Below the pieces are notes generated by a model. The model did not search any database and was not told the DNA's origin. It saw nothing but the letters and a program-made list of their open reading frames with translations. A stretch of 64,000 bases of DNA from NCBI GenBank assembly GCA_965277775.1, contig OZ255843.1, positions 455,451 to 519,450 of the forward strand. Direction: 5' to 3'. The stretch is from Gammaproteobacteria bacterium. GTDB taxonomy: Bacteria > Pseudomonadota > Gammaproteobacteria > CAKMZV01. Positions within the stretch are counted from its first letter, which is position 1, and every line of letters begins with the position of its first letter. Positions 1 to 64,000 of this stretch are shown here, one piece after another. The position numbers were made by a program, and so were the translations under genes.

Positions 1-28
1 TTGCTCATAAAAACTCCGAAAATTTATG

Positions 29-241
29 TTATTCTGCGATAGCACCTGCTACTCCCCAACATATAATCATTAGCACAAAATAGCCAATTGCTCCCAATAT
101 TTGAAAGTGTATGACGCTAGCTATCATAGCAAAGCAACTTGCTAACCCACCAAGACCAAATCCCCAGAGCCAAAACCATCTTTGAGTTATGAGAAATAGG
201 GCAATTAGTCCCACCACTATGCCTAAAATTATTATTTCCAT
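29..241 (-). CDS. hypothetical small membrane protein (integron cassette ORF, partial cassette at window edge)
   Basis: 70-aa ORF, hydrophobic throughout, followed at its 3' side by attC-like site 254-334; co-oriented with the other cassette ORFs. Confidence 0.35.
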   Translation of the reverse strand: MEIIILGIVVGLIALFLITQRWFWLWGFGLGGLASCFAMIASVIHFQILGAIGYFVLMIICWGVAGAIAE

Positions 242-253
242 TGTACTTAAACA

Positions 254-334
254 CCTAACGTTGAATTAAGCGGCTCGCATAGCGAGTCCGACGTAGGCCA
301 AAGGCCTTAGTGAACTTGAATTCCTTGTTATATT
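254..334 (-). repeat. attC recombination site (integron cassette boundary)
   Basis: plus strand CCTAACG...imperfect palindrome...CCTTGTTATATTGC; on minus strand reads R''(ATAACAAG)...R'(CGTTAGG); sits between two co-oriented ORFs. Confidence 0.6.
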
Positions 335-660
335 GCATCTCCATAGTAACATTGAATACTTTTGATTCTTAGTAGGTTTTCGCCACTCTCACTTTTTAAT
401 ACAGCGGCTTTATCATTAATCGTAATTATTTCATCGACTGTATTTACGCCAATTGGAATCCAAGCTGGATCGGAGCTTCTAGTGGCTTCAACATAAAGTA
501 GATTACCTTCGACTCTCCATATTCCATGGACAACAATGCCTAGTTCTTTACATTCAATATCGTTATAACCCACAAATATTAATGTGCCATCTCTCATGTA
601 AATTGAGTATCCTGGTAATGAACCAGTGTCGCGGGGATCAGACGACCAAGTACCTTTCAT
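328..660 (-). CDS. hypothetical protein (cassette ORF)
   Basis: 110-aa ORF bounded by attC sites. Confidence 0.45.
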   Translation of the reverse strand: MKGTWSSDPRDTGSLPGYSIYMRDGTLIFVGYNDIECKELGIVVHGIWRVEGNLLYVEATRSSDPAWIPIGVNTVDEIITINDKAAVLKSESGENLLRIKSIQCYYGDAI

Positions 661-789
661 TTGCTTAGCGAGTATATTTTATTCACTTTGTGAAATTTTC
701 TTAGCAGCGCAAGCTGAAAGCAACACGCATAATGCTATTAATATAGTTTTTTTTCATTTATTGAGTATCCTGTGCATTTTTTTATGCGA

Positions 790-860
790 TATAACGCCCA
801 CATTTGCGGCTAGTTTGGAGCGCAGCGGAAAACCAGTCCGACAACATGCGCTTGTTATGT
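790..860 (-). repeat. attC site
   Basis: ATAACGCCCACATTTGCGGCTAG...GCGCTTGTTATG; shares core with attC at 6924 and 7743. Confidence 0.65.
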
Positions 861-1658
861 TTTTACTGCACTATTCAAGGCTGTTATTGACTTTTTGGCT
901 TCTGCTAACTTTTTAGCTCTATTCAATTGCTCAAGTTTTTCATCCAGAATTATTTCAATGCCTACTTTCATCGCAGGGAATGCTGCTAAGCATTCTTTCT
1001 CATTTAGCTCGTGTATCCCTTTGCTTAATATTGAATAGATAGCACTATTTTCTACCAAAAACTCTGGTAGCTCAGATTGCAAGAGCTTAATCTTTTCATT
1101 CATTCTCGATTTTAAATACAAATCTTCATCCCAGCCATCTTGTACTTTGGCAATTGTATGAGACTCCTCTATTAGAAATTCGAAAATACGACGAAGATAA
1201 ACAAACGAACCTACGCCTATACCATGAGAAACAAGACCAATTGCTTTTGTAAATTCTTGGAAGTACTTTTCATCAAGAACCTTAGAGTACTTTTTTACAT
1301 CGAAATGATTGAGATCTGCAATAGATGGCATTTGCCCTATTTTTTGAATGGTTTTCCCACTAGCATGAAAGATAAAATGTAGCTTGTGGTCATTGTTTCT
1401 TGTGCATTTAAAATCTATTGAAAAAAATCCAGATTCGACCCACGAGTCTGCTTCATAATAAAATTCATTTGAGTTCTGCCAATAACGCTCAAAAATACTG
1501 TGCGTATTACAGTGGGGGCAATAAGAGTCAAGGGTATCACCAAAGTATCTTAACTTTCTTCCAAACTCCAAATCTTCATCAGCATAAGTTATCACCTCAT
1601 AGAGAGGTAATTCGATAAGAAATTGTTCTGGTGTTGGATAATTTTTACTTGTACTCAA
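855..1658 (-). CDS. hypothetical protein (cassette ORF, 267 aa)
   Basis: long ORF flanked by attC sites; no family recognised. Confidence 0.55.
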   Translation of the reverse strand: MSTSKNYPTPEQFLIELPLYEVITYADEDLEFGRKLRYFGDTLDSYCPHCNTHSIFERYWQNSNEFYYEADSWVESGFFSIDFKCTRNNDHKLHFIFHASGKTIQKIGQMPSIADLNHFDVKKYSKVLDEKYFQEFTKAIGLVSHGIGVGSFVYLRRIFEFLIEESHTIAKVQDGWDEDLYLKSRMNEKIKLLQSELPEFLVENSAIYSILSKGIHELNEKECLAAFPAMKVGIEIILDEKLEQLNRAKKLAEAKKSITALNSAVKT

Positions 1659-1674
1659 TTCTCTCTCCTAGAAA

Positions 1675-1755
1675 CATAACGCCTTGCGCAACGGCGAGCG
1701 CCGTAAGCGTTTGTCCAGCACGCGTAGCGTACGTATTGCCGCAACTTGTTATGTA
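1675..1755 (-). repeat. attC site
   Basis: ACATAACGCCTTGCGCAACGGCGAGCGCC...GCAACTTGTTATG; imperfect internal palindrome. Confidence 0.65.
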
Positions 1756-1766
1756 TTTTAATACAC

Positions 1767-2300
1767 TTATATAATATCGAACATTACATTATGGCTTTGC
1801 CATAAATTCTCAATTACATCTTTTTCTCGTAGCCCATCGGTGGATTTTTGAATATTCTGATTCGGTGTAATATCAACAAAGAGATATAAGATGAAGTCGA
1901 ATTCAGTACTATATAATAGACATTGCCCTAACCCACTTCTTAGCGCAGAGCCACCATCTCCTTTTTTGATTTCAATCCCTATTCTAAAGTCACCTAAGTC
2001 TAAGATTGCATCCGGTCTGTGGTTAGTACTAAATACCGTAAAATTATTTACAGTCGTTGTTAATTTCTGTTCCCATTGAAAATCAGTAACTAATTCTTTG
2101 CTTTTTTTATCATTTATCCCATATTTGATAAGGTATTCATCTAATTTTTCCTCTAGATATAAAAACAAATTCTTTTGTATTACATTTTCAGTATCACTAT
2201 TCCTAGAAACTTTTTTTGAAAACATACTATGATTTTTCATGCGCGACATAATAGATTCAAGTAATTCTACTCTCCTAACTGTTTTTTTCGCTAAACTCAT
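1767..2300 (-). CDS. hypothetical protein (cassette ORF, 177 aa)
   Basis: ORF between attC sites. Confidence 0.5.
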   Translation of the reverse strand: MSLAKKTVRRVELLESIMSRMKNHSMFSKKVSRNSDTENVIQKNLFLYLEEKLDEYLIKYGINDKKSKELVTDFQWEQKLTTTVNNFTVFSTNHRPDAILDLGDFRIGIEIKKGDGGSALRSGLGQCLLYSTEFDFILYLFVDITPNQNIQKSTDGLREKDVIENLWQSHNVMFDII

Positions 2301-2329
2301 ATTTTAATTCCTCATTAGTTCATTACTAA

Positions 2330-2370
2330 ACATAACGCCTAGCTCTGCGGTTTGTTAAGCTCTTGTTGTA
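2330..2370 (-). repeat. possible short/degenerate attC site
   Basis: CATAACGCCTAGCTCTGCGGTTTGTTAAGC; same end-boxes but only ~40 bp. Confidence 0.35.
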
Positions 2371-2956
2371 AAAAAGGAAAATCCAATTTATAACAATCAG
2401 ATACTCTCTTGTAAATATTATCATCACCTTCATCATGAGCAGCAAGAGTAAGGTAATAGTTCTTCCCTTCAAATTCTTGGAATACAATCCACTCACCAGT
2501 TATTTTATGATTGGCAGCTCGCTCCTTTAACATTCCAAAAGTTAACCCATTAACTATAAAACCAATAAATTCATCATCTACATACCCGGATGTATTCTGA
2601 TTTGATGCTCTCTCAATTAACTGATTTAGCTTTTTATTCCCGCCCCTCTCTAGCCCAAAGTGTGATCCCATATTTTTGACAATGAAACTTGCATCAGTAA
2701 AATGAGTTTTCTTCAGTCCCTTTAAAGGAAGTCTCTTAAATTCTTCTGCTTTCTTGGTTCTTGGCTGCCTTCCTAGACCTTCCAAGCATTTAATTTCATC
2801 CATAATTTGATCAGTATTTATTACCCGATTCCCTTGCATCTGCATAATTTGAACAATAAAAATACTACTAATTCTTGATATGTCTAAACCAAAGAAACCA
2901 ATATCTTTTTTGGTAAAATTCTCTAAATCAATTCTACTTAATGCGACTGATTGCAC
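2339..2956 (-). CDS. hypothetical protein (cassette ORF, 205 aa)
   Basis: ORF between attC-like sites. Confidence 0.5.
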   Translation of the reverse strand: MQSVALSRIDLENFTKKDIGFFGLDISRISSIFIVQIMQMQGNRVINTDQIMDEIKCLEGLGRQPRTKKAEEFKRLPLKGLKKTHFTDASFIVKNMGSHFGLERGGNKKLNQLIERASNQNTSGYVDDEFIGFIVNGLTFGMLKERAANHKITGEWIVFQEFEGKNYYLTLAAHDEGDDNIYKRVSDCYKLDFPFLQQELNKPQS

Positions 2957-2971
2957 GATCTATCCCTGAGC

Positions 2972-3027
2972 GTAACGCTAGAATCCAGCCGACGCGTTAG
3001 CGGTCGGCTGAAATGATATGTTAGGTG
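2972..3027 (-). repeat. attC site
   Basis: CGTAACGCTAGAATCCAGCCGACGCGTTAGCGGTCGGCTG...ATGTTAGG; palindromic GCCGAC/GTCGGC arms. Confidence 0.6.
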
Positions 3028-3168
3028 TAATTACACCTTTATTAATCACCTTTCTTGTGTTCGTGAGGTTTAAGTTTCCGTGTATTTCCCGGAGTATTTT
3101 TATTATCTCGTTGCCGCCTATCTGGCTTCCCAGTTGATTCAGCAATTCGTTTTGGACCTGGTTTAATT

Positions 3169-3195
3169 CCCATAGTTTCCATAGTTTCCATAGTT
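3169..3195. repeat. 3x tandem 9-bp repeat CCATAGTTT
   Basis: seen directly: cccatagtttccatagtttccatagtttt; lies in a small minus-strand ORF (MET-MET-MG...). Confidence 0.7.
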
Positions 3196-3252
3196 TTCTC
3201 CTATTAAAATTTAATTACTTATATATGGTTGAAATTGTATTTCTCAAGCGCA

Positions 3253-3501
3253 TTATCTATCCATTTCAAAAGTACGATATTCATCAGTATTGTAATCGTA
3301 ACTTTCTACTCCAACAGATGAACCATAACTATTTACCGACTCTACATCTCCATATTTATATTCACCTGTTCCATAATCATAATATTCAATTTCATTTCCC
3401 TGTCGAACAAGATTACCTTTATCAATTTCAACATAATTTCCTTTAGTGTAGTCGTATCCATCCCAAGCAGATACAGAATATGAAGCAATTAACAAAATCA
3501 C
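3253..3501 (-). CDS. small secreted Tyr/Asp/Gly-rich protein (cassette ORF)
   Basis: 82-aa ORF with N-terminal signal-like segment; low-complexity YDYxxG repeats. Confidence 0.35.
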   Translation of the reverse strand: MILLIASYSVSAWDGYDYTKGNYVEIDKGNLVRQGNEIEYYDYGTGEYKYGDVESVNSYGSSVGVESYDYNTDEYRTFEMDR

Positions 3502-3574
3502 CGATAATATTATTTTGATTCTTTCTCCTATAATTTTTCAAGTTTTAGAAAAAATAGTGAGATGTGAAGGAGAC

Positions 3575-3634
3575 TCCTAACGCTTAAACTCAACGGCGGC
3601 GGAACGCCTTCCGCTGGAGTGCCTTGTTAGGCGT
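3575..3634 (-). repeat. attC site
   Basis: CCTAACGCTTAAACTCAACGGCGGCGGAACGCCTTCCGCTGGAGTGCCTTGTTAGGC. Confidence 0.65.
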
Positions 3635-4391
3635 AGTGTTCTCGGCGATGGCAATTGGGACATAAGGCAATAGCATTTTCCACCGTGTCTTCACCGCCAT
3701 CGGCAAGTCGTTTTTTATGATGCACTTCAAGATAAGGACTTCCGTCAGAACGCCGAGTAAACGGTGCTGGGCACTTACAGAGCTCACAAACACCTTGGGC
3801 TCGTTCGAGGACTTCAACAACTACATTTGCGTTTCGCAAGAATACCGTTGTGTAAACTTTAACCATTCTTGGAATTCGTGGAGCTCTTGTAAGCTGCACC
3901 TTCCGCTCTTCGGAACTTCGCTTTTTTGCCTGTTGAATGGACTTCTCAAAATCCTTATCATGGGAAACGAGGTTAGGCTGAGGAGAGCGTGAATTTTTGA
4001 TATGTTGTTCAAATATTGAATATGATTCAAGACTAAATTTTGTTTTTGCATTACTAAAACTATCATTCTTGAATTTCTCTGGGCATAGTTCTACAAACAC
4101 TTCTGGGCCAATAGGGTCAAAGACTTTGATTGAATCAACATCAAATCGTAAAAAATCTTCGCCCTGTTCTTCAAAAATAGCACTCGCAATGATCTCGTTG
4201 TTGTACTGGAATAAAATGACCGTACCGGGTTTTGCATTGAGCCCTTTTTTACCAATGACGTATTTGCCACCTCTTGATGGTAAGTACTCCATAAAAAACT
4301 GCAATTGAACAATATTGTATGATTTTCCTTGAAACTCAGAATTATCAGTGCTCATCGGTAAAATTTGAAATTCTATATTTCTATCTGTCAT
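3627..4391 (-). CDS. HNH endonuclease domain protein (cassette ORF, 254 aa)
   Basis: C-terminal CxxC...HH...N...CxxCH pattern (CELCKC...LEVHHKKRLADGG...ALCPNCHRREH), typical of HNH nucleases. Confidence 0.6.
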   Translation of the reverse strand: MTDRNIEFQILPMSTDNSEFQGKSYNIVQLQFFMEYLPSRGGKYVIGKKGLNAKPGTVILFQYNNEIIASAIFEEQGEDFLRFDVDSIKVFDPIGPEVFVELCPEKFKNDSFSNAKTKFSLESYSIFEQHIKNSRSPQPNLVSHDKDFEKSIQQAKKRSSEERKVQLTRAPRIPRMVKVYTTVFLRNANVVVEVLERAQGVCELCKCPAPFTRRSDGSPYLEVHHKKRLADGGEDTVENAIALCPNCHRREHYA

Positions 4392-4410
4392 GTAAAACTC
4401 GTTATCTATG

Positions 4411-4482
4411 CCTAACGCCTAGCTCACCAGAAAAATGCGAGCACAGCGAGTATTTTGTCCGGTGGAGCTACTTGTTAGGAGT
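4411..4482 (-). repeat. attC site
   Basis: CCTAACGCCTAGCTCACCAG...GGTGGAGCTACTTGTTAGGAG. Confidence 0.6.
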
Positions 4483-4584
4483 AATTATTGCTCAAGTATT
4501 TGAACAGCCATTCTCTTTCTATTTCCGTTACTGATTTTGCCAATTCGAGTCTGTCTGTTCCCTGCGTCGCTTTGCCTGTGATTG

Positions 4585-5232
4585 TTATGTTTTTGGTGAT
4601 TTCTTAGCCACGACAAAATAGCTAGATGCGTCTTTATAGATCTCTTCGGACTCAATTGATTGAAATCCGCCAATTTCTAATAAATCTTCTACTTCAGAGC
4701 TTGTAATTCTTCTTATTGGTATGGGAATTAATCCAAGTTTACATAAGACCCGTACCAGCTGGATTTGAAGATTAACTAAAAATGACATCCTTTGACGCAA
4801 GCAAGGTGTAACGGAAATGAATAAACCATCTGGCTTTAGTAATTCATTTATTCGTAGCATGACATCCTGTGGACTAGGGACTGTATGCAACATATTAAAA
4901 GCCAGGATGACATCATAGGATTCATTAGAATATTTGCTGTCAAAAATATCTGATTGCTCAAATCTTACATTTTCAACTTTCGTAGCCTCCGCTTTCTCCC
5001 TCGCAATTTCAATCATCTTCGATGATATATCAATAGCGTGAACTTCTTTAACTTGACTGGAAAACTGACACGCGGCAGTTCCTGTTCCGCACCCATAATC
5101 GAGAATGGTATCGCTACACTTTAGGAATCTTTTGGTGTTTTCCCTAGACCTACTGTGAATGTACTCAAAACGTTCTTCGGTCTTGTCGTAGTTTTTGGAC
5201 GCTCCGTCCCAAAAATCTTCCGATTTATTCAT
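4585..5232 (-). CDS. class I SAM-dependent methyltransferase (cassette ORF)
   Basis: motif I ILDYGCGTG and post-I acidic residue; 215 aa. Confidence 0.7.
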   Translation of the reverse strand: MNKSEDFWDGASKNYDKTEERFEYIHSRSRENTKRFLKCSDTILDYGCGTGTAACQFSSQVKEVHAIDISSKMIEIAREKAEATKVENVRFEQSDIFDSKYSNESYDVILAFNMLHTVPSPQDVMLRINELLKPDGLFISVTPCLRQRMSFLVNLQIQLVRVLCKLGLIPIPIRRITSSEVEDLLEIGGFQSIESEEIYKDASSYFVVAKKSPKT

Positions 5233-5255
5233 ATTCTACTCCTTAATGGGGGAAA

Positions 5256-5336
5256 CATAACGCCTCAAAAATGGGCCAGAGCACGCAGTGCGGAGATCCA
5301 GCCTCGAAGGGGCGACATTGATTGACTTGTTATAAG
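5256..5336 (-). repeat. attC site
   Basis: CATAACGCCTCAAAAATGGGCCAGAGCACGCAGTGCGG...GACTTGTTATAAG. Confidence 0.6.
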
Positions 5337-5339
5337 CCA

Positions 5340-5900
5340 CTATGGGGCCTGCACCCAGCCAATATTTTTATCTTTTACTGGGTCAATAATTGGAAATATG
5401 TCGTCCTGAGTAAAAGGCTCAGCATCTTGGCCTATACCAAACAGTAGATAATTTTCTCCATCACTCAGGACTTTGTAGTAGAAATCACGTTGCTGCCCAC
5501 CAATATTCAATGGGCCAGACATATCAAAGGAGAATACCATTTCACCTTCCTTCAAGTTCTCTCGAAGGGCGGCCATTGATTCAGGGTAAGCTCCGTGCTG
5601 AAGTTTGTAGTATTCAATTTGCCTTACTATGGAAGTCATAGCACTTACAGCGTGAACTTCAAAACCCTTTGAAAATTCATTATCGTTGAAAGCCTTGTAG
5701 AACAGTGAGCCATAAAGAACAACGCTGAATATTATTCCAGCGAAGCCCAAGCCACCAAGAAGCTTCGAGTTTGATTTTTTACCAACGACAGCGACGACAA
5801 TACAGATGATACCGAAAAAGATTCCGATGAGTGGGATGAAAGACAAGCCAGATAATACAAAAGCTCCAACGCCATGTTTTTTCTTTTCTTCAGTATTCAC
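5340..5900 (-). CDS. hypothetical membrane-anchored protein (cassette ORF, 186 aa)
   Basis: two N-terminal TM segments, soluble C-terminal domain. Confidence 0.5.
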   Translation of the reverse strand: MNTEEKKKHGVGAFVLSGLSFIPLIGIFFGIICIVVAVVGKKSNSKLLGGLGFAGIIFSVVLYGSLFYKAFNDNEFSKGFEVHAVSAMTSIVRQIEYYKLQHGAYPESMAALRENLKEGEMVFSFDMSGPLNIGGQQRDFYYKVLSDGENYLLFGIGQDAEPFTQDDIFPIIDPVKDKNIGWVQAP

Positions 5901-5916
5901 TACTCCTCCTAATGCA

Positions 5917-5975
5917 TATAACGATCAAACTCAGCGGCAGCGATTAGCCGTCCGTTGGAGTGCTTTGTTAGCCAA
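5917..5975 (-). repeat. attC site
   Basis: TATAACGATCAAACTCAGCGGCAGCGATTAGCCGTCCGTTGGAGTGCTTTGTTAGCC. Confidence 0.6.
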
Positions 5976-5994
5976 GATTTTTTTTATGAGTCCA

Positions 5995-6897
5995 TTAAAC
6001 TTCCCAGTGTTTCTTCCAGTCTCCTTTAACTCTTAAATCTGTTTGGCTAGCTTCTTCAACTAGTTTACAAACTAACAATTCCGCTGCACTACCACCATAA
6101 TTGTTCTTGGCTTTCTCAAATTTTTCACGGGCTAATAATGTCATATCCATTTGTACGCCGTTTTCTTTTCCTAATTCACTTAGTAAACGCAAGTCTTTGC
6201 AACATAAATCTAAAGAAAAAGAAGGATCATAGTGTCCATCAAAAATGGATGGCACATCGTGACGAACAACAAATGTGTCGCCCACACTATTTTTTAGAGC
6301 CTCCCAAAGTACGAGTAAATCAACACCAGCTTTCTTACCTAATATCAATGCTTCTCCAATAGCTGACGCATTAATAAACCATATTTGATTAGTTACCAAT
6401 TTCGTTATATTGCCTGTACCTAAAGAGCCACACTCAATTATTTTGCCCATTATTTCAAGATAAGGTCTAACATTATTGATAACCGTTTTTTCACCGCCAA
6501 CAAAAAAAGTGAGTCTTCTTAATCGAGCACCATCAACAGCACCTGTGACGGGAGCCTCTACAACTGAAACGCCTTTTGTAAGTGCTAGTTTTTCTAATTG
6601 TAATAATAACTCTCGGTCATTGGTTGTTAGATCAACCCAGGTACTACCGCTTTGCATAACATCAAGCAATGAAGGAAGGGCTTTTTCAACATGATGGGGT
6701 TCTGGGAAAGAGGTAAATAACACATCTACATTCTTGGCTACATCTATTCCATTTTTTCCAATTTTGGCTCCATACTGAGTGACTGGGGAAATTTTATTTT
6801 CGTCTAAATCATACACAGTGATATCGCACCCAGCTTTTGCTAAGTTAATAGCCATTGGCGCACCCATATTTCCCAATCCAATATATCCAATTTTCAT
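5995..6897 (-). CDS. NAD(P)-dependent oxidoreductase, 3-hydroxyisobutyrate/6-phosphogluconate dehydrogenase-like family (cassette ORF)
   Basis: N-terminal MKIGYIGLGNMG Rossmann motif, 300 aa. Confidence 0.75.
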   Translation of the reverse strand: MKIGYIGLGNMGAPMAINLAKAGCDITVYDLDENKISPVTQYGAKIGKNGIDVAKNVDVLFTSFPEPHHVEKALPSLLDVMQSGSTWVDLTTNDRELLLQLEKLALTKGVSVVEAPVTGAVDGARLRRLTFFVGGEKTVINNVRPYLEIMGKIIECGSLGTGNITKLVTNQIWFINASAIGEALILGKKAGVDLLVLWEALKNSVGDTFVVRHDVPSIFDGHYDPSFSLDLCCKDLRLLSELGKENGVQMDMTLLAREKFEKAKNNYGGSAAELLVCKLVEEASQTDLRVKGDWKKHWEV

Positions 6898-6923
6898 TTT
6901 TTATCCTCGTTAATATTTTTGGG

Positions 6924-6994
6924 CTAACGCCCGCATTTGCGGCTGAGGAAAGCGCAGCTTTCCGAAGTCCGACTGCATGCGTTTTTGTTATGCG
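6924..6994 (-). repeat. attC site
   Basis: CTAACGCCCGCATTTGCGGCTGAGGAAAGCGCAGC...GTTTTTGTTATGC. Confidence 0.65.
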
Positions 6995-7746
6995 TCATTG
7001 TAAATTACTGGCATTTTGCCTCTCCACACATTCCACAAATCGGAGTCTGTGGCTAAATTAGCCATGAAATTCGAGACGTTAATGCGACTTGTTGGAGCTG
7101 AATCGAAAATTGCATTTCTCGTTGGGGAAGTGTGAGTCTTATATTTAGACACTTCCTTTTCATTTGTAAGACTATCGGGTCTTACAGCAACCCATTCAAT
7201 AAACTGGTGATCTTGACCAATGCAAGTCCGGAGAAAATCAGCCGCTTGCTCGTTATCTACATGCGGCGGAAGCAACAATCGCAATACTGATATTACAAGT
7301 TTCTGTGATAGCGGAGGTTTTTCTGGAATATCACGATTACTGTTACCTGTTGTGTTCATCAGGATAATTTTAATCTTCTTGTCTGGCTCTAGAGATTCAA
7401 TAGCTCTAGACACTTTTTTAATTGTATCGGCGACCAATCGCCTGGGTTCTCCAAACATTCCCTTGAAAGTCAAATTGTGGCCTAAGCAGGAAAGCACAAC
7501 ATCACAACCTTTTAGAGCAAGCATCAAATCCTGTTCTGACATTTCCGTAATGCTGGCTGGTATTTCACGATAGTTCGATTGGTTTGCAAATATGTTTACT
7601 AAAGAGCTAGCGGCTCGAACGACAGCTACAACCTCTGTATTTCGTTGGAGTAAATCCGCAACAAGCAGCTTACCTGTGGCACCACTTGCTCCCAATACTA
7701 GTACTTTCTTCATATTACGTCCTTGGTTGATGCATAACGCCCGCAT
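6988..7746 (-). CDS. NAD(P)H-binding protein, NmrA/atypical SDR-like (cassette ORF)
   Basis: KKVLVLGASGATGKLLV glycine-rich Rossmann motif; 252 aa. Confidence 0.65.
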   Translation of the reverse strand: MRALCINQGRNMKKVLVLGASGATGKLLVADLLQRNTEVVAVVRAASSLVNIFANQSNYREIPASITEMSEQDLMLALKGCDVVLSCLGHNLTFKGMFGEPRRLVADTIKKVSRAIESLEPDKKIKIILMNTTGNSNRDIPEKPPLSQKLVISVLRLLLPPHVDNEQAADFLRTCIGQDHQFIEWVAVRPDSLTNEKEVSKYKTHTSPTRNAIFDSAPTSRINVSNFMANLATDSDLWNVWRGKMPVIYNDA

Positions 7747-7802
7747 TTGCGGCTGGTTTGGAACGCAGGGGAATATTTGTCCGACAGCAGCGCTTTGTTA
7801 TA
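7743..7802 (-). repeat. attC site
   Basis: CATAACGCCCGCATTTGCGGCTGGTTTGGAACGCAGGG...GCTTTGTTATAGC. Confidence 0.65.
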
Positions 7803-7811
7803 GCTTTTTTC

Positions 7812-9161
7812 TCAGACATTTAGCTCAACAACTGTGTTTTCTATGTCATTGTACTCTTCACAGATTACACAAACCTCAATAGCAATCTTGCCCTCTATCA
7901 GAGGAACTACCATATATTCGTCATCGAACGTCATGCGTCTCGTATGGAGCAGGTTATTGATCTTTATAGTAATTTTACTTCCTTCCAATCTAGTCCACCA
8001 TGGTTGATTTATAGAGCGGATTTTCGGTAAATTATACTCGGGGTGAACTCCTCTTGAAAGCCCCATCAATTCATTTCCTAGGCCTAACAGAGATTGCAAA
8101 TCTGATATCGTAGTAGCATTCTCGTTAAATTTTTCTGCGTATTTAGTTTGAGCACGTTTTATTGGATTAATTGGGATCGGGTTTTTCGGCTCACTATGAT
8201 TTTCACCTATTTTGTAGATAAGAACCCCTTCTGGAAACTCGATATCTACATAGACATTGTTTGCTTTAGCAGAACCGTTATTGGCAATCTCTATGACTAA
8301 CGTAGAGGAATAATTTATAATCTTATAAAACCTTTCACACTCCTTGTTGAAATCATCTAAATCCTGCTGGCTAGGGATCGAGTTGTTGTATTTTTCAACG
8401 TCTTGTTCTGAAACAAACTCTAGCAGGTGCTCCTCAATACCCTCGAATCTCAATGACTCTGGCATTTCAGTCATCTTATAGGAATTGAAGTCCTCATCAA
8501 TAGCCGGAGGTGCTATATCAACGTCAATAACTGGAAGCTTTGATGATATCTTTGACTCAAGATCTGTCACTCTTTCTCTTAGCTCTCTATTCTCCTTGCT
8601 GAGAGCCGTCAATTCCTTAGAAAGAGCTTCCTCAGCACGAGCCTTATCTCCTCTAACCCATCCTATGCCAGGCTTTTGCATAATCTGTTTCATTAATGAA
8701 ATAGAAACACTTATTATAAGCTGATCTTTCGTTTCCCAAAACTGCGCCATTTTAAAGTTTGTTAAAACTAACTCTCGAAATTTTTTTATTTCTGAGAGAT
8801 CATCATCCCACTTGTCCTTTGACAAGGACACGGTGTCTTTCATCACAAATGCAAGGATCGGTATATTTTTCTCTAGCGCATACTCATATTCCTTTTGAGT
8901 AAAACTAATCCCTTCAGATGTTTTTGAACCATACCTCATACCTAAAACAAGAACGTAGTAATCGCTCACCTCTATGGTTCTTCTAATTATTTCCCACTGA
9001 TCCTCATCTTCAGCACTGAACATCTCCATGCCGATGGGTATATGGTACATCTCCAAGATAGCCTTGATGATACTTTCCCGTTCATCTACTAAATCAGAGT
9101 AAGTTGAGCTTAAGAAAACTTGATACTTTGTTGATTTCAAGACTACTCCTGGATATTTCAA
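7812..9161 (-). CDS. DUF4062-like (TIR/nucleoside-deoxyribosyltransferase-like fold) N-terminal domain protein with coiled coil and unknown C-terminal domain (cassette ORF, 449 aa)
   Basis: N-terminus VFLSSTYSDLVDERESIIKAIL...IPIGMEMF...YVLVLGMRYG...IPILAF recalls DUF4062; central heptad-rich stretch; domain call from memory. Confidence 0.5.
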   Translation of the reverse strand: MKYPGVVLKSTKYQVFLSSTYSDLVDERESIIKAILEMYHIPIGMEMFSAEDEDQWEIIRRTIEVSDYYVLVLGMRYGSKTSEGISFTQKEYEYALEKNIPILAFVMKDTVSLSKDKWDDDLSEIKKFRELVLTNFKMAQFWETKDQLIISVSISLMKQIMQKPGIGWVRGDKARAEEALSKELTALSKENRELRERVTDLESKISSKLPVIDVDIAPPAIDEDFNSYKMTEMPESLRFEGIEEHLLEFVSEQDVEKYNNSIPSQQDLDDFNKECERFYKIINYSSTLVIEIANNGSAKANNVYVDIEFPEGVLIYKIGENHSEPKNPIPINPIKRAQTKYAEKFNENATTISDLQSLLGLGNELMGLSRGVHPEYNLPKIRSINQPWWTRLEGSKITIKINNLLHTRRMTFDDEYMVVPLIEGKIAIEVCVICEEYNDIENTVVELNV

Positions 9162-9168
9162 CGATAGA

Positions 9169-9224
9169 TATAACGCCGCCTTCAGCCGTGCGCCTTTGCA
9201 TCGGCTGGAAGGCTTTGTTATAAC
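9169..9224 (-). repeat. attC site
   Basis: TATAACGCCGCCTTCAGCCGTGCGCCTTTGCATCGGCTGGAAGGCTTTGTTATAACC. Confidence 0.6.
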
Positions 9225-9793
9225 CGATTTTGGTAAACACTCGCTATTTTTTTATTGATTTCTGTGGCTATTACTTGTGCTTTTATCATTGTGCATTGAA
9301 CTGTTTTCCAATTGTTCCAGTGTTGTTGCCAAATTTCTGTACCTACAATTTTTTCGAAGTCTACTTTAGTAGGTGTTCCCCAGCTCTCATAAGCTCGAAG
9401 TTTGATTATACGTTGCGCTAAATCAGGGATTTTCTTGGATTTTGGGGATAGTTTGGCATCACTATTAATCCAGGTCTCCCAAGCTTTGTTACCTTTTGAC
9501 TGGTTGCACTTTCCACAAGCAGGCACAAGGTTGTGGATTTCAGAAACATAACCAGTCGGTTTCTTGTCTTTAACTAATGGCCGCAAGTGATCCCATTCAG
9601 TAGCAGAAGAACCACAGTAAGAGCACTGAAATGTATCGCGATTCATTCCTAGGATTTCTAGAGCAGTTTTAACCTCACCATCATTAGGTTCAATCACTGG
9701 AATAATTGAGTTTATGAAGGAGTTTGTAATGCTTGATGATCTCCCAGTGATTTTCATCGGAGTAGGCATTTTGAATAATGTTAAATAATTCAT
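9218..9793 (-). CDS. HNH endonuclease (cassette ORF, 191 aa)
   Basis: CSYCG...WDHLRP...HNLVPACGKCNQSKG: Cys4/His HNH signature. Confidence 0.6.
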   Translation of the reverse strand: MNYLTLFKMPTPMKITGRSSSITNSFINSIIPVIEPNDGEVKTALEILGMNRDTFQCSYCGSSATEWDHLRPLVKDKKPTGYVSEIHNLVPACGKCNQSKGNKAWETWINSDAKLSPKSKKIPDLAQRIIKLRAYESWGTPTKVDFEKIVGTEIWQQHWNNWKTVQCTMIKAQVIATEINKKIASVYQNRL

Positions 9794-9827
9794 AAGTTAA
9801 CGATACTGCTGGTTGAACTCGATTAGG

Positions 9828-9896
9828 TTATAACGACTAAACTCAGCCGACCGAAACCGCTTGCGGTTTTGGGTCGGCTGGAGTGCCTTGTTATGT
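9828..9896 (-). repeat. attC site
   Basis: TTATAACGACTAAACTCAGCCGACCGAAACCGCTTGCGGTTTTGGGTCGGCTGGAGTGCCTTGTTATG; long palindromic arms. Confidence 0.65.
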
Positions 9897-10307
9897 GTTT
9901 TTCTCGTAATAAACGGGTTCATTATTGTCATAAATAGCCTTTTCTAAAACACGCTTTATTTCATCTTTTTGATTTTCATCTATGAATAGATGACCACTTT
10001 GACCAGGAAAAACTTTATTATTTAATCTATCTAGCATATGAATAATTTTAATGTCATTAACCTTATGACCTTCTGTGTACTTGTCATCCCTTTCTTTACA
10101 AGTATTTCTTTCTCCACAAAACATTGCTTTGGCTACAATGTAACTATCATATGCAAAATATATTGTATCTTCTGATTTTAGTTTATCTCCGATTTTTACA
10201 GTAGCATAAAAGAAATTATTATCTCTCGAAGTTAATAAATGCCTAAAAAACTCCTTCGTTTCTTTAATATCACCATCTGAGCTATCCATCCTAAACAGAA
10301 CATCCAT
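9891..10307 (-). CDS. hypothetical protein (last cassette ORF, 138 aa)
   Basis: ORF downstream of nothing recognisable, followed by attC 9828-9896. Confidence 0.45.
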   Translation of the reverse strand: MDVLFRMDSSDGDIKETKEFFRHLLTSRDNNFFYATVKIGDKLKSEDTIYFAYDSYIVAKAMFCGERNTCKERDDKYTEGHKVNDIKIIHMLDRLNNKVFPGQSGHLFIDENQKDEIKRVLEKAIYDNNEPVYYEKNT

Positions 10308-10731
10308 AGTTAACCTCCTTATGTATTTTATAACCCACCAGATTGATCAGGTGTGTTAGCTTTCTTTGCCTTTGAAACTTCGTATGCTTGATATAATTTT
10401 CTCATAATTGCTTCTGCCCGATGAGTATATCAGATTTCAATTTCTGCATTTGGTTCTACATCAAAAATTGAAACTAGCGATGAATCTCCTTTATCATAGT
10501 TAAACTGCCCATCTTTTTTTATCATCACTAATCCTCCAATAGTTGCCGTGCGGATAATTTGATGATTTAACACTCGAATATTTTTTTGTAAGTAGTGAGA
10601 AAATTTCCAAATACTTTCCAGTTAATAAGGGCGATTTTGATTTTAGAATTACTTCTGTTATTTTAAGGGAGGGATGAGAGGACGTTCAACTGCTCAACGA
10701 CCAACGCGAGTTAGAGCAACAGCAAAAATGA

Positions 10732-11247
10732 CTATCGCTTCGGGGTATAAAATGGGTTATAGGCATTTGCTTGGGCATTTGCCACCTCTTGTTTGGATGG
10801 CTTTCCAGTCAGAGCTTTTGTTATTGCTTTGGCGATGCATTGACGGTTGTTATCATAGACCAAGTCTAAATCAGTCACTTTAGGATTGACCCAGACGCAG
10901 GCCACAATGCACCAGTTTTCAAACATGTCATCAGTAATGACGCCCTCTTCCACAAGGTCTTGTATGCCTCTGGCTAAACCTGCTTGAGCTGCGCCCCAAG
11001 TTGCATCACCATGTTTGTCAGAGGTGATTTCAGCCTTGGTGGCAAATAAGGTGTCTGGCTTTACTGAGATGCCTGGTTGATGAATGGCCATGAATGGAAT
11101 ATAGCCTTGTCTGGGGGCGGCCATTGCATTGAGCAATGCTTGTCCTACAGCACTCGATTTTGGTCCAAATAGTGCGTTTATGTGCGCAGCGTTGAAGTTT
11201 CCTGCGCCGTCTTCTCCAACAAATGATTCTCCAATGTAAATACTCAT
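10732..11247 (-). CDS. fae: formaldehyde-activating enzyme (5,6,7,8-tetrahydromethanopterin hydro-lyase)
   Basis: 171 aa; strong similarity by memory to Fae (MSIYIGE...GDGAGNF..AHI...FGPK...). Confidence 0.8.
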   Translation of the reverse strand: MSIYIGESFVGEDGAGNFNAAHINALFGPKSSAVGQALLNAMAAPRQGYIPFMAIHQPGISVKPDTLFATKAEITSDKHGDATWGAAQAGLARGIQDLVEEGVITDDMFENWCIVACVWVNPKVTDLDLVYDNNRQCIAKAITKALTGKPSKQEVANAQANAYNPFYTPKR

Positions 11248-11291
11248 AGCAATTGATCCTTGGTTATCCTTTAGGTGATTATCATAACAGG

Positions 11292-12398
11292 TTATTCGTG
11301 GGGTAATAAAACCGTACGAATGGCTTTGCCTTCTTTAAAGTCCGCAAGCGCCTTAGCAATATGGTCTAACGATAAGGTTTGGGTGACCAGTTCATCTAAA
11401 AGCACTTCTCCTTTTTGATAAAGTCTGGCGATTTTGGGAAAATCAAGTCTGCAATTGGCACTGCCATAAAAGCTGCCCGTTAAAATCTTCTCTTCGCGAG
11501 GAATGTTTTGTTGGGGCAGGTTCACGTTTTTGCCGACAGCGTCTATGCCCACGGCAACTATCGTTCCTCTGCGTCGCGTTAATGCATGTGCTTGTGCGAG
11601 CAGGTCTGCATTACCCACCACCTCAAATGAGAAGTCAACGCCTATGCCACGTGTGAGTGATGCCACCATAGCTTCAACCTCATCTGGCTTAGCAAAATGG
11701 GTCATACCAAAAGTCTTGGCTATGTCCACCTTATCGGCATTGGCATCAACACCGATGATCGTTTCCGCACCGCAGATACGTGCGCCTTGAATCACATTTA
11801 AGCCCACGCCGCCTAAGCCATACACCAGAACGGTGCTGCCTGGAGTCACTTTGGCGGTATTCATGGCTGCGCCTATGCCCGTCATGACGGCACAACCTAT
11901 AAGAGAAATAGGGGCGAAATCCATGCCATCGTCAAGTTTGATGCAGCTGGCTTCGTTCACAACCGCGTGCTGAGCCCAAGTCGATAAAAAACTGTAGTGG
12001 TAAATGGTTTCTCCGCTGGAGGTTTTCATACGAGACGTGCCGTCTAACAGACCGCCATCCAAAACTTTAGGCGCTGAGCTTTCGCATAAATGTGAATGCC
12101 CAGAATCGCAAAAAAAGCAATGACCACAATCGGGCGCCCATGACAATGCGACGCTATCTCCTGGCTGCACTCTTGTGACTGATTTGCCGACAGCTTCAAC
12201 GATGCCCGCGCCTTCGTGTCCTAATACAACAGGAAAGGGTGATGGAATGGTGCCGGTGATTACGTGGGCATCACTGGCACAAACGCCCGTTGCCATGATT
12301 TTGACTAAGACTTCGTCGTCTTTGGGCGGATCGAGTATGATTTCTTCTACGACTGGTGCTTGATTGACACCGTAACAGAGGATGGCTTTGGTTTTCAT
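11292..12398 (-). CDS. zinc-dependent alcohol dehydrogenase (class III / formaldehyde dehydrogenase-like)
   Basis: GHEGAG zinc-ligand motif, C-x2-C-x2-C-x7-C structural Zn site, GLGGVG Rossmann; 368 aa. Confidence 0.8.
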   Translation of the reverse strand: MKTKAILCYGVNQAPVVEEIILDPPKDDEVLVKIMATGVCASDAHVITGTIPSPFPVVLGHEGAGIVEAVGKSVTRVQPGDSVALSWAPDCGHCFFCDSGHSHLCESSAPKVLDGGLLDGTSRMKTSSGETIYHYSFLSTWAQHAVVNEASCIKLDDGMDFAPISLIGCAVMTGIGAAMNTAKVTPGSTVLVYGLGGVGLNVIQGARICGAETIIGVDANADKVDIAKTFGMTHFAKPDEVEAMVASLTRGIGVDFSFEVVGNADLLAQAHALTRRRGTIVAVGIDAVGKNVNLPQQNIPREEKILTGSFYGSANCRLDFPKIARLYQKGEVLLDELVTQTLSLDHIAKALADFKEGKAIRTVLLPHE

Positions 12399-12467
12399 GT
12401 CTTTTAAATATGGATAACAAATACAGAAAGAATTATTTTAACAAGCATGAATGGCTTTTGCAAAGTC

Positions 12468-13064
12468 TTAAAGGACTTTAAATTTGCGACGTTTTTCTGG
12501 GCTGAGAATGCGCCAGGATAGCAATAGCACAAACATAAAGCCAAACAGCATGGGTTCAGCTGAGTCCGCTTTCACTAGTAGAAAAAAATGGAGTACGCCA
12601 AACACAGGGATGATGTAAACCCAGTTGTGAATTTTTTGCCAGGTTTTTTTCAGGCGTTTGCGCCAACCCATGGTTGAAGTTAGAGCTAATACTATCAACA
12701 CAACTAAGGCGACAATCCCAGCCCAAATATAGGGATGCTCGAGAATGTCCAACCAGATCTCATCCCAATAAAATCCCAAATCAAGACCGAGGTACACAAG
12801 CGAATGCAGAACCGCATAGAAGGCAGCAAATAGGCCCAGTTGACGACGATAGCTCATGGGTGCAAACCAACCCAAAAGTTCTTGCACAGGTTTTACCATC
12901 AAGGTGAGTACCAAGAAGAACAGGCTTAATTGTCCAGATTGGTGGGTGATGTACTCAATGGGATTGGCCCAAAGGTCGTCTTGAAAAAGTCCCCAAGTAA
13001 ACCAAAACGCAGGAATAATTGACAGTGTGAATAGACCGACGCGGGTCCATGTCAAAGGGTACAT
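12468..13064 (-). CDS. msrQ: protein-methionine-sulfoxide reductase haem-binding subunit
   Basis: 198-aa polytopic membrane protein, ferric-reductase-like TM domain with conserved His; adjacent to msrP. Confidence 0.8.
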   Translation of the reverse strand: MYPLTWTRVGLFTLSIIPAFWFTWGLFQDDLWANPIEYITHQSGQLSLFFLVLTLMVKPVQELLGWFAPMSYRRQLGLFAAFYAVLHSLVYLGLDLGFYWDEIWLDILEHPYIWAGIVALVVLIVLALTSTMGWRKRLKKTWQKIHNWVYIIPVFGVLHFFLLVKADSAEPMLFGFMFVLLLSWRILSPEKRRKFKVL

Positions 13065-13094
13065 TAGAGCTACTTCTATAATTCAGGCGCTATT

Positions 13095-14051
13095 CTAATA
13101 GTATCTGAGCAAGTCCATTTCCTTGTACATGCTGGCCACTTGTTTTGAATAGCCGTTAAACATCAATGTGTCTCTTTTTCTAAATTCTCCCAAGCGCCGT
13201 TCACGACTTTGTAGCCATCTGGGATGGTGTACATTGGGATTAACATTGGCGTAAAAACCGTATTCATTCGGTGCAGCATCATTCCAAGCAGTATTAGGCA
13301 TGTCTTCTGTAAAATGTATTTTGGTTATGGACTTGATGCTCTTAAAGCCATATTTCCAAGGAACGACCAATCGGACTGGTGCGCCATTTTGAGGCAACAA
13401 AGTTTTGCCGTAAATCCCCACAGCCATCAATGTCAGAGGGTTCATTGCTTCATCCATTCTCAACCCTTCATGATAGGGCCATCGAAGAACAGGATAACGC
13501 TGTCCTTGCAGATTTTTTGAATCTAAAATGGTGGTGAACTGTACGTATTTTGCTTCACTGGTTGGCTCAAATTTTTTGATCAGATGGCTCAATTGAAAGC
13601 CATTCCAGGGCACAACCATAGACCAACGCTCAACACATCTGAAGCTATAAATTCGCTCTTCCAAAGGCAATTTGAGCATGTCTTCCATGTGGATTTTACC
13701 AGGTCTTTTAACGGCGCCAGTGATCTCAATGCTCCATGGATCACGTTGTTTCATCGATTTTTCCAACCATCTGGCGTTTCTCGCAGGGTCGGCTTTATCA
13801 GTGCCTAATTCATAGTAATTGTTATAGGTGGTAATCCTCTTATAACTCGTGGGCTTTTCTTCGACACTGAATTCAAGATTTTTTTCGCCCAAACTGGCCA
13901 ATGCCATTTGTGGCAAACCAACTGATGCAATGGTTGCGGCTGCCCCCAATTTAACGAATTTACGACGGTTTATAAAATCGTCTTCTGAGGTGATTTCACT
14001 ACCAGGTGGTGTGGGAAATTTAAATAAATTTGACATTTTAATAAACTCCAA
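13095..14051 (-). CDS. msrP: protein-methionine-sulfoxide reductase catalytic subunit (molybdopterin)
   Basis: Tat signal RRKFVKLGAAATIA, YedY-like sequence. Confidence 0.85.
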   Translation of the reverse strand: MEFIKMSNLFKFPTPPGSEITSEDDFINRRKFVKLGAAATIASVGLPQMALASLGEKNLEFSVEEKPTSYKRITTYNNYYELGTDKADPARNARWLEKSMKQRDPWSIEITGAVKRPGKIHMEDMLKLPLEERIYSFRCVERWSMVVPWNGFQLSHLIKKFEPTSEAKYVQFTTILDSKNLQGQRYPVLRWPYHEGLRMDEAMNPLTLMAVGIYGKTLLPQNGAPVRLVVPWKYGFKSIKSITKIHFTEDMPNTAWNDAAPNEYGFYANVNPNVHHPRWLQSRERRLGEFRKRDTLMFNGYSKQVASMYKEMDLLRYY

Positions 14052-14260
14052 ATGCTGATTTGCTAAACATTGATGGTTTCATTATAGCAATATTCAAACT
14101 TAAGTTGAATGAATATGCCCCAACCCATCTAAACACTTAAAAGTCAAAACCCATAGACCCATAAAAGTACGAAACTGTTTCAACAATACACGATAATGAC
14201 CCCTCTTTTATATTATTACGCCCCTGATTTAATAAATCCCTGAAGCGGAGGAAGCTGTCA

Positions 14261-14470
14261 GTGACTAAACCAGACAACCTTACAACCTTGATGCCCTGCC
14301 CCAATTGCAAGAAATTATGCCAGCTTGGTGCACAAAACCCAAATCGCCCATTTTGCAGTAAACAGTGTAGAGACAGTGATTTGCACGGATGGTTTAATGA
14401 AATCAATCACATTCCGGGTAAAACCATTTCAGATTCTATGAAAGAAGAACAACAGGATAAAGACTTATGA
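14261..14470 (+). CDS. yacG: DNA gyrase inhibitor YacG (zinc ribbon)
   Basis: CPNC...PFCSKQCRDSDLHGWFNE. Confidence 0.7.
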   Translation: MTKPDNLTTLMPCPNCKKLCQLGAQNPNRPFCSKQCRDSDLHGWFNEINHIPGKTISDSMKEEQQDKDL

Positions 14471-15654
14471 CTCCGACCCGCATCGTTATCTTCGCGGCCA
14501 TCGCCATTGTGATGATTTCACTCGGTACCAGACAATCTTTGGGCATCTTTGCCTTGCCTTTTGATGAATTAAGCACCTCGGATAGACAGTGGTTTGGTTT
14601 TGCCATTGCTGTACAAAATTTACTTTGGGGTCTCAGTTCGCCCTTTTTTGGCGCAATTGCCGACCGCTATGGTGCTCATAAGTCAGCGCTTCTCGGGGCG
14701 GTTCTTTATGTTTGTGGACTTTTGATCATTGCCGACATTGGCCAATGGTCTTTTTTCTTGGGCCAAGTGATGATTGGTTTCGGACTCGCTGGTTGTGGGC
14801 TCTCAATTTCTTTGGGCGCCGTTGCCAAAGTCTGTAGCGAGCAAAGGCGGTCTTTTATACTGGGCGTAGTTTCTGCCGCTGGGTCATTTGGTCAGTTTGC
14901 CCTGGTCCCCATTTCTGCACATCTATTTGAGTTGTACAGCTGGTTTGGGTCTTTTATCATCCTAAGCGTTATTGCGACTTTCCTCATTCCCTTTGCTTTC
15001 GCTTTGAAGTATTCTCACACACCCTTAGCCGCCAGAAAATCGAGCGACCAGACTATGCGCTCTGTACTCATCGAAGCGCGTACACACAAAGATTTTATCC
15101 TACTGACTTTGGGATTTTTCGTCTGTGGTTTTCAAGTGGTTTTTATTGCCACCCATTTGACGGCCTACTTAATTGACAATGGCATTATTTCCACGACGGC
15201 TTCGTACGCCTTGGCGTTAATCGGCCTGTTTAACATTTTCGGCACGTTATTCGCTGGTTGGCTGGGTGGGCGATACCGTAAAAAAACTGTGCTCACTGGG
15301 TTATATTTACTTCGATCACTGGTGATTTTAATATTCATCTTAGTGCCACTGACGCCTACAACGGCCATCTTATTTGGGGTATTCATCGGCTTTTTATGGC
15401 TGGGAACCGTGCCTCTGACGAGCGGATTGGTTGCGTATTTTTTTGACGTCAAATACTTGTCCTTGCTGTATGGCATTGTCTTTTTTTCTCATCAAGTGGG
15501 ATCGTTTTTGGGGGCTTGGTTGGGCGGACTGACCTTTGAAGCCTACGGTAGCTACATGCCCATCTGGATACTCGCCATCCTATTTGGGCTGGTCTCGGCC
15601 GCCCTTCATTATCCGATCAAAGAAGATTTGCCTGTGAACAGCAAAGCTCAGTGA
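14467..15654 (+). CDS. MFS transporter
   Basis: 395 aa, 12 predicted TM segments, MFS-like loop motifs. Confidence 0.75.
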   Translation: MTPTRIVIFAAIAIVMISLGTRQSLGIFALPFDELSTSDRQWFGFAIAVQNLLWGLSSPFFGAIADRYGAHKSALLGAVLYVCGLLIIADIGQWSFFLGQVMIGFGLAGCGLSISLGAVAKVCSEQRRSFILGVVSAAGSFGQFALVPISAHLFELYSWFGSFIILSVIATFLIPFAFALKYSHTPLAARKSSDQTMRSVLIEARTHKDFILLTLGFFVCGFQVVFIATHLTAYLIDNGIISTTASYALALIGLFNIFGTLFAGWLGGRYRKKTVLTGLYLLRSLVILIFILVPLTPTTAILFGVFIGFLWLGTVPLTSGLVAYFFDVKYLSLLYGIVFFSHQVGSFLGAWLGGLTFEAYGSYMPIWILAILFGLVSAALHYPIKEDLPVNSKAQ

Positions 15655-15658
15655 TGGT

Positions 15659-16198
15659 CTAAAAGGGCTGAGTACCAATCACTTTATAGCCTTGATCATC
15701 TTGCGCCATCAGCGCAATGGCTTGCGCTTCAAAAGTCAATTCAAACGCCACTTCTGGCGCTGAAGAAGCTGGTATGTCATCAGCCAATAATACGTGGGGT
15801 ATAAAATAATTAGGCTTGACTTCATAGTCCAAAGCCAAGATGGCAGATTTAATTGCACTCTGCCACTGCCTCAGCGCATCAGATGCTTGTCCTGAAAGGG
15901 CATAGCCTTGACTATCTGCAGAAGAAAAAGCAGAAAACTTTGACAAAGAAATCTTAGGCGTGGGTGAAAATTTGATGGTCTGAAGTAGGCCCAAGAAGTT
16001 TTTCTCGCCGCGTTTGGTAATGTCGCCAATGGCGTTTAAGGTGATGTACCAATTTTCAGGCGGGCGGCACAGCGCTGGATCACTCATGTGTTTTGATAAC
16101 GCATTGGTAATCTCATTTTTAACCGCTTCAGGTAGCAACAATGCCAAGAAGGCGTTTGAATGAATGATGGGTCCTGTATCTGCTGGAATATCGGTCAT
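15659..16198 (-). CDS. hypothetical protein (possible degenerate 2H-phosphoesterase-like)
   Basis: 179-aa ORF; weak resemblance only. Confidence 0.4.
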   Translation of the reverse strand: MTDIPADTGPIIHSNAFLALLLPEAVKNEITNALSKHMSDPALCRPPENWYITLNAIGDITKRGEKNFLGLLQTIKFSPTPKISLSKFSAFSSADSQGYALSGQASDALRQWQSAIKSAILALDYEVKPNYFIPHVLLADDIPASSAPEVAFELTFEAQAIALMAQDDQGYKVIGTQPF

Positions 16199-16204
16199 TG
16201 CAAC

Positions 16205-16474
16205 TCAACGTTCATCGTCAATGATCCAGTACCATTTTTCATCTTTTTTAAGCCGCCCCAAATCTCGTCGAGCATACTGTTCTAAAGCTTGTGGATAGGC
16301 GCGTAATAAGGCGACATTTTTTTTGTAGCGATCCAACTGAGCTTGTAATTTTTGATTTTCCAATTGCTGCTTTGAAATGGCTTGATCTCTATGATATAAG
16401 TCCACCAAACCATTGTGTCCCACCCATAATTTGGCCTGTAGTACGACAATAACGATCAAAAAAATCCACTTCAT
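16205..16474 (-). CDS. ftsB: cell division protein FtsB (septum formation initiator)
   Basis: N-terminal TM then coiled coil (LENQKLQAQLDRYKKNVALL); chosen start is internal Met of the 110-aa ORF to avoid overlap with eno. Confidence 0.7.
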   Translation of the reverse strand: MKWIFLIVIVVLQAKLWVGHNGLVDLYHRDQAISKQQLENQKLQAQLDRYKKNVALLRAYPQALEQYARRDLGRLKKDEKWYWIIDDER

Positions 16475-16493
16475 CAACAATTCTCTATCATCA

Positions 16494-17786
16494 TTATTTT
16501 TTAAATGGTGCGCTTCCCGAATAAAGGGCGTTTTCACCCAACTGCTCTTCGATGCGCAACAATTGATTATATTTGGCGACTCGGTCTGTGCGTGACATAG
16601 AACCGGTTTTTATTTGCCCACATCCCGTACCGACCGCTAAGTCTGCAATGAAAACGTCTTCGGTTTCTCCTGAACGATGTGAGATGATTGAGTTGTAACC
16701 CGATGCATTGGCAAATTTCATGGTCTGGTATGTTTCGCTCAGCGTGCCAATTTGATTCACTTTGACTAATACCGCATTGGCCATTTTTTGTTGCACGCCT
16801 TGGGCCAGAATTTCGGCATTGGTCACAAATAAATCATCACCAACTAATTGAATTTTATGGCCCAATTTTTCGGTCATCAACTGCCAGCCAGGGTAATCAT
16901 TTTCGTCTAAACCATCTTCAATAGAAACAATGGGGTACTTGTCGCACAAGTTGGATAAATACTCGATAAAGTCTTGCGAATCTAAGGCACAGCCTTCACT
17001 TTCTAATTGATATTTTCCTGCTCGGTAGAATTCTGAGGCGGCAACATCGAGCGCTAATAGCACTTGCTCTCCAGCTGTATATCCTGCAGCTTCGATCGCC
17101 ATTGTGATCATCTCTAAAGCTTGTTCATTTGATTTCAGATTGGGCGCAAATCCGCCTTCATCACCCACCGCTGTACTCATTTTCTTTTGGTCTAAAATGG
17201 TTTTGAGCGTCTGAAAAACTTCGGCACCACAGCGCAAAGCATCGCTCAATCTATCAAAACCTGCGGGGATGATCATAAATTCTTGAAAATCAACGCTGTT
17301 ATTGGCATGTGATCCGCCATTGATGACATTCATCATGGGTGTGGGGAGCAATAATTGTTTTTGACCCACTTGTTCTGCAATGAGTTGGTAGAGCGTCATT
17401 TTATGATATTGAGCCAACGCAACATTGAGAGCCATAGAAACCGATAAAATGGCATTTGCACCCAAATTTTCCTTATTTGAACAACCGTCTAATTGCAACA
17501 GACGTTCATCGACTTTTGTCAAGTCGGCGCACTGCCCCACCAATGACTGACGAATGATCGTATTAACGGTAGTAACCGCACCCATAACGCCTTTGCCTTT
17601 CCAAGCCGGATCACCATCACGCCGCTCAACCGCTTCGCGAGAACCCGTCGATGCGCCAGAGGGTACAGCCGCTCTGCCCCAACAGTTCTCATGATCTAAG
17701 GTAATTTCAGTCTCAACCGTTGGATTCCCACGTGAGTCAATAATTTGACGAGCATGAATGTGTTTTATATGGGTCGTTTTTGTCAT
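16494..17786 (-). CDS. eno: enolase
   Basis: 430 aa, unmistakable enolase sequence (SRGNPTVE..., SHRSGETED). Confidence 0.95.
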   Translation of the reverse strand: MTKTTHIKHIHARQIIDSRGNPTVETEITLDHENCWGRAAVPSGASTGSREAVERRDGDPAWKGKGVMGAVTTVNTIIRQSLVGQCADLTKVDERLLQLDGCSNKENLGANAILSVSMALNVALAQYHKMTLYQLIAEQVGQKQLLLPTPMMNVINGGSHANNSVDFQEFMIIPAGFDRLSDALRCGAEVFQTLKTILDQKKMSTAVGDEGGFAPNLKSNEQALEMITMAIEAAGYTAGEQVLLALDVAASEFYRAGKYQLESEGCALDSQDFIEYLSNLCDKYPIVSIEDGLDENDYPGWQLMTEKLGHKIQLVGDDLFVTNAEILAQGVQQKMANAVLVKVNQIGTLSETYQTMKFANASGYNSIISHRSGETEDVFIADLAVGTGCGQIKTGSMSRTDRVAKYNQLLRIEEQLGENALYSGSAPFKK

Positions 17787-17842
17787 AGTTTCTCTCGTAA
17801 TGTCACTTTTTCATGCCGCTTATCTAAAAATAGAACGATGAC

Positions 17843-20355
<2,513 letters not shown>

Positions 20356-20474
20356 TTACATGGAAAATCTTACAAAGATTGATGGCTGATATTATACTGA
20401 ATAACGCCCCTCTAAATATTTCAAATTCTGGTCAATCTAACATACTGTGGAAAGCGCCTTGTCTCACTCAATGC

Positions 20475-21338
20475 TCAAACCACCGTGGTGCCAAACAATA
20501 ATCCGAGAAACAAACTAAAACCCACCCAGTGATTATTTAAGAACGCTTTCAAGTAATTATGGGGTTGTTTTGAGCGCATTAAAAAGGCTTGATACACAGT
20601 GAGTCCAAGGGCGACCCCCCAAAAAATAAGAAACGGCCATTGGGTGTCTAAAAAACTGTAGGCCAGTCCCAAAAAACCTAATAGAAATGCTGCCTGCAAC
20701 GACCAACATATGCGGTGCGCATAAGAACCAAACCAGCGTGCGGTTGATTTGATGTTCGCCTTCTCATCATCGACTATATCAGCCAGAGCGTAAATGGTAT
20801 CGTATGCAATGACCCAAAACATATTCAAAGCAAATAGTAGCCAACAAATCACAGGTAATTGACCTTGATACTCAATAAAGGCCATCAGAATGGCCGAACT
20901 GAACGCTAAGGCCAAAAAAAACTGAGGATACCAAATATAGCGCTTGGTAAAAGGATAAAGCGTCGCCAAGAACAGCGCAACTGCGGAGAATAAGATGGTT
21001 TGAACTTTTAATTGCAAAACCAAAATAAAGGCCAGTCCGATTAACCCGCCAAAAAACAACAAGGCTTGTCGTGGACTCACTCGATTATCAGCCAAAGGAC
21101 GACTGCCTGTGCGCGCCACCTTACCATCAATGTCTCGGTCAGCATAGTCGTTGATCACGCAACCGGCTGAACGCATGACGATGACCCCAAGTGCAAATAT
21201 GAGATTGATAAATCCATCTTGTTGATCCAAGGGGGCTGCCAAATACAAGGCCCATGCCGTTGGCCATAGCAGTAAATAAATGCCGATGGGTTTATTGAGC
21301 CGCGTGAGTTCGATGTAAGGTCTGAGTTTTTCAAGCAC
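20475..21338 (-). CDS. ubiA: 4-hydroxybenzoate polyprenyltransferase
   Basis: UbiA prenyltransferase motifs (NDYADRDID...), 287 aa membrane protein. Confidence 0.85.
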   Translation of the reverse strand: MLEKLRPYIELTRLNKPIGIYLLLWPTAWALYLAAPLDQQDGFINLIFALGVIVMRSAGCVINDYADRDIDGKVARTGSRPLADNRVSPRQALLFFGGLIGLAFILVLQLKVQTILFSAVALFLATLYPFTKRYIWYPQFFLALAFSSAILMAFIEYQGQLPVICWLLFALNMFWVIAYDTIYALADIVDDEKANIKSTARWFGSYAHRICWSLQAAFLLGFLGLAYSFLDTQWPFLIFWGVALGLTVYQAFLMRSKQPHNYLKAFLNNHWVGFSLFLGLLFGTTVV

Positions 21339-21350
21339 GATGAGTGCCCC

Positions 21351-21941
21351 TTAGCGCAAATATAAACGAATCCAATTTTCCACGGCTTCCAAGCCTTTTT
21401 TGGATTTGGACGAACCCACTGAAAAACTGACCACTTGAAACGCTTCTAATTGTTTTTCAAATTGTTTTTTTTGTTGAAACAACACGTTATTGCTGATCTT
21501 ATCGGCTTTAGAAAAAAACAAATGTACAGGGATCTGTAAACTTTCAACCAGATCTAATAACATAAAATCGGTGTCACGCAGTGGGTGACGCACATCACAG
21601 ATCAAAACGATCCCGCGCAATGATTGACGACCGCTTATATAAGTACCAATCAAGCTCTGCCATTTCTTTTGCTCAGTTTTGGACGCTTTGGCAAATCCAT
21701 AGCCAGGCAAATCGACCAAGCGTTGCTGAGCCGATTCATGGCATTGAAAAAACACCAAATGCCGAGTTCTACCGGGTGTTTTGGAGGTCACTGCCAAAGA
21801 TTTTTGGCGGCACAATGCGTTCAAGAAACTTGATTTACCCGCATTTGAGCGTCCTGCAAAAGCAATTTCACTCCCTGTGTCAATGGGTGCCGTTTCTAAC
21901 AAGGGGGTGCTTAGTATGAAAGATGTTTGAGAAAAGTCCAT
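21351..21941 (-). CDS. engB: ribosome biogenesis GTP-binding protein YihA/EngB
   Basis: G1 GRSNAGKSS, G3 DLPGYG, 196 aa. Confidence 0.85.
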   Translation of the reverse strand: MDFSQTSFILSTPLLETAPIDTGSEIAFAGRSNAGKSSFLNALCRQKSLAVTSKTPGRTRHLVFFQCHESAQQRLVDLPGYGFAKASKTEQKKWQSLIGTYISGRQSLRGIVLICDVRHPLRDTDFMLLDLVESLQIPVHLFFSKADKISNNVLFQQKKQFEKQLEAFQVVSFSVGSSKSKKGLEAVENWIRLYLR

Positions 21942-22203
21942 GCGTTTAGATTATCGGGGGCGAGTGGTAGCCAAAAGTTAAAGAATTCTACTGTTTTTTT
22001 CAGTTTGACAAGACTATTCTCTACTAAGAAGGGGCATTTAATGTTCATTTCTTTGATATTTCAGTAAATATTATAAAATTACCACAAAAATACACTCAAA
22101 TATTTTATACAAATATATCAATAAGTTATCTAATTATACTTAATTTAATTTCTAATAATATGCGTGCATAATAGCCACTAAATTATAAAAATTACTTCAC
22201 AAA

Positions 22204-22230
22204 GTGGGAATTTGTGGGATAATTTGCGCA
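22204..22230 (+). promoter_or_regulatory. possible MraZ-box direct repeats (GTGGG-N5-GTGGG-N5-TTGCG) in mraZ upstream/5' region
   Basis: aaaGTGGGaatttGTGGGataatttGCGCa at 10-bp periodicity immediately before likely mraZ start at 22233. Confidence 0.35.
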
Positions 22231-22232
22231 CT

Positions 22233-22676
22233 ATGAATTTTCCAGGTCCTGCACAAATCAAATTAGACGACAAGGCGCGTATTGCCATTCCCGTACGCTA
22301 TAGAAACGAATTATTGGAATCTTGGGGTAAGCGACTGATTTCAACGATCGATTTATACGAGCGCATATTGGTGCTCTACCCTTTCCGTTATTGGGAAGAG
22401 GAAATCATGCCGGCTTGGTCTCAATTATCAAGCATTGACCCTCAAGCCAGCGAAGCAAAACGTCGTTTCCTTGGCAGTGCCACCGAAGTGATTATGGACA
22501 ATGCTGGGCGCATTCGATTGCCTTCAGTACTGATGGCTTATGCGCACATAACCACCGAAGTTGATCTGCGACGCTTAGGCAATAAATTTGAAATCAGCGC
22601 CGTTCAACCAGACATTTTAGAACCTTTGGATAAATCCAACCCCTTGGCTGAAGTATTACAAAATCTTAAAACATAA
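22233..22676 (+). CDS. mraZ: transcriptional regulator MraZ
   Basis: MNFPGPAQIKLDDKARIAIPVRYR resembles E. coli MraZ N-terminus; the ORF formally opens at 22212. Confidence 0.85.
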   Translation: MNFPGPAQIKLDDKARIAIPVRYRNELLESWGKRLISTIDLYERILVLYPFRYWEEEIMPAWSQLSSIDPQASEAKRRFLGSATEVIMDNAGRIRLPSVLMAYAHITTEVDLRRLGNKFEISAVQPDILEPLDKSNPLAEVLQNLKT

Positions 22677-23576
22677 ATGCTACACCACCCTATCATGGTT
22701 GCCGAAGTCACAAAACATTTAATCACTGATACAGACGGCGTCTATGTTGATGGGACCTTTGGTCGTGGAGGGCATTCGGCCGCATTACTTGAGCAACTCA
22801 GCGCCAAAGCCACCTTATTTGCCATCGATCAAGACCTTGAAGCCATTGATTATGGTCACAACCATTTTAGTGACGACAGATTACAGTTGATTCACGACAA
22901 CTTCAGCAATATATCGGCTGTTATGTCAGGCAAGGTCGGTGCCATTGATGGTATTTTTCTCGATGTCGGTGTTTCGTCTCCACAATTGGATGAAGCCCAC
23001 CGTGGATTCTCATTTCAACAGTCAGGGCCCTTGGATATGCGCATGGATCGTTCGATGGGTTTAACCGCTCGCCAATGGTTGCTCAAAAATGATGAGCCAA
23101 CCATCGCCAATGCGCTGTGGAAATATGGTCAAGAAAGACATTCGCGAACCATTGCCAAACACATTAAATCGGCGTTAAAAAACGATGGACTTCACTCAAC
23201 AACTGAGCTCGCAAAGCTGGTTTCGGTCATTGTAAAACGTGAAAAGAACAAACATCCAGCCACCCGTACCTTTCAAGCACTGCGTTTGGTGGTCAATGAT
23301 GAAATCCCCGCCTTAGAAAAGACATTGGAACAGTGCCACGCTTTGTTGAAATCCAAAGGCCGCTTGGCCACCTTAACGTTTCATTCGCTTGAACACCAAG
23401 TCATTAAACAGTTTCGTAAAATCAAATCTGGGGTGCCAGATGTCCCCAGAGGTTTGCCGGTCACCCACAACCAATGCACGATTAAGCTCATAGCTAAAAC
23501 AACACCGAGTGCCGCAGAGGTTAGCAAAAACCCCCGAGCACGCAGCGCTCAATTGACTGTGATTGAAAAAATTTAA
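22677..23576 (+). CDS. rsmH: 16S rRNA (cytosine1402-N4)-methyltransferase
   Basis: HxPVM, DGTFGRGGHS motifs; 299 aa. Confidence 0.9.
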   Translation: MLHHPIMVAEVTKHLITDTDGVYVDGTFGRGGHSAALLEQLSAKATLFAIDQDLEAIDYGHNHFSDDRLQLIHDNFSNISAVMSGKVGAIDGIFLDVGVSSPQLDEAHRGFSFQQSGPLDMRMDRSMGLTARQWLLKNDEPTIANALWKYGQERHSRTIAKHIKSALKNDGLHSTTELAKLVSVIVKREKNKHPATRTFQALRLVVNDEIPALEKTLEQCHALLKSKGRLATLTFHSLEHQVIKQFRKIKSGVPDVPRGLPVTHNQCTIKLIAKTTPSAAEVSKNPRARSAQLTVIEKI

Positions 23577-24024
23577 CTCATGTACTATGCAATTCACTAT
23601 CCCAAGTTGTCTGTTCTATGCAGAAACTGCGCCATCAAACCAATGAGGCAAAGTATAGACCTATCAAACATCAAACCCAAAGGTATTCAAAATGGCTAAA
23701 CATCAATTAAACACCCCAACATTCGGCGACATGCCCTTTGAACTCATCATTGAGGAAGTCAAAACGCCCAAAATAGTCAAACAGCATAATACTGACGCAC
23801 ATGTCATGGTGCCTGACTTGAACGAACAAGCTTTTCATTTGGACGAATCGTATCATCCTAACAGTCATTATGATGACATGCGCGATGCCTTCTGGAGCAT
23901 CGAAGCCGAGTCATTTGAACCCACTATGACGTCTCAATCTGTGGTGACTGAACCAACAGTCATCAAACGGGCTAAATTTCACTCAAATACGCCCTTAGAA
24001 ACCAAAGAGACGGAGTCTAACAAC

Positions 24025-25182
24025 ATGAATGGCGCTGCACTATTCAATGATCCATCGGATCAAAAATCAACCAAGGATTCTCCCTTAAACACCGTCATAA
24101 AAGTGATTGGTGTTGGGGGCGCAGGTTGTAATGCCGTCGATTATATTACCCATTCAACCGACATTAAGAATATTGAATTAATTGCCGTCAACTCTGATGA
24201 GCAAACCTTATTGAATAAATCAGCAGATTGTAAAATCAAATTAGGTGATAAAGGTTTGGGTGCAGGCGGAGACCCCGTTATTGGCAGACGTTTTGCAGAA
24301 GAACAAGAAGCGCAAATTCGCCAACATTTGGAAGATACCCACATGGTATTTCTTTCAACGTCAATGGGTGGTGGCACTGGCACTGGTGCTTCTCCAGTCA
24401 TTGCTAAAATTGCCAGTGATATGAGCATACTGGTGGTTTCAGTGGTGTACATGCCCTATGATTGGGAGGGCAAAACAGAGATGGCCAATCAAGGCTTAGA
24501 AGAACTACAAAAGTACACCGATGCGTTGATTGTATTACCCAATGAGAATTTGGAATATGTTGAAGCGGATGACATCGATGCACAAATGGCTCGAGCGCAC
24601 CAAGTCTTGGCAGACTCTATCACAGGCATCTACGAAGTTTTAGCCAATCATGGTATGGTCAACGCCGATTTTAATGACTTAAAAACCGCTTGTCGATTCC
24701 GTGGACGTGCCTTGATTGGCAAAGGCGAAGCCAGTGGTAAAAACGATAACCGTGCCGACACGGCTGTGGCAGAAGCCTTAGAGAACCCACTCATGGATAT
24801 TCAAATGTTTACCCATGCAAAAAGCATGCTCATCAATATCAAAGGACGATTTGGTAAACAAGAAATTGGACATGTCAAAGCGCTACTATCCAATTACGTA
24901 CAAGAAGATCGGGTTAAGATTTGTTTGATGCCCGATTCGTCAATGGAAGACAAACTACAAATCATTTTAATTGCAACGGGCATCAGTTGTGATCCAGCAG
25001 AACCAAAGGTCTCAACGAGCATAGAAGACGAGCAAGTTCAAGAACAAGCAGCGCCTAAAAAAGACATTATCCCATTGAATGAAAACAAAACGAATTTACA
25101 CAGTAGATTCGATAAAAAAACATGGACGAATCCTAGAGACATGTATCAACAGCCCACTCTTATGAGGAAGCAATTAGACTGA
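24025..25182 (+). CDS. ftsZ: cell division protein FtsZ
   Basis: VIKVIGVGGAGCNAV, GGGTGTG tubulin signature, T7 NADFNDL, C-terminal FtsA/ZipA-binding peptide QPTLMRKQLD; the frame is open from 23692 (111 extra codons) but a good SD (GGAG) precedes ATG 24025 and gives a canonical ~385-aa FtsZ. Confidence 0.8.
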   Translation: MNGAALFNDPSDQKSTKDSPLNTVIKVIGVGGAGCNAVDYITHSTDIKNIELIAVNSDEQTLLNKSADCKIKLGDKGLGAGGDPVIGRRFAEEQEAQIRQHLEDTHMVFLSTSMGGGTGTGASPVIAKIASDMSILVVSVVYMPYDWEGKTEMANQGLEELQKYTDALIVLPNENLEYVEADDIDAQMARAHQVLADSITGIYEVLANHGMVNADFNDLKTACRFRGRALIGKGEASGKNDNRADTAVAEALENPLMDIQMFTHAKSMLINIKGRFGKQEIGHVKALLSNYVQEDRVKICLMPDSSMEDKLQIILIATGISCDPAEPKVSTSIEDEQVQEQAAPKKDIIPLNENKTNLHSRFDKKTWTNPRDMYQQPTLMRKQLD

Positions 25183-25196
25183 TTATTGAACTGTGC

Positions 25197-25514
25197 ATGG
25201 CCGATTCCAAAACGCAACAAAACAAAACGAATCGATGGTTCTGGTGGATCGTCGCGCTTTGTGTTGTCAGCATTCATTTAATTGCCATGGTTATTGTCAG
25301 CTATCAAAATCTACTGCAAACCCATAAACATCACACCCAATTAGATCAAAACAAACAACTCATTCAATTAATCAGCCATTATGAACTGGAGGAGTCTTTC
25401 TTAAAGAGTTATCCAAAAATTGATGACTGGGCTAATGATAACCAATTCATCACAGAACCAAAAAATCATACCATTATAGATTTCAGTGTTCAAGAAAACA
25501 GCACACCCAAATAA
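25197..25514 (+). CDS. ftsL: cell division protein FtsL
   Basis: 105 aa, single TM then coiled coil; position between rsmH/ftsZ and ftsI. Confidence 0.65.
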   Translation: MADSKTQQNKTNRWFWWIVALCVVSIHLIAMVIVSYQNLLQTHKHHTQLDQNKQLIQLISHYELEESFLKSYPKIDDWANDNQFITEPKNHTIIDFSVQENSTPK

Positions 25515-25518
25515 AGCG

Positions 25519-27300
25519 ATGAAAACACAACAAAAAAAGATGACCTTTGAATTTCCTCGATACCGAATGGGGTTTTTATGGTTTTTGATGTTAGTCATGT
25601 TGGCCATTCTCGGCGTCAGAGGTTGGCAGTTGACTCAACATAATGAGATGACAGACTTTAAACAATTACGAGATAAGACCATCAAAAGGCAGTGGGTTGA
25701 CGTCGCATTGAGAGGCAATATTTATTCTGATGACAATATGCTATTGGCGGGCAATGCCGTGTTCCACAGAGTTGGATTCGATCCCTTAAGGTTTCATCAA
25801 TACGTCAAGAATGCTCAGAAAAACAATAAAACACTCGCTGAAGCAAAAGAAGTCCTACACAGCGCACAAAAAATCCTGCAAAGCAAGGTTGATTTGTTTG
25901 ATTATGCTCAGAAAAATCCCAATAGAAGGTATTTAGCCGTCATCGAAAAACTAACGCCTGAAAAACATGCTAAATTAGCGCAATTGATAAAAACCTACCG
26001 CATCAATTATTTCAATATAAAAGACCACTACGTTCGAGCTTATCCTAACAGGGAGGTTGGGGCACATATCGTTGGCGTCATCAATAAAAGTGGGCGACCC
26101 ATTCTGGGGGCAGAACGGTGGTTTAATCAACAGTTATTGGAGACTTCGGGTAAAAGAGAAACCGTCTGGACTGGACGCAGAAACGAACGAAAATACATCG
26201 GTTGGAAAATCCTTGAGCCAGCCCAACACGGTGAAACTTTGCAATTAACGCTTGACCAACGAGCACAGTATTTAACCCATAAAGCCTTATTTAATGCCTA
26301 TCAGAAGCATCAAGCAAAATCAGCGTCAGCGATCATCATTGAAGCTGAAACGGGTAAATTATTGTCGATGGTATCGCTTCCCTCATTTAATTCAAATAAC
26401 CCGCGCAATTGGAAACAGGCTGCCTTAACCAATCATGCCATTTTTGATAAAATTCAACCGGGCTCCACTGTCAAACCTGCCACAATGTTAGCGGGTTTGG
26501 AATCGGAGGTGATCGCCATTTCCTCAACAATCAACGCCAACAAGTTGATTTTCGTTGAAGGCTATAGAGTCACAGATCCCAGACACTTCGGTGTGCTCGA
26601 TGTGGCAGGCATATTGCAAAAATCAAGCAATATCGGTGCCGTTAAAATCGGTCAGAAAATCGGCAAAGTTGCCTTGTGGCAAATGCATAAAAAACTGGGC
26701 TGGGGACGTACCAATCCCCTCCACGCCCATAGCCCACCAGACATATTGAGTATTGCCCATCACGATACTTGGCAAAATGCTGATTTTCTATCTCGAACCT
26801 ACGGCTATGGATTTACTTTGGATTTATTGGATCTATCTCGTTTATATCTGGCCATTGCCAATGATGGCCTTATTCCAACGGTACACATTTGGAACCAAGC
26901 CATGCCTGATACAGAACAAGCCCTCGTCGCCAAGCCATCGAATGTTAAACTCATCAGGCACGCCATGACCAATGTCGCAAAACCAGGCGGCACAGCGCCC
27001 TTAGCCAATATAAAAGGTTATACCGTCGCAGGAAAAACAGGCACCGTTCGCCACAAAAGAGCAGGTCAATACCACTACCGTGCATTTTTTGCAGGTATGG
27101 TCCCCGCTGAAGATCCAAAATTTGTGATGATCGTCATGATTGAACACGATAAAGAAGAAGAACGCTACTATGGTGGAGACAGTGCTGCGCCTGTATTTGG
27201 TGAAGTCATGCCTCAGTTACTCAGAATCTATGGTGTACCACCTGCCAAGAAAGTTGAACCAAAGATTGAACGGCAACATGCCCAGCTTGAACCTCTCTGA
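25519..27300 (+). CDS. ftsI: peptidoglycan D,D-transpeptidase FtsI (PBP3)
   Basis: SxxK (STVKP), SxN, KTG(T) motifs; ORF formally opens at 25486. Confidence 0.9.
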   Translation: MKTQQKKMTFEFPRYRMGFLWFLMLVMLAILGVRGWQLTQHNEMTDFKQLRDKTIKRQWVDVALRGNIYSDDNMLLAGNAVFHRVGFDPLRFHQYVKNAQKNNKTLAEAKEVLHSAQKILQSKVDLFDYAQKNPNRRYLAVIEKLTPEKHAKLAQLIKTYRINYFNIKDHYVRAYPNREVGAHIVGVINKSGRPILGAERWFNQQLLETSGKRETVWTGRRNERKYIGWKILEPAQHGETLQLTLDQRAQYLTHKALFNAYQKHQAKSASAIIIEAETGKLLSMVSLPSFNSNNPRNWKQAALTNHAIFDKIQPGSTVKPATMLAGLESEVIAISSTINANKLIFVEGYRVTDPRHFGVLDVAGILQKSSNIGAVKIGQKIGKVALWQMHKKLGWGRTNPLHAHSPPDILSIAHHDTWQNADFLSRTYGYGFTLDLLDLSRLYLAIANDGLIPTVHIWNQAMPDTEQALVAKPSNVKLIRHAMTNVAKPGGTAPLANIKGYTVAGKTGTVRHKRAGQYHYRAFFAGMVPAEDPKFVMIVMIEHDKEEERYYGGDSAAPVFGEVMPQLLRIYGVPPAKKVEPKIERQHAQLEPL

Positions 27301-28750
27301 GTGGCTTTCAGGCATTATTGAAGCGCCCAATCTGACTTTTTTGGGACTGTCTGAAGATTCACGAAGCATACGGGCAAACCATATATACATTGCCTTACCG
27401 CTGAGCGGGGGCAAGCACGGATTAGATTATGTTGAAAATGCGGTCGCCAATGGCGCTTGTGCCGTTTTGAGTGATAAGCCCTACGCCAGTGACATCAGCA
27501 TTCCTTGCTTAACCATTGCCGATTTGGTGACTCTGCGTAGCACCTTGTACGCCAAATATTTTAAAACCCAATCTCTGCCCATGCCGGTCATTGGCATTAC
27601 GGGCACCAATGGCAAAACTTCTGTTGCAAATATTTGTGCGCAATTACTGCTTTGTCGATTCAATAAAATTGGTTTGTTGGGTACGACTGGCAATGGCATA
27701 GTCGATCATACGGGCACTTATTTACAAAGTGGACCCTTAACCACCTTAGACAATCTTAATTTACACCGACAGTTGGCACACTTTAAAGCGCTTCATGTTG
27801 ATGTGATCGTCATGGAAGTTTCCTCGCATGGCATCCATCAAAACCGCATTGCGGGCATAAGGTTTAGCGTAGGTGTGTTAACCAATATCACCCAAGACCA
27901 TTTAGATTATCACGGAACATTGGCAGAATATATTGCAGTGAAATTCAATTTCTTTCGCCAATATCAACCCCGAAAATGGATCATCAATGTCGGGGATGAA
28001 ACGGGTGCAGAATTGGCAAAATCACAGCCTGAATCGTGTATGACTTATGGACAATCAGCCGATGCAGGCTGGCAATGTGCAGCGTTGAATCAGTCTCACT
28101 TAGGCATTAACTTCACTTTGCGCCATCAAGACCGAGACTACCCTGTCTCTGCCCCCATTCAAGGTTATTTTCAAATGGAAAATATCACCGCTGCCATAGT
28201 CGTTGCGTACGCATTGGGCATTGATTTAGCAAAAATCATAAACAAGGCGACCACGCTACAAACCGCTGCAGGCAGAATGGAATGGCTCACTGACGAAGCA
28301 TGTCCCAATGTGGTGATAGACTATGCGCACACCCCAGACGCATTAACCAAAGCACTAAAAAGCGTTAAAGATTTAACGCAAGGTCAACTGTGGTGTGTGT
28401 TTGGTTGCGGTGGCAATAGAGATCAAGACAAACGAAAAAAAATGGGCGCCATTGCCCAAAAATATGCTGATCATGTAATTATCACTGACGACAATCCAAG
28501 ACATGAACCGCCCCATCTTATTCGGCAACAAGTGCGACAAGGCGCGCCTGATGCGATTGAAATATCAAACCGCTATGACGCCATCTCAGCTGCGCTGACA
28601 AAGGCGCAAAACGATGATGTGATTCTCATTGCAGGCAAAGGTCATGAGACCACCCAAATTATTGGGGACGTTCGCCACGAATTTTGCGACAAGTCTGTGG
28701 CAAAGAAACTGATGGCTCAGCTTAAAAAAGCCTCACTAAGCCAGCAATAG
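27278..28750 (+). CDS. murE: UDP-N-acetylmuramoyl-L-alanyl-D-glutamate--2,6-diaminopimelate ligase
   Basis: GITGTNGKTS P-loop, Mur ligase central and C-terminal domains; ORF formally opens at 27140 but MurE-like sequence starts at Met 27278. Confidence 0.88.
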   Translation: MPSLNLSEWLSGIIEAPNLTFLGLSEDSRSIRANHIYIALPLSGGKHGLDYVENAVANGACAVLSDKPYASDISIPCLTIADLVTLRSTLYAKYFKTQSLPMPVIGITGTNGKTSVANICAQLLLCRFNKIGLLGTTGNGIVDHTGTYLQSGPLTTLDNLNLHRQLAHFKALHVDVIVMEVSSHGIHQNRIAGIRFSVGVLTNITQDHLDYHGTLAEYIAVKFNFFRQYQPRKWIINVGDETGAELAKSQPESCMTYGQSADAGWQCAALNQSHLGINFTLRHQDRDYPVSAPIQGYFQMENITAAIVVAYALGIDLAKIINKATTLQTAAGRMEWLTDEACPNVVIDYAHTPDALTKALKSVKDLTQGQLWCVFGCGGNRDQDKRKKMGAIAQKYADHVIITDDNPRHEPPHLIRQQVRQGAPDAIEISNRYDAISAALTKAQNDDVILIAGKGHETTQIIGDVRHEFCDKSVAKKLMAQLKKASLSQQ

Positions 28751-28777
28751 AGGAAATGAGCAGCTTGGTTGATCGGT

Positions 28778-29623
28778 TTATAACCCAGCGGCTATCACCG
28801 TGTTTTCCATTAAAGTGGCAATGGTCATTGGACCCACACCACCAGGCACAGGCGTAATCCAAGCCGCGCGTTGAACCGCAACGTTAAACTCAACATCGCC
28901 CGACAAACTACCGTCGTCATTGCGATGAATACCAACATCAACCACGACCGCACCAGGTTTGATCCAGTCGCCTTTAACCAGCTGATTAACGCCAGCTGCG
29001 ACCACCACCACATCAGCTCGTCGAATATGCGCTGCAAGGTCGCGCGTTTTACTCGAACAAACCGTCACAGTGGCACGTTCGTTGAGCATTTCTAAGGTAA
29101 TGGGTCGTCCAACAATGCGTGAGGTGCCGACCACGACGACTTCTTGACCCATCAAAGGTATATCGTAATGCCGTAATAGCGTCATAATGCCTTTTGGGGT
29201 ACAGGGCGAAAGTCGATTTTGATTCAATGCCAAGCGACCCAAATTAATTGGTAAAAACCCATCCACATCCTTGCCTGGCACAATCTTGCCAATGATGAGT
29301 TCTGGGCTAATGTGATCTGGTAAAGGCAATTGAACCAAAATGCCATTGATACTATCATCGCAATTGAGTTTATCGATGAGTTCTATCAATTCCGTCTGGC
29401 TGATCGTCGCTGGTAGGTGATGACTGAAAGATTCAATGCCGATGGACTCACAAGTGCGCGTTTTGCTGTTGACATAAACACTTGAAGCTGAATCCAATCC
29501 CACCAGAACAACAGCCAACCCAGGCGGTTGATGGCCCGCATCCACGTGCTTTTTGATTTTAGTTTTCAATTTTTCTAATAATTGATTCCGAACCAATGTC
29601 CCATCTAATATATTTGCACTCAT
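28778..29623 (-). CDS. folD: bifunctional methylenetetrahydrofolate dehydrogenase/cyclohydrolase
   Basis: 281 aa, FolD-like throughout (ILDG..., PGGVGPMT). Confidence 0.9.
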   Translation of the reverse strand: MSANILDGTLVRNQLLEKLKTKIKKHVDAGHQPPGLAVVLVGLDSASSVYVNSKTRTCESIGIESFSHHLPATISQTELIELIDKLNCDDSINGILVQLPLPDHISPELIIGKIVPGKDVDGFLPINLGRLALNQNRLSPCTPKGIMTLLRHYDIPLMGQEVVVVGTSRIVGRPITLEMLNERATVTVCSSKTRDLAAHIRRADVVVVAAGVNQLVKGDWIKPGAVVVDVGIHRNDDGSLSGDVEFNVAVQRAAWITPVPGGVGPMTIATLMENTVIAAGL

Positions 29624-32530
29624 CTAATTAACTCCTTGATTAAAACGTTCATGTGTATAACCTGTTTTTTCTAATCGGTCTGCCGTCTCTTTGCTACATA
29701 GCACCGCCGTTGCCGGGGGGACCAGCAAATACTGCTGTGCAACCCTCAGTATATCCTTTAATTGCACATTAAGAACCGACTCTCTGTAAGCTTTGCGCCA
29801 ATTCAAATCACACCCATCCGATTGTCCGAAAAATGCCTTGTTGGCCTCCCCCATAGAACTGAGCGGGGCATCGATCTTAGACATCACATTCAATATAGCT
29901 TCTTCTAATTGATTAGACTGATGTTTATGTTCCAACAACCAAGTAATGCTTTGTTCAAAATCGGCCAAAGTTTCGTGTAATCTTGGATCACGATATGAAA
30001 AAAACCGAAAGCTTTCACTGATGTGATCGTAGGCTGCGCCACCCCCATAAGCGCCGCCCTGCTCTCGAATGGCTGTATGGAGGAAGCCGTTGCGCAGAAA
30101 GTTTGCCATAACTGAAAATACTGGTGCATCCGGATGGTTCGCTGACACGGCTGGATAAGCTTGAGCACAATAATTCACCTGAGTTGGAAAACTCCAAGCC
30201 ACTTGAACGGCTTGCGCTGGCAAAGCTTCGATAAACTGGCGCCTTTGATCGTTCGTTTGCCCAGCACCAATCATTTTATCAACGGTTTGATGCAATGGCG
30301 ATAGACCCGCCTCATCACTCAACAATAACCAATGCGGTTGCTTGGCTGATATTTTCTCATACATCGATTGCAAGGACTGAGTAAACGCCGTCATATTGCT
30401 TTCATCAGCCAATCGATCATGGTGGGTTAACAAATTCTGTACCCCTTTTAAACCATACCATTGATAGTGCAATTGTGCCATGCCGTTAAAACCACAGGCC
30501 GCCGCGTTCATGGCCAATAAATGCCCTTTTCTCGCAACACTCTGTTCGGCTTCAAAACGCCACCGTGCAAACAATTCTTGCATGCGTGCTGTTTCATCAA
30601 ATCTCGGTTGACTTAGTACATCTTGCATCAACTCTAACATGGGCGAAATGTTTCGATTTAAGCCTTTGACCGACAAAACGAATCGACTCCAATTTTGCTC
30701 AGGATTGTGCAGCGCTTTAATCACGTTGACATTGGCTGAAATGCCCCCCGTATAACGAGCGATTTGCATCTGAGTTTGTAAGTAATCGCGTTGACCCGAA
30801 CCTAACTCAGTCAACAATAATGATAGCCAAGGTAACAATGCCCTTTCCTGAGCATTAAAGGGTGCTAAGTCAATCAGCGCCGAGACGTAGGCCAGACCAT
30901 TACTCTTAACGACATAGCCCGTTTTATTGTCACTTTTAATCTGTGGCTTGGGTTCATCAATGTTTTGTTTAACATCTTTTAAACTAATTTTAGGGAGGAC
31001 TTCGCTGTCTTCCACTTGATTTTGGCGCGCTTTTAATGATTCATTAAACTCGATGATTTGTTGTGCTTGCTGGGGATTCAACTGATCTTTAACCGCCTGT
31101 AATTTTTGTTTTTCGGCTTGGATCATTTGTGCTGATAATCCTGGATTGGGGGCCAAAGTGAGTAATACACGGTGCGGATTATCCAATAGCCACTTCTGAA
31201 TCAAATTGGGTATAAATCGATCATCTTTGGCCACCGCCCTTAGACGCGTCAAAGCTTGGTCGATGTCCACCCTTGTGCTGATCTCTCCGCCGTGGATGAC
31301 GGGCGTCAATGCGCTTAATATCAAACTCAAACCATAGGGATAGGTGCCACGTTCCATGTCGCGCTGTTCCAATTCTAATTGGTGTAAGACTGATTCAACC
31401 AAAACGGGATCAATGCCATCCCTGACAATGTCTTTCAAGGTCGAAAGAATCAGATTCTTGACCGCTTCAGCATTGGCTTTTTCACTGCCTTCTAAACCGG
31501 CTGTAAATTGCATTTGCCTTTGTTCATCTTCGAGGCCACAGAGCGGAGATGGTGCTTGTCCTAAGTCGGTTTGTTCGAGCGCCTTGAGCAATGGCGAAGC
31601 CCCATTGTCTAATAATACGCCCGTTAATAAATGCGCTTGCAATAGCTGATCTATGTCGGTGTTTTCGCCCCACAGCCAACTCAAGACGACGTGGGTGCGC
31701 CCCGTTAAGTCTGCCTCATCGAGCGGATACTCGCGGTGGATTTCTTTGGGCGCTTTAAACGGCTGTTCTAAGGTCACAAGCGGCACGGCTTTGGACGCCG
31801 TGAATTGGCTTAAAACTTTGTCTTCAAATTGGCTTTGCAATGCGCTGGCTGATTGATCGCCGTAGGTTAGGAAAATCGCATTGGTCGGGTGATAATATTT
31901 TTTGTGAAAGGCTTTAAGCGCTTCGTAAGATAAGTCAGGAATGTTTTCTGGCGCGCCACCACTGTTAAAATGATAGGTGGTGTTTGGATAAATCTCTTCG
32001 CTCAATTGTTGCCATAGCGCCCGTGTTTGAGTACTCATTGCGCCCTTCATCTCATTAAATACAATGCCCTTATAAATTAAGTCAGAGTTGGCATCATCGG
32101 TTTTTTCAAAACAATAGCGCCACCCTTCTTGGGCAAAATCATAATGGTTTAGATTGGGGAAAAACACTGCATCCAAATACACACTCAATAAATTGTTGAA
32201 ATCTTTTTTATTACACGTTGCAAAAGGATAAGCTGTCCAATCGCTGGCGGTGAAAGCGTTCATAAAAGTGCTGAGCGAACGACGGATCATCAAGAAGAAT
32301 GGATCTCGAACAGGATAGCGTTTGCTACCACACAATACCGTATGCTCCAATATGTGCGCCACCCCCGTTGAATCTTGAGGAATGGTTCGAAAAGCCACCA
32401 TGAAAACGTTTTCTTCATCGTTGCTGGCAAAGTGATAATGTGTGGCACCCGTGCCATCATGGACATAACTTTGTAGTTTAACACCCAACGATTTTATGGG
32501 TTTTTCATAGTTTAGGCTAAAACCTGACAT
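29624..32530 (-). CDS. M16 family metallopeptidase (presequence-protease-like, 968 aa)
   Basis: inverted zinc motif HILEHTVLCGS (HxxEH), long M16C-like architecture. Confidence 0.8.
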   Translation of the reverse strand: MSGFSLNYEKPIKSLGVKLQSYVHDGTGATHYHFASNDEENVFMVAFRTIPQDSTGVAHILEHTVLCGSKRYPVRDPFFLMIRRSLSTFMNAFTASDWTAYPFATCNKKDFNNLLSVYLDAVFFPNLNHYDFAQEGWRYCFEKTDDANSDLIYKGIVFNEMKGAMSTQTRALWQQLSEEIYPNTTYHFNSGGAPENIPDLSYEALKAFHKKYYHPTNAIFLTYGDQSASALQSQFEDKVLSQFTASKAVPLVTLEQPFKAPKEIHREYPLDEADLTGRTHVVLSWLWGENTDIDQLLQAHLLTGVLLDNGASPLLKALEQTDLGQAPSPLCGLEDEQRQMQFTAGLEGSEKANAEAVKNLILSTLKDIVRDGIDPVLVESVLHQLELEQRDMERGTYPYGLSLILSALTPVIHGGEISTRVDIDQALTRLRAVAKDDRFIPNLIQKWLLDNPHRVLLTLAPNPGLSAQMIQAEKQKLQAVKDQLNPQQAQQIIEFNESLKARQNQVEDSEVLPKISLKDVKQNIDEPKPQIKSDNKTGYVVKSNGLAYVSALIDLAPFNAQERALLPWLSLLLTELGSGQRDYLQTQMQIARYTGGISANVNVIKALHNPEQNWSRFVLSVKGLNRNISPMLELMQDVLSQPRFDETARMQELFARWRFEAEQSVARKGHLLAMNAAACGFNGMAQLHYQWYGLKGVQNLLTHHDRLADESNMTAFTQSLQSMYEKISAKQPHWLLLSDEAGLSPLHQTVDKMIGAGQTNDQRRQFIEALPAQAVQVAWSFPTQVNYCAQAYPAVSANHPDAPVFSVMANFLRNGFLHTAIREQGGAYGGGAAYDHISESFRFFSYRDPRLHETLADFEQSITWLLEHKHQSNQLEEAILNVMSKIDAPLSSMGEANKAFFGQSDGCDLNWRKAYRESVLNVQLKDILRVAQQYLLVPPATAVLCSKETADRLEKTGYTHERFNQGVN

Positions 32531-32741
32531 GTTCGTTTTGATGATCCAATTGTTTGTATGCTTTGTCGTTGGTGCAAACCGATGAACGTTCAGTCAATTT
32601 ACGGTGGTTTATCATCCGCGATTTTTTACACGGGCAATGGATGAACATTGTAAGCGAAAGCCCCTTTGACCTTTTAATTTATCAGAAACAAAAGCGCAAT
32701 TCAATCATCCGTCATGGATGATATTTTTGTCGCCAAACACT

Positions 32742-33722
32742 TTAAGGCAATAAGTGGTCTATGGCATCCCGCTCTTGTTGTAGCTCTTGTTCGGTTGTTG
32801 CCATTTTGGCACGAGAAAAATCATTGCAATCGAGTCCCTCAACGATGCGCCATTCACCGTCCTGACAAACACAAGGAAAAGAGTAAATCAACCCTTCTTC
32901 TATGCCATAACTGCCATCTGAATAGACGCCCATGCTGACCCAATCATCTTCGTCCGTGCCCAATGCCCATGTTCGCATGTGGTCAATGGCCGCACTTGCG
33001 GCTGAAGCGGCACTGGATAATCCGCGCATATCGATGATGGCGGCTCCGCGCTGTTGTACTTTTGGAATATATTTTTCCTCATACCACTGTTGATCAATTT
33101 CATCCATCGCCATTTGATCACCGACGACAACGTGATGAATGTCTGGAAATTGCGTCGATGAATGATTGCCCCAAATGATCATGCGTTTGATCTCGGTCAC
33201 ATCGGTATTGAGTTTTTGAGCCAATTGAGCCAGGCCACGATTGTGGTCTAAACGCGTCATGGCGGTAAATTGGTTTGGATTAATGGAGGGCGCATTGCGT
33301 TGGGTAATAAGGGCATTGGTGTTGGCGGGATTGCCGACCACCAAAACTTTGATGTCACGGCTGGCATGCTGATCAATCGCCTTGCCTTGGACGCTAAAAA
33401 TGGCACCATTGGCTTCCAATAAATCTTTGCGTTCCATGCCCGGCGATCGAGGTCTGGCACCAACTAACAAAGCATAGTCCGTCTTTTTGAATGCCACATT
33501 GGCATCATCCGTGGCCACAATGTCTTGTAATAAGGGGAAAGCACAATCATCTAACTCCATGACCACCCCTTGCAACGCTTTCAGTGCGGGTGTGATTTCT
33601 AATAATTGCAATATGATTGGTTGATCCTTGCCCAACATCTGTCCGGCTGCAATACGAAATAATAAAGCGTAGCTGATTTGTCCAGCTGCTCCAGTGACGG
33701 TAACTCGAACAGGTTTTTTCAT
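32742..33722 (-). CDS. mdh: malate dehydrogenase (LDH-like type 2)
   Basis: [27 protein letters not shown]; start placed at internal Met (ORF opens at 33734). Confidence 0.9.
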
Positions 33723-33911
33723 AAAAATCTCCAATTTTTTTAATGTGCGAACAAACTTAGTCGTTCATTATAACGGAATAAAAGGGGCATACAATGTTAT
33801 GCTTTGGCAAAAGCTTATAACAAGCTAGTTCAATGTTCGGCAGAGCCCGACAGGCTTGAATAATTACGCGACTTGAGGACGAACTGTTTTTAAAACAACC
33901 AAAATTGAGTA

Positions 33912-34805
33912 TTAAGTGTTTGTTATATTTTCACTGAGGTATTGATGTAGATTCTTAGTCGTTGCGTTATCGGATTGTAAACTATACTTTCTATCATGTC
34001 CTAATCGATCTTTAACGAATTCAAACTTGGGGGTTTCACCTAATAGTTCACCAATCTTATTGACGATTCCTATGTTGGTTGATCTGAATTCACTGCCTAT
34101 GTGGTAAATCTGATTGACCTCACCTGAGAACATAACATCCAAAATCGACTTAACATTATCCTCTACCCAAATCCACTCTCTGATCTGCATGCCATCACCA
34201 TAGACAGGTATGGCAATTTTGTTTCTAATGTTATGGATAATCTTAGGAATAAACTTTTCTTTGTGTTGTCTGACACCGAAATTATTACAAGTTCTGGTAA
34301 TGATGTAGGGTAAGCCAAAGGTAATACCACAACTTTGGACGATTAAATCAGCCGCCGCTTTGGTTGATGAATAATACGATGAGGGATGCAAAGGATCACC
34401 AACCATCGCATGATCTTTATTTAATTTCTGTAAATCCCCGTAAACTTCATCTGTGGAAATTTGAATAAATCGTTTAAACTTTGGATTTTGTTTGGCACAC
34501 TCTAATAAATTGAACGTCCCTTCGACATTGGTTCTGACAAAAGGCGACCCATCTTTAATGGAATTATCCACATGGGATTCAGCGGCGAAATTGACTATAT
34601 AATCGTACGCCCCCAGATCAGCTGGGGTTACATCACAAATATCCTTTATAAGAATATCGGACTTATCCAATGATTGTGGTATATTTTTAATATCACCCGC
34701 ATAAGTATTCTTATCTAAAACCAAAACGTCGTAGCCCTTGTCCACACAAAGATGGACAAAGGAGGAGCCTATAAAACCAAATCCACCAGTGATAACTATT
34801 CTCAT
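33912..34805 (-). CDS. NAD-dependent epimerase/dehydratase family protein
   Basis: MRIVITGGFGFIGS Rossmann motif, YxxxK. Confidence 0.75.
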   Translation of the reverse strand: MRIVITGGFGFIGSSFVHLCVDKGYDVLVLDKNTYAGDIKNIPQSLDKSDILIKDICDVTPADLGAYDYIVNFAAESHVDNSIKDGSPFVRTNVEGTFNLLECAKQNPKFKRFIQISTDEVYGDLQKLNKDHAMVGDPLHPSSYYSSTKAAADLIVQSCGITFGLPYIITRTCNNFGVRQHKEKFIPKIIHNIRNKIAIPVYGDGMQIREWIWVEDNVKSILDVMFSGEVNQIYHIGSEFRSTNIGIVNKIGELLGETPKFEFVKDRLGHDRKYSLQSDNATTKNLHQYLSENITNT

Positions 34806-35063
34806 TTCTAATTGCTATGTTTTATCGAATATTGTGTTTAGTTTCAAACTTATTCTTAAGGGCTTTAGACATTGCAAAAGCAAAACCCATCAATGCCAAC
34901 AAGGATTATTGTTTGTTTGGCGCATTATATAATGACAGCCGTAAACATGTAAAAATTCTATTGGTTGACATTGTCTAAGGTGACATGGAATGACACCCTG
35001 GCAAATCTGCGTTACAATTATTTTATACGAATGTACACAGCCTGAATTTAGTGAGAAAATAGT

Positions 35064-35930
35064 ATGGCACAATTGACAAAGCAACAACGAGATCAGTTTT
35101 GGGCAAATGGCTACATAAGCCTTGAAAATGCCGTCACTCAAGAACAACTTGAAGCGATGCGTGGTGTTTTCTCAGAGTGGATAGAGGAAAGCAAAAACCA
35201 CGATCAAGATTATGGTGAAACGCTCGACGGACGTCCGCGATTTGATCTTGAGCCAGGTCATACAGCACAAGTGCCCGCATTGCGCAGGGTACAATCACCC
35301 GAAGAAGTCTCTGATACTTTTGCCCATATTATGCGCAACGCCCGCACAGTCGATTTTGTGGCTGAGCTTATCGGTCCAGCGATCAAATTTCATCACGGCA
35401 AACTCAATTCAAAATTGCCGGGCACTCAAACCAAAGTCAGTTTCCACCAAGACTTCCCATTTGAGCCCATGACCAATGATGATGTCATCACTGCATTATT
35501 GTATCTGGATGATGTCACCTTAGAAAACGGCCCTTTGGAAGTGGTTCCAGGCACACACAAAGGGCCACTGTACAGCCATTGGCACAATGGTGTATTCACT
35601 GGCGCAGTCGCTGATGAAGTGATGGACGAACATAAAAACAAGGTGACCCAATGCACGGGCAAAGCGGGGACTGTTTGCTTAATGCACGCCAGCTTACTCC
35701 ATGGCTCAGCCCCCAACTTATCAACCAAGGCGCGAACTTTATACATCGCAACTTATTATGCGGAGGATGCCATAGAGCTTAGCCCCAACGCGCTACCCAG
35801 TACTTTGACTCACGAAATAGTACGCGGAGAACCTTCGGGCCGTGTACGCTGTACATCTTACGAAATGCACTTACCCGAAGTGCCCAAAGAAACCTCATTT
35901 TTTGCCCAGCAAGCAAAGGCCAGCAATTGA
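35064..35930 (+). CDS. phytanoyl-CoA dioxygenase (PhyH) family Fe(II)/2-oxoglutarate oxygenase
   Basis: 288 aa, HxD...H pattern and PhyH-like N-terminus (FWANGYISLENAV). Confidence 0.7.
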   Translation: MAQLTKQQRDQFWANGYISLENAVTQEQLEAMRGVFSEWIEESKNHDQDYGETLDGRPRFDLEPGHTAQVPALRRVQSPEEVSDTFAHIMRNARTVDFVAELIGPAIKFHHGKLNSKLPGTQTKVSFHQDFPFEPMTNDDVITALLYLDDVTLENGPLEVVPGTHKGPLYSHWHNGVFTGAVADEVMDEHKNKVTQCTGKAGTVCLMHASLLHGSAPNLSTKARTLYIATYYAEDAIELSPNALPSTLTHEIVRGEPSGRVRCTSYEMHLPEVPKETSFFAQQAKASN

Positions 35931-36188
35931 CGACTGGCTCGCTTGGATGCAACAAAAAAATCAGAATGTATGGCTTTTAACCTCCAAAACATCATACCAA
36001 ACATTAAACGATAAGAGCATTCAACCTTAACGATCATTTAGAGGAAATACACGACTAACATGGGTGATTGAATAGGGCAAATCATCGTTCAAATAGCCTT
36101 CAAACAAGCGCCATTTACGCTACAATGTCAGGCTAACTTTTGAAAAGCTTGTACACATTGTACAAATAATTTATAGAGGTCTAATATT

Positions 36189-37079
36189 ATGCGGATCACT
36201 TTAAGACAGATTGAAATCTTTGAGAAAGTCACTCAAACCTCCAGCTACACCAAAGCGGCAAAAGAGTTGTGCCTGAGTCAACCTGCTGTTTCCATGCAAA
36301 TTAGCCAACTTGAAGAACAAATTGGCTCCCCCTTATTTGAATTGATCGGCAGAAGAATATTCTTAACCGAAGGGGGTGAAGAATTTAGTCATTATTGTAA
36401 GGCCATCCTAAGGCTGGTTGCAGAGACCAAAGAATCCATGCAAGCGCTCAGAGGTTTAAAAAAAGGCAAATTGAAAGTCGCAGTTTCAACCTCTGCCAAC
36501 CATCTTACCATTGGACTGTTAGCAGACTTTAAACTGAAATTTCCGACCGTGCAGTTTGAATTTGAAGTGTGTAATCGACAACGGCTCATCGCACATCTGG
36601 ACGATAATACGGTGGATATTATCATCATGGAGCAACCGCCCGAAAAGCGCGAATTAATTGTCGATCCTTTTTTACAAAATCCAATGGTGGTGATTGCGCC
36701 CAATGATCATCCTCTGAAAGACAAAGCGAACATTACTTTAGAAGCATTGAGTCAAGAAATGTTTGTGGCGCGCGAAGAGGGTTCGGGCACACGATTAATA
36801 TTAGAACAATTTTTCGAGAAACAAAAGAAAACCCCTAAAATTGAACACGTACTGAACAACAACGATTCCATTAAAAAAGCCGTCTCGGCCAACTTAGGAT
36901 TAGCTATTTCATCGATCCATACGATTGAAATGGAGCGTCAAAACAATACCTTGTGTGCTTTAGACGTTGTTGGTACGCCTATATTAAAACCCTGGTTTTT
37001 GGTGCATAACAAAGGCAAACGCCTTTCGCCCGTCGCCAATGCCTTTCGAACTTTTATCTTAGAAAAACGCTCAGTATAA
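36189..37079 (+). CDS. LysR-family transcriptional regulator
   Basis: N-terminal HTH (TLRQIEIFEKV...SYTKAAKELCLSQPAVS), 296 aa. Confidence 0.85.
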   Translation: MRITLRQIEIFEKVTQTSSYTKAAKELCLSQPAVSMQISQLEEQIGSPLFELIGRRIFLTEGGEEFSHYCKAILRLVAETKESMQALRGLKKGKLKVAVSTSANHLTIGLLADFKLKFPTVQFEFEVCNRQRLIAHLDDNTVDIIIMEQPPEKRELIVDPFLQNPMVVIAPNDHPLKDKANITLEALSQEMFVAREEGSGTRLILEQFFEKQKKTPKIEHVLNNNDSIKKAVSANLGLAISSIHTIEMERQNNTLCALDVVGTPILKPWFLVHNKGKRLSPVANAFRTFILEKRSV

Positions 37080-37101
37080 AGCGAAAGCTTGACCGATTAG
37101 A

Positions 37102-37716
37102 TCAGTAGTTGATTTCTACGGGATCCAAAGAGCGCCACAAAAACCAACATACCGCAGAGGTGTAGGGTGACCATCGGTCTTGACTCTGCGCATTTAGAAA
37201 AGCCACAGCCTCTGATTTTTCACAACCATATAACAACACAACGGCATTCTGTAAGCCGATGTCTGAAGTTGACATAATATCAGGCTCAAGCAAATAAAAC
37301 ATTTGAAACATTTGCCATGTCCAAGGCCCCACACCTTTTAAACTGAGCAAGGCTTCGCCAATTTCTGCATTGGGCGTTTGTTCGAACCATGCTTCTGTCA
37401 CATCATGCTTTACAAACCACTGTGCAATGCCTATTATGTATCGACTCTTTTGGGTCGATAAGCCCACTTGTTTCAGCGCATCAACATCCATTTGAGCAAT
37501 AACTGAAGCCTCAATGCCGATTTGCTCCAATCTTTGGCGAATGGCTGAAGCCGCTTTGACTGAAATTTGTTGTCCGACGATCGAATTGACAATGCTTCTA
37601 AAGGCGGTTGAAGTTCGAGATATTTGTGATTCAGGATAGCGTTGAATGAGTGATTTGACCACAGGATCCGATTTTGACAAATGACTTATGGCTGCTGGCC
37701 ACCAATCGGCTTTCAT
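37102..37716 (-). CDS. HhH-GPD DNA glycosylase (AlkA/3-methyladenine glycosylase II-like)
   Basis: LKGVGPWTWQMF helix-hairpin-helix GPD motif followed by catalytic Asp. Confidence 0.6.
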   Translation of the reverse strand: MKADWWPAAISHLSKSDPVVKSLIQRYPESQISRTSTAFRSIVNSIVGQQISVKAASAIRQRLEQIGIEASVIAQMDVDALKQVGLSTQKSRYIIGIAQWFVKHDVTEAWFEQTPNAEIGEALLSLKGVGPWTWQMFQMFYLLEPDIMSTSDIGLQNAVVLLYGCEKSEAVAFLNAQSQDRWSPYTSAVCWFLWRSLDPVEINY

Positions 37717-37967
37717 TGGGCCTCTAATAGGACCGATAGTTTGCTTAAGAGTTGTTCACGCGTCTCCACATGAGACGGGTCAAATTCCACACATCGAGTA
37801 ATGGGACAGACTTTCTGACATTGAGGTTCATCATAATACCCAACACACTCGGTGCATTTATCGGGCAGAATTTCATAGATGGTAGGACCCATCACAATGG
37901 CTTCGTTAGGGCACTCTGGCTCACACATATCGCAATTGACGCAGGTTTCGTGAATCATCAGAGCCAT
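37713..37967 (-). CDS. YfhL-type 4Fe-4S ferredoxin
   Basis: CVNCDMCEPECP and CTECVGYYDEPQCQKVCP cysteine clusters, 84 aa. Confidence 0.7.
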   Translation of the reverse strand: MALMIHETCVNCDMCEPECPNEAIVMGPTIYEILPDKCTECVGYYDEPQCQKVCPITRCVEFDPSHVETREQLLSKLSVLLEAQ

Positions 37968-38232
37968 AATTTTCCTTGAGAAGTCTCAATAAAGATTTTG
38001 AAGCGCCAAATTGTATGCCAATTCAACCTAAGAAGGCAGGAAAACTTTGAGCGCTTTCATTGCTGACACGATGATTTAAACGATCTAAGCCCTCGTTTAT
38101 CAGAATGGTGGAGTTTGTTAGAATAATCTTGGTCGCTTAAAGGCTAATCAGCATGCGCAGCCTTGGCAATGCGCAACCTTACACAGAATGGGCTTACAAG
38201 ATTAAATAAGAATTAGAGGGCTCAACTGAGAC

Positions 38233-38859
38233 TTAAAGCCCAAAGCGAAGACCAAAAAAGGCCCCATCGATCAGGTCTCCATCAAGACCGCCCCTCGTGG
38301 CAGTGAATTTTTCTTGGGCATATTCCACATAAACTGCTGTATTGGCCACAATGAAAATTCCGACTTGAACGCCGTAGTGATTTGAAGCATCAAAATCATC
38401 GGAAAAAGTGATGATATCAGGACTGTAAAAAGCACGCGTTGCAATATAGAAATCCGAAACTTCTCCAACGCTGAGCCTATATTCCGCAATACCGCCCAGC
38501 TGAACGGCAAATGTTGCCCTTGTTATGCTGCCTTGTTTGATGTTGGCAGCAATTGGACGAATACCCACACCAAAATTCCATTCACTTGATTCTAAAGGGA
38601 CTGTCCGACCCACAGCAAGCAGCCCGTCAACAGCATAAGTGCTGCCTTCATCGACCAACAGAACATTAACATGGGCTTGCACAAATCCTAAATCTGAAAC
38701 ATCTGAATCGTCTTCAAATTCAGAAGTCGTTAAGAAGCCAAAATTGATGTCTTTGTTAGATAAATTGATGTTAATGCCATTGCCCGCTTGAGCCACCCCT
38801 GTGAACAACAACAAAAACGCCATAAAGGCAATAAACTTTACCCTATTTAAACCCAGCAT
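38233..38859 (-). CDS. outer-membrane beta-barrel protein (OmpW/porin-like)
   Basis: signal peptide, alternating amphipathic strands, C-terminal aromatic-rich segment. Confidence 0.5.
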   Translation of the reverse strand: MLGLNRVKFIAFMAFLLLFTGVAQAGNGININLSNKDINFGFLTTSEFEDDSDVSDLGFVQAHVNVLLVDEGSTYAVDGLLAVGRTVPLESSEWNFGVGIRPIAANIKQGSITRATFAVQLGGIAEYRLSVGEVSDFYIATRAFYSPDIITFSDDFDASNHYGVQVGIFIVANTAVYVEYAQEKFTATRGGLDGDLIDGAFFGLRFGL

Positions 38860-39119
38860 GATGAAAATCTCCTAAAATGTTTTCAATATATTTTATCACG
38901 TAATATTAACGGATTACGTTAATTAATTCAAGTATTTTATATGTTTTGTTAATAAAATGTTTCATAATTTAAACAATGATTATTAACAATACCTCTGCCA
39001 TTGATTTAGGGAGAAGATTGGATGGATTATTGGAATGGATGAAAGCGCCTAAATGGGTATAAAGATCCCATGCTTTGAAACACATCGAACCATCCTAAGA
39101 GGCTGATGGCACAACAGTG

Positions 39120-40655
39120 CTATTTCAGAAAAAATCGGTAAGCTGTGTTCTGTGTTTCTTCGGTGTAATCATAGCCAAGGTTAGCCAACTTCTCCATAAA
39201 TATCGCTTCTTCATGGTCGGGTATTTCTAAACCTGCCAAAACTCGACCGTGCGAAGAGCCGTGATTACGATAATGAAACAAACTGATATTCCAACGTCCA
39301 CCCATCGTTGTTAAAAACTGTAACAAAGCCTTCGGGCGTTCTGGAAACACAAAACGGAATATCCGCTCATTGAGTACTGTATCGCCACTTTTACCCCCCA
39401 CCATATAACGAACGTGGGTTTTGGCTAAATCATTGTCGCTTAGGCTTTCAGCCACATAACCATATTGATGTAAACGTTGTAATATTTCGTCAGATTCTGC
39501 TTGACCGCGCTTAAGCGCAATGCCTACAAATATATGGGCATCTTTTTGGCCGGAATATCGGTAATTGAATTCGGTGATTTCATAATTCGCTAATTGTTTA
39601 CAAAACAGCAAAAAATTCCCCGATTTTTCAGACATAGTCACACAAAACAATGCCTCTTTATGCTGTCCAATCAGTGCACGCTCGGCCACATAGCGCAAGC
39701 GATCAAAATTCATATTGGCACCGCTGACAATGGCGACAGCCCGCTTAATATCGCTGTTCTGTTGCAAATGTTTTTTCATGCCCGCCAAAGCCAAAGCCCC
39801 TGCAGGTTCAGAAATTGAACGGGTTTCTTCAAATACATCACGAATGCCAGCACAAATTTCATCGACATTGACTGTGACCACTTCATCCACACACGTTTTT
39901 AATATCTCCCAAGGGTATTTTCCCACCCGATTGACAGACACGCCATCGGCAAATAACCCCACTTGTGGAAGTGTGACTCGATCGCCCGCTTGTAAGGCAG
40001 CGTGTAAACACGCAGCGTCTTCTGGTTCTACGCCAATCACCTTAACTTGTGGAAATTGGCAATGTAAATAGGCGGCAATGCCGGCAATGAGCCCACCACC
40101 ACCAACAGGGACGTAAATGGCATCTGGCGGAGTGTCAACTTGTTGCATGATTTCCACCCCCACTGTGCCCTGCCCAGCAATAATATGAGGATCGTCAAAT
40201 GGTGGCACAAAAGTCGCGCCTTCTTCTTCAGCCAAGTTTTGAGCGAATATAAAGGCCTCATCGACAAAATTACCTTTTAATAAGACAGTGCCGCCCAATG
40301 CCTTCACCGCATCCACTTTAATTTTGGGTGTGGTCACGGGCATCACGACTTTGGCCTGAATGCCTAATTTTTGTGCCACTATGGCCACGCCTTGACCGTG
40401 GTTGCCCGCAGAAGCACAAACCACACCCGCTTGGCGTTGGCTGGCATTCAATTTTTTGATTTTGCAGTAAGCGCCGCGCAGCTTGAACGAAAAAATAGGC
40501 TGCAAGTCTTCACGTTTTAAATAAATTTCCCGCCCCAATCTTGCTGAAAGGTGCTTGGCGCCTTGCAATGGCGTTCTGATTGCCACATCGTAAACGGGTG
40601 CGGTCAATATCTCATTCAGATAATCTTTAGGATTCATACATTTATTGGGGCTCAA
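39120..40655 (-). CDS. ilvA: threonine dehydratase, biosynthetic
   Basis: PLP motif SFKLRGA, two C-terminal ACT-like regulatory repeats, 511 aa. Confidence 0.9.
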   Translation of the reverse strand: MSPNKCMNPKDYLNEILTAPVYDVAIRTPLQGAKHLSARLGREIYLKREDLQPIFSFKLRGAYCKIKKLNASQRQAGVVCASAGNHGQGVAIVAQKLGIQAKVVMPVTTPKIKVDAVKALGGTVLLKGNFVDEAFIFAQNLAEEEGATFVPPFDDPHIIAGQGTVGVEIMQQVDTPPDAIYVPVGGGGLIAGIAAYLHCQFPQVKVIGVEPEDAACLHAALQAGDRVTLPQVGLFADGVSVNRVGKYPWEILKTCVDEVVTVNVDEICAGIRDVFEETRSISEPAGALALAGMKKHLQQNSDIKRAVAIVSGANMNFDRLRYVAERALIGQHKEALFCVTMSEKSGNFLLFCKQLANYEITEFNYRYSGQKDAHIFVGIALKRGQAESDEILQRLHQYGYVAESLSDNDLAKTHVRYMVGGKSGDTVLNERIFRFVFPERPKALLQFLTTMGGRWNISLFHYRNHGSSHGRVLAGLEIPDHEEAIFMEKLANLGYDYTEETQNTAYRFFLK

Positions 40656-40884
40656 GCCCGTTTAACTCACGCTAAGTGCGTTGATTTTGCCGAGTATCAT
40701 CGACATAAAACGAAAGGCATCAAACAGCCATCATTCAGTAAAATAGCGAGATCAGTATTGACACCTTTATAAGTGGCTATTTTAACATTAAATTAATGCT
40801 AAAACCGTTACAATATCCCTCTGATACAAAGCGATCTCTGATCGCCTGTTTATAAATCACTCATCATTTTTGCCGTTTCAACTT

Positions 40885-41553
40885 ATGGATCAAGACGCAC
40901 TCAAAAAAAATGTCGCTCAAGCCGCTTTAGAATACGTTGAAAACGACAGTGTTGTCGGTATTGGCACAGGCTCTACCACCAATTATTTCATTGATGCCTT
41001 AGCAGCTTCTAAACGCTACGTTAAAGGCGCGGTATCGAGCAGTGTGGCCAGTGAAAATCGCTTAAAGCGGCATCATATCCCCGTCTTTCAAATGAATGAA
41101 GTAGCGCCAATCGACCTATACGTCGATGGCTGTGATGAGTCTGACTCAGATCTCAATTTGATCAAGGGCGGGGGTGGCGCATTGACGCGCGAAAAAATTG
41201 TGTGCGCCAATGCCACAAGATTTGTTTGTATTGCCGATGAGTCAAAATACGTTGAACAACTGGGGGAATTTCCACTGCCCATAGAAGTCATCCCTATGGC
41301 AAGAAGTTATGTGGCCAAGGAAATCATCAAACGCTTTGGTGGTGAGCCCGTTTGGCGCGAGGACTTTGTCACCGATAATGGCAACCACATATTAGACGTT
41401 CACCTGCTGTCCATTGACCAGCCCAAAGCATTAGAAAGCGCCCTCAATGAAATTGTCGGCGTGGTGTGCAATGGCCTATTTGCCCAAAGAGGCGCGGACG
41501 TATTGCTCATCAGCAGTGCCACGGGCATTCAGACATTCACCGCCAAACATTAA
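40885..41553 (+). CDS. rpiA: ribose-5-phosphate isomerase A
   Basis: [13 protein letters not shown]-like motifs; ORF opens at 40870. Confidence 0.88.
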
Positions 41554-41564
41554 GAGCTCAAGCC

Positions 41565-42059
41565 ATGAAAAAAAACCTGACTGTCCTCTTAATCTTACTT
41601 GTTAGTGTTGCTGGAATAACCTGGTTTTTCAGTCAAAATGGCCAATCGGCGCCCGCCATAACACTCACCGATATTGATGGCAAAACCCACACCACCATCA
41701 ACAATCAAGCGCCCACATTGATCACATTCTGGGCCACCAGTTGCGTCACTTGCGTTGCCGAAATGCCAGATTTAAAAGCTTTGTATGATCAATGGCAATC
41801 CACCGGTTTTAATCTGCTCGCCATTGCCATGTCTCACGATTCATCTAGCGCCATTCAAACATTTCGCAATCAAAATGCCCTGCGCTTTCCAGTGTTTTAT
41901 GACCGTAGCGACGTCGCCGCAAAAGCATTTGATGAAGTTCGTCTAACGCCCACCCATTTTTTAGTCAGCAAAACTGGGCGAATCCTGTATCACGGCATTG
42001 GTTTGTCTGATTTTGCCCACTTACATGAATTGATCCAACAAGACATAGAATCCTCTTGA
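41565..42059 (+). CDS. TlpA/ResA-family periplasmic thiol-disulfide oxidoreductase
   Basis: signal/TM anchor MKKNLTVLLILLV then WATSCVTCVAEMP CxxC; ORF opens at 41466, overlapping rpiA. Confidence 0.75.
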   Translation: MKKNLTVLLILLVSVAGITWFFSQNGQSAPAITLTDIDGKTHTTINNQAPTLITFWATSCVTCVAEMPDLKALYDQWQSTGFNLLAIAMSHDSSSAIQTFRNQNALRFPVFYDRSDVAAKAFDEVRLTPTHFLVSKTGRILYHGIGLSDFAHLHELIQQDIESS

Positions 42060-42065
42060 CACACC

Positions 42066-42797
42066 ATGTCCTCAGAAGTCATTATATGTATTGGTGGCAT
42101 TGACCCAACGGGTGGCGCTGGACTTTCTGCTGATATAGTCACCATTCACGCATTAGGCGGGCACGCCTGCCCTATTGTCAGCGTGCAGACGCAACAAACC
42201 TCGGTCAATGTTCAAGCCGTTGTCGCACAAGACCCAGCATTTTTTAAAACCCAACTATGCTCCTTACAAAACTTACCGATCAAAGCCATCAAAATAGGAT
42301 TGATTGCGGCAGAACATGTCCCAATCATCAAAACCTTCTTAGAAAACCTAAAAGTGCCTGTGGTACTTGACCCTATTTTAACGGCTGGGGGCGGTTACAA
42401 ATTTCACCACAACGGCGCCATCCTACAGCCGCTGATGAAGCATTGTCATTTGACCCCAAATCGCGTTGAATTAGAACAACTGACCCACAAGGGCATAGAC
42501 GGCGAGTGTGCCCGCCAACAATTAGGTTGTCAATCGCTCATCGTCACGGATAAGGCCCATCAAGCACAAAATGCGGTCAGCATTTATCAACCATCGGGCG
42601 TCAAGCACTTGCCTTATGACAAGACACTTGGTGATTATCATGGAACAGGCTGCACATTCAGCAGCGCTTTGACCATCAGCCTGGCACAAAACGGCGATCT
42701 CATTGCAAGCTGTCAACGGGCCTTAGACCATACTCAAAAAGCCATACACAATGCTTACACACTTGGGCAAGGGCAAAGCATTCCAAAGCGCGCTTAA
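42066..42797 (+). CDS. thiD: hydroxymethylpyrimidine/phosphomethylpyrimidine kinase
   Basis: GGIDPTGGAGLSADI N-terminus, ribokinase-like fold motifs. Confidence 0.85.
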   Translation: MSSEVIICIGGIDPTGGAGLSADIVTIHALGGHACPIVSVQTQQTSVNVQAVVAQDPAFFKTQLCSLQNLPIKAIKIGLIAAEHVPIIKTFLENLKVPVVLDPILTAGGGYKFHHNGAILQPLMKHCHLTPNRVELEQLTHKGIDGECARQQLGCQSLIVTDKAHQAQNAVSIYQPSGVKHLPYDKTLGDYHGTGCTFSSALTISLAQNGDLIASCQRALDHTQKAIHNAYTLGQGQSIPKRA

Positions 42798-43161
42798 AAA
42801 GCCACTATACTCAGGCGACACTCAATCGGTCTTAAGTTGATATGGGCTTCAGTTGCAAACAAAACAGCGATATTAGTCGTAGAAAATGCCGTTAAAAATA
42901 ACCGCCAACTTTCTTTAATAAATAACACAATAAAATTGTCATTCCCACCAATAAATTACATATTTAATGTTACAATTACCCTCATTGAATGGATATGTAA
43001 AAAGGCATGTGGTCATTAAAAATCCTTGTTTTATTTTTACCGATCTGTGTGTAAGAAAATCTATTAAAAAGTGTTTCAATCATGCCCTTGGATGAATCAA
43101 AATTTTGTACAACAGTCTATAAAACACACCCATTAAAATCAACCGTATGAGGAGAATATTG

Positions 43162-44310
43162 ATGCGCTATTGGTTAACCAACATTTTAGGACTTTGTTTA
43201 CTCGCCATCTCTGGATTTGCTCACGCCATCAACACCTCAAACGGCTACAATTTGCCGATTGGCGTAACTTCTGTCAGTCGTGAGATTTATGATCTCCACA
43301 TGATCATTTTTTACATCTGCGTCGCAATCGGGGTTCTTGTCTTTGGTGCAATGGCCTACTCGATCATCAATCACAGAAAATCATTGGGTGTCAAACCCGC
43401 TCAGTTCCACGAAAGCACGACTATTGAATTAATTTGGACCATTATTCCGCTGGCCATCTTGGTGGTGGTTGCCATTCCTGCGACCAGCGTGCTGATTGAT
43501 TTAGAAGACAGCTCAAAATCTGATATGTCCATCAAAGTCACAGGCTATCAATGGAAATGGAAGTATGATTATCTTGATGGCGATGCTCAAGGCATCAGCT
43601 TCTTTTCAAATTTAGATGATCGCTCACGCAAAGAATTAGAGCGCTCACAAACCGCCGGTAAATTACCCGTTTACAAAAATTATCTGGTCGATGTTGATAA
43701 TGAACTGGTTGTGCCTATCAATAAAAAAATACGGTTTTTGATCACTTCAAACGATGTTATTCACGCTTGGTGGGTGCCTGATTTTGGCGTCAAACAAGAT
43801 GCCATTCCAGGCTTTATCAACGATACTTGGGCAAAAATTGATCAACCTGGTGTTTACCGAGGTAACTGCGCAGAACTTTGTGGTAAAGACCATGCCTTTA
43901 TGCCAGTGGTTGTTCGCGCCTTAACTGAAGAAGACTATGCCGCTTGGATTTACAACCAAAAGAATGCGGCTAAAATCGCTGCAGAAGCCGCCAACAAAAC
44001 CTTTTCCAAGGAAGAACTCATCAACGAAGGTAAACTGGTTTATGCAAGAGCCTGTGCCGCATGTCACCAAGCAGGTGGTCAAGGCGTACCAGGCGTATTC
44101 CCCGCCATTACTGCCAGCCCCCTTGCATTAGGTCCCATTGATCAGCATCTCGACATTATTTTAAATGGTAAAAGTGGAACGGCCATGCAGGCGTTTCGAG
44201 ATCAGTTAACCGATGTCGAACTCGCAGCTGTCGTTTCTTTTCAAAGAAATGGTTTAGGCAACAACGTTGGGGATTTCATGCAACCGAACCAAGTCAAAGC
44301 CAAGCGTTAA
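43162..44310 (+). CDS. coxB: cytochrome c oxidase subunit II with C-terminal cytochrome c domain
   Basis: CuA site HAWWVPDFGVK / CAELCG..H, C-terminal CAACHQ haem-c site; ORF opens at 43147. Confidence 0.9.
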   Translation: MRYWLTNILGLCLLAISGFAHAINTSNGYNLPIGVTSVSREIYDLHMIIFYICVAIGVLVFGAMAYSIINHRKSLGVKPAQFHESTTIELIWTIIPLAILVVVAIPATSVLIDLEDSSKSDMSIKVTGYQWKWKYDYLDGDAQGISFFSNLDDRSRKELERSQTAGKLPVYKNYLVDVDNELVVPINKKIRFLITSNDVIHAWWVPDFGVKQDAIPGFINDTWAKIDQPGVYRGNCAELCGKDHAFMPVVVRALTEEDYAAWIYNQKNAAKIAAEAANKTFSKEELINEGKLVYARACAACHQAGGQGVPGVFPAITASPLALGPIDQHLDIILNGKSGTAMQAFRDQLTDVELAAVVSFQRNGLGNNVGDFMQPNQVKAKR

Positions 44311-44337
44311 ATTTCATTTCATCTTAGGAGAGCTAAT

Positions 44338-45954
44338 ATGGCCACTGTAACTGCACCAATTGAACATCATGACCACCATGGTCCAGCAAAAGGCTTGATG
44401 CGTTGGGTAAGAACCACCAACCACAAAGACATTGGCACCTTATACATGTGGTTTTCATTTCTCATGTTATTGGTGGGTGGCGCTATGGCAATGGTCATTC
44501 GCGCAGAACTGTTATACCCAGGTTTACAGGTCGTTGACCCGCAGTTTTTTAATTCTTTAACCACAATGCACGGATTGATCATGGTCTTTGGTGCCATTAT
44601 GCCGGCATTGGTTGGCTTGGCAAATTGGCAAATCCCAATGATGATTGGCGCCCCAGACATGGCATTGCCCCGTTTAAATAACTGGAGCTTTTGGATCCTA
44701 CCTTTTGCGGCCGTATTATTGATTTCGACCTTCTTTATGGAAGGCGGTGCACCAGGCAGTGGTTGGACACTTTATGCACCTTTGTCAACTACCTTTGCGC
44801 CTCAAAGCATGGACTTCCTTATTTTTGCGATCCACTTGCTGGGCTTCTCCTCCATCATGGGCTCGATCAACATTGTTGCCACCATATTAAATCTTCGCGC
44901 ACCCGATATGCGCCTAATGGACATGCCCTTATTTGTTTGGACTTGGTTGATTACGGCATTCTTGCTCATTGCCGTTATGCCTGTACTCGCTGGCGCAGTG
45001 ACCATGATGTTGACCGACAGAAATTTTGGCACCAGCTTCTTTGATGCAGCCGGCGGTGGCGACCCTGTGATGTTCCAACACATCTTTTGGTTTTTTGGTC
45101 ATCCTGAAGTTTATATTATGATTTTGCCTGCATTTGGCATCGTTTCTCAAATCATTCCCACATTTGCTCGTAAACCCCTGTTTGGTTACAGCTCAATGGT
45201 TTACGCCACCGCTTCAATTGCAATTTTGTCGTTCGTGGTCTGGGCGCATCACATGTTTTTGGTCGGTATGCCAATTGAAGGACAACTGTACTTTATGTAT
45301 GCCACCATATTAATTTCTGTCCCCACGGGCGTTAAAGTCTTTAACTGGGTTGCAACCATGTGGAAAGGCGCCCTGACCTTTGAATCTCCCATGTTATGGG
45401 CACTGTCTTTTGTGGTTCTATTCACCATTGGTGGTTTTTCTGGTCTCATGCTGGGTGTGGTTCCTGCTGATATTCAATATCACGATACTTATTTCGTTGT
45501 TGCACATTTCCACTACGTATTAGTAACAGGCGCACTGTGGGCAATCATCGCTGGCGTGTACTACTGGATACCAAAATGGACAGGGCGTATGTACAATGAA
45601 AAATTGGCCAAAATCCACTTTTGGTGGTCGATTATTTCCGTCAACGTTTTATTCTTCCCTCAACATTTCTTAGGGTTGGCTGGTATGCCCAGACGCTATG
45701 CGGACTATTCAGTGCAATTTACCGACTTCAATTTTATATCTTCCGTTGGTGCCTTTGCTTTTGGCGCCTCATTCATCCTTTATACCTATATTTTGATCGA
45801 TTGCATCGTTCGAGGTGCAAAAGTTACTGACAACCAAGTCTGGGGTGAATCAGCCAAAACACTGGAATGGCAAGTGCCCTCACCTGCACCCTACCATACT
45901 TATGAAACACCACCCAGTGCCGAACTTATCAAAGCCTCGTCTCAACATGGCTAA
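44338..45954 (+). CDS. ctaD: cytochrome c oxidase subunit I
   Basis: 538 aa, 12 TM, conserved haem/CuB His ligands, WFFGHPEVY. Confidence 0.95.
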   Translation: MATVTAPIEHHDHHGPAKGLMRWVRTTNHKDIGTLYMWFSFLMLLVGGAMAMVIRAELLYPGLQVVDPQFFNSLTTMHGLIMVFGAIMPALVGLANWQIPMMIGAPDMALPRLNNWSFWILPFAAVLLISTFFMEGGAPGSGWTLYAPLSTTFAPQSMDFLIFAIHLLGFSSIMGSINIVATILNLRAPDMRLMDMPLFVWTWLITAFLLIAVMPVLAGAVTMMLTDRNFGTSFFDAAGGGDPVMFQHIFWFFGHPEVYIMILPAFGIVSQIIPTFARKPLFGYSSMVYATASIAILSFVVWAHHMFLVGMPIEGQLYFMYATILISVPTGVKVFNWVATMWKGALTFESPMLWALSFVVLFTIGGFSGLMLGVVPADIQYHDTYFVVAHFHYVLVTGALWAIIAGVYYWIPKWTGRMYNEKLAKIHFWWSIISVNVLFFPQHFLGLAGMPRRYADYSVQFTDFNFISSVGAFAFGASFILYTYILIDCIVRGAKVTDNQVWGESAKTLEWQVPSPAPYHTYETPPSAELIKASSQHG

Positions 45955-46057
45955 AAATTCTAAAAAAGGGATTTGGCTGACTTTTCTTGGGTTGATGCTC
46001 ATTGTGATATTTGTGTTTACATATACCATCATGAGCGGGGTTGTTAAAGGAACCTAA
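45947..46057 (+). CDS. possible small single-TM protein of the oxidase operon
   Basis: 36-aa ORF MAKNSKKGIWLTFLGLMLIVIFVF... overlapping ctaD stop; not verified. Confidence 0.3.
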   Translation: MAKNSKKGIWLTFLGLMLIVIFVFTYTIMSGVVKGT

Positions 46058-46059
46058 TT

Positions 46060-46641
46060 ATGCATAAAGCTCAGAAATGGTTTTACATCAAGTTGGTCAG
46101 CATTCCTGTGCTGATGTTCGGTTTTGCCTTTGCCCTCATTCCGCTTTATACAGTCCTTTGCGACATCACTGGTCTCAATGGCAGATCCTCAAATTTATCT
46201 GAAGTAGCACAACAATCTGAATTTAAGATTTCTGAAAATCGTCAAGTCAATGTCCATTTTTTAGCAAATGTCGCATCTGGCATGCCCATTGTCTTCTATC
46301 CAAAAGAAAGCAACATAGAATTGAAACCAGGCGAAATCACAACGGTTTATTACATTGCTGAAAACCGTTCTGATAAAACCATTTTTGGACAAGCCATTCC
46401 CAGTGTTGCACCAGAAGGCGCAGCCGCCCATCTTAAAAAATTAGAATGCTTTTGCTTCAATAAGCAAATATTTGCGCCCAATGATCGCGTTGAAATGCCC
46501 GTCCAAATTGTTGTTGATTCAGATTTAGATCAATCCATTGTAGAATTGACCCTCTCATACACCTTCTATCGTTTAGAAGATGAAACCCTCGACCAACCCA
46601 TCAACAAAAGCGTGATTAAAACCCACGGCTTGAACAGTTAG
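46060..46641 (+). CDS. ctaG: cytochrome c oxidase assembly protein CtaG/Cox11
   Basis: N-terminal TM, CFCF copper-binding motif. Confidence 0.85.
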   Translation: MHKAQKWFYIKLVSIPVLMFGFAFALIPLYTVLCDITGLNGRSSNLSEVAQQSEFKISENRQVNVHFLANVASGMPIVFYPKESNIELKPGEITTVYYIAENRSDKTIFGQAIPSVAPEGAAAHLKKLECFCFNKQIFAPNDRVEMPVQIVVDSDLDQSIVELTLSYTFYRLEDETLDQPINKSVIKTHGLNS

Positions 46642-46655
46642 AATCAGGAGATAAC

Positions 46656-47531
46656 ATGGCACATTCCTCAAATTCATATTACATCCCGCATGGTACTTCA
46701 TGGCCGATTATTGGCTCAATTGGCTTATTCATTATGTTATCGGGTTTTGCCAGCATGCTTCACGATTCACCGCTTGGTGGTACCATGTTAGCCGTTGGTT
46801 TGGCCATACTGCTCATCATGCTTTTTGGGTGGTTCTCTGAAGTCGTCAGCGAAAGTGAAAAAGGCATGTACAACGCCCAAGTTGACTTATCATTCCGTTG
46901 GGCAATGGGGTGGTTCATTTTCTCTGAAGTCATGTTCTTTGCCGCATTTTTTGGGGCTTTATTTTATGCCCGTGTGCTTTCAATCCCATGGTTAGACGGC
47001 GCAGGCACTGGCGCCATGACGAACGCACTACTCTGGCCTGATTTTAGTGCCACTTGGCCGCTGTTAGAATCGCCTGACACAACAAAATATCCCGCACCCT
47101 CTGGCATTGTTGCACCATTTGAAATTCCCTTATTGAACACCATCCTCTTATTGACATCGGGTGTGACCATCACTTGGGCACATCATGCCCTAAAAGCGGG
47201 TAATAGACAGCATCTACTCATCGGCATGTTGTTGACCGTCACATTGGGTATCGCCTTCCTATATTTTCAAGTCATAGAATATCAACACGCCTATGAACAA
47301 TACAGCCTTCGCTTAGACTCCGGTATTTATGGTAGCACCTTCTTCATGCTCACTGGATTTCACGGATTTCACGTGACCTTAGGAACCATCATGTTGATTG
47401 TGATCACCATGCGTTGCGCCAGAGGACACTTCAATAAAGAAAAACATTTTGCCTTTGAAGCCGTCGCTTGGTACTGGCACTTTGTTGACGTCGTATGGTT
47501 AGGATTGTTTATATTTGTTTACTGGCTGTAA
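46656..47531 (+). CDS. coxC: cytochrome c oxidase subunit III
   Basis: 291 aa, 7 TM, COX3 family sequence. Confidence 0.9.
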   Translation: MAHSSNSYYIPHGTSWPIIGSIGLFIMLSGFASMLHDSPLGGTMLAVGLAILLIMLFGWFSEVVSESEKGMYNAQVDLSFRWAMGWFIFSEVMFFAAFFGALFYARVLSIPWLDGAGTGAMTNALLWPDFSATWPLLESPDTTKYPAPSGIVAPFEIPLLNTILLLTSGVTITWAHHALKAGNRQHLLIGMLLTVTLGIAFLYFQVIEYQHAYEQYSLRLDSGIYGSTFFMLTGFHGFHVTLGTIMLIVITMRCARGHFNKEKHFAFEAVAWYWHFVDVVWLGLFIFVYWL

Positions 47532-47584
47532 AACCTCAAAGCTATCTAAGATACCTTAAACAAATCCACGCTACAGATCAAAAA

Positions 47585-47610
47585 GCCACACATTGTTGTG
47601 GCTTTTTTGT
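47585..47610. terminator. rho-independent terminator (bidirectional) after coxC
   Basis: GCCACA-cattgtt-GTGGC stem-loop followed by TTTTTT; A-run on the other side. Confidence 0.7.
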
Positions 47611-47827
47611 GTGCCTTCATTCTGCCCCGATCAATCAGCATTGATCTGCACCTTTAGACTATAGCAAGCCCCCTGCCCTGCAGACCGCCTTAGAACCGCT
47701 CAACGCAAAGAGCAAAACATAGGACATTTCAGCATAAATGCTTGTAAAATATTCATGCAATTGCCACTGGCTGTTATGCTCAAACACCATGCATGGATCA
47801 CATAATAAAGAATAAATAGGAATAACA

Positions 47828-50800
47828 ATGTCAAAATCAAAAATGAATTTTTCCTTTGATGTAGGAATGGCCTCTCTTGGCGTGGCCGTTAATAGAGGCA
47901 ACAAAATCATCCACGCAGACGCCCTCTTAATTCACTTAGAAGCGGGCTCCATAAAAGATGCCGCAACCAAACGACGACAGTATCGTACCAGACAAGCACA
48001 CAAACAACGCGAACAAGTCTTAGAAGACTTTTGGAGAAGCATTGGTAAAGAACCACTGCAACGCAAAAAATTCGAGAAAACAACAAAAGGATTTAAAAAA
48101 ACACCCGCAGATCGACGCTTAGAACAAGAATTTCCCTACGCAGGCGATAACACCGCCTACGCCTCGTCATTGTTGAGAATCATGTTGCTTGAAGGCCACC
48201 CGCTTGAGGATTGGCAAATATACAAAGCACTGAGTGCGGCCATTCAACGTAAAGGCTATGACCACAACGTGCCTTGGAAAACAAAAGACGACGACACAGA
48301 TGTCAGCGACAAAGATTTAGATTTACGCGAAGCCTTTAGTGCATACATTCGTGATATGCCTGAACAATATCAATTACCTTGTTATTTTGATGCAGCAAGA
48401 ATGGGATTGTGGTGCGAAAAAACCAAAAAAATTATTTCTGTCAAACAAGGCTCAAAGAAACCCGAACGCGCCAGAGGCTATAAGGCCGATCGAAAACTGG
48501 TTGATAAAGAATTAAGATTACTCTTGGAAGCGGCGGCCAAGCGCATACCTGAAATGCGCCTTAGCACAGAAGCCATGAATCAACTCATCTATGGCAAAGC
48601 AGAGATCAAACCAACTTCTGACAAAAGATACCCCTCCTATTCGAAGATCACTGGGTTGTTGGGGCAAAAATACCCACGCTTTGAAAATCGTATCGTCAGT
48701 AAATGTGCTTTGATTCCCCGACTGAACGTCTGTAAATCTTCAAATAAGCGGGCCATTGAAGTTGGTTTTTTAATGAAGTTGTTGAATTTACGTTATGAAT
48801 TGTATGATGAATTCACAGGTGATAAACAAGAAAAAAGTCTGAACCATGAACAAATAAAGCAAATATTCCAAGAGCTTAAAACTCAGAAAACAAAAGATTT
48901 TGAACCCGAGTCCTATGCCCAAAGGCTCAAACTGACTAATACCCAACTCAAGAAAAGAATCCAAGCGTTCAGCGGAGAGACTGCTCGGATTAAAAGCGGG
49001 CACGAAACGATAGAAAAGATCAGTATAACAGGCCGAAGTCGTTTTAGCCAGCCGGCGCTATACTTACTCAAACATATGATTTTACAAGGTCTCATACCGC
49101 GAGACTTTCATGCAGACTGTATGAAGCGCATTGAAAATTGTACAGACTCAAATAAGTTTGGGCACAAAATATTTAAAAATGCAACTTATCGTTTTTTTAA
49201 AGAAGATTTTGAATGCCTGAAGCTAATGGATGACAAAATTTACACGCCATCCATGCCCGCCAAACACTCTGACGATGTTAACCAACAAGTCGTCAACATC
49301 ATAAGCTCGTGCAATTGGCCTGAATTACGCCATAGATTAAACGTATTTGATACTGAGTTGCAAAACCTCGTTGAACAATTTGGTCAACCAGAAAGCGTTA
49401 ATTTTGAATTTATTCGTGAAGATTTTCTAAGTCTGGAAAAGAAAACGCAGTATGAAAGCCAAAGCCAACAAGGCAGAGACGAACGAGAGGCGGCAAGAAT
49501 TTCTTTAGCAGAAGCCAACATTAAGACAAACGAGCAAAACATCTTACGCTATCGATTACTGATTGAACAGAAAGGGCAATGTCCCTACACTGGAGAGGCA
49601 TTGAGCATTGCCGCCTTAGAGCATTATGATATTGATCATGTATTTCCAACATCCCAAGGTGGCCCCGATGCCTACTACAACAAGGTATTAACAAGTCACG
49701 TCGTTAATCAGAAACAAAAAGCCGATAAATTACCTTGCGAATTCATAGAGAACTGGAATAGTTACACACAACGTATAGATACAATCTATAAAGATCCTAA
49801 GAATTCCAAGAGACATTTAAGAAAACAAAAACTCTTGAGTGCCACAAGCCGAGATGAAGCAGAGGAATTAATTGAAAAATACACGGGTCTATCAGGCACC
49901 TCGTACATTGCTCGATTGGCCAGAGACATAGTATGCGCACGCTTTGGCTGGATTCCTGGGGCGAAGGATGAAACACAGAAAGTGTTTATTTTCGGTGGTG
50001 GGCTGACCAGTAAAATTGCCAAAGACAATAGTCTTTATAAAGCTCTCTCCGAAGATAACGACCCGTGGAATAAACCACGCCATGATCATCGTCACCATGC
50101 ACTTGATGCTATGGTCATTAGCTATTTAAAAGAATGGGCGCGCGATGAAACGAAGGCTGATTTTTTTACCTTTCCAAAGGGCATTGATAGACACTATTTC
50201 AAAACCAAGCTCGATGAAGTATATCCTCATTACGTCAGCAGAAGGAAACCTGCCTTGAGCGAACAGCCAAAAAAAGGTAAAGACGTCAACCGCACGGAAT
50301 TTCGTAATATCAGCAAAGACCCTGAAGCCAAAGGGCAATGGCATACCAGTAAAACGGTTACTGGTGAGGGAACCTTTCAACACGGTCATTTGATCTACTT
50401 GGATCGAAAGGACAAGGTTCGGCGTACAGCAATTCACAGTTTCCGCTCTCGTTTTCAAGAAGAAAAAATAATACAGCGCGATGAAAATAATCGCATTATT
50501 GGCTTTATCCGCTCGAGTCACTCATTGCACATAAAAGAAAACCTTTTCAAGGCTGTATTATTCGGGGGAAGTATAGAGAAACTTCCTAAGGGAGAATATT
50601 CGATTGAGAAAATACAAAAAAAATGCATCATCGAACACAGTAAAAAAGGCGAGCGCTATAGGATTGATAAAGCCAAGCTTGAAAAACAGTGTATCAGAAA
50701 TAAATTATTGGCAGGGCAAGTTTTTGTATTGCAAGGCTTTCGCCTTGACAAAGCTACAGAAATATCGGGACAATTTCGATATTCTAATGACCACGATTGC

Positions 50801-51109
50801 TTCATAAATGAAGAAACTGATGAACAAGTCATTATAAAATTTGATCGCTTGGTTACTCACCTCCATAAAAATAATTGGCTCACCAGCGATGAGTTATCAA
50901 ATACCAAAATCGTTGAAATAAATACAGCTATTTCAGGTCATAAAGATGATAAGACAGTGAATAACCTACCCGCAGGTTATTATTTAATAAAGCAGTTCCA
51001 AGGCAATTATGTACACCTCAGATCTCAGCAGGGATTAGTCTATAAGTTGACGGTAAACATTTTAAATCCAATATTTAAAGATGAGCCACCATCTACTCCA
51101 TCTTCTTAG
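47828..51109 (+). CDS. cas9: CRISPR-associated endonuclease Cas9, type II-C-like (1093 aa)
   Basis: RuvC-I FSFDVGMASLGVAV; Arg-rich bridge helix KRRQYRTRQAHKQR; RuvC-II NFEFIRE; HNH HYDIDHVFPTSQGG...NKVLT...N; RuvC-III HDHRHHALDAMV; followed by cas1-cas2 and array. Confidence 0.9.
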   Translation: MSKSKMNFSFDVGMASLGVAVNRGNKIIHADALLIHLEAGSIKDAATKRRQYRTRQAHKQREQVLEDFWRSIGKEPLQRKKFEKTTKGFKKTPADRRLEQEFPYAGDNTAYASSLLRIMLLEGHPLEDWQIYKALSAAIQRKGYDHNVPWKTKDDDTDVSDKDLDLREAFSAYIRDMPEQYQLPCYFDAARMGLWCEKTKKIISVKQGSKKPERARGYKADRKLVDKELRLLLEAAAKRIPEMRLSTEAMNQLIYGKAEIKPTSDKRYPSYSKITGLLGQKYPRFENRIVSKCALIPRLNVCKSSNKRAIEVGFLMKLLNLRYELYDEFTGDKQEKSLNHEQIKQIFQELKTQKTKDFEPESYAQRLKLTNTQLKKRIQAFSGETARIKSGHETIEKISITGRSRFSQPALYLLKHMILQGLIPRDFHADCMKRIENCTDSNKFGHKIFKNATYRFFKEDFECLKLMDDKIYTPSMPAKHSDDVNQQVVNIISSCNWPELRHRLNVFDTELQNLVEQFGQPESVNFEFIREDFLSLEKKTQYESQSQQGRDEREAARISLAEANIKTNEQNILRYRLLIEQKGQCPYTGEALSIAALEHYDIDHVFPTSQGGPDAYYNKVLTSHVVNQKQKADKLPCEFIENWNSYTQRIDTIYKDPKNSKRHLRKQKLLSATSRDEAEELIEKYTGLSGTSYIARLARDIVCARFGWIPGAKDETQKVFIFGGGLTSKIAKDNSLYKALSEDNDPWNKPRHDHRHHALDAMVISYLKEWARDETKADFFTFPKGIDRHYFKTKLDEVYPHYVSRRKPALSEQPKKGKDVNRTEFRNISKDPEAKGQWHTSKTVTGEGTFQHGHLIYLDRKDKVRRTAIHSFRSRFQEEKIIQRDENNRIIGFIRSSHSLHIKENLFKAVLFGGSIEKLPKGEYSIEKIQKKCIIEHSKKGERYRIDKAKLEKQCIRNKLLAGQVFVLQGFRLDKATEISGQFRYSNDHDCFINEETDEQVIIKFDRLVTHLHKNNWLTSDELSNTKIVEINTAISGHKDDKTVNNLPAGYYLIKQFQGNYVHLRSQQGLVYKLTVNILNPIFKDEPPSTPSS

Positions 51110-51965
51110 CCCCAACATTTTCATTAATAAACAAAATGGGCTATTAAATTATGTGCGGGGAGATGAGCGCAGACAGTTGCCCCTTGAAGACATTCGTGGT
51201 GTCATCATTGCCACCAAAGGGGTCACACTAACCGATGCCATAATATCGGCATTGCTTGAAAATGGTGCATTTATACTGCACTGCAATGCCCAGTACCAAC
51301 CCATTGGATTGACCGAACCCACAGCCAAAATAGTGCGTCGTAAAGTGGCACAGTGTCAAGCCAAAGCGACTCAAAAGCTTTGTAAAGCGCTCTGGCAACG
51401 AATATTGCGCCAAAAAATCCAAAATCAAAGAAAAACGCTGAAATTCATTGGATGTTCCACCGATTATTTGGATAAGCAGTTAAATCAAAATAACTTGAAT
51501 GAATCGATCTGTGCTCGTCAATATTGGCGAGCCATGTTTATTGATTTGGGCTATGTTGGTTTAACGCGTCGTCACGACAATGAACATGATATTAATAAAA
51601 TGCTCAATTATGCTTATGCCGTCTTAGGTGCCATTTGTCATCGATCTATTGTCGCCCATGGTATGAGCCCATTGTTTGGCGTACACCACACCGCCAATTT
51701 TCACAATCATCCGTTGGTTTACGATTTAATCGAGCCATTTCGCCCCTTCATCGACAAACAATTGTGGTTATTTATAAAAAATGGGGATTCCAGTGTCGAT
51801 CTAAAAAATTGGTTGAATTTTTCCAAAAATTGTTGGCAAATGACCATTCATCACAATCAACGTCGTTTGCAATTAATTGATGCTGTGGATGTGGTTGTAC
51901 AAAAAATGGCCCAAGCTTTTCAAACTAAAGATGCTCAAGCGTTATGGCTTCCAGAAGTTCCATAA
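51081..51965 (+). CDS. cas1: CRISPR-associated endonuclease Cas1 (type II)
   Basis: RRQLPLEDIRGVIIATKGVTLTDAIISALLENGAFILHCNAQYQPIG closely resembles type II-C Cas1; overlaps cas9 3' end. Confidence 0.9.
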   Translation: MSHHLLHLLSPNIFINKQNGLLNYVRGDERRQLPLEDIRGVIIATKGVTLTDAIISALLENGAFILHCNAQYQPIGLTEPTAKIVRRKVAQCQAKATQKLCKALWQRILRQKIQNQRKTLKFIGCSTDYLDKQLNQNNLNESICARQYWRAMFIDLGYVGLTRRHDNEHDINKMLNYAYAVLGAICHRSIVAHGMSPLFGVHHTANFHNHPLVYDLIEPFRPFIDKQLWLFIKNGDSSVDLKNWLNFSKNCWQMTIHHNQRRLQLIDAVDVVVQKMAQAFQTKDAQALWLPEVP

Positions 51966-51967
51966 AA

Positions 51968-52291
51968 ATGGGCAGAATACTGGTACTGTTTGACCTACCG
52001 GTTAATACAGCGAAAGAGCGTAAAATTGCGTCAAAATTCCGAAAGGACATGCTTAACGATGGCTACATCATGCTCCAGTTCTCAGTCTATATGAGAACTT
52101 TTGTCTCGTGGGAGCGCATGAAAAAGCACGCCAAACGCCTCGCCCTTATGGCCCCCAATGGAGGCAACATAAGGATTTTTTTCATTACCGAAAAACAATG
52201 GCTTAAGTCCATAAGCATTGACGACATGGCGTATAAGCAAAAAAAGCAAATACGAACCCCACATCAATTGGATCTATTTACCATCTGGTAA
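51968..52291 (+). CDS. cas2: CRISPR-associated endoribonuclease Cas2
   Basis: MGRILVLFDLP...GYIMLQFSVYMR; ATG 51968 is 2 nt after cas1 stop; frame is open from 51944. Confidence 0.85.
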   Translation: MGRILVLFDLPVNTAKERKIASKFRKDMLNDGYIMLQFSVYMRTFVSWERMKKHAKRLALMAPNGGNIRIFFITEKQWLKSISIDDMAYKQKKQIRTPHQLDLFTIW

Positions 52292-52412
52292 CGAAGAGCA
52301 GTGCTTAGTAAGTTGTCGAATTAGTTAAGATCCCCATCTGCATATAGCTACGATCAACTTATTAGGGTGCTCAGAATTTGTTTAAATTATATATCCTATT
52401 AATTTTTTATGT
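52292..52412. promoter_or_regulatory. AT-rich cas2-array junction (possible leader)
   Basis: 121 bp AT-rich non-coding segment directly abutting first repeat. Confidence 0.35.
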
Positions 52413-55400
52413 ATTATACTCTGCTGGAAAAACGGGGGGGATCAAAACGGAAAACATTGCTACAAATGCAATTTCCGCATTATACTCTGCTGGAAAAACG
52501 GGGGGGATCAAAACATTTGGAATGAGTGGTTTAGAGATCAGAAATTATACTCTGCTGGAAAAACGGGGGGGATCAAAACCTAACTGACACCTTTTGTAAA
52601 ATGGTGGCAATTATACTCTGCTGGAAAAACGGGGGGGATCAAAACCCTACACCCGTGGGAAAAATCGATAAACTGATTATACTCTGCTGGAAAAACGGGG
52701 GGGATCAAAACCAGCGGGAAATGTCCAACACAGCTTTACAAATTATACTCTGCTGGAAAAACGGGGGGGATCAAAACTGCATTTTCGGTTATGATTTTCC
52801 AGACAAAATTATACTCTGCTGGAAAAACGGGGGGGATCAAAACCCGAATACCACCCTTGACCCGTGGCATTACATTATACTCTGCTGGAAAAACGGGGGG
52901 GATCAAAACGAACCACACAAGACAGCGGTTTAATGTGGCATTATACTCTGCTGGAAAAACGGGGGGGATCAAAACGTTTGGGGTGATCGAAAACGATCAC
53001 AATTAATTATACTCTGCTGGAAAAACGGGGGGGATCAAAACTGCTCGCTTAAATGAGCGAAGGTTGGCCAATTATACTCTGCTGGAAAAACGGGGGGGAT
53101 CAAAACAAACTGGTCAAAATATACAGTAAGTATGACATTATACTCTGCTGGAAAAACGGGGGGGATCAAAACCAGCGCGCGATCATGAGGCAGCTGGGCT
53201 CAATTATACTCTGCTGGAAAAACGGGGGGGATCAAAACGTCGTACTTGCTATATATTTTGACAAGTTTATTATACTCTGCTGGAAAAACGGGGGGGATCA
53301 AAACCAGACTGACACCTTTTGTAAAATGGTGGCAATTATACTCTGCTGGAAAAACGGGGGGGATCAAAACTACCGTTTGGTCTGGGATAATTTTGAGAAA
53401 TTATACTCTGCTGGAAAAACGGGGGGGATCAAAACAATTCAGAGAGGCGGTCGCCATGCAGCATTATTATACTCTGCTGGAAAAACGGGGGGGATCAAAA
53501 CTGGCATTACTCTATTAATTTCCCTTCTTTAATTATACTCTGCTGGAAAAACGGGGGGGATCAAAACTGGCCTACTCGGCTCAATGGGCGACGCGGAATT
53601 ATACTCTGCTGGAAAAACGGGGGGGATCAAAACCGAACCGTGCTATCAAACTCACCAGCCTTAATTATACTCTGCTGGAAAAACGGGGGGGATCAAAACC
53701 CGATCGACCAACTTGTTAATGTTGACTTATTATACTCTGCTGGAAAAACGGGGGGGATCAAAACCCAAACACGACCCTTGACCCTTGGCATTATATTATA
53801 CTCTGCTGGAAAAACGGGGGGGATCAAAACAGGTAAGGCCTCTTCAACAAAGACTGGCAATTATACTCTGCTGGAAAAACGGGGGGGATCAAAACAAATC
53901 CTTCGATTTTTCGTGGACAGTCAATATTATACTCTGCTGGAAAAACGGGGGGGATCAAAACTCGGTTCGCGCTTCAGCATATAAGTCAGCGATTATACTC
54001 TGCTGGAAAAACGGGGGGGATCAAAACCAGAGAGCTAATCCCCATTCAAGAAGCGATATTATACTCTGCTGGAAAAACGGGGGGGATCAAAACTACAAAG
54101 GAGAACAAAAGGTTACTCATCCGATTATACTCTGCTGGAAAAACGGGGGGGATCAAAACTAGCTCAGCGATTGGGAAAAGGGCATCATATTATACTCTGC
54201 TGGAAAAACGGGGGGGATCAAAACCTTCGAGTGTGGTTCTTTGGACTGCTTGTTATTATACTCTGCTGGAAAAACGGGGGGGATCAAAACATCAACAGTT
54301 ATTGTAAGTTCCTTTGAAGCATTATACTCTGCTGGAAAAACGGGGGGGATCAAAACCGAACTGTGATCAGCTCTGCCACGTTCAGATTATACTCTGCTGG
54401 AAAAACGGGGGGGATCAAAACTTCGTATGCATTTAATTACATTTCACCTAGATTATACTCTGCTGGAAAAACGGGGGGGATCAAAACATACGTGAATATA
54501 TGCCGATCTTTGAACTCATTATACTCTGCTGGAAAAACGGGGGGGATCAAAACAGATTTCGAGATTTCCTTCGATATTTGCAAATTATACTCTGCTGGAA
54601 AAACGGGGGGGATCAAAACAACCTGCAGACCATTAAAGACGAACCCCGCATTATACTCTGCTGGAAAAACGGGGGGGATCAAAACTTAAAATGGAACTGC
54701 ATATCCATTATGAGTATTATACTCTGCTGGAAAAACGGGGGGGATCAAAACGATAATAGGATTGACATTGATAGCTACTTGATTATACTCTGCTGGAAAA
54801 ACGGGGGGATCAAAACAGATACTGGACTTTTAGTTCCAGTCTTTGTATTATACTCTGCTGGAAAAACGGGGGGGATCAAAACATGGGTCAAACCTAAAAC
54901 CAACTGAACCAATTATACTCTGCTGGAAAAACGGGGGGGATCAAAACACCAGCACGCTGCTGGATTAGCTGGCATTGATTATACTCTGCTGGAAAAACGG
55001 GGGGGATCAAAACTGCGGGTTGATCTGGGTAAATACTTTCAATATTATACTCTGCTGGAAAAACGGGGGGGATCAAAACCCCCAAACCAGCTCCACTGAT
55101 TCCACGACTATTATACTCTGCTGGAAAAACGGGGGGGATCAAAACCCTATGACAAGTCTTGATAAATTTATTGAAATTATACTCTGCTGGAAAAACGGGG
55201 GGGATCAAAACGGACATTTAAAATTTATAATAAAAACGAAGATTATACTCTGCTGGAAAAACGGGGGGGATCAAAACAGATACTGGACTTTTAGTTCCAG
55301 TCTTTGTATTATACTCTGCTGGAAAAACGGGGGGGATCAAAACCGGCGAACCGCCCGATTATGTTAAAGCTTTATTATACTCTGCTGGAAAAACGGGGGG

Positions 55401-57111
55401 GATCAAAACCCCCAAACGAGTTCTACCGATTCGACGACTATTATACTCTGCTGGAAAAACGGGGGGGATCAAAACTATACACCTCCAGCAACAAAAACAA
55501 CCCTTATTATACTCTGCTGGAAAAACGGGGGGGATCAAAACCTTATTGAGCTCGGGATATTCCCAGATCCAATTATACTCTGCTGGAAAAACGGGGGGGA
55601 TCAAAACTGCGGTTTGATCCTTGACACGGCTGGTCACATTATACTCTGCTGGAAAAACGGGGGGGATCAAAACCATTGCTTTTGCGCTGAATTCCATCGG
55701 GCAATTATACTCTGCTGGAAAAACGGGGGGGATCAAAACTGCGGGCAGTATTTGCTATTTGGTGAGCGTATTATACTCTGCTGGAAAAACGGGGGGGATC
55801 AAAACCAGCACGCACACCATAATTGCATTACACACATTATACTCTGCTGGAAAAACGGGGGGGATCAAAACTATCGCTTGGTGTGGGACAATTTCGAGAA
55901 ATTATACTCTGCTGGAAAAACGGGGGGGATCAAAACGTATCTGTATCAGCACTATTTTTTATAAGATTATACTCTGCTGGAAAAACGGGGGGGATCAAAA
56001 CCATTGAGATGAGCGTAGCTGAATGGTCGAGATTATACTCTGCTGGAAAAACGGGGGGGATCAAAACTGATGATGAAGTTGCAAGACGTGCACGCGCATT
56101 ATACTCTGCTGGAAAAACGGGAGGGATCAAAACCGACGATGTCTCGTCGCCCAGGTATAGCGGATTATACTCTGCTGGAAAAACGGGGGGGATCAAAACC
56201 TGGCGATGTGTACCCCACCGATTACATTAATTATACTCTGCTGGAAAAACGGGGGGGATCAAAACTCGTACAATGGGCTTGAATATCCAACAGACATTAT
56301 ACTCTGCTGGAAAAACGGGGGGGATCAAAACGGATTGATCGGTGTCGATAAACGGGCGAAAATTATACTCTGCTGGAAAAACGGGGGGGATCAAAACCGG
56401 CCATACAGAATGAAAAAAACAAAAAGTATTATACTCTGCTGGAAAAACGGGGGGGATTATACTCTGCTGGAAAAACGGGGGGGATCAAAACGTATTACCA
56501 CCTAACGAAGCCCACTTGGATATTATACTCTGCTGGAAAAACGGGGGGGATCAAAACTGAATAAACAGACATAGTAACTCCTAATTAATTATACTCTGCT
56601 GGAAAAACGGGGGGGATCAAAACTAGGAGGTGCAAGAATGATAATGTCGTTGAATTATACTCTGCTGGAAAAACGGGGGGGATCAAAACTAGGAGGTGCA
56701 AGAATGATAATGTCGTTGAATTATACTCTGCTGGAAAAACGGGGGGGATCAAAACCTAATTCTTTGATTATGTATTTCCCTTCTATTATACTCTGCTGGA
56801 AAAACGGGGGGGATCAAAACGATGAAGGCGTTCTGATGAACAGTCACAGAATTATACTCTGCTGGAAAAACGGGGGGGATCAAAACTTATAATTTCTATT
56901 TCGTCGTCAACGTCCATTATACTCTGCTGGAAAAACGGGGGGGATCAAAACGAAACATTGCATTCTGACTTCGTTGGCTTTATTATACTCTGCTGGAAAA
57001 ACGGGGGGGATCAAAACTAAAACCCCGGTCAAAGACTGATCGGGGGGATTATACTCTGCTGGAAAAACGGGGGGGATTATACTCTGCTGGAAAAACGGGG
57101 GGGATCAAAAC
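52413..57111 (-). CRISPR. CRISPR array, ~71 x 36-bp repeat, spacers 29-31 bp; plus-strand repeat ATTATACTCTGCTGGAAAAACGGGGGGGATCAAAAC; canonical type II orientation is minus strand GTTTTGATCCCCCCCGTTTTTCCAGCAGAGTATAAT
   Basis: directly visible 66-bp periodicity over 4.7 kb; first repeat 52413-52448, last full repeat ends 57111; orientation inferred from GTTTTG...AAT form and the TATAAT at the repeat end. Confidence 0.97.
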
Positions 57112-57114
57112 TCC

Positions 57115-57303
57115 TTGGAGCAAACAGAACAAATTGAAGGGCATGAGGTCAAAGATTTTAGTGTGAGTGAAACGATGAAATATGATCATCTACCACAGAT
57201 TGATGTCGCCCACAAATGGGGGTTTGACGTTAGATTTTCGTTCATAGACAAACCTGATGTTCTTGGGAAGCTGTATCCTACTGATAAAAAAATATTTAAC
57301 TAA
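57115..57303 (+). CDS. hypothetical small protein
   Basis: 62-aa ORF immediately after array; coding status uncertain. Confidence 0.3.
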   Translation: MEQTEQIEGHEVKDFSVSETMKYDHLPQIDVAHKWGFDVRFSFIDKPDVLGKLYPTDKKIFN

Positions 57304-57364
57304 TGAATAAGGCAGTGCATTTTTTCACGAATTAGTTCACTATGCGGATCATCTTTGTGGTAGC

Positions 57365-57619
57365 ATGCTTCTTAAAACGCCGAGCGAAAGTGAGATTGTT
57401 GCTGAATTTGGCGCAGCGGTCTTGAAAAGAATGCATATGGATAGCACTGATGAATACCTTAAAGAAAGTATCCATTATGTCGAATATCATGCAAGAAAAA
57501 CTGGGAAGGGTGCATATGAGGCCGCAACAGACCTTATACAGCGATCATTGTCTGCAATTGAATTGATTGACCAAACGGCTCAGGAAATTAAAAACAAGAC
57601 AAAGTCTTCTAAAGAATAG
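57365..57619 (+). CDS. hypothetical small protein
   Basis: 84-aa ORF, plausible composition. Confidence 0.35.
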   Translation: MLLKTPSESEIVAEFGAAVLKRMHMDSTDEYLKESIHYVEYHARKTGKGAYEAATDLIQRSLSAIELIDQTAQEIKNKTKSSKE

Positions 57620-57654
57620 TACTCAGAATAACCATATTTAACAGGTCCATTATT

Positions 57655-58866
57655 ATGAGAAATTCAATTTTAGGTTTAATCGCTATATCAATTGCTATGA
57701 TGTTAAGTGGTTGCGGTTCTGCAAAAGATGATCCAATAATTCCAATCAGCACAAACACTCGTACCATTCAGACACAACAGGTTAATGAGGTCCGCAATGC
57801 AATGACAAATGTCGATGCAAGTCTGGTTGCATACCAGCGCGCAACCTCCGCATCAGATATACAGGCTCAAACAAACGCTTTAACACTAATGGCATCCAGC
57901 TTAGAGCAGCTCACAACAGCCGTGCGAGTAGCTCAACCATATTTAGATTACTCGTTATACAGAGCAGTTGCTGACCAGATGGGGAGGATCGATCAAGCGG
58001 GCATGCAAAACGTTCAGGTTATGGCTCAAATGGCGCAGGTAGAAATTATTACGGCAGTTGGTTTTTTAAGAACAAGCCGCGCACAGCTTCAAAGCACAAC
58101 AGATAGACTAAGTGTGCTCGATCGATCGATGGCTGCAACAAATGCTAGGTTAAACGTTATTGAGTCCGGCACAACCACATCAGTCGATAAAGTCAGGCTT
58201 TTAGTCCTTGCAGAAGTTGCCCGCTTAACAAGCTCTGATACAGCCATTCAGAACAGGATAACCACAGTGACCAACTCGCTCACAACGGCTATCGCTGATA
58301 ACACAAGGCTGATTGCTCAAAACTCATCGAACACCGCCGCCCAGTTGTTGAGCATAAATTCATCATTAACAAACATCATTGATCAAAACAATGCGCAAGG
58401 GCTCATAAATACATCAACAACCAGAGCGATTGAGGCAATGAGGGCAGTTATTGGTGAGCAGATAAGCCAAGAGGTGGCGAAACTACAAGCAAATATAAAT
58501 GCTAACCACAGCACATTAACAGCGCGAATTGATTTGTTGCAACAAGCAGTTGACGTGCTCCAAACAACAACAGTCATATCAATTGTCAGCAGTCTAAACG
58601 CCCATGTCATTACCCAAGGTGTTGTAAATAGCTCTTTAAGCTCATCAATCTTGAGCTTACAAACATCATTAACGAACTACATCGCATCATCAATTTTGTC
58701 ATTGTCTAACTCTTTATCAGCCACATCATCAACAGTCAATGCCCGGATTGATCAACTGCATTCAATTGTGGGGGCATTGCGAAATGAAGACTACCAGCTA
58801 GCTGTGCTAATAAGCAGTTTAACCAGTCGGGTGACTAGTAACTCAACCACCACCCAATCCAGATAA
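57655..58866 (+). CDS. lipoprotein with long alpha-helical Ser/Thr/Asn/Gln-rich repeat region
   Basis: lipobox MMLSGCGS; the C-terminal ~220 aa is ~90% identical to the N-terminus of the next ORF. Confidence 0.6.
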   Translation: MRNSILGLIAISIAMMLSGCGSAKDDPIIPISTNTRTIQTQQVNEVRNAMTNVDASLVAYQRATSASDIQAQTNALTLMASSLEQLTTAVRVAQPYLDYSLYRAVADQMGRIDQAGMQNVQVMAQMAQVEIITAVGFLRTSRAQLQSTTDRLSVLDRSMAATNARLNVIESGTTTSVDKVRLLVLAEVARLTSSDTAIQNRITTVTNSLTTAIADNTRLIAQNSSNTAAQLLSINSSLTNIIDQNNAQGLINTSTTRAIEAMRAVIGEQISQEVAKLQANINANHSTLTARIDLLQQAVDVLQTTTVISIVSSLNAHVITQGVVNSSLSSSILSLQTSLTNYIASSILSLSNSLSATSSTVNARIDQLHSIVGALRNEDYQLAVLISSLTSRVTSNSTTTQSR

Positions 58867-58907
58867 GCCTCATCCAAGCAGAGCTGCTCAATCTTAATGC
58901 TCATAGA

Positions 58908-61900
58908 TTGTCTATTCTTGCACAAGTTGCACGGCTCTCAAGTACTGATGCGGCCATTCAGAGTAGGATAACGACAGTAACCAACACGCTTATAACGGCT
59001 ATCGCAGACAACATACGACTAATTGCTCAAAACTCATCGAGCACTGCTGCCCAGTTGTTGAGCATAAACTCCTCATTGACAAGCATCATTGCCCAAAACA
59101 ATGCGCAAGGGCTCATCAACTCATCCACCACCAGAGCGATTGAAGCAATGAGAATGGCCATTAGCGCTCAGATCACCCAAGAAGTGGCCAAATTACAAAC
59201 AAATATAAACGCCAATCACAGCACATTAACAGCAAGAATTGATTTGTTGCAGCAAGCAATAGACGTTCTCCAAACAACCACTGTCATATCAATTATCAAC
59301 AGCTTGAACGCGCACGTCATCACACAAGGGGTTGTGAACAGCTCACTAACCGCCTCAATATTGAGCTTACAGGCCTCCTTAACCAACTACATTACTTCAT
59401 CGATTTTATCGCTGTCAACCTCTTTAACAGTGACCTCCTCAACTATAAATGCTCGGATCGACCAACTCAACTGGGTTATTGGCGGGCTGGTCAGCGAGGA
59501 TGCAAGGTTAGCTCTGGTTATTGCTGGATTGACCAGCTCTATCACCTCCAGTTTGAACAACTCATCGAACCAAATTTCCATACTTCAGGCACAGGTCGCA
59601 CAGCTTACGGCTAGTGTAAGCGCACTACAAGCACTCCATAGAACACCGGACGTTCCAATTGGGACGCCCACTAATGTTGCTGGTAAAGCGGTAGACGGAT
59701 TAGTCATAGGCGGAACAGTAAGGGTTTACACCATCAATGAAAGCGACTACTCACCAAACATTCTTATTGGCTCGACGAAAACAGATTCAAACGGGGCGTT
59801 CAGTGTCACTCTTTACGGGCTTACCGCAACACAAATATTACTTTATGAAGTTTCTGGCGGCTATTACATTGAAGAGTGGACACAACAACGATTTGATCTT
59901 CGAACAGGTGATAAACTGTATGCAATTGATAGGGTTGAGACGACATCAGGCACGGCCAATGTTTCAATAACCATCTCAGGCTTTACAAATCTAACATATG
60001 CACTGGCGCTTTATCGTAAAAACCACACATACATTGACTCGTCACTAAGAATTAGACCAACAATTTCGCAGGCAAGGGATTATGCGACACCGATTGTGAA
60101 TTTAGTATTAGGCGGAGTGAATGCTGAAAAAACTGTTTTCAAAGACATCACATCATCTGACTACGCTGTTTCCAAGCCACAATTTGCTTCTGACGTTGAT
60201 TCATTTTGGTACTCATTTTATGTTTCGGGCGTTTCAGGTTTAATGGCTAGTGAAAGCGTGAAGCAAGGCGCTAATTTTTATTCAATTGATTTTTGGAAGG
60301 CGCTTTATGATGACGTTTTAACTGACGGTGTTATTGACGGGAAAGGCATCAATTTAAAGCAGATAGGGATAGGTATTCGTCCGCTTGAGCCTGATATGCT
60401 CAGAACAGAGGCTATGCGCTTTGCGAATCAATTCAAAACATCTAAACTACAACACATCCGATTTGACACAAACGGGCATTCAAGTTTTGAACAAAAAATG
60501 AACATTGTGCATAGCTCGACCGATCCTATATTCGGCAAAATAAGCGCCAGCCCACTTGATGGTGACCCACCCATAATAAAAGCCAACCCGATTGCAGGCG
60601 CTATTACAACCAACCATGTGGTGGTTACTATAAGCGACGCATCATCAATAACAAGTATGATCTACTCCCTACTTGATAGCAATAACACCGAACTCAGTAG
60701 GACGGTTTATGATCTGCTCAATCATTCTGGCGGTAATGCATACAAGTTAAGCGTTGATCTTAACCAAACTTCAGGAATATACAAAATGGTTATAACTGCC
60801 TCCGATGGCCATTTGTTAAGCCGTTCAACAGTAACATTCTCCATTGTCAATGACGCGCCAAAACTTTCAATAACATCATCCACCCGAACCACAACCGGGA
60901 CGATAACAATACACGGCTCTTATTCTCTCCCATACCCTCAATTTACGGACATACAAAGCATCTCTATAAGCGATACGGTCAATGGTATGGGGACAAAGCA
61001 GGCAATAATTAATACAGGAACAAAAACATTCACAAGCTCCTTTTCTGCAAACTCCTCTGGCCTGTACACGATTGACATTAAAGTTTGCGATACTATTGGC
61101 AACTGTCACACATATGTCATCAAAAGATCCGTTGATAAAGACAGCCCGCGCATTTTTTCATCGGCCTTCGGTCAAGGTGCAGGACTAAAACAATGGTACA
61201 TATCGCCCTCTCTTGGTTACCAGGCATTTTGGGGGCGGATAAATCCTTATTTCGTTGAGCGAACCGTTAGCCAGCTAAAAATATCAGGCGCTTACGATAG
61301 AATAAGCAGTCATTTGTTTTCAAACGGCAATTATAAACTTGGTGCTACAATAATTACTGAGCGCGAATTAGACCAAGCGAACATTAACTATTATGCCTTT
61401 AACGCTGATGACACAGGACTACCAGCATCAACTCCGCTTGACGATTTAGTTATTAAATTAAAATATAGCACGGCAAGCTATAACGCACACTATTACAAAT
61501 CGGGTCCATCCTCTTACACCTCTATCCCACCCACATCCAAAACAATAACCATTGTTAAAGAAACGACGATGAGCGCGCGCACATTTGCAACAGCTCTTGG
61601 CACAAAATCAAAAAGGGTGATAATACCTCTAACAACTGAGTTCTGGGGCAATAGCCTTATCAAAGAGAACTTGTTTACAACCCACATTTTTGAAATAAGC
61701 GTGTGTGATAAGGCGGGACTGTGCACAACCAAAACATTTGGCCTTTTACTGGCTATTGAATCGCCCACACAGAAGTCATTGAACGGATCACTAACTACTT
61801 TGCAAAAAGATTTAAATTTTTTGCAAGGAGTTACACCTCTTGTGAATAGAAAACGCCAAATGGGTGGTGAAAAACAGTTTTACAAATATTCAGTTAAGAA

Positions 61901-62906
61901 CACAGAGGTGATGCCTTTGTTCATCAACATTGGCTCGATCAATTCGGTGGCCACCCTCACAAGAACATTCCAACAGAAAACTGTTCTCAATGTTCCCGAA
62001 TGGAATCGAAGCATGTTTGCTGTGAGATCGGTTTCATGCTCCGATCCCGACGTTACTAAACCAAACACAACCGCTGTAACACAAATCAGCCTTAAAGAGA
62101 ACTTTCGAGTTTCAACGCTGTTGTCCAAAAACCAGCCCGACCCAATAACTGTGGGAGAACCGTGCAAATTCAGAGATTTTGACGGAAGAACACTTTACTC
62201 TGTAACAACATCCACTGGCTTTCATTTTACGGATTGTAGTCGCGATCAAGGTTACTACACTGCAACAACCTCCACCTACAAGGCCTTCTCTACAACACCA
62301 ACGAACACTTATTACAACAACAGCTCCTGTTCGTACCGCACACCATACACTGCAATATGCCAAAGAGGTAGCTCTAAAGCAGGGTACCAGGACTACCTTT
62401 GCACAAAACATCACACGCACACCCGGACAAGACAAAATGGAGTGTTCCACAATAATATTAGGCCATATCACACAACAAAAACCGTATCTGTGCCATACGT
62501 GATTTCAAGATATTTTTACAATAGACACGTACTGACATCTAGCACAACAACAATTAAGGAGACAACAACAGACCACCCTTCGCATTTTAACGCTAAGCTA
62601 GGCGGACTTGATTTCGGCATCAGCACGGGATCGTCCACCTCTTGGTTCAAGATACCGCCCGGCGAAACCATTGAGTTTTTCGATTCTTTGTTGGTGAACG
62701 CGCCTTCTTGGCATGACAACAATGGTACTGATTTAGACAACATCCTCACCGAAGGTGTCTACAGAAAGGACATCTCCCTTGAATTCAACTATAAACCAAC
62801 ATTCGTAGTGAAAATCAAACGAGCAGATGACATTAATTCACTCACAACCCCTTTGATTGAAGAAACATCCGACAATCTACCAGCCCAACAAATACTACTA
62901 AAATAG
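58908..62906 (+). CDS. very large (1332 aa) putative surface/adhesin-like protein
   Basis: N-terminal segment duplicated from the upstream lipoprotein, then ~1100 aa Thr/Ser-rich beta-type sequence with many Cys near the C-terminus; no family recognised. Confidence 0.55.
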   Translation: MSILAQVARLSSTDAAIQSRITTVTNTLITAIADNIRLIAQNSSSTAAQLLSINSSLTSIIAQNNAQGLINSSTTRAIEAMRMAISAQITQEVAKLQTNINANHSTLTARIDLLQQAIDVLQTTTVISIINSLNAHVITQGVVNSSLTASILSLQASLTNYITSSILSLSTSLTVTSSTINARIDQLNWVIGGLVSEDARLALVIAGLTSSITSSLNNSSNQISILQAQVAQLTASVSALQALHRTPDVPIGTPTNVAGKAVDGLVIGGTVRVYTINESDYSPNILIGSTKTDSNGAFSVTLYGLTATQILLYEVSGGYYIEEWTQQRFDLRTGDKLYAIDRVETTSGTANVSITISGFTNLTYALALYRKNHTYIDSSLRIRPTISQARDYATPIVNLVLGGVNAEKTVFKDITSSDYAVSKPQFASDVDSFWYSFYVSGVSGLMASESVKQGANFYSIDFWKALYDDVLTDGVIDGKGINLKQIGIGIRPLEPDMLRTEAMRFANQFKTSKLQHIRFDTNGHSSFEQKMNIVHSSTDPIFGKISASPLDGDPPIIKANPIAGAITTNHVVVTISDASSITSMIYSLLDSNNTELSRTVYDLLNHSGGNAYKLSVDLNQTSGIYKMVITASDGHLLSRSTVTFSIVNDAPKLSITSSTRTTTGTITIHGSYSLPYPQFTDIQSISISDTVNGMGTKQAIINTGTKTFTSSFSANSSGLYTIDIKVCDTIGNCHTYVIKRSVDKDSPRIFSSAFGQGAGLKQWYISPSLGYQAFWGRINPYFVERTVSQLKISGAYDRISSHLFSNGNYKLGATIITERELDQANINYYAFNADDTGLPASTPLDDLVIKLKYSTASYNAHYYKSGPSSYTSIPPTSKTITIVKETTMSARTFATALGTKSKRVIIPLTTEFWGNSLIKENLFTTHIFEISVCDKAGLCTTKTFGLLLAIESPTQKSLNGSLTTLQKDLNFLQGVTPLVNRKRQMGGEKQFYKYSVKNTEVMPLFINIGSINSVATLTRTFQQKTVLNVPEWNRSMFAVRSVSCSDPDVTKPNTTAVTQISLKENFRVSTLLSKNQPDPITVGEPCKFRDFDGRTLYSVTTSTGFHFTDCSRDQGYYTATTSTYKAFSTTPTNTYYNNSSCSYRTPYTAICQRGSSKAGYQDYLCTKHHTHTRTRQNGVFHNNIRPYHTTKTVSVPYVISRYFYNRHVLTSSTTTIKETTTDHPSHFNAKLGGLDFGISTGSSTSWFKIPPGETIEFFDSLLVNAPSWHDNNGTDLDNILTEGVYRKDISLEFNYKPTFVVKIKRADDINSLTTPLIEETSDNLPAQQILLK

Positions 62907-63019
62907 GGTGTTGCCCAAAATCCTAATTGAACCCGCCGTAGTCAGATCACTCCACGAAATCCGCAAGCACTCCTCGATAAAATTCTTTTTGTTTTTTTTG
63001 GTTTATGCCTGCTTTTTAA

Positions 63020-63427
63020 TTGGGTTTTTCAATATGTGTATTATTGATATTACAGGTTCATCAAATCACATTATTTTTTTATAAAAAAACCTTAACTAAA
63101 AGCAGTTTGATTAAGAATGGAGATTATGTTTTAATAGAAAGGAATGTTTTGAATAAGAAGGGGTTGCCTAATTCAGAGCATCATCTAATTAAGATGATAA
63201 TAGCAACTCCCAGTGATCTTTCAAGTAATACTTTAGAGGGGATAGTAGTGAACAAGAAACTCCAACCAAACACAAAATTGATGAAAGAGAGAGGATACTT
63301 AATGGGTGATATGTCGAATGATAACTGTTATGTGGCTGTGAACAGTCACCCCATGAGTATTGACAGTAGATATTTTGGTTGTGTTCAAAAAAAGCAAATA
63401 CTAAAAGAATTAATACCATTGATATGA
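63020..63427 (+). CDS. S26-family signal-peptidase-like protein (TraF/LepB-like short form)
   Basis: GDYVLIER and SIDSRYFG motifs resemble LepB GDNRDNSxDSRYxG box; 135 aa. Confidence 0.45.
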   Translation: MGFSICVLLILQVHQITLFFYKKTLTKSSLIKNGDYVLIERNVLNKKGLPNSEHHLIKMIIATPSDLSSNTLEGIVVNKKLQPNTKLMKERGYLMGDMSNDNCYVAVNSHPMSIDSRYFGCVQKKQILKELIPLI

Positions 63428-63581
63428 AGAGGTAATATGGTGCAACAAATAACTGTAGCCAATAGAATTAGATTTTTAACTCATGACGATATAGGAAGTG
63501 ATGAAATTGATATTCATGGCATAAAAAGGCTTTTCATAGATAAGGATTATCGAGATAGCAACCCCGACATGCCTGAAGCCT

Positions 63582-63941
63582 ATGCGGATAATGCTCAAGA
63601 TGGCCAGACCGATTAATAGACCACACATGGAACCAACCCATGGCCAACTAAGCTTATTCACTTCTGGCAGTGAAAAAGAGAGCATTGTTGTTGAAAAAAT
63701 TGATGACGTGGCAAAATTAAACAACATCGACTTAATTCCTGCCAAAAAGATCAAATCAGACCGCATTAAAGCAAATGAAGAAGTTTTACAAATTCTTGCA
63801 AAATCTGAAACCTTTTCGCACAATGAACTCAAAATATTATCTGCTTATAGTGGTTGGGGTGGCATTCCAGATTATTTTGAAAATGAAGATAATTTGGTTA
63901 GAAAAACAAATCCAGAAGAGTATGACAAGATTAAACGTTAG
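63582..63941 (+). CDS. hypothetical protein
   Basis: 119-aa ORF; overlaps an alternative minus-strand ORF 63476-63832, so only one can be real. Confidence 0.3.
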   Translation: MRIMLKMARPINRPHMEPTHGQLSLFTSGSEKESIVVEKIDDVAKLNNIDLIPAKKIKSDRIKANEEVLQILAKSETFSHNELKILSAYSGWGGIPDYFENEDNLVRKTNPEEYDKIKR

Positions 63942-64000
63942 ATCCTTTCATCCTACTACACACCCAGTAATATCACTTCCGCAATAGCAGACATATTCGG

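What the first reader, a model, noticed from the sequence alone, without database searches (positions are those of the whole stretch)
1..10360. Chromosomal integron-type cassette array of at least 14 cassettes, with no integrase where the orientation predicts one
From the window start to ~10.3 kb, every intergenic gap between co-oriented minus-strand ORFs of unrelated function contains a 55-85 bp element with the same boxes. On the plus strand it reads YTAACGCC at the start and TTGTTAKG at the end, which on the minus strand is R'' ATAACAA ... R' GGCGTTAKG. Between the boxes is an imperfect GC-rich palindrome. This matches the attC structure, and the end-boxes are close to those of Vibrio VCRs. 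Several sites share the core AACGCCCGCATTTGCGGCTG, at 790, 6924 and 7743, which is the family-like homogeneity typical of sedentary chromosomal integrons. With cassettes on the minus strand, intI and attI should lie just right of the last cassette, at 10.3-10.7 kb. That interval is 400 bp of non-coding, fragment-like sequence, followed by fae transcribed toward the array. So this is either a CALIN (a cluster of attC sites lacking an integron-integrase), an array separated from its intI by rearrangement, or the integrase lies beyond the window's left edge in an unusual orientation.
Basis: partly seen in the sequence, partly recalled or inferred. Interest (0 to 1): 0.8.

Follow-up and report, generated by a model that had tools for sequence, protein, structure and literature searches.

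The report
Integron cassette array without integrase
A run of about 15 small mobile gene cassettes, each ending in an integron recombination site, sits just downstream of a housekeeping methylotrophy gene with no integrase gene nearby; this is a known kind of element (a CALIN), notable mainly because its cassette content differs between closely related strains living together.

Summary
A covariance model built only from attC sites of integrase-linked integrons in other genera finds 13 sites in the window. All are on one strand, within 253-9897, one behind each minus-strand ORF or ORF pair, and none lies in the other 54 kb. The sites fold as attC bottom strands, show compensatory changes, and mostly carry an extrahelical G. 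No integron integrase, intact or decayed, exists in the 64-kb window or in 147 kb from five sister-strain arrangements. One of those is a complete 2.1-Mb genome in which the whole interval plus 10 kb on each side was read. By definition this is a CALIN, a common, described class.

- The variable array starts about 67 nt after the fae stop (window ~10665), not at 10360.
- The sites are heterogeneous (mean identity 55%), not SCI-like.
- The shared core belongs to an attC family found in over 100 species.

New here: five sister arrangements plus the window carry different cassette sets between the same flanks (fae and tRNA-Ser). Several junctions fall exactly at the attC G|TT crossover, so an integrase has worked on this array, probably in trans. 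Other sites have been damaged by imprecise deletions. Several cassettes look like defence genes. Whether an intI exists elsewhere in the genome could not be determined.

The parts
253..334 (-). attC site (76-nt core 256-331), downstream of the 110-aa ORF cassette
   Evidence: CM R1 35.6 bits, E 1.2e-7; DNA fold z -3.2 with R-box stem, spacer and bulged stem
789..861 (-). attC site (67 nt) of the pan-generic 66-67-nt family, 2 mismatches from its consensus; follows the 267-aa ORF
   Evidence: CM 58.6 bits, E 3e-14; family found in >100 species
1674..1755 (-). attC site (76 nt), follows the 177-aa ORF
   Evidence: CM 50.4 bits; canonical fold
2330..2361 (-). attC stub: R' and R'' boxes retained, stem and loop deleted; the stop codon of ORF 2339-2956 lies inside it
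   Evidence: CM 20.1 bits, E 3e-3; does not fold; same stub in sister strain L001
2970..3027 (-). attC site (52 nt)
   Evidence: CM 19.3 bits, E 6e-3; inner stem z -3.1
3575..3633 (-). attC site (53 nt), follows the HNH/type IV restriction-like 254-aa ORF
   Evidence: CM 29.8 bits
4410..4481 (-). attC site (66 nt); belongs to a 170-aa-ORF cassette of which only the 3' end remains in the window
   Evidence: CM 56 bits; window 4445-4563 = L124 16644-16762 at 97.5%
4479..4591 (-). Scar of an imprecise deletion: 4563-4591 is the first ~29 nt of the methyltransferase cassette's attC, joined at 4563 to the 3' end of the 170-aa ORF that is intact in the sister genome
   Evidence: Alignment with L124 15510-15640 and 16560-16800; no CM hit, no fold
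5255..5336 (-). attC site (76 nt), follows the 186-aa ORF
   Evidence: CM 35.9 bits
5916..5974 (-). attC site (53 nt), follows the NAD_binding_2 300-aa ORF
   Evidence: CM 21.5 bits, E 1.3e-3
6922..6994 (-). attC site (67 nt), chimeric: the R''/L'' arm matches the NAD_binding_10 cassette attC of strain L123, the rest matches the 67-nt family
   Evidence: CM 22.6 bits; alignment case A
7732..7804 (-). attC site (67 nt) of the 67-nt family with a damaged 5' arm; follows the DUF4062 449-aa ORF
   Evidence: CM 35.5 bits against 58 for the intact family member; alignment case C
9168..9224 (-). attC site (51 nt), follows the HNH 191-aa ORF; textbook fold with two bulged bases on the 3' arm of the bottom strand
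   Evidence: CM 37.3 bits; fold -16.2 kcal/mol, z -4.7
9828..9897 (-). attC site (64 nt) of the first full cassette (138-aa ORF)
   Evidence: CM 31.8 bits; fold z -5.5 with bulged G
10328..10360 (-). Mini-palindrome TAAC-ACACC...GGTGG-GTTA: probable attC stub ending the 330-nt proximal segment; its GTTATAA box marks the start of the 138-aa cassette
   Evidence: Read from sequence; below CM threshold
10334..10664 (-). Strain-variable proximal segment with two tiny ORFs (25 and 31-47 aa); present in the window and L123, replaced by another cassette in L124/L125
   Evidence: Alignment A5; no Pfam hits; no intI similarity
10665..10731 (-). Conserved chromosomal flank between the fae stop and the array (ends ...CATCCCTCCCTT); contains a partial REP-like element at 10691-10723
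   Evidence: Identical breakpoint in four strains; REP-like family in L001
10732..11247 (-). fae (formaldehyde-activating enzyme), co-oriented with all cassettes and transcribed toward them
   Evidence: PF08714 E 5e-45; no terminator-like site between fae and the first cassette on that strand
29..10307 (-). Cassette ORFs, all on the minus strand: 29-241 (70 aa), 328-660 (110), 855-1658 (267), 1767-2300 (177), 2339-2956 (205), ~3040-3192 (~50), 3253-3501 (DUF5334), 3627-4391 (HNH, type IV mREase-like), 4585-5232 (SAM methyltransferase), 5340-5900 (186), 5995-6897 (NAD_binding_2), 6988-7746 (NAD_binding_10), 7812-9161 (DUF4062), 9218-9793 (HNH, PtuB-like), 9891-10307 (138)
   Evidence: ORF list; Pfam; PADLOC; GC 36-40% against 42-47% in the flank

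Best explanation
This is a chromosomal cluster of integron gene cassettes without an adjacent integron integrase (a CALIN). Each cassette is a mostly promoterless ORF (or ORF pair) followed by an attC site, an imperfect palindrome whose bottom strand folds into the hairpin that integron integrases recognise. The array fills a variable slot between two conserved chromosomal flanks. It starts about 67 nt after the stop codon of fae and runs, co-oriented with fae, toward a tRNA-Ser(GGA) gene and a conserved 190-aa ORF.

Shown: the sites are attC sites; no intI or intI remnant lies in the window or in the same slot (plus 10 kb each side) of sister strains; and the cassette content of the slot differs between strains.

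Inferred (about 0.55): because several strain differences have junctions exactly at the attC G|TT crossover, cassettes were inserted and excised here by an integron integrase acting in trans. That integrase could be encoded elsewhere in the genome or brought in transiently. At the same time, individual attC sites are being destroyed by imprecise deletions such as slippage, so the window strain's copy is partly eroded.

Inferred (about 0.5): with no Pc promoter, the proximal cassettes are transcribed by read-through from fae.

Several cassettes probably serve phage defence.
For: attC identity:
- Surrogate attC covariance model from 18 intI-linked sites of 7 loci in other genera gives 13 hits, one strand, only in 253-9897.
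- 89% of cells pair in the model structure against 33-53% when partners are slid, all 7 inner-stem pairs show compensatory changes, and 0/500 shuffles reach the covariation score.
- Bulge on the 3' arm of the bottom strand is G in 7 of 12 sites.
- Canonical folds.
- The same site type lies in complete integrons with TIGR02249 integrases at 382-430 bits, in the predicted orientation.

No integrase:
- tblastn with 10 IntI and an IntI HMM over six-frame translations of window plus L001 gives best E 0.065 and 0.3.
- Pfam/NCBIfam of window ORFs show housekeeping genes, CRISPR-Cas and no recombinase.
- The IntI HMM over 131 kb of sister and relative loci gives best E 0.25, and over L129 a biased 8-bit hit at E 0.03.
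- No PF00589 appears among called genes.

Same slot, different content:
- Flanks are 94.5-95% identical, and the flank breakpoint is identical at window 10665.
- The fae-to-190-aa-ORF interval is ~3, 10.8 and 13.7 kb in three strains.
- The cassette order map shows a shared F2-F3-F4 block and 21 strain-unique ORFs.

Precise junctions: the NAD_binding_2 cassette starts at GCG|TTAGCC in three strains behind three unrelated attC sites, and the ydhR attC end is also precise.

Imprecise events: window 4563, the chimeric 6922-6994 site, the 2330-2361 stub, and a half attC in L124 after the 170-aa ORF.

Literature: the CALIN definition and frequencies, and trans-mobilisation of CALIN cassettes proposed as a possibility (PMC4889954); attC loss by replication slippage (bioRxiv 10.1101/2022.09.11.507474).

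Defence-type cassettes: type IV mREase, PtuB-like HNH, PDC-S35 TIR, HEC-05/GmrSD; ApeA-HEPN, NB-ARC, and AAA_15 with DUF4435 in sister arrays.
Against: - IntegronFinder's own attC model and the intI_Cterm profile were not available, so the model used is a surrogate. Its training sites were picked with a regex for the same end boxes.
- The pair counts come from an alignment fitted to the model.
- The source chromosome outside the window could not be read, so an intI elsewhere, or even in the unseen stretch left of the window, is not excluded. The source genome's left part differs from L001.
- The proximal junction lacks the G at -1 expected of an attI or attG product (bioRxiv 10.1101/2022.09.11.507474 section 33).
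- R' boxes are so conserved that 'precise' junctions are resolved only to within about 3-7 nt.
- Some shared cassettes carry different attC interiors in different strains, which integrase action alone does not explain.
- Read-through from fae is untested.
Confidence: 0.8

Rival explanations
1. Split integron: the array once had its own intI-attI-Pc module at the fae-proximal end, and a rearrangement moved that module elsewhere on the same chromosome. From there it still services the array.
For: Attested for CALINs in general: about half lie in replicons that encode IntI, and rearrangement is one of four proposed origins (PMC4889954, read). Precise G|TT junction polymorphisms show integrase action on this array.
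Against: All strains share the same flank breakpoint 67 nt after fae and the same distal flank, so any rearrangement predates their divergence. No IS, transposase or intI fragment lies at either border. The IntI profile search listed no hit on contigs of 2,064,107, 2,106,115 or 2,083,442 bp, but only 120 of 7,975 hits were shown, so that result is inconclusive.
Confidence: 0.2
2. Fossil array: the integrase was lost long ago and nothing recombines the sites any more. Strain differences come from homologous recombination between similar attC arms, exchange of whole segments by transformation through the conserved flanks, and slippage deletions.
For: Several events are clearly not integrase products: the deletion at window 4563, chimeric attC 6922-6994, stubs at 2330-2361 and 10328-10360, a half attC in L124, and the same ORF with the same attC arms but a different loop in the window and L123. 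Window and L001 keep identical cassette order over 4.3 kb at 96.4% identity. The attG preprint (bioRxiv 10.1101/2022.09.11.507474) states that folded attC sites are easily deleted by replication slippage. Note that PMC12614218 shows transformation-driven cassette recruitment in V. cholerae that still uses the integrase, so it does not itself show an integrase-free route.
Against: The same cassette start (GCG|TTAGCC) lies behind three unrelated attC sites in three strains, and 21 strain-unique ORFs are each followed by their own attC. That is hard to produce by homology-driven events alone. New cassettes had to be inserted somewhere by an integrase.
Confidence: 0.25
3. Secondary-site origin: the array never had its own integrase. 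A cassette was inserted by a foreign or distant integrase at a genomic (attG-like) site just behind the strongly expressed fae gene, and later cassettes were added by attC x attC recombination.
For: Position 67 nt downstream of fae, co-oriented, with no predicted terminator between. Strain divergence starts at one fixed flank nucleotide. Insertion outside att sites and expression from host promoters have been demonstrated experimentally (bioRxiv 10.1101/2022.09.11.507474). The 84%-Fae relative L122 has no array at this position.
Against: The flank reads ...CCCTCCC|TTA..., with C (or A) rather than G at -1, so it does not match the G|WT consensus of attG sites. This model does not explain why the very first cassette differs between strains right at the flank.
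Confidence: 0.2
4. Not integron-related: a REP/MITE or terminator-hairpin family that happens to sit between genes.
For: The elements are palindromic, intergenic and GC-rich relative to their surroundings. A real REP-like family does exist in this lineage (L001 5760-5960, 8458-8510, 10838-10890; partial copy at window 10691-10723).
Against: There are no copies in 54 kb of adjacent chromosome or outside the slot in about 147 kb of sister loci. The same site type sits next to integron integrases in many genera. The features are attC-specific: AAC/GTT boxes, a bulged G, covariation, strict co-orientation and one site per ORF. The true REP-like family looks different and scores only E 0.2 with the model.
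Confidence: 0.02

Closest known systems
CALIN (cluster of attC sites lacking integron-integrase; Cury et al. 2016, PMC4889954)
   Same: At least 2 attC sites on one strand, no intI within 4 kb or 10 kb, and no intI pseudogene nearby (true of 95% of CALINs). Cassettes are mostly of unknown function and none resemble resistance genes.
   Different: It is larger than most: 13 sites in the window plus more to the left, while only 6.6% of CALINs have more than 10. It sits in a ~2.06-Mb genome, and integron elements are commonest at 4-6 Mb. Here there is also strain-level evidence of recent cassette turnover at a fixed chromosomal slot.
Sedentary chromosomal integrons such as the Vibrio cholerae superintegron
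   Same: Chromosomal, at the same locus in all strains seen. Many cassettes of unknown or defence function. Similar TAAC...GTTA end boxes. Strain-to-strain cassette variation.
   Different: There is no intI, attI or Pc. There are fewer than 19 sites. The attC sites are heterogeneous (mean 55% identity) rather than one homogeneous repeat family.
Genome-inserted cassettes at attG sites / SALIN (Loot et al., bioRxiv 10.1101/2022.09.11.507474)
   Same: Cassettes lie outside an integron platform, directly downstream of a host gene that could drive their expression. attC decay by slippage is expected.
   Different: This is an array of many cassettes rather than a single one, and the junction lacks the G|WT crossover consensus.
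Mobile integrons (classes 1-5)
   Same: Heterogeneous attC sites drawn from several sources, and a moderate number of cassettes.
   Different: No integrase, no transposon or plasmid context, and no resistance genes. The commonest attC family here is absent from mobilizable plasmids in PLSDB.
Defence-gene cassettes in integrons (bioRxiv 10.1101/2024.07.02.601686 and 10.1101/2024.07.02.601719)
   Same: Cassettes match defence families: type IV restriction HNH, PtuB-like HNH, TIR PDC-S35, ApeA-HEPN, NB-ARC, and AAA_15 with DUF4435.
   Different: Matches are by profile only, none was tested, and the array lacks the integrase that those studies' integrons have.

Membership tests
attC recombination sites (integron cassettes) | Imperfect palindrome R''-L''-loop-L'-R' with conserved AAC (R'') and GTT (R') triplets, 50-150 nt | tested here: met
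   12 full sites of 51-76 nt read TAACG...YTGTTA on the bottom strand; the TAAC/GTTA pairs are invariant in 13/13
attC recombination sites (integron cassettes) | Structure conserved rather than sequence: compensatory changes in the stem | tested here: met
   All 7 inner-stem pairs have changes on both sides; 89% paired against 33-53% slid; 0/500 shuffles reach the score. Caveat: the alignment was fitted to the model. The independent reference set shows the same.
attC recombination sites (integron cassettes) | Extrahelical base(s) on the R''/L'' arm (3' arm of the folded bottom strand), typically a G | tested here: met
   Single-base bulges on the 3' arm in MFE folds; the model's bulge column is G in 7, C in 4 and A in 1 of 12 sites
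attC recombination sites (integron cassettes) | Accepted by the IntegronFinder attC covariance model | not testable with these tools
   The model is not in Rfam or the tools. A surrogate CM from 18 intI-linked sites of other genera accepts 13 sites at E 3e-14 to 6e-3 and nothing else in the window.
attC recombination sites (integron cassettes) | One site at the 3' end of each cassette, all in one orientation, ORFs co-oriented | tested here: met
   All 13 sites are on the + strand and all cassette ORFs on the - strand, with each site within about 0-30 nt of an ORF stop
attC recombination sites (integron cassettes) | Recombined by an integron integrase | not testable with these tools
   Indirect only: cassette presence/absence junctions fall at G|TT between strains
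Complete integron | intI (tyrosine recombinase with the IntI-specific domain; TIGR02249) within 4 kb of the attC cluster | tested here: not met
   tblastn/HMM with 10 IntI give best E 0.065/0.3 over window plus L001. None found in about 147 kb of sister loci. The stretch left of the window in the source genome itself was not seen.
Complete integron | attI site and Pc promoter next to intI | not testable with these tools
   attI sites are integrase-specific and unknown here. The flank ends CCCTCCCTT(A), with no G|TT. Promoter-like matches near the junction are at background level.
CALIN | At least two attC sites clustered on one strand | tested here: met
   13 sites in 9.6 kb with a largest gap of about 1.4 kb
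CALIN | No intI within the clustering distance (4 kb; also checked at 10 kb) and no intI pseudogene | tested here: met
   Right side: 53 kb of window without intI. Left side: sister strains only.
Sedentary chromosomal integron (criteria of PMC4889954) | Present in all genomes of the species, or more than 19 attC sites; homogeneous attC sites | tested here: inconclusive
   An array occupies the same slot in every strain variant seen (the window plus five sister arrangements). But there are fewer than 19 sites, attC identity averages 55%, and no intI is present.
REP / MITE family | Many copies dispersed through intergenic regions genome-wide | tested here: not met
   No hit better than E~1 in window 10-64 kb. 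In sister loci all hits lie inside the fae-tRNA slot or at its edge. The whole chromosome was not available.

The most novel reading that the evidence does not exclude
These ~2.1-Mb genomes may contain no integron integrase at all, yet this slot is the most variable locus among co-occurring strains and shows attC-precise junctions. The array would then be a stripped-down integron platform. It would use a host gene (fae) as its promoter and a non-canonical junction (CCCTCCC|TTA, no G|TT) as its docking site. Its cassettes would be exchanged by transient foreign integrases or by transformation and recombination within the population, while enclosing a conserved tRNA-Ser gene between attC sites.
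Probability: 0.15. Interest if true: 0.6.

Novelty: new member of a known kind. Interest (0 to 1): 0.35.

Why it matters
CALINs are as common as complete integrons, but their origin and activity are poorly understood. Here one slot can be compared across at least five closely related strain variants, four of them in a single long-read metagenome. That makes it possible to ask directly whether an integrase-less array is a fossil or still trades cassettes. The mixture seen here, attC-precise cassette differences alongside slippage-type attC damage, suggests both processes run in parallel. The cassettes also add candidate compact defence genes. As an individual find, though, it fits established categories and does not change how integrons are thought to work.

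Tried and rejected
1. Reading the source chromosome. Exact-protein look-ups for window proteins (70-aa ORF, Fae, 138-aa cassette, MsrQ-like, P0001) returned 'not on record'. The source genome appears to be masked, so the left flank had to be inferred from sister strains.
2. Finding an intI elsewhere in the genome through its contig-length fingerprint. The IntI profile search gave 7,975 hits with only 120 listed, none on contigs of 2,064,107, 2,106,115 or 2,083,442 bp. This is inconclusive.
4. The 31-33-bp match between the window's right border (10691-10723) and L001's left border looked like a target duplication or att repeat. It turned out to be a separate REP-like palindromic family.
5. Weak clustered tblastn hits of IntI to window 15931-16156 fall in a LigT-like 2'-5' RNA ligase ORF, not a recombinase.
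6. The weak model hit at L001 8460-8516 (E 0.2) is the REP-like element, not an attC.
7. A shared-cassette search between the window and 120 integron loci of other species found only partial homologues, so there is no evidence for recent transfer of whole cassettes.
8. Unconstrained MFE folding does not return the attC shape for four sites (790, 3576, 5917, 7733). The covariation analysis was used instead.

Full report
**1. What is in the sequence**

From the window start to about 10.3 kb, all substantial ORFs lie on the minus strand. Nearly every gap between them holds an element that reads TAACG...YTGTTA on the plus strand and has a GC-rich imperfect palindrome inside. TAACGCC occurs 16 times against 5.3 expected. 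The 20-mer AACGCCCGCATTTGCGGCTG occurs at 793 (two mismatches), 6926 and 7736. A regex scan of both strands finds GC-rich instances only between 256 and 9894; matches elsewhere are AT-rich chance hits. The array region has 36-40% GC, against 42-47% in the rest of the window.

**2. Are they attC sites?**

I did not have IntegronFinder's model, so I built an independent surrogate.

Most are marine Gammaproteobacteria, but the list also includes Desulfobacterota, Chloroflexota, Verrucomicrobiota and Bacillota.
- In ten of those 8-kb loci the one recurrent large ORF family is an integron integrase. Five members were tested and all match TIGR02249 at 382-430 bits against a cutoff of 265.
- I aligned eighteen sites from seven of these integrase-linked loci, none from the window. 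RNAalifold gave a 6-bp R-box, a 3-nt spacer and a 7-bp stem interrupted by one extrahelical base on the 3' arm. Compensatory changes occur in 8 of 13 pairs.
- The covariance model built from them, run with filters off on both strands, finds 13 sites in the window. All are on the plus strand within 253-9897, with E from 3e-14 to 6e-3. The best hit in the remaining 54 kb has E 1.1.
- Across the window's own sites, 89% of cells pair in the model structure, against 33-53% when partners are slid. All seven inner-stem pairs show changes on both sides (the alignment is fitted to the model).
- The bulge column holds G in 7 of 12 sites.
- Folded as single-stranded DNA, the plus strand (the bottom strand, given the cassette orientation) mostly gives the expected shape: terminal stem, spacer, bulged stem and variable loop. 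Four sites do not return this as the unconstrained minimum.

**3. The sites are heterogeneous**

Mean pairwise identity is 55%, with a range of 30-84%. There are two small sub-families:

- 789/6922/7732
- 3575/5916/9828/2970

Yet it follows unrelated ORFs, with 84 of 109 upstream ORFs being singletons. In PLSDB it occurs only on three large non-mobilizable replicons of Pseudoalteromonas and Salinivibrio. This is not the array-specific homogeneity of a large sedentary integron.

**4. Where an integrase should be, and is not**

In nine complete integrons carrying this site type, the sites read TAACG...TTGTTA on the strand where intI lies downstream, and intI is encoded on that strand. For the window that predicts intI on the plus strand just right of the array. 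Instead the window has fae (minus strand, 10732-11247), a Zn-dependent alcohol dehydrogenase, MsrQ/MsrP-like genes and an MFS transporter. Core genes follow: eno, kdsA, pyrG, ubiA, rsmH, folD, mdh and cox. A type II CRISPR-Cas locus comes after those.

tblastn with ten IntI proteins, and an IntI HMM over all six-frame fragments of at least 20 aa, find nothing in the window or L001 (best E 0.065 and 0.3). A small cluster of weak hits at 15.9-16.2 kb lies in a LigT-like ORF.

**5. Sister strains**

The source chromosome (2,064,107 bp) could not be read outside the window. Exact-sequence cluster look-ups led instead to sister strains from two long-read metagenome assemblies. Six further loci were retrieved:

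- L001: a 113-kb contig, 96.4% identical to window 1-4283.
- L123 and L128: a 49-kb contig.
- L124 and L126: a circular 2,106,115-bp genome.
- L125 and L127: a 2,083,442-bp genome linearised inside the array.
- L129: a 16-kb contig.

Every contig that reaches the fae side shows ...eno-ftsB-ligT-MFS-msrP-msrQ-adh-fae upstream of the array. Every contig that reaches the distal side shows tRNA-Ser(GGA), an attC in most, a 190-aa ORF, amine oxidase, an EcoO109I-type R-M pair and a GH3 gene. L128 and L129 gave no separate tRNA or attC confirmation at that spot.

The source genome encodes relatives at 90% identity or more of the 190-aa ORF, the amine oxidase and the restriction enzyme, so it has the same distal flank. 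The interval from the fae stop to the 190-aa ORF is about 3 kb, 10.8 kb and 13.7 kb in the three strains where both ends are on one record.

None of the called genes carries a tyrosine-recombinase domain. The IntI HMM finds nothing in 131 kb of these loci, and only a biased 8-bit match in L129. In the complete sister genome this covers 10 kb upstream of fae, the whole array and 10 kb beyond the distal flank. By the published definition (at least two attC sites, no intI nearby; PMC4889954) the element is a CALIN in every strain seen.

**6. The proximal boundary**

Aligning the junctions of four strains shows that the conserved flank ends at ...CATCCCTCCCTT (window ~10665), about 67 nt after the fae stop. 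From that nucleotide on:

- The window and L123 carry a 330-nt segment with two tiny ORFs. It ends in a 33-nt TAAC...GTTA mini-palindrome (10328-10360), probably an attC stub.
- L124 and L125 carry an unrelated first cassette.

So 10334-10664 belongs to the variable array. The junction has C (or A) rather than G before the TT. It therefore matches neither the G|TT of attI/attC products nor the G|WT consensus of genomic attG sites. I leave this unexplained.

A more distant relative (Fae 84% identical, L122) has an IclR regulator and a TRAP transporter after fae and no array.

**7. Evidence for integrase action and for decay**

The cassette order map shows a block shared by four strain variants: NAD_binding_2 300 aa, a 186-aa ORF (99 aa in L129) and a methyltransferase of 215 aa, followed in three of them by ydhR. 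Different cassettes lie on both sides of this block, and 21 ORFs occur in a single strain only. Each is followed by its own attC.

Evidence for site-specific events:

- The NAD_binding_2 cassette begins at GCG|TTAGCC in the window, L123 and L124, although the attC and cassette upstream are unrelated in the three (cases A and D).
- The shared block in L123 and L124 ends at the last bases of the ydhR attC.

These are the junctions that site-specific recombination at the R' box produces. They are resolved only to within a few nucleotides, because R' boxes are conserved.

Evidence for other, imprecise events:

- Window 4563 joins the first ~29 nt of the methyltransferase attC to the 3' end of a 170-aa ORF that is intact in L124.
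- The attC at 6922-6994 is a chimera.
- 7732-7804 has a damaged arm (35 bits against 58 for the intact family member).
- 2330-2361 is a stub.
- L124 has its own half attC after the 170-aa ORF.

The attG preprint notes that folded attC sites are easily deleted by replication slippage (bioRxiv 10.1101/2022.09.11.507474).

My reading is that an integrase has worked on this slot since the strains diverged, most simply in trans, while sites erode. The alternative is homology-driven exchange and transformation only. That remains possible, but it does not easily generate new single-cassette insertions with attC-precise ends.

**8. Function of the cassettes**

Most cassettes have no family match. Those that do include:

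- Two HNH nucleases, one matching type IV methyl-directed restriction enzymes and one matching PtuB-like models.
- A SAM methyltransferase.
- Two NAD-binding dehydrogenase-like proteins.
- DUF4062 and DUF5334.

Sister arrays add a TIR protein (PDC-S35), ApeA-HEPN, NB-ARC-TPR, AAA_15 with DUF4435, RelA_SpoT, and a reverse-oriented GmrSD/HEC-05 gene without its own attC. This agrees with recent reports that integron cassettes often encode defence systems (bioRxiv 10.1101/2024.07.02.601686 and 10.1101/2024.07.02.601719). None of these functions was tested here.

All cassettes are co-oriented with fae, and no terminator-like site lies between fae and the first cassette. Read-through expression is therefore plausible but not shown.

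**9. Comparison and verdict**

The element meets every testable defining feature of attC sites and of a CALIN. It fails the defining feature of a complete integron, an adjacent intI. It does not meet the size or homogeneity marks of a sedentary chromosomal integron, although it is fixed at one locus.

CALINs are common: 279 against 164 complete integrons in 2,484 genomes. Of these, 95% lack a nearby intI pseudogene and about half lie in replicons with an intI elsewhere. Only 6.6% have more than 10 sites, and integron elements are rarer in small genomes (PMC4889954).

This is a new, rather large member of a known kind. The strain comparison is the most useful part. The one decisive unknown is whether these 2.1-Mb genomes encode an integron integrase anywhere.

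Noticed in passing
window 47828-57113: Type II CRISPR-Cas locus: a Cas9-like 1093-aa ORF (HNH_4, RuvC_III), type II Cas1 (51081-51965), and a CRISPR array of about 70 repeats (36-nt repeat ATTATACTCTGCTGGAAAAACGGGGGGGATCAAAAC, period 66) from ~52413 to ~57113.
   Followed up: partly
window 57655-62906: Two large ORFs (403 aa and 1332 aa) directly after the CRISPR array have no Pfam or NCBIfam match.
   Followed up: partly
window 789-861; loci L002-L121: A 66-67-nt attC (TAACAAGCGCATGTTGTCGGACTGGTTTTCCGCTGCGCTCCAAACCAGCCGCAAATGCGGGCGTTA) is nearly invariant (0-3 mismatches in 89 of 123 occurrences) across more than 100 species of several phyla, yet follows unrelated ORFs (84 of 109 singletons). 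In PLSDB it is found only on three large non-mobilizable marine replicons. Which lineage generates these cassettes is unknown.
   Followed up: partly
L126 9146-9971; L127 1894-2719; L001 5432-8678: The conserved tRNA-Ser(GGA) gene lies between two good attC sites in these sister strains, formally inside an attC-bounded unit and in reverse orientation to the cassettes.
   Followed up: partly
L001 5760-5960, 8458-8510, 10838-10890; window 10691-10723: A separate REP-like palindromic family (TACCAGCGCTTTGCGCTGTTCA...) forms three tandem 71-bp units at the distal end of L001's array and has a partial copy just after the fae stop in the window. It is absent from the rest of the window.
   Followed up: yes
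L001 6227-8008; L128 7498-9342; L129 11374-13155: A GmrSD/HEC-05-type gene sits in reverse orientation, with no attC of its own, between the last cassette and tRNA-Ser in three of five sister arrangements. No relative at 90% identity or more is on record in the source genome.
   Followed up: partly
L001, L123/L128, L124/L126, L129 (all sample ERZ26858995): Four different versions of the array coexist in one metagenome sample, at 41x, 64x, 142x and 82x coverage. The slot is therefore a microdiversity hotspot within a single population.
   Followed up: partly
window ~10663-10666: All strains diverge from exactly the same flank nucleotide (...CCCTCCCTT|), but the base before TT is not G. The junction fits neither the attI/attC rule nor the attG crossover rule.
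   Followed up: partly
window 2339-2956 and 2330-2361: The 205-aa ORF reads into the attC stub and terminates inside it. Several other cassette ORFs use the TAA of the R'' box (ATAACAA) as their stop codon.
   Followed up: no
L124 16220-16732 and L126 11746-12075: A 170-aa cassette ORF inside the array clusters (at least 70% identity) with a 109-aa ORF in the distal region beyond tRNA-Ser. That region also varies between strains (the 183-aa and 109-aa ORFs are absent in L001 and L129), so the variable zone may extend past the tRNA.
   Followed up: no
left of window position 1 (source genome, unseen): The source genome encodes a 147-aa protein (P0192) at least 90% identical to a distal cassette ORF of L129 that is not in the window. 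It has no relatives on record at 90% identity or more for L001's DUF2188 and TIR cassette proteins. Its array therefore continues left of the window with content unlike L001.
   Followed up: partly

What the first reader, a model, noticed from the sequence alone, without database searches (positions are those of the whole stretch)
3627..9793. Cassettes carry candidate defence or conflict genes: two HNH nucleases, a DUF4062-like protein and a methyltransferase
Among the cassettes are two unrelated HNH-endonuclease proteins, at 3627-4391 and 9218-9793, and a class I SAM methyltransferase at 4585-5232. There is also a 449-aa protein at 7812-9161 whose N-terminus resembles DUF4062. DUF4062 is a TIR/nucleoside-deoxyribosyltransferase-like domain that often heads anti-phage and abortive-infection proteins. 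Here it is followed by a coiled coil and an unknown C-terminal domain. Integron cassettes are now known to be reservoirs of phage-defence systems. These single-gene cassettes, and the neighbouring unknown ORFs at 855-1658, 1767-2300 and 2339-2956, are therefore good candidates for uncharacterised defence or toxin functions.
Basis: inference. Interest (0 to 1): 0.6.

Follow-up and report, generated by a model that had tools for sequence, protein, structure and literature searches.

The report
Integron cassettes carrying phage-defence genes
A chromosomal array of mobile gene cassettes carries two genes that look like one-gene anti-virus systems of recently described kinds (an NAD-destroying "suicide" enzyme with an unusual sensor domain, and a nuclease that cuts modified DNA), mixed with ordinary metabolic genes and unknowns, so it is a real but only moderately novel find.

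Summary
The ORFs and domains are real, and window 1-9,900 is a genuine attC cassette array with genes on the minus strand. No integrase lies in the window.

- **DUF4062 gene (7812-9140, 442 aa; true start 7 codons inside the listed ORF).** It is a close relative of the 2026 "Swarozyc" NADase KpSwz over the TIR-like core and helical stalk (E=1e-42; profile 6e-53). All published catalytic and motif residues are invariant. Its 244-aa C-terminal "AUX" domain is unrelated to KpSwz's winged-helix portal sensor and is predicted to be an Ig-like beta-sandwich. The same AUX occurs behind other effector modules (Schlafen/PDC-S50, PDC-S60, HetE-N). The gene keeps identical cassette ends in at least six genera. 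In Klebsiella it sits in a defence island.
- **HNH1 (3627-4391).** A PUA/YTH/EVE-like reader fused to a McrA-type HNH, which is the Type IV modification-dependent restriction architecture.
- **HNH2 (9218-9793).** A widespread, stand-alone ~190-aa HNH cassette. It is not Septu, and its function is unresolved.
- **Methyltransferase.** Small-molecule type, with no support for a defence role.
- **The three unknown ORFs.** Still unknown.

The DUF4062 cassette is a new variant of a known kind. Interest is moderate.

The parts
7738..9173 (-). DUF4062 cassette. It runs from the G|TT crossover of the upstream attC R' to the G of its own attC R'.
   Evidence: attC coordinates. The same boundaries (upstream GTTATAGC..., downstream GCTATAACAA + attC) recur in relatives L001-L004, L010, L011 and L075.
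7812..9140 (-). Gene for a 442-aa Swarozyc/Evangelion-type DUF4062 protein (TTG start at 9140; stop at 7812-7814).
   Evidence: Pfam DUF4062 1.7e-28. Identical to P0001. KpSwz (PDB 10wc) 1.2e-42. phrog_9489 full length 3.7e-79.
8661..9140 (-). TIR-like NADase core (aa 1-160) with F9, Q48-W49-E50 and catalytic E84-Y85. W161 follows as the first residue of the next segment.
   Evidence: Aligned to KpSwz. E84 falls on the mutated position of the E97A chain. All of these residues, W161 included, are invariant in 48 homologues, and mean pairwise identity is 85%. BFVD fold hits are to nucleoside 2-deoxyribosyltransferase-like proteins.
8547..8660 (-). Helical (coiled-coil) stalk, aa 161-198.
   Evidence: AF2 helix 168-198. 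Aligns to the KpSwz stalk up to residue ~205.
7815..8546 (-). AUX domain, aa 199-442. Helical hairpin plus Ig-like beta-sandwich with a disordered variable loop (aa 343-372). Putative sensor.
   Evidence: pLDDT 80-90. Foldseek hits to integrin calf, alpha2-macroglobulin receptor-binding domain, DUF11 and TRAPB-type sandwiches. No match to KpSwz AUX, even by profile. 46% mean identity versus 85% for the core. Found behind other effector modules.
7734..7801 (-). attC of the DUF4062 cassette (68 nt).
   Evidence: (family D3).
3581..4415 (-). HNH1 cassette.
   Evidence: Bounded by attC 4412-4478 and attC 3577-3630.
3627..4391 (-). HNH1: predicted Type IV modification-dependent restriction endonuclease (254 aa). 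PUA/YTH/EVE-like reader (aa ~1-140, nt 3972-4391) plus McrA-type HNH (aa ~169-254, nt 3630-3887).
   Evidence: Pfam HNH 1.7e-11. PADLOC mREase_IV 2.4e-20. EcoKMcrA 6ghc 2.3e-19 and ScoMcrA 1.8e-8. AF2 pLDDT 83. Foldseek 6ghc 1.4e-8, VcaM4I 6yex 1.4e-4, YTH domains and 1zce.
3577..3630 (-). attC of the HNH1 cassette (54 nt). Its R'' box overlaps the stop codon.
   Evidence: Homologues in L070 and L071 also end ...HY[AG]* TAACAA.
9174..9833 (-). HNH2 cassette.
   Evidence: Bounded by attC 9830-9894 and attC 9170-9221.
9218..9793 (-). HNH2: stand-alone 191-aa HNH endonuclease of a large conserved family. Function unresolved.
   Evidence: Pfam HNH 6.2e-7. PtuB/PDC-M01B match to the HNH core only. 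2,807 homologues of ~190 aa. A homologue is its own cassette in L073, and one is paired with HEPN in L074.
9170..9221 (-). attC of the HNH2 cassette (52 nt).
4416..5260 (-). Methyltransferase cassette. The gene at 4585-5232 encodes a class I SAM-dependent methyltransferase of small-molecule type. attC at 4412-4478.
9830..9894 (-). attC of the first cassette seen (gene 9891-10307, 138 aa, unknown function).
5922..7737 (-). Two metabolic cassettes: an NAD(P)-binding SDR-like protein (6988-7746) and a HIBADH/tartronate-semialdehyde-reductase-like dehydrogenase (5995-6897), each with its own attC (6924-6991 and 5918-5971).
795..2975 (-). Three cassettes with unknown ORFs: 2339-2956 (205 aa), 1767-2300 (177 aa; PD...EIK motif) and 855-1658 (267 aa).
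   Evidence: No Pfam, PADLOC, NCBIfam or PDB matches. PHROG unknown-function families phrog_33791 (9e-16) and phrog_25239 (6e-10). Clusters of 1-2 members. Motif found. attCs.

Best explanation
The interval is part of a chromosomal attC cassette array, integrase-less within the window, whose cargo is mixed. Two cassettes are predicted single-gene anti-phage systems of known kinds.

(1) Gene 7812-9140 encodes a Swarozyc/Evangelion-type protein. It has an N-terminal TIR-like DUF4062 NADase (catalytic E84), a dimerising helical stalk, and a C-terminal AUX domain. By analogy with KpSwz, the protein is held in an auto-inhibited oligomer. Binding of a multimeric phage component by AUX then realigns the stalks and activates hydrolysis of NAD+ to ADP-ribose plus nicotinamide. 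This kills or arrests the infected cell (abortive infection). Here AUX is an Ig-like beta-sandwich module rather than KpSwz's winged-helix portal binder, so the trigger is probably different.

(2) Gene 3627-4391 encodes a Type IV restriction enzyme. A PUA/YTH/EVE-like domain reads a modified base in incoming DNA, and a McrA-type HNH domain cuts that DNA. The host's unmodified DNA is spared.

The remaining cargo:
- HNH2 is a mobile stand-alone HNH nuclease. It is possibly defensive or selfish, and its role is unresolved.
- The methyltransferase and the two dehydrogenases are ordinary enzymes.
- The other ORFs are unknown.

Shown here: homology, motif conservation, predicted folds, cassette structure and genomic contexts. 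Inferred: NADase activity, the trigger, modification dependence, expression, and any phage phenotype.
For: - Cassette array: 12 attC sites on the gene strand.
- DUF4062 homology: Pfam 1.7e-28. PDB KpSwz 10wc/11cq/11cv at 1.2e-42 over aa 11-205, and 6.4e-53 by profile.
- Motifs: E84 aligns with KpSwz E97. F9, QWE, E-Y and W161 are invariant in 48 homologues. These match the residues shown to be essential in KpSwz and Eva01.
- Core versus sensor: core 85% versus AUX 46% mean identity.
- AUX modularity: AUX recurs behind SLFN_AlbA_2/PDC-S50 (2e-70), PDC-S60 (6e-30) and HetE-N modules.
- Defence-island context: in Klebsiella the gene lies beside SMODS/AGS-C+SLATT and SMC_N/AAA_23-MComp1-CTD1 genes.
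- Mobility: the same cassette boundaries occur in Marinospirillum, Cellvibrio, Marinomonas, Methylobacter, Helicobacteraceae and V. cholerae.
- HNH1: PADLOC mREase_IV 2.4e-20, EcoKMcrA 2.3e-19, and Foldseek hits to EcoKMcrA, VcaM4I, ScoMcrA and YTH domains. Relatives with a swapped N-terminus include an EVE-HNH protein.
- Published work shows that integron cassettes encode defence systems.
Against: - No experiment was done on this protein or its AUX type. PADLOC v2 has no model that hits it.
- The AF2 confidence for the TIR-like core is low (pLDDT 50-70).
- The HNH1 reader-domain fold matches are weak (E 5e-3 to 2e-2, TM 0.4-0.48). The modification it would read is unknown.
- No promoter signal above background was found, and no integrase or Pc lies nearby. 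The cassettes may be silent.
- Eva02, a DUF4062 protein, gave no protection in the published tests.
Confidence: 0.7

Rival explanations
1. The nuclease and NADase cassettes are addiction or stabilisation toxins, or selfish elements such as homing-type HNH endonucleases. They would persist because they are costly to lose or because they self-propagate, not because they protect against phage.
For: Chromosomal integron arrays are known to carry toxin modules. HNH2 is a small, highly conserved, very mobile stand-alone HNH found in cassettes, prophage regions and small insertions. Many PHROG HNH families match it.
Against: - No antitoxin-like partner lies inside the DUF4062, HNH1 or HNH2 cassettes, because the attC boundaries leave one ORF each.
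- The DUF4062 relatives KpSwz and Eva01 are demonstrated anti-phage systems that are non-toxic without a trigger.
- HNH1 has a reader-plus-nuclease architecture, not that of a homing enzyme.
Confidence: 0.12
2. The cassettes are silent or decaying cargo. The genes are intact by sequence but are not expressed in this host, because the array has no integrase or Pc promoter, so they have no current function.
For: No intI or obvious Pc lies at the promoter-proximal end. Promoter-like sites number 22 versus 19.5±4 expected by chance. Degenerate attCs are present (mini-attC 2332-2358). The published view is that distal cassettes are low-cost 'biobank' items.
Against: All ORFs are intact and full length relative to their homologues. 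A promoter-like site at 10689-10660 (minus strand) upstream of the first cassette could drive read-through. Silence would not change what the genes encode.
Confidence: 0.3
3. The methyltransferase (4585-5232) and HNH1 (3627-4391) form a two-gene restriction-modification-like unit.
For: They are adjacent in transcription order. A class I methyltransferase also precedes the HNH1 homologue in L071. There is a PADLOC 'mad2' hit at 2.4e-23.
Against: - A complete attC (4412-4478) separates the two genes, so they are independent cassettes.
- The two methyltransferases share only 22% identity over the generic SAM-binding fold.
- The window's methyltransferase lacks the (D/N/S)PP(Y/F) and PCQ motifs.
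- Its PDB matches are all small-molecule, lipid or protein methyltransferases or uncharacterised ones; none is a DNA methyltransferase.
- HNH1 is McrA-like, that is methyl-dependent, which is incompatible with a protective methylase.
- The mad2 hit covers only the generic methyltransferase domain.
Confidence: 0.03
4. HNH2 is the nuclease subunit of a Septu-like (PtuAB) system.
For: PADLOC PtuB and PDC-M01B hits, E 3e-7 to 1e-4.
Against: For nearly all models the hits cover only the ~50-residue HNH core. No ATPase gene lies in the cassette or next to it. The homologues examined are alone (L073, L078), beside a DUF3644 gene in a prophage-like region (L079), or paired with HEPN (L074); none is next to a PtuA-type ATPase.
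Confidence: 0.03

Closest known systems
Swarozyc (KpSwz, K. pneumoniae WP_202404386; Osinski et al., bioRxiv 10.64898/2026.05.01.722283; PDB 10wc/11cq/11cv)
   Same: Both are single-gene systems. The N-terminal DUF4062 TIR-like domain and helical stalk align over aa 4-204 (profile E=6e-53). The catalytic Glu aligns with E97. The overall layout is the same: core, stalk, then C-terminal AUX.
   Different: The AUX domain is unrelated in sequence and predicted fold. Here it is ~244 aa and Ig-like beta-sandwich plus helices. In KpSwz it is ~120 aa, HTH/winged helix, and binds the portal. The protein is 442 aa versus ~340 aa, the trigger is unknown, and the gene is carried on an integron cassette.
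Evangelion (Eva01-04; Ibarra-Chavez et al., bioRxiv 10.64898/2026.06.25.731849)
   Same: A conserved DUF4062 core coupled to a diversified AUX region. The F, Q/W/E, E-Y and W motifs are all present and invariant. It is a single gene carried on mobile elements.
   Different: Eva01 has a short AUX and is staphylococcal and plasmid-borne. Staphylococcal plasmid hits share only the N-terminal ~200 aa with the window protein. Whether the window family equals Eva02, Eva03 or Eva04 cannot be checked, because no accessions are available. Integrons are not mentioned in that paper.
EcoKMcrA (PDB 6ghc), ScoMcrA (5zmm) and EVE-HNH VcaM4I (6yex): Type IV modification-dependent HNH restriction enzymes
   Same: The C-terminal McrA-type HNH domain (2.3e-19 to EcoKMcrA). 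The two-domain reader-plus-HNH layout. The best whole-model fold matches.
   Different: The N-terminal reader is a rare domain with only ~10 full-length homologues. It has only weak fold similarity to YTH/EVE. Its specificity is unknown.
Integron defence cassettes: BRiCs (Kieffer et al., bioRxiv 10.1101/2024.07.02.601719) and SCI systems including the His-Me/HNH-like Sirona and Nemetona (Darracq et al., bioRxiv 10.1101/2024.07.02.601686)
   Same: Compact one-gene defence candidates bounded by attC sites. Stand-alone HNH-type cassettes have been shown to protect.
   Different: Neither paper mentions DUF4062, and neither reports an McrA-type or TIR-type cassette ('McrA', 'TIR' and 'NADase' do not occur in the Darracq text; 'HNH' and 'TIR' do not occur in the Kieffer text). 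Relatedness of HNH2 to Sirona or Nemetona could not be tested because no sequences were accessible. The array here lacks an integrase within the window.
Septu PtuB / PADLOC PDC-M01B
   Same: HNH2 shares the HNH core.
   Different: There is no PtuA-type ATPase partner, and similarity is limited to the catalytic motif.

Membership tests
Swarozyc (Osinski et al. 2026) | N-terminal DUF4062 TIR-like domain with the catalytic glutamate (KpSwz E97). | tested here: met
   Pfam 1.7e-28. Aligned to KpSwz with E84 at the E97(A) position. E84 is invariant in 48 of 48 homologues.
Swarozyc (Osinski et al. 2026) | Helical stalk after the core that intertwines dimers. | tested here: met
   The alignment continues through the KpSwz stalk to residue ~205. 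AF2 predicts a helix at 168-198. Dimerisation itself was not tested.
Swarozyc (Osinski et al. 2026) | HTH/winged-helix AUX domain that binds the phage portal. | tested here: not met
   No sequence match beyond residue 205, by single sequence or by profile. The predicted AUX fold is an Ig-like beta-sandwich.
Swarozyc (Osinski et al. 2026) | Trigger-activated NAD+ hydrolysis and abortive infection. | not testable with these tools
   Requires biochemistry and phage assays.
Evangelion (Ibarra-Chavez et al. 2026) | DUF4062 core with the aromatic F, Q/W/E, E-Y and W motifs. | tested here: met
   F9, Q48-W49-E50, E84-Y85 and W161 are invariant.
Evangelion (Ibarra-Chavez et al. 2026) | Single gene with a diversified C-terminal AUX region required for defence. 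| tested here: inconclusive
   The single ORF between two attC sites and the divergent AUX are met. The requirement of AUX for defence is not testable here.
Type IV modification-dependent restriction endonuclease (McrA / EVE-HNH type) | McrA-type HNH (beta-beta-alpha-Me) nuclease domain. | tested here: met
   Pfam HNH 1.7e-11. PADLOC mREase_IV 2.4e-20. EcoKMcrA 2.3e-19. H224, H225, N239, H248 and the Cys pairs are invariant.
Type IV modification-dependent restriction endonuclease (McrA / EVE-HNH type) | N-terminal modified-base reader domain (PUA-like: EVE, YTH, ASCH or SRA). | tested here: inconclusive
   The whole model matches EcoKMcrA (1.4e-8) and EVE-HNH VcaM4I (1.4e-4). The N-terminal domain matches YTH domains and 1zce only at E 5e-3 to 2e-2 with TM 0.4-0.48. 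No Pfam hit.
Type IV modification-dependent restriction endonuclease (McrA / EVE-HNH type) | No cognate protective DNA methyltransferase. | tested here: met
   The adjacent methyltransferase is a separate cassette and not a DNA methyltransferase.
Type IV modification-dependent restriction endonuclease (McrA / EVE-HNH type) | Cleavage depends on DNA modification. | not testable with these tools
   Needs in vitro digests or restriction assays.
Septu (PtuAB), considered for HNH2 | HNH PtuB encoded next to a PtuA ATPase. | tested here: not met
   The cassette holds a single ORF. No ATPase lies next to the homologues. The PADLOC match is to the core only.
Integron gene cassette | ORF followed by an attC with an R'' (RYYYAAC) and R' (GTTRRRY) inverted pair, in the same orientation along the array. 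| tested here: met
   12 sites. Conserved boundaries recur in other genera.
Integron gene cassette | Associated intI integrase and attI (a complete integron). | tested here: not met
   None of the ten large ORFs scanned, including all five next to the array's promoter-proximal end, is an integrase. The array abuts Fae, ADH, MsrQP and MFS genes. The array continues beyond window position 1.
DNA methyltransferase / R-M system, considered for the methyltransferase | DNA-MTase catalytic motif IV ((D/N/S)PP(Y/F)) or the C5 PCQ motif. | tested here: not met
   Regex finds neither. The best PDB and NCBIfam matches are UbiG, PMT, YcgJ and MitM-type enzymes, all below family cut-offs.

The most novel reading that the evidence does not exclude
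The 244-aa Ig-like AUX domain would be a previously undescribed, portable phage-sensing module. Evolution has plugged it onto at least four different cell-killing effectors: the DUF4062 NADase, the Schlafen/AlbA_2 module of PDC-S50, the PDC-S60 N-terminal module, and HetE-N. The DUF4062+AUX version would spread between bacterial classes as a bona fide integron cassette. It would recognise a trigger other than the portal surface bound by KpSwz. That would give a natural system in which the same sensor drives different death effectors.
Probability: 0.4. Interest if true: 0.6.

Novelty: new variant of a known kind. Interest (0 to 1): 0.42.

Why it matters
- It links the newly described DUF4062 NADase defence family (Swarozyc/Evangelion) to integron cassettes. 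This is a route of spread not mentioned in the Evangelion preprint or in the two integron-defence preprints (it was not searched for in the Swarozyc text). The same cassette is shown here in several genera and two phyla.
- It identifies a second, structurally different sensor (AUX) type for that family. The sensor is shared with other candidate defence effectors and offers a handle for finding a new phage trigger.
- It adds a compact reader-plus-HNH Type IV enzyme with a rare reader domain.
- It cautions that only some cassettes in such arrays are defence genes. The methyltransferase and the two dehydrogenases are not.

Tried and rejected
1. A home-made structure-based attC detector. The strict version missed most known sites. 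The relaxed version fired ~0.5 times per kb in non-integron DNA and could not tell strands apart. I abandoned it and inspected gene flanks directly.
2. RNAalifold on the MAFFT alignment of 12 attCs gave no consensus pairs, because the variable-length centres misalign. No covariance model was built.
4. Exact-protein look-ups for the window's own genes were not on record. The source organism was therefore not identified. The closest DUF4062 relative is 86% identical and comes from an uncultured gammaproteobacterial MAG.
5. Methyltransferase plus HNH1 as a two-gene system: rejected.
6. HNH2 as Septu PtuB: rejected.
7. AUX related to KpSwz AUX: rejected by single-sequence and profile searches.
8. 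Phage-genome carriage of the DUF4062 family. Only two weak Acinetobacter phage hits at 24% identity, despite a full-length PHROG family.
9. Plasmid carriage. Only two full-length relatives, at 35-37% identity.
10. Promoter scan. No enrichment over shuffles.
11. ORF 9891-10307 as a stand-alone copy of the HNH1 reader. Only a weak local match, so no claim is made.
12. Accessions for Eva02-04 could not be obtained.

Full report

Pfam gives the following:
- 3627-4391: HNH, E=1.7e-11.
- 9218-9793: HNH, E=6.2e-7.
- 4585-5232: class I SAM-methyltransferase families (8e-28 and others).
- 7812-9161: a full DUF4062 match, E=1.7e-28, residues 14-95.

The two HNH proteins share no alignable similarity. 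The 449-aa ORF is an artefact of the ORF lister. The deposited protein P0001 and all homologues start at the TTG at 9140, giving 442 aa.

**The 'cassette' premise.** The premise holds. Reading the intergenic DNA on the gene strand shows one element after each gene. Each element begins (A/C)TAACA, usually at or a few bases after the stop codon, and ends GTTA(T/G/C). Twelve such attC sites of 52-77 nt lie between window positions 255 and 9894. Each of the four named genes is therefore a separate cassette:

| Cassette | Coordinates |
|---|---|
| HNH2 | 9174-9833 |
| DUF4062 | 7738-9173 |
| Methyltransferase | 4416-5260 |
| HNH1 | 3581-4415 |

No integrase is present. The promoter-proximal end abuts Fae, a Zn-dependent alcohol dehydrogenase, MsrQ/MsrP and an MFS transporter. 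The array also runs off the left edge of the window. Within the window it behaves as a CALIN-like attC cluster.

**The DUF4062 protein.** Two 2026 preprints have characterised this domain.
- Osinski et al. show that DUF4062 is a TIR-like NADase. Single-gene 'Swarozyc' proteins such as KpSwz are auto-inhibited oligomers with a TIR-like core and a helical stalk. Their winged-helix AUX domain binds the phage portal. Binding activates hydrolysis of NAD+ to ADPR plus nicotinamide and causes abortive infection. E97 is essential.
- Ibarra-Chavez et al. describe 'Evangelion' as a DUF4062 core plus a diversified AUX. F11, E87-Y88, the Q/W/E motif and W162 are needed for defence.

The window protein matches the KpSwz chains in the PDB (10wc, 11cq, 11cv) at E=1.2e-42 over residues 11-205. 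A 48-sequence family profile matches at 6.4e-53. In both searches the alignment stops at residue ~204, where the stalk ends. E84 of the 442-aa protein falls exactly on the mutated position of the E97A chain. F9, Q48-W49-E50, E84-Y85 and W161 are invariant in all 48 homologues.

**The C-terminal AUX domain.** The C-terminal 244 residues have no solved relative by sequence. AlphaFold2 predicts them confidently (pLDDT 80-90) as a helical hairpin plus a beta-sandwich with a disordered loop at 343-372.

Foldseek matches this region to Ig-like sandwiches: integrin calf domains, the alpha2-macroglobulin receptor-binding domain, and DUF11/TRAPB types. The N-terminal core matches nucleoside 2-deoxyribosyltransferase-like folds. 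The AUX is thus a different module from KpSwz's HTH/winged-helix sensor.

Within the family the core is 85% identical on average, the stalk 70%, the AUX 46% and its loop 21%. A conserved core beside a much more variable C-terminal domain fits an effector-plus-sensor layout; this reading is my inference.

An exhaustive search with AUX alone found 252 representative proteins. Of the top 150, 92 carry a DUF4062 N-terminus. Others carry different N-terminal modules:
- P0368 has a Schlafen/AlbA_2 module equal to PADLOC candidate PDC-S50 (E=1.9e-70).
- P0389 has the N-terminus of PDC-S60 (6.3e-30).
- P0303 has a HetE-N domain (1.6e-11).

The AUX therefore behaves as a swappable sensor.

**Genomic context of the DUF4062 family.** The family has 1,082 database hits, including large Klebsiella and Salmonella clusters. 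Among 69 loci in species-representative genomes, about thirty are full-length relatives at 32-86% identity. They come from Gamma- and Betaproteobacteria, Campylobacterota, Firmicutes, Bacteroidota and other groups.

The closer relatives keep the same cassette ends as the window: upstream G|TTATAGCTATC and downstream GCTATAACAA followed by an attC. This holds in:
- a gammaproteobacterial MAG (L001),
- Cellvibrio (L002),
- Marinomonas (L003),
- Marinospirillum (L004),
- Methylobacter (L010),
- a Helicobacteraceae MAG (L011),
- V. cholerae (L075).

Degenerate remnants of the ends occur in L006, L009 and L012. The Enterobacter and Trabulsiella copies and the distant Firmicutes and Bacteroidota members lack them.

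In Klebsiella (67% identity) the gene sits in a defence island. Its neighbours are a SMODS/AGS-C plus SLATT_4 pair and an SMC_N/AAA_23-MComp1-CTD1 system. In V. cholerae it lies next to a filamentous prophage. Full-length relatives are rare on plasmids (two, at 35-37% identity). About 197 staphylococcal plasmid hits share only the core, which is the Eva01 type.

**HNH1.** The last ~90 residues are a McrA-type HNH domain: EcoKMcrA 6ghc at 2.3e-19, ScoMcrA at 1.8e-8, and the PADLOC Type IV mREase model at 2.4e-20. More than 2,000 relatives share this domain at about 60% identity but have swapped N-termini. One of them carries a Pfam EVE domain. Only about ten proteins share the window's N-terminal domain.

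The AF2 model (pLDDT 83) best matches EcoKMcrA (1.4e-8), the EVE-HNH enzyme VcaM4I (1.4e-4) and ScoMcrA. Its N-terminal domain matches YTH m6A readers and Atu2648 (1zce), which I take to be PUA-like/EVE-type. These domain matches are weak, at E 5e-3 to 2e-2 and TM 0.4-0.48. This is the architecture of Type IV modification-dependent restriction enzymes. The modification it would read is unknown. Homologues in L070 and L071 also end with the stop codon running into a TAACAA box.

**HNH2.** It belongs to a very large family of ~190-aa proteins. There are 2,807 hits, and the top 120 are at least 62% identical. Only the HNH core resembles PtuB, PDC-M01B or Cas9/IscB HNH domains.

Contexts vary:
- its own cassette in a Paraferrimonas attC array (L073);
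- one cassette shared with an overlapping HEPN gene in Nitrosococcus (L074);
- a small insertion (L078);
- a prophage-like region (L079).

No ATPase partner was seen in any of them, so it is not Septu. Darracq et al. showed that two HNH-like cassettes from a chromosomal integron (Sirona and Nemetona) protect against phage. A defensive role is therefore plausible but untested, and I could not compare the sequences.

**Methyltransferase and other cargo.** The methyltransferase resembles UbiG/UbiE, phosphoethanolamine and phospholipid N-methyltransferases, YcgJ and MitM. All NCBIfam matches fall below the family cut-offs. It lacks the DNA-methyltransferase motifs.

A methyltransferase also precedes the HNH1 homologue in L071, but the resemblance is generic (22% identity). 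In the window a full attC separates the two genes. I therefore reject a two-gene R-M reading.

Genes 5995-6897 and 6988-7746 are ordinary NAD(P)-dependent oxidoreductases.

ORFs 855-1658, 1767-2300 and 2339-2956 have no Pfam, PADLOC, NCBIfam or PDB matches. Two hit PHROG families of unknown function, and their clusters hold only 1-2 members. ORF 1767-2300 contains a PD-x12-EIK motif compatible with a PD-(D/E)xK nuclease. That is inference only.

**Expression.** Promoter-like sites are no more frequent than in shuffled sequence (22 versus 19.5±4). With no Pc or intI nearby, expression is an open question.

**Verdict.** Two cassettes are strong candidates for single-gene defence systems of known kinds. 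The DUF4062 cassette is a new variant of Swarozyc/Evangelion with an Ig-like sensor that other effectors share, and it spreads as an integron cassette. HNH1 is a new member of the Type IV reader-HNH class. HNH2 is unresolved. The methyltransferase is not a defence gene. Interest is moderate, because the concepts (defence genes in integron cassettes, DUF4062 NADases) are already published. The new points are the sensor type, its modular reuse, and the integron route of spread.

Noticed in passing
window 10308-10731 and 10732-15654: The array's promoter-proximal end has no intI or recognisable attI. A 424-nt gap is followed by Fae, Zn-ADH, MsrQ, MsrP and MFS genes, so the array is integrase-less (CALIN-like) within the window. 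A promoter-like site at 10689-10660 (minus strand) could drive read-through.
   Followed up: partly
window 2332-2358 (minus strand); also L073 4126-4194: A 'mini-attC' in which R'' and R' are almost directly fused (TTAACAAACCGCAGAGCTAGGCGTTAT). It overlaps the 3' end of ORF 2339-2956. A similar ATAACAAGGCGTTAG occurs in the Paraferrimonas array. These may be deletion remnants of attC sites.
   Followed up: no
window 4479-4584: The methyltransferase cassette has ~105 nt between its stop codon and its attC. This stretch begins ACATAACAATCACAGG..., which resembles an R'' box. It may be a relic of a second attC from fused cassettes.
   Followed up: no
L073 729-3699 (Paraferrimonas haliotis BSPO01000003.1): One cassette in this array holds two genes with no attC between them: a DUF3800 protein (388 aa) and an OLD-family AAA_15/AAA_21-TOPRIM ATPase (589 aa). 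This is a candidate two-gene defence cassette. A NYN/OST-HTH cassette follows.
   Followed up: no
L074 5001-6156 (Nitrosococcus wardiae CP038033.1): The HNH2 homologue (217 aa) overlaps a downstream HEPN gene, and the attC comes only after HEPN. This is a two-gene HNH+HEPN cassette, next to HigB/HTH and MNT genes.
   Followed up: partly
L075 6001-7344 and flanks (V. cholerae JAYDCB010000007.1): The DUF4062 homologue keeps its cassette ends, including a ~95-nt attC. It lies beside an integrated filamentous prophage (Rep_trans, DUF1293, Zot) and near matP, lon and fabA. No other cassette-like genes appear in the 13-kb locus, so it does not look like part of an integron array.
   Followed up: partly
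L076/L077 (Klebsiella pneumoniae): The defence island around the DUF4062 gene holds DUF6387, a SMODS/AGS-C plus SLATT_4 (CBASS-like) pair, and an SMC_N/AAA_23-MComp1-CTD1 conflict system.
   Followed up: no
window 9891-10307: The 138-aa product of the first cassette shows weak local similarity to the HNH1 reader domain (36% over 45 aa, pairwise E=9e-5; hhalign probability only 10%). It may be a stand-alone domain of the same fold.
   Followed up: partly
window 1767-2300: The 177-aa ORF contains PDAILDLGDFRIGIEIK, a PD-x12-ExK pattern typical of restriction-endonuclease-fold nucleases. A weak PDB hit to an Ntox15 domain protein (E=0.09) is not significant.
   Followed up: partly
window 2976-3580: This cassette holds two small ORFs. 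One is an 82-aa protein with a hydrophobic N-terminus and repeated Y-D-Y/G-x-Y motifs (3253-3501). The other is a 55-aa ORF (2978-3145). An ATGGAAACT x3 repeat lies near 3170-3200.
   Followed up: no
window 5340-5900: A 186-aa cassette protein with N-terminal transmembrane helices and a weak T2SS pseudopilin G match (E=0.004, below the Pfam cut-off).
   Followed up: no
L071 4002-5153: A conserved ~30-nt element (GGCGAGCGTCGAGGCGTCAGCCCGACGTGT) follows three successive small genes upstream of the HNH1 homologue. It may be a different class of cassette-associated repeat.
   Followed up: no

What the first reader, a model, noticed from the sequence alone, without database searches (positions are those of the whole stretch)
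47532..47827. No convincing tracrRNA anti-repeat found near the locus
A type II system needs a tracrRNA with roughly 20 nt or more of complementarity to the repeat. I scanned the cas9 upstream region (47532-47827), the cas gene junctions, which have no intergenic space, and the 250 bp after the array (57112-57360) on both strands. I found only weak matches. One is 47658-47676 CCCCCTGCCCTGCAGA, which could pair with repeat GGGGG and UCUGCUGG across a bulge. Another is GTTTTGCTC on the minus strand around 47700-47720. Neither is followed by an obvious nexus, hairpins and terminator. Either the tracrRNA is highly bulged or non-canonical, it is encoded elsewhere, or I missed it by eye.
Basis: seen in the sequence. 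Interest (0 to 1): 0.55.

Follow-up and report, generated by a model that had tools for sequence, protein, structure and literature searches.

The report
Rearranged tracrRNA hidden beside CRISPR array
The Cas9 helper RNA (tracrRNA) that seemed to be missing is encoded in the 121-bp gap between cas2 and the CRISPR array, but its parts are in a circularly permuted order and only about 12 bases match the repeat, so scans by eye or by pairing energy miss it.

Summary
Its two weak matches are not conserved in a 92%-identical sister genome.

It did not scan the cas2-array gap (52292-52412). That gap holds a conserved 73-nt element on the minus strand, 52370->52298. A covariance model built only from other genomes finds it as the single hit in the 64 kb (60.6 bits, E 1e-13).

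The element has a 12-nt anti-repeat, GGGGAUCUUAAC. It pairs with the first 12 nt of the minus-strand repeat (10 bp plus a conserved UU/UU mismatch) and changes together with the repeat across lineages. The anti-repeat sits inside the loop of a long stem, and all 12 pairs of that stem's main helix show compensatory changes.

More distant relatives carry the same modules in the usual order: anti-repeat, CUUAACUGA, armA, CAC-UGC, triloop, GCA-C, armB, U-run. Here the order is GCA-C, armB, linker, anti-repeat, armA, CAC-UGC, a circular permutation opened at the hairpin's apical loop.

Every examined locus with the permuted form has a Cas9 with this protein's C-terminal domain. Every examined locus without that domain has the usual order.

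No expression data exist, so the RNA ends and its function are inferred.

The parts
47532..47827 (.). It holds no tracrRNA, only a hairpin plus T-run (about 47580-47608) after COX3 and a promoter-like site for cas9 (47721-47750).
   Evidence: Sequence. Promoter scan; that scan did not call the hairpin a terminator, which I read by eye. Only 84% identical to L001 and not conserved in other loci. No hit from either RNA model.
47669..47684 (-).
   Evidence: Duplex energy -25.6 kcal/mol, 0.45% quantile. Replaced by CACCGTGGCCTACAGA in L001, which has the same repeat.
47828..51109 (+). cas9, 1093 aa.
   Evidence: Pfam HNH_4 and RuvC_III. NCBIfam NF049971 'Cas9d' 636.9 bits (cut-off 375) and TIGR01865. 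Foldseek hits to St1, Sa, Nme1 and Geo Cas9 at 12-16% identity.
51081..51965 (+). cas1.
   Evidence: Pfam Cas_Cas1; TIGR03639 cas1_NMENI.
51944..52291 (+). cas2.
   Evidence: Pfam CRISPR_Cas2; TIGR01573.
52298..52370 (-). Conserved core of the circularly permuted tracrRNA: 5'-GCACC-armB-linker-anti-repeat-UAAU-armA-GCACUGC-3'.
   Evidence: Model R1, built without this sequence, scores 60.6 bits, E 1e-13, and is the only significant hit in the window. Covariation. 93% identical to L001.
52366..52370 (-). 5' motif GCACC. GCA pairs with the 3'-terminal UGC; the next C is the one-base side of the conserved internal loop.
   Evidence: Invariant in 17 of 17 aligned elements. Corresponds to the GCAC on the 3' side of the apical loop in canonical relatives.
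52351..52365 (-). armB, CUAAUAAGUUGAUCG: the 5' strand of the long-range stem.
   Evidence: Pairs with armA in the R1 alignment. Compensatory changes across lineages.
52336..52350 (-). Linker joining armB to the anti-repeat. It can add only weak pairing with the repeat (GCA and UAUA).
   Evidence: Variable in length and sequence across loci. Duplex predictions.
52324..52335 (-). Anti-repeat core GGGGAUCUUAAC. It pairs with repeat nt 1-12, GUUUUGAUCCCC, as 10 bp plus a UU/UU internal loop.
   Evidence: One of only two matches outside the array within 2 mismatches, against about 7 expected by chance. It changes together with the repeat: GATC, GATTC, GATTGC, GATTAC, GATTTC.
52304..52318 (-). armA, CGACAACUUACUAAG: the 3' strand of the long-range stem.
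52298..52303 (-). 3' motif CACUGC: the CAC side of the internal loop plus UGC, which pairs with the 5' GCA.
   Evidence: Invariant. Equals the CACUGC on the 5' side of the apical loop in canonical relatives.
52386..52391 (-). -10-like TATAAT, 15 nt upstream of GCACC; candidate tracrRNA promoter, predicted start near 52379.
   Evidence: Sequence. In 10 sponge-clade loci a TATATT, TATAAT or TATGAT box lies 6-8 nt upstream of GCACC. The simple sigma-70 scan finds no full -35/-10 promoter.
52413..57111 (-). CRISPR array: 71 full 36-nt repeats, 29-30-nt spacers. crRNA sense is the minus strand: GUUUUGAUCCCCCCCGUUUUUCCAGCAGAGUAUAAU. Each repeat ends in a -10-like TATAAT.
   Evidence: TAnAnT is conserved at the repeat's 3' end in all relatives. 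Degenerate repeats sit at the cas-distal end in relatives, as described for type II-C (PMC12080349).
52413..52418 (-). TATAAT at the 3' end of the cas2-proximal repeat. It has no spacer downstream and points at the tracrRNA element 42 nt away; a possible second tracrRNA promoter.
   Evidence: Sequence. In L201, L205 and L206 it is the only -10-like box upstream of the element. This is inference.

Best explanation
The locus has a II-C-style layout: cas9-cas1-cas2 followed by the array.

crRNAs are read from the minus strand, probably from the -10-like box that ends every repeat. That step is inferred by analogy with Neisseria and Campylobacter.

The tracrRNA is encoded on the same strand, immediately downstream of the cas2-proximal repeat, at 52370->52298. 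Its 12-nt anti-repeat GGGGAUCUUAAC pairs with the spacer-proximal 12 nt of the repeat, giving 10 bp around a U.U/U.U internal loop. That loop is conserved throughout this Cas9 family.

In ordinary tracrRNAs the anti-repeat is followed by the scaffold hairpin. Here it lies in the roughly 45-nt loop of that hairpin. The strand that normally forms the 3' half (GCA-C-armB) now precedes the anti-repeat. The strand that normally forms the 5' half (armA-CAC-UGC) follows it.

The RNA ends therefore lie where relatives have a variable apical triloop, and a linker joins armB to the anti-repeat. The folded modules are the same as in relatives: the repeat/anti-repeat helix, the CUUAACU junction, a long stem, and the CAC/C internal loop closed by GCA/UGC. 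I therefore infer that Cas9 binds it in the same way.

Shown here: conservation, covariation, co-variation with the repeat, and module-by-module correspondence to canonical relatives. Inferred: transcription, the exact RNA ends, and Cas9 binding and activity.
For: 1. The element is conserved between cas2 and the first repeat in 22 loci in all: the window, L001-L011, L077, L200-L206 and L210.
2. Model R1 was built without the window and L001. It gives a single hit in the window, 52298-52370 on the minus strand, 60.6 bits, E 1e-13.
3. For the long-range stem, 92.7% of cells are paired, against 28-51% when partners are slid. All 12 pairs of the main helix show compensatory changes, and 0 of 500 shuffles reach the observed covariation score.
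4. The anti-repeat core changes together with the repeat in five sequence states. Some lineages extend the pairing by 7-10 bp (L011, L077, L202, L203).
5. 30 related loci were found by pattern and more by model R2. All have promoter, anti-repeat of about 21 nt, CUUAACUGA, armA, CAC-UGC-nnn-GCA-C, armB and a U-run on the minus strand right after the array. 98% of cells are paired. This fixes the strand and identifies the modules.
6. Permuted sequences rejoined in silico into the canonical order match the canonical HMM over nearly its full length (E 7e-7 to 2e-2). Sequences in native order match only the first half. None of 300 shuffles match.
7. R2 finds no canonical tracrRNA in the window.
8. 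The permuted form tracks the Cas9 C-terminal domain (residues 813-1093). Three further loci fitted that pattern: L210 has the domain and is permuted, while L211 and L212 lack it and are canonical.
9. A -10-like box lies at a fixed 6-8 nt from GCACC in the sponge clade. U-runs follow GCACUGC in L005, L011, L201, L204, L205 and L077.
Against: - There are no RNA-seq or biochemical data, so transcription, the RNA ends and function are unproven.
- In this window the stem is the weakest of the family: -10.4 kcal/mol for the 73-nt core, with two A.C mismatches that would be G.U on the plus strand.
- G.U versus A.C counts favour the minus strand only mildly across the family, about 13 to 8 by my tally of the pair types.
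- There is no clear terminator after GCACUGC here, and no full sigma-70 promoter.
- The core duplex (-18.4 kcal/mol) is no better than 11% of random windows, and a 12-mer within 2 mismatches is expected about 7 times by chance. The case rests on comparative evidence.
- In the rejoining test I added a CTA loop and a T-run, which inflates the scores somewhat.
- The rest of the roughly 2-Mb genome was not searched for another tracrRNA.
Confidence: 0.75

Rival explanations
1. The element is not a tracrRNA. It is a structured leader element at the spacer-integration end of the array, for example a terminator or insulator that stops array read-through into cas2, or a DNA or RNA signal for Cas1-Cas2. 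The true tracrRNA would lie outside the 64-kb window.
For: It sits in the leader-like gap next to the repeat where new spacers are expected to enter. Several loci have a U-run after the stem. Leader structures that involve repeat-like sequence are known in type II systems (PMC12080349). Only 64 kb of the genome could be searched.
Against: Every module matches the canonical tracrRNA of relatives, which have their own promoter, a long anti-repeat and a terminator. The anti-repeat keeps the family-specific UU/UU mismatch and changes together with the repeat. No canonical tracrRNA is found in any of the permuted loci searched, with flanks of up to 10 kb. A hairpin with a 45-nt loop is a poor terminator.
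Confidence: 0.1
2. The RNA is made from the plus strand, and its GUUAAGAUCCCC pairs with the 3' end of plus-strand repeat transcripts.
For: In this window and in L001, two stem mismatches are A.C on the minus strand but would be G.U on the plus strand. An AT-rich box also exists on the plus strand.
Against: Canonical homologues are clearly on the minus strand, with the U-run after the hairpin and the promoter before the anti-repeat. Plus-strand pairing would place the duplex at the end of the repeat farthest from the spacer it follows, opposite to every known Cas9 guide. The -10-like box at the repeat end is conserved only in the minus orientation. Elsewhere in the family, G.U pairs favour the minus strand.
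Confidence: 0.04
3. The reader's weak matches upstream of cas9 (47669-47684 and 47710-47718, minus strand) belong to a diverged tracrRNA that ends at the bidirectional hairpin plus T-run at 47580-47608.
For: The duplex is -25.6 kcal/mol, in the 0.45% quantile. On the minus strand it is followed by a small hairpin and then the COX3 hairpin plus T-run.
Against: It pairs only with the G/C run and the middle of the repeat, not with the spacer-proximal GUUUUGAU. 5 of 16 positions differ in L001 even though the repeat is identical, and GAGCAAAAC is lost there. The region is 84% identical to L001, against 93% for the real element. Nothing comparable lies upstream of cas9 in other loci. Neither RNA model hits it.
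Confidence: 0.02
4. The element is a decaying remnant, and this Cas9 either works without a tracrRNA or the system is inactive.
For: This window has the weakest stem and the shortest anti-repeat of the family. The sister genome L001 has a decayed array and a shorter Cas9.
Against: The array has 71 near-identical repeats. Its spacers include variants of the same protospacers and a 29/29 match to microvirus capsid genes, which indicates recent activity. cas9, cas1 and cas2 are intact. The element scores 60.6 bits against the family model. No tracrRNA-independent Cas9 is known to me.
Confidence: 0.05

Closest known systems
Canonical tracrRNA of the related Cas9 loci found here (Verrucomicrobiota, Lentisphaerota and Spirochaetota MAGs, e.g. 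L013, L022, L037, L053; also L207, L211, L212)
   Same: Same strand and position, just downstream of the array's cas2-proximal repeat. Same anti-repeat 3' end (..UCUUAAC) with the same UU/UU mismatch against GUUUUGA. Same CUUAACU(G/A)A junction, a 14-16-bp covarying stem, and the CAC/C internal loop closed by UGC/GCA.
   Different: The order of modules differs. The canonical form is anti-repeat, armA, CAC-UGC, triloop, GCA-C, armB, U-run. The window has GCA-C, armB, linker, anti-repeat, armA, CAC-UGC. The anti-repeat is cut from about 21-30 nt to a 12-nt core. The hairpin no longer doubles as an obvious terminator. Each covariance model fails to detect the other form.
Type II-C systems of Neisseria meningitidis and Campylobacter jejuni (PMC3737331; Dugar et al. 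as cited in PMC12080349)
   Same: A cas9-cas1-cas2 operon. The array is read opposite to the cas genes. 36-nt repeats end in a -10-like box, so each repeat can act as a promoter. New spacers enter at the repeat that is last in the direction of transcription. Short pairing suggests crRNA use does not need RNase III; that point is inference.
   Different: Those tracrRNAs have long anti-repeats followed by a nexus and terminal hairpins in linear order. The Cas9 here is only 12-16% identical to solved II-C Cas9s.
Type II-D Cas9d guide RNAs (NsCas9d, PMC12339737; MG34 and MG102, PMC9755519)
   Same: The protein passes NCBIfam's Cas9d model. NsCas9d tolerates removal of 10 bp from its repeat/anti-repeat helix, so a helix of about 10 bp can be enough for a Cas9.
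   Different: Published Cas9d proteins are about 600-1050 aa and mostly lack cas1 and cas2. Their tracrRNA is about 117 nt, with a 19-bp anti-repeat followed by J1, P2, J2, P3 and a pseudoknot. The paper's supplementary files do not contain CACUGC, and their one CUUAACU match is in an unrelated HEARO RNA. No solved Cas9d is among the sequence hits.
Natural circularly permuted RNA genes, such as two-piece tmRNA and permuted tRNA genes (from my own knowledge; not checked here)
   Same: The same folded modules are encoded in rotated order, with the ends moved into a former loop.
   Different: Those are different RNA classes. I found no report of a permuted tracrRNA.
Rfam tracrRNA and other Rfam families
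   Same: None detected.
   Different: A permissive Rfam 15 scan of 44000-60000 gives no hit on 52298-52370.

Membership tests
Type II CRISPR-Cas, II-C-like gene content | A Cas9 with RuvC and HNH nuclease domains. | tested here: met
   Pfam HNH_4 and RuvC_III; TIGR01865 194.5 bits; Foldseek hits to Cas9 structures.
Type II CRISPR-Cas, II-C-like gene content | An operon of cas9, cas1 and cas2 only (no csn2 or cas4), next to an array. | tested here: met
   ORFs and domains; array of 71 repeats.
Type II CRISPR-Cas, II-C-like gene content | Repeat-embedded promoters, with the array read opposite to the cas genes. | tested here: inconclusive
   A TAnAnT box at the minus-sense 3' end of the repeat is conserved in all relatives. 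Degenerate repeats lie at the cas-distal end. No transcript data.
Cas9d (NCBIfam NF049971; type II-D as published) | Score above the model's curated cut-off. | tested here: met
   636.9 bits against a cut-off of 375, covering residues 8-813 only.
Cas9d (NCBIfam NF049971; type II-D as published) | A compact protein and a guide RNA with the published Cas9d scaffold (P1, J1, P2, J2, P3, pseudoknot). | tested here: not met
   The protein is 1093 aa and sits with cas1 and cas2. The RNA modules differ. No solved Cas9d is among the sequence hits.
tracrRNA | An anti-repeat complementary to the spacer-proximal part of the repeat. | tested here: met
   A 12-nt core (10 bp plus a UU/UU loop) at 52324-52335 that changes together with the repeat. 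It is much shorter than the usual 18-nt-plus.
tracrRNA | Encoded within or next to the cas9 locus. | tested here: met
   It lies between cas2 and the array, which is one of the four typical positions (PMC3737331).
tracrRNA | The anti-repeat is followed, in linear order, by scaffold hairpins and a terminator. | tested here: not met
   Half of the scaffold hairpin lies upstream of the anti-repeat. There is no terminator call. The canonical model R2 does not hit the window.
tracrRNA | Homology to a recognisable tracrRNA of related Cas9 systems. | tested here: met
   Module correspondence and the in-silico rejoining test.
tracrRNA | Expressed, bound by Cas9, and required for crRNA function. | not testable with these tools
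   No transcriptome or biochemistry is available.

The most novel reading that the evidence does not exclude
A whole clade of Cas9 systems uses a naturally circularly permuted tracrRNA. The clade includes sponge-associated Gammaproteobacteria, a Spirochaetia MAG and Ca. Zeuxoniibacter; 22 loci were examined here. In these RNAs the 5' and 3' ends lie at the former apical loop of the scaffold hairpin, and the anti-repeat, cut to about 12 nt, is presented inside the hairpin loop. The rearrangement arose once, together with replacement of the Cas9 C-terminal domain of about 280 aa. This would make the system an obligate dual-RNA Cas9 whose crRNA/tracrRNA helix is too short for RNase III.
Probability: 0.6. 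Interest if true: 0.78.

Novelty: new variant of a known kind. Interest (0 to 1): 0.65.

Why it matters
tracrRNAs are found, and single-guide RNAs designed, on the assumption that a long anti-repeat is followed in linear order by hairpins and a terminator. This Cas9 clade breaks that rule, so standard finders and eye scans report no tracrRNA.

If the RNA is made as inferred, three things follow:
- The Cas9 scaffold tolerates moving the RNA ends into the hairpin apex, which suggests new attachment points for guide engineering.
- About 10 bp of repeat/anti-repeat pairing suffices in nature.
- RNA topology and the Cas9 C-terminal domain can change together.

It also supplies covariance models that recover tracrRNAs for a group of Cas9 proteins from uncultivated symbionts.

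For the original finding the practical answer is simple. The locus is complete, and the apparent gap came from not scanning the cas2-array spacer.

Tried and rejected
- **Energy and alignment scans.** RNAduplex and G-U-aware local alignment of the repeat against the window and against four loci gave no standout. The true site ranks only at the 11% quantile. Pairing energy alone cannot find this tracrRNA.
- **Rfam.** A permissive scan of 44000-60000 gave only chance hits.
- **Metagenome pattern scan.** GCAGTGC N12-24 TAGTTAAGAT returned only chance matches, plus an unrelated repeat that looks eukaryotic.
- **G.U versus A.C counts to fix the strand.** The result was ambiguous. The strand was settled by homology to canonical relatives.
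- **RNAcofold of crRNA with tracrRNA.** It cannot represent a helix formed inside a hairpin loop, so it was uninformative.
- **PAM and orientation from protospacers.** One exact and one partial microvirus match showed no shared flanking motif.
- **AlphaFold model of Cas9.** Mean pLDDT was 66 and pTM 0.34. It confirms a Cas9 fold and a confident beta-rich C-terminal domain and nothing more.
- **Small hairpin AGAU-GGGG-AUCU.** It would sequester the anti-repeat. It is present in the window, the sponge clade and L077 but absent in L011 and L201-L205, so I do not treat it as a conserved feature.
- **Literature.** Searches for a permuted tracrRNA or for the motif sequences found nothing relevant.

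Full report
**Locus.** COX3 (46656-47531) is followed by a 296-bp intergenic region. Then come cas9 (47828-51109, 1093 aa), cas1 (51081-51965) and cas2 (51944-52291), which overlap one another. A 121-bp gap follows, and then an array of 71 full 36-nt repeats (52413-57111) with 29-30-nt spacers. Read on the minus strand, the repeat is GUUUUGAUCCCCCCCGUUUUUCCAGCAGAGUAUAAU. It begins like a typical Cas9 repeat and ends in a perfect -10 hexamer.

**Checking the observation.** I scanned the whole window, both strands and both repeat orientations, by duplex energy and by a G-U-aware local alignment.
- No long anti-repeat lies upstream of cas9 or after the array.
The second is at 47710-47718.
- The best duplex there is -25.6 kcal/mol. 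That is the 0.45% quantile, unremarkable given the number of windows tested. It does not involve the spacer-proximal end of the repeat.
- L001 is a sister genome that aligns at 92% identity from 40001 to 52448 and has the same repeat. Both motifs are mutated away there.
- cas9 upstream regions of other relatives are unrelated.

These matches are therefore chance. The region holds only a hairpin plus T-run after COX3 (read by eye; the scan did not call it) and a promoter-like site.

**Finding the element.** Cas9 homologues were used to fetch 79 genomic loci and 11 more contigs. Relatives at 35-89% identity have the same layout and similar repeats.

All of these relatives whose contigs reach that far carry a conserved element between the cas2 stop and the first repeat. 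It contains GTTAAGAT(x)CCCC on the plus strand, which on the minus strand reads as an anti-repeat, GGGG(x)AUCUUAAC. This pairs with repeat positions 1-12/13 around a UU/UU mismatch.

The variable position changes together with the repeat:

| Repeat state | Loci |
|---|---|
| GATC | window, L201-L203 |
| GATTC | sponge clade |
| GATTGC | L011, L204 |
| GATTAC | L077 |
| GATTTC | L205 |

Some lineages extend the pairing by 7-10 bp. The window and the sponge clade barely do.

**Structure.** The anti-repeat is enclosed by a long-range stem flanked by invariant GCACC (5') and GCACUGC (3').
- On 17 sequences, 92.7% of cells pair, against 28-51% for slid controls.
- All 12 pairs of the main helix show compensatory changes.
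- No shuffle out of 500 reaches the observed covariation score.
- A covariance model built without the window and L001 finds exactly one significant hit in the 64 kb: 52298-52370, minus strand, 60.6 bits, E 1e-13.
- The same model finds the held-out loci L001, L004, L200, L206 and L210.

**What it corresponds to.** More distant relatives (30-40% identity) carry an unmistakable tracrRNA on the minus strand just after the array. It has a sigma-70-like promoter, an anti-repeat of about 21-30 nt ending in UCUUAAC, then UGA, then a 14-bp covarying hairpin whose apex reads CAC-UGC-nnn-GCA-C, and then a U-run. In that hairpin 98% of cells are paired and 12 pairs are compensatory. This fixes the strand and identifies the modules.

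The two orders are:
- **Canonical:** anti-repeat, armA, CAC-UGC, triloop, GCA-C, armB, U-run.
- **Window:** GCA-C, armB, linker, anti-repeat, armA, CAC-UGC.

The window element is thus a circular permutation opened at the variable triloop.
- L207 and L211 have the canonical order with a 12-nt cap loop.
- L202, L203 and L210 are permuted, with an extra outer helix beyond the GCAC/CACUGC motif.
- Rejoining the permuted sequences in silico makes them match a canonical HMM over nearly its full length (E 7e-7 to 2e-2). Sequences in native order match only half, and none of 300 shuffles match. The loop and T-run I added inflate these scores somewhat.
- The canonical model R2 recovers held-out canonical loci but finds nothing in the window. 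In permuted loci it gives only marginal partial hits.

**Link to the protein.** Residues 813-1093 of this Cas9 have BLASTP homologues only in proteins P0001-P0055.
- Every examined locus from that set is permuted.
- Every examined locus whose Cas9 lacks this domain is canonical.
- Three loci fetched afterwards fitted the pattern: L210 is permuted, while L211 and L212 are canonical.
- The domain is a confidently modelled beta-rich region in an otherwise poor AlphaFold model.

**Transcription signals.** In the sponge clade a TATATT, TATAAT or TATGAT box lies 6-8 nt upstream of GCACC. Here a TATAAT (52391->52386) lies 15 nt upstream. The -10-like box of the terminal repeat also points at the element.

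U-runs follow GCACUGC in several loci, but here the sequence is only weakly U-rich (UCUUCGUU). The simple scans call neither a promoter nor a terminator. The RNA ends are therefore inferred.

**Classification.** Gene content and array design are II-C-like: the array is read opposite to the cas genes, a promoter-like box sits in each repeat, and spacers enter at the last repeat (PMC3737331; PMC12080349).

The protein passes NCBIfam's Cas9d model. It is larger than published Cas9d proteins, sits with cas1 and cas2, and its RNA does not resemble the published Cas9d scaffold. It is only 12-16% identical to solved Cas9s.

I found no report of a permuted tracrRNA.

**Verdict.** The tracrRNA is not missing. 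It really is non-canonical: a 12-nt anti-repeat inside a permuted scaffold. That explains why eye and energy scans fail; a 12-mer within 2 mismatches is expected about 7 times by chance. Function and RNA ends remain to be shown experimentally.

Noticed in passing
window 52515-52543; phage records MH572494.1 454-482 (L208) and PQ006352.1 466-494 (L209): The second spacer matches the major capsid gene of two Microviridae genomes 29/29. One genome comes from Ciona intestine and the other from rodent faeces. The spacer at 53371-53399 matches the same gene 23/29. No shared flanking motif (PAM) could be derived.
   Followed up: partly
window 54817-54846 = 55278-55307; 56624-56653 = 56690-56719; near-duplicates 52580/53305, 52844/53765, 53371/55872, 55080/55410: Two spacers occur twice. 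Four pairs differ at 2-5 positions, as if taken from variants of the same protospacer. This suggests repeated acquisition from related phages.
   Followed up: partly
window 56428-56491 and 57048-57111: At two places a 28-nt truncated repeat, lacking ATCAAAAC, is fused directly to a full repeat with no spacer between them. This looks like a deletion across the GGGGGGGAT microhomology.
   Followed up: no
window 54782-54816 and 56098-56133: Two variant repeats: one has six G instead of seven (35 nt), and one has a G-to-A change within the G run.
   Followed up: no
L001 14587-15020 (OZ255827.1): The closest relative (92% DNA identity across the locus) has a decayed array of degenerate repeats, and its Cas9 cluster representative is only 998 aa. 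The tracrRNA element is nevertheless 93% identical.
   Followed up: partly
L202 about 11206-11323, L203 about 11192-11300, L210 about 9832-9950: In these loci an extra outer helix of 11-20 bp flanks the GCACC/GCACUGC motif. The motif then becomes an internal loop, and the RNA ends must lie further out.
   Followed up: partly
L212 4756-4846 (minus strand), upstream of cas9 at 5001: In this relative the canonical tracrRNA lies upstream of cas9 rather than next to cas2. Only a lone repeat-like sequence follows cas2.
   Followed up: no
L002 about 14578-14621, L004 and L006, between the cas2 stop and the element: Long low-complexity tracts, (GA)n plus a G run or (GGAGA)n, of variable length lie just downstream of the tracrRNA's 3' motif in some sponge-clade genomes.
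   Followed up: no
L094, L103, L114, L116, L129, L134, L149, L157, L182, L197, L198: The metagenome pattern scan picked up a recurrent unrelated element of about 150 bp (..CCAGCAGTGCAAAAATTTTGAAAATTAGTTAAGATTTGACAAAGTTACAG..GGTGGGAACTTTTTTGAGACACAGTGTAG). It has no CRISPR context and is probably a eukaryotic interspersed repeat.
   Followed up: partly
window Cas9 residues 813-1093 (50264-51106): The C-terminal domain is beta-rich and confidently modelled. It has homologues only in Cas9s whose loci carry the permuted tracrRNA. Relatives with the canonical tracrRNA have an unrelated C-terminus.
   Followed up: partly
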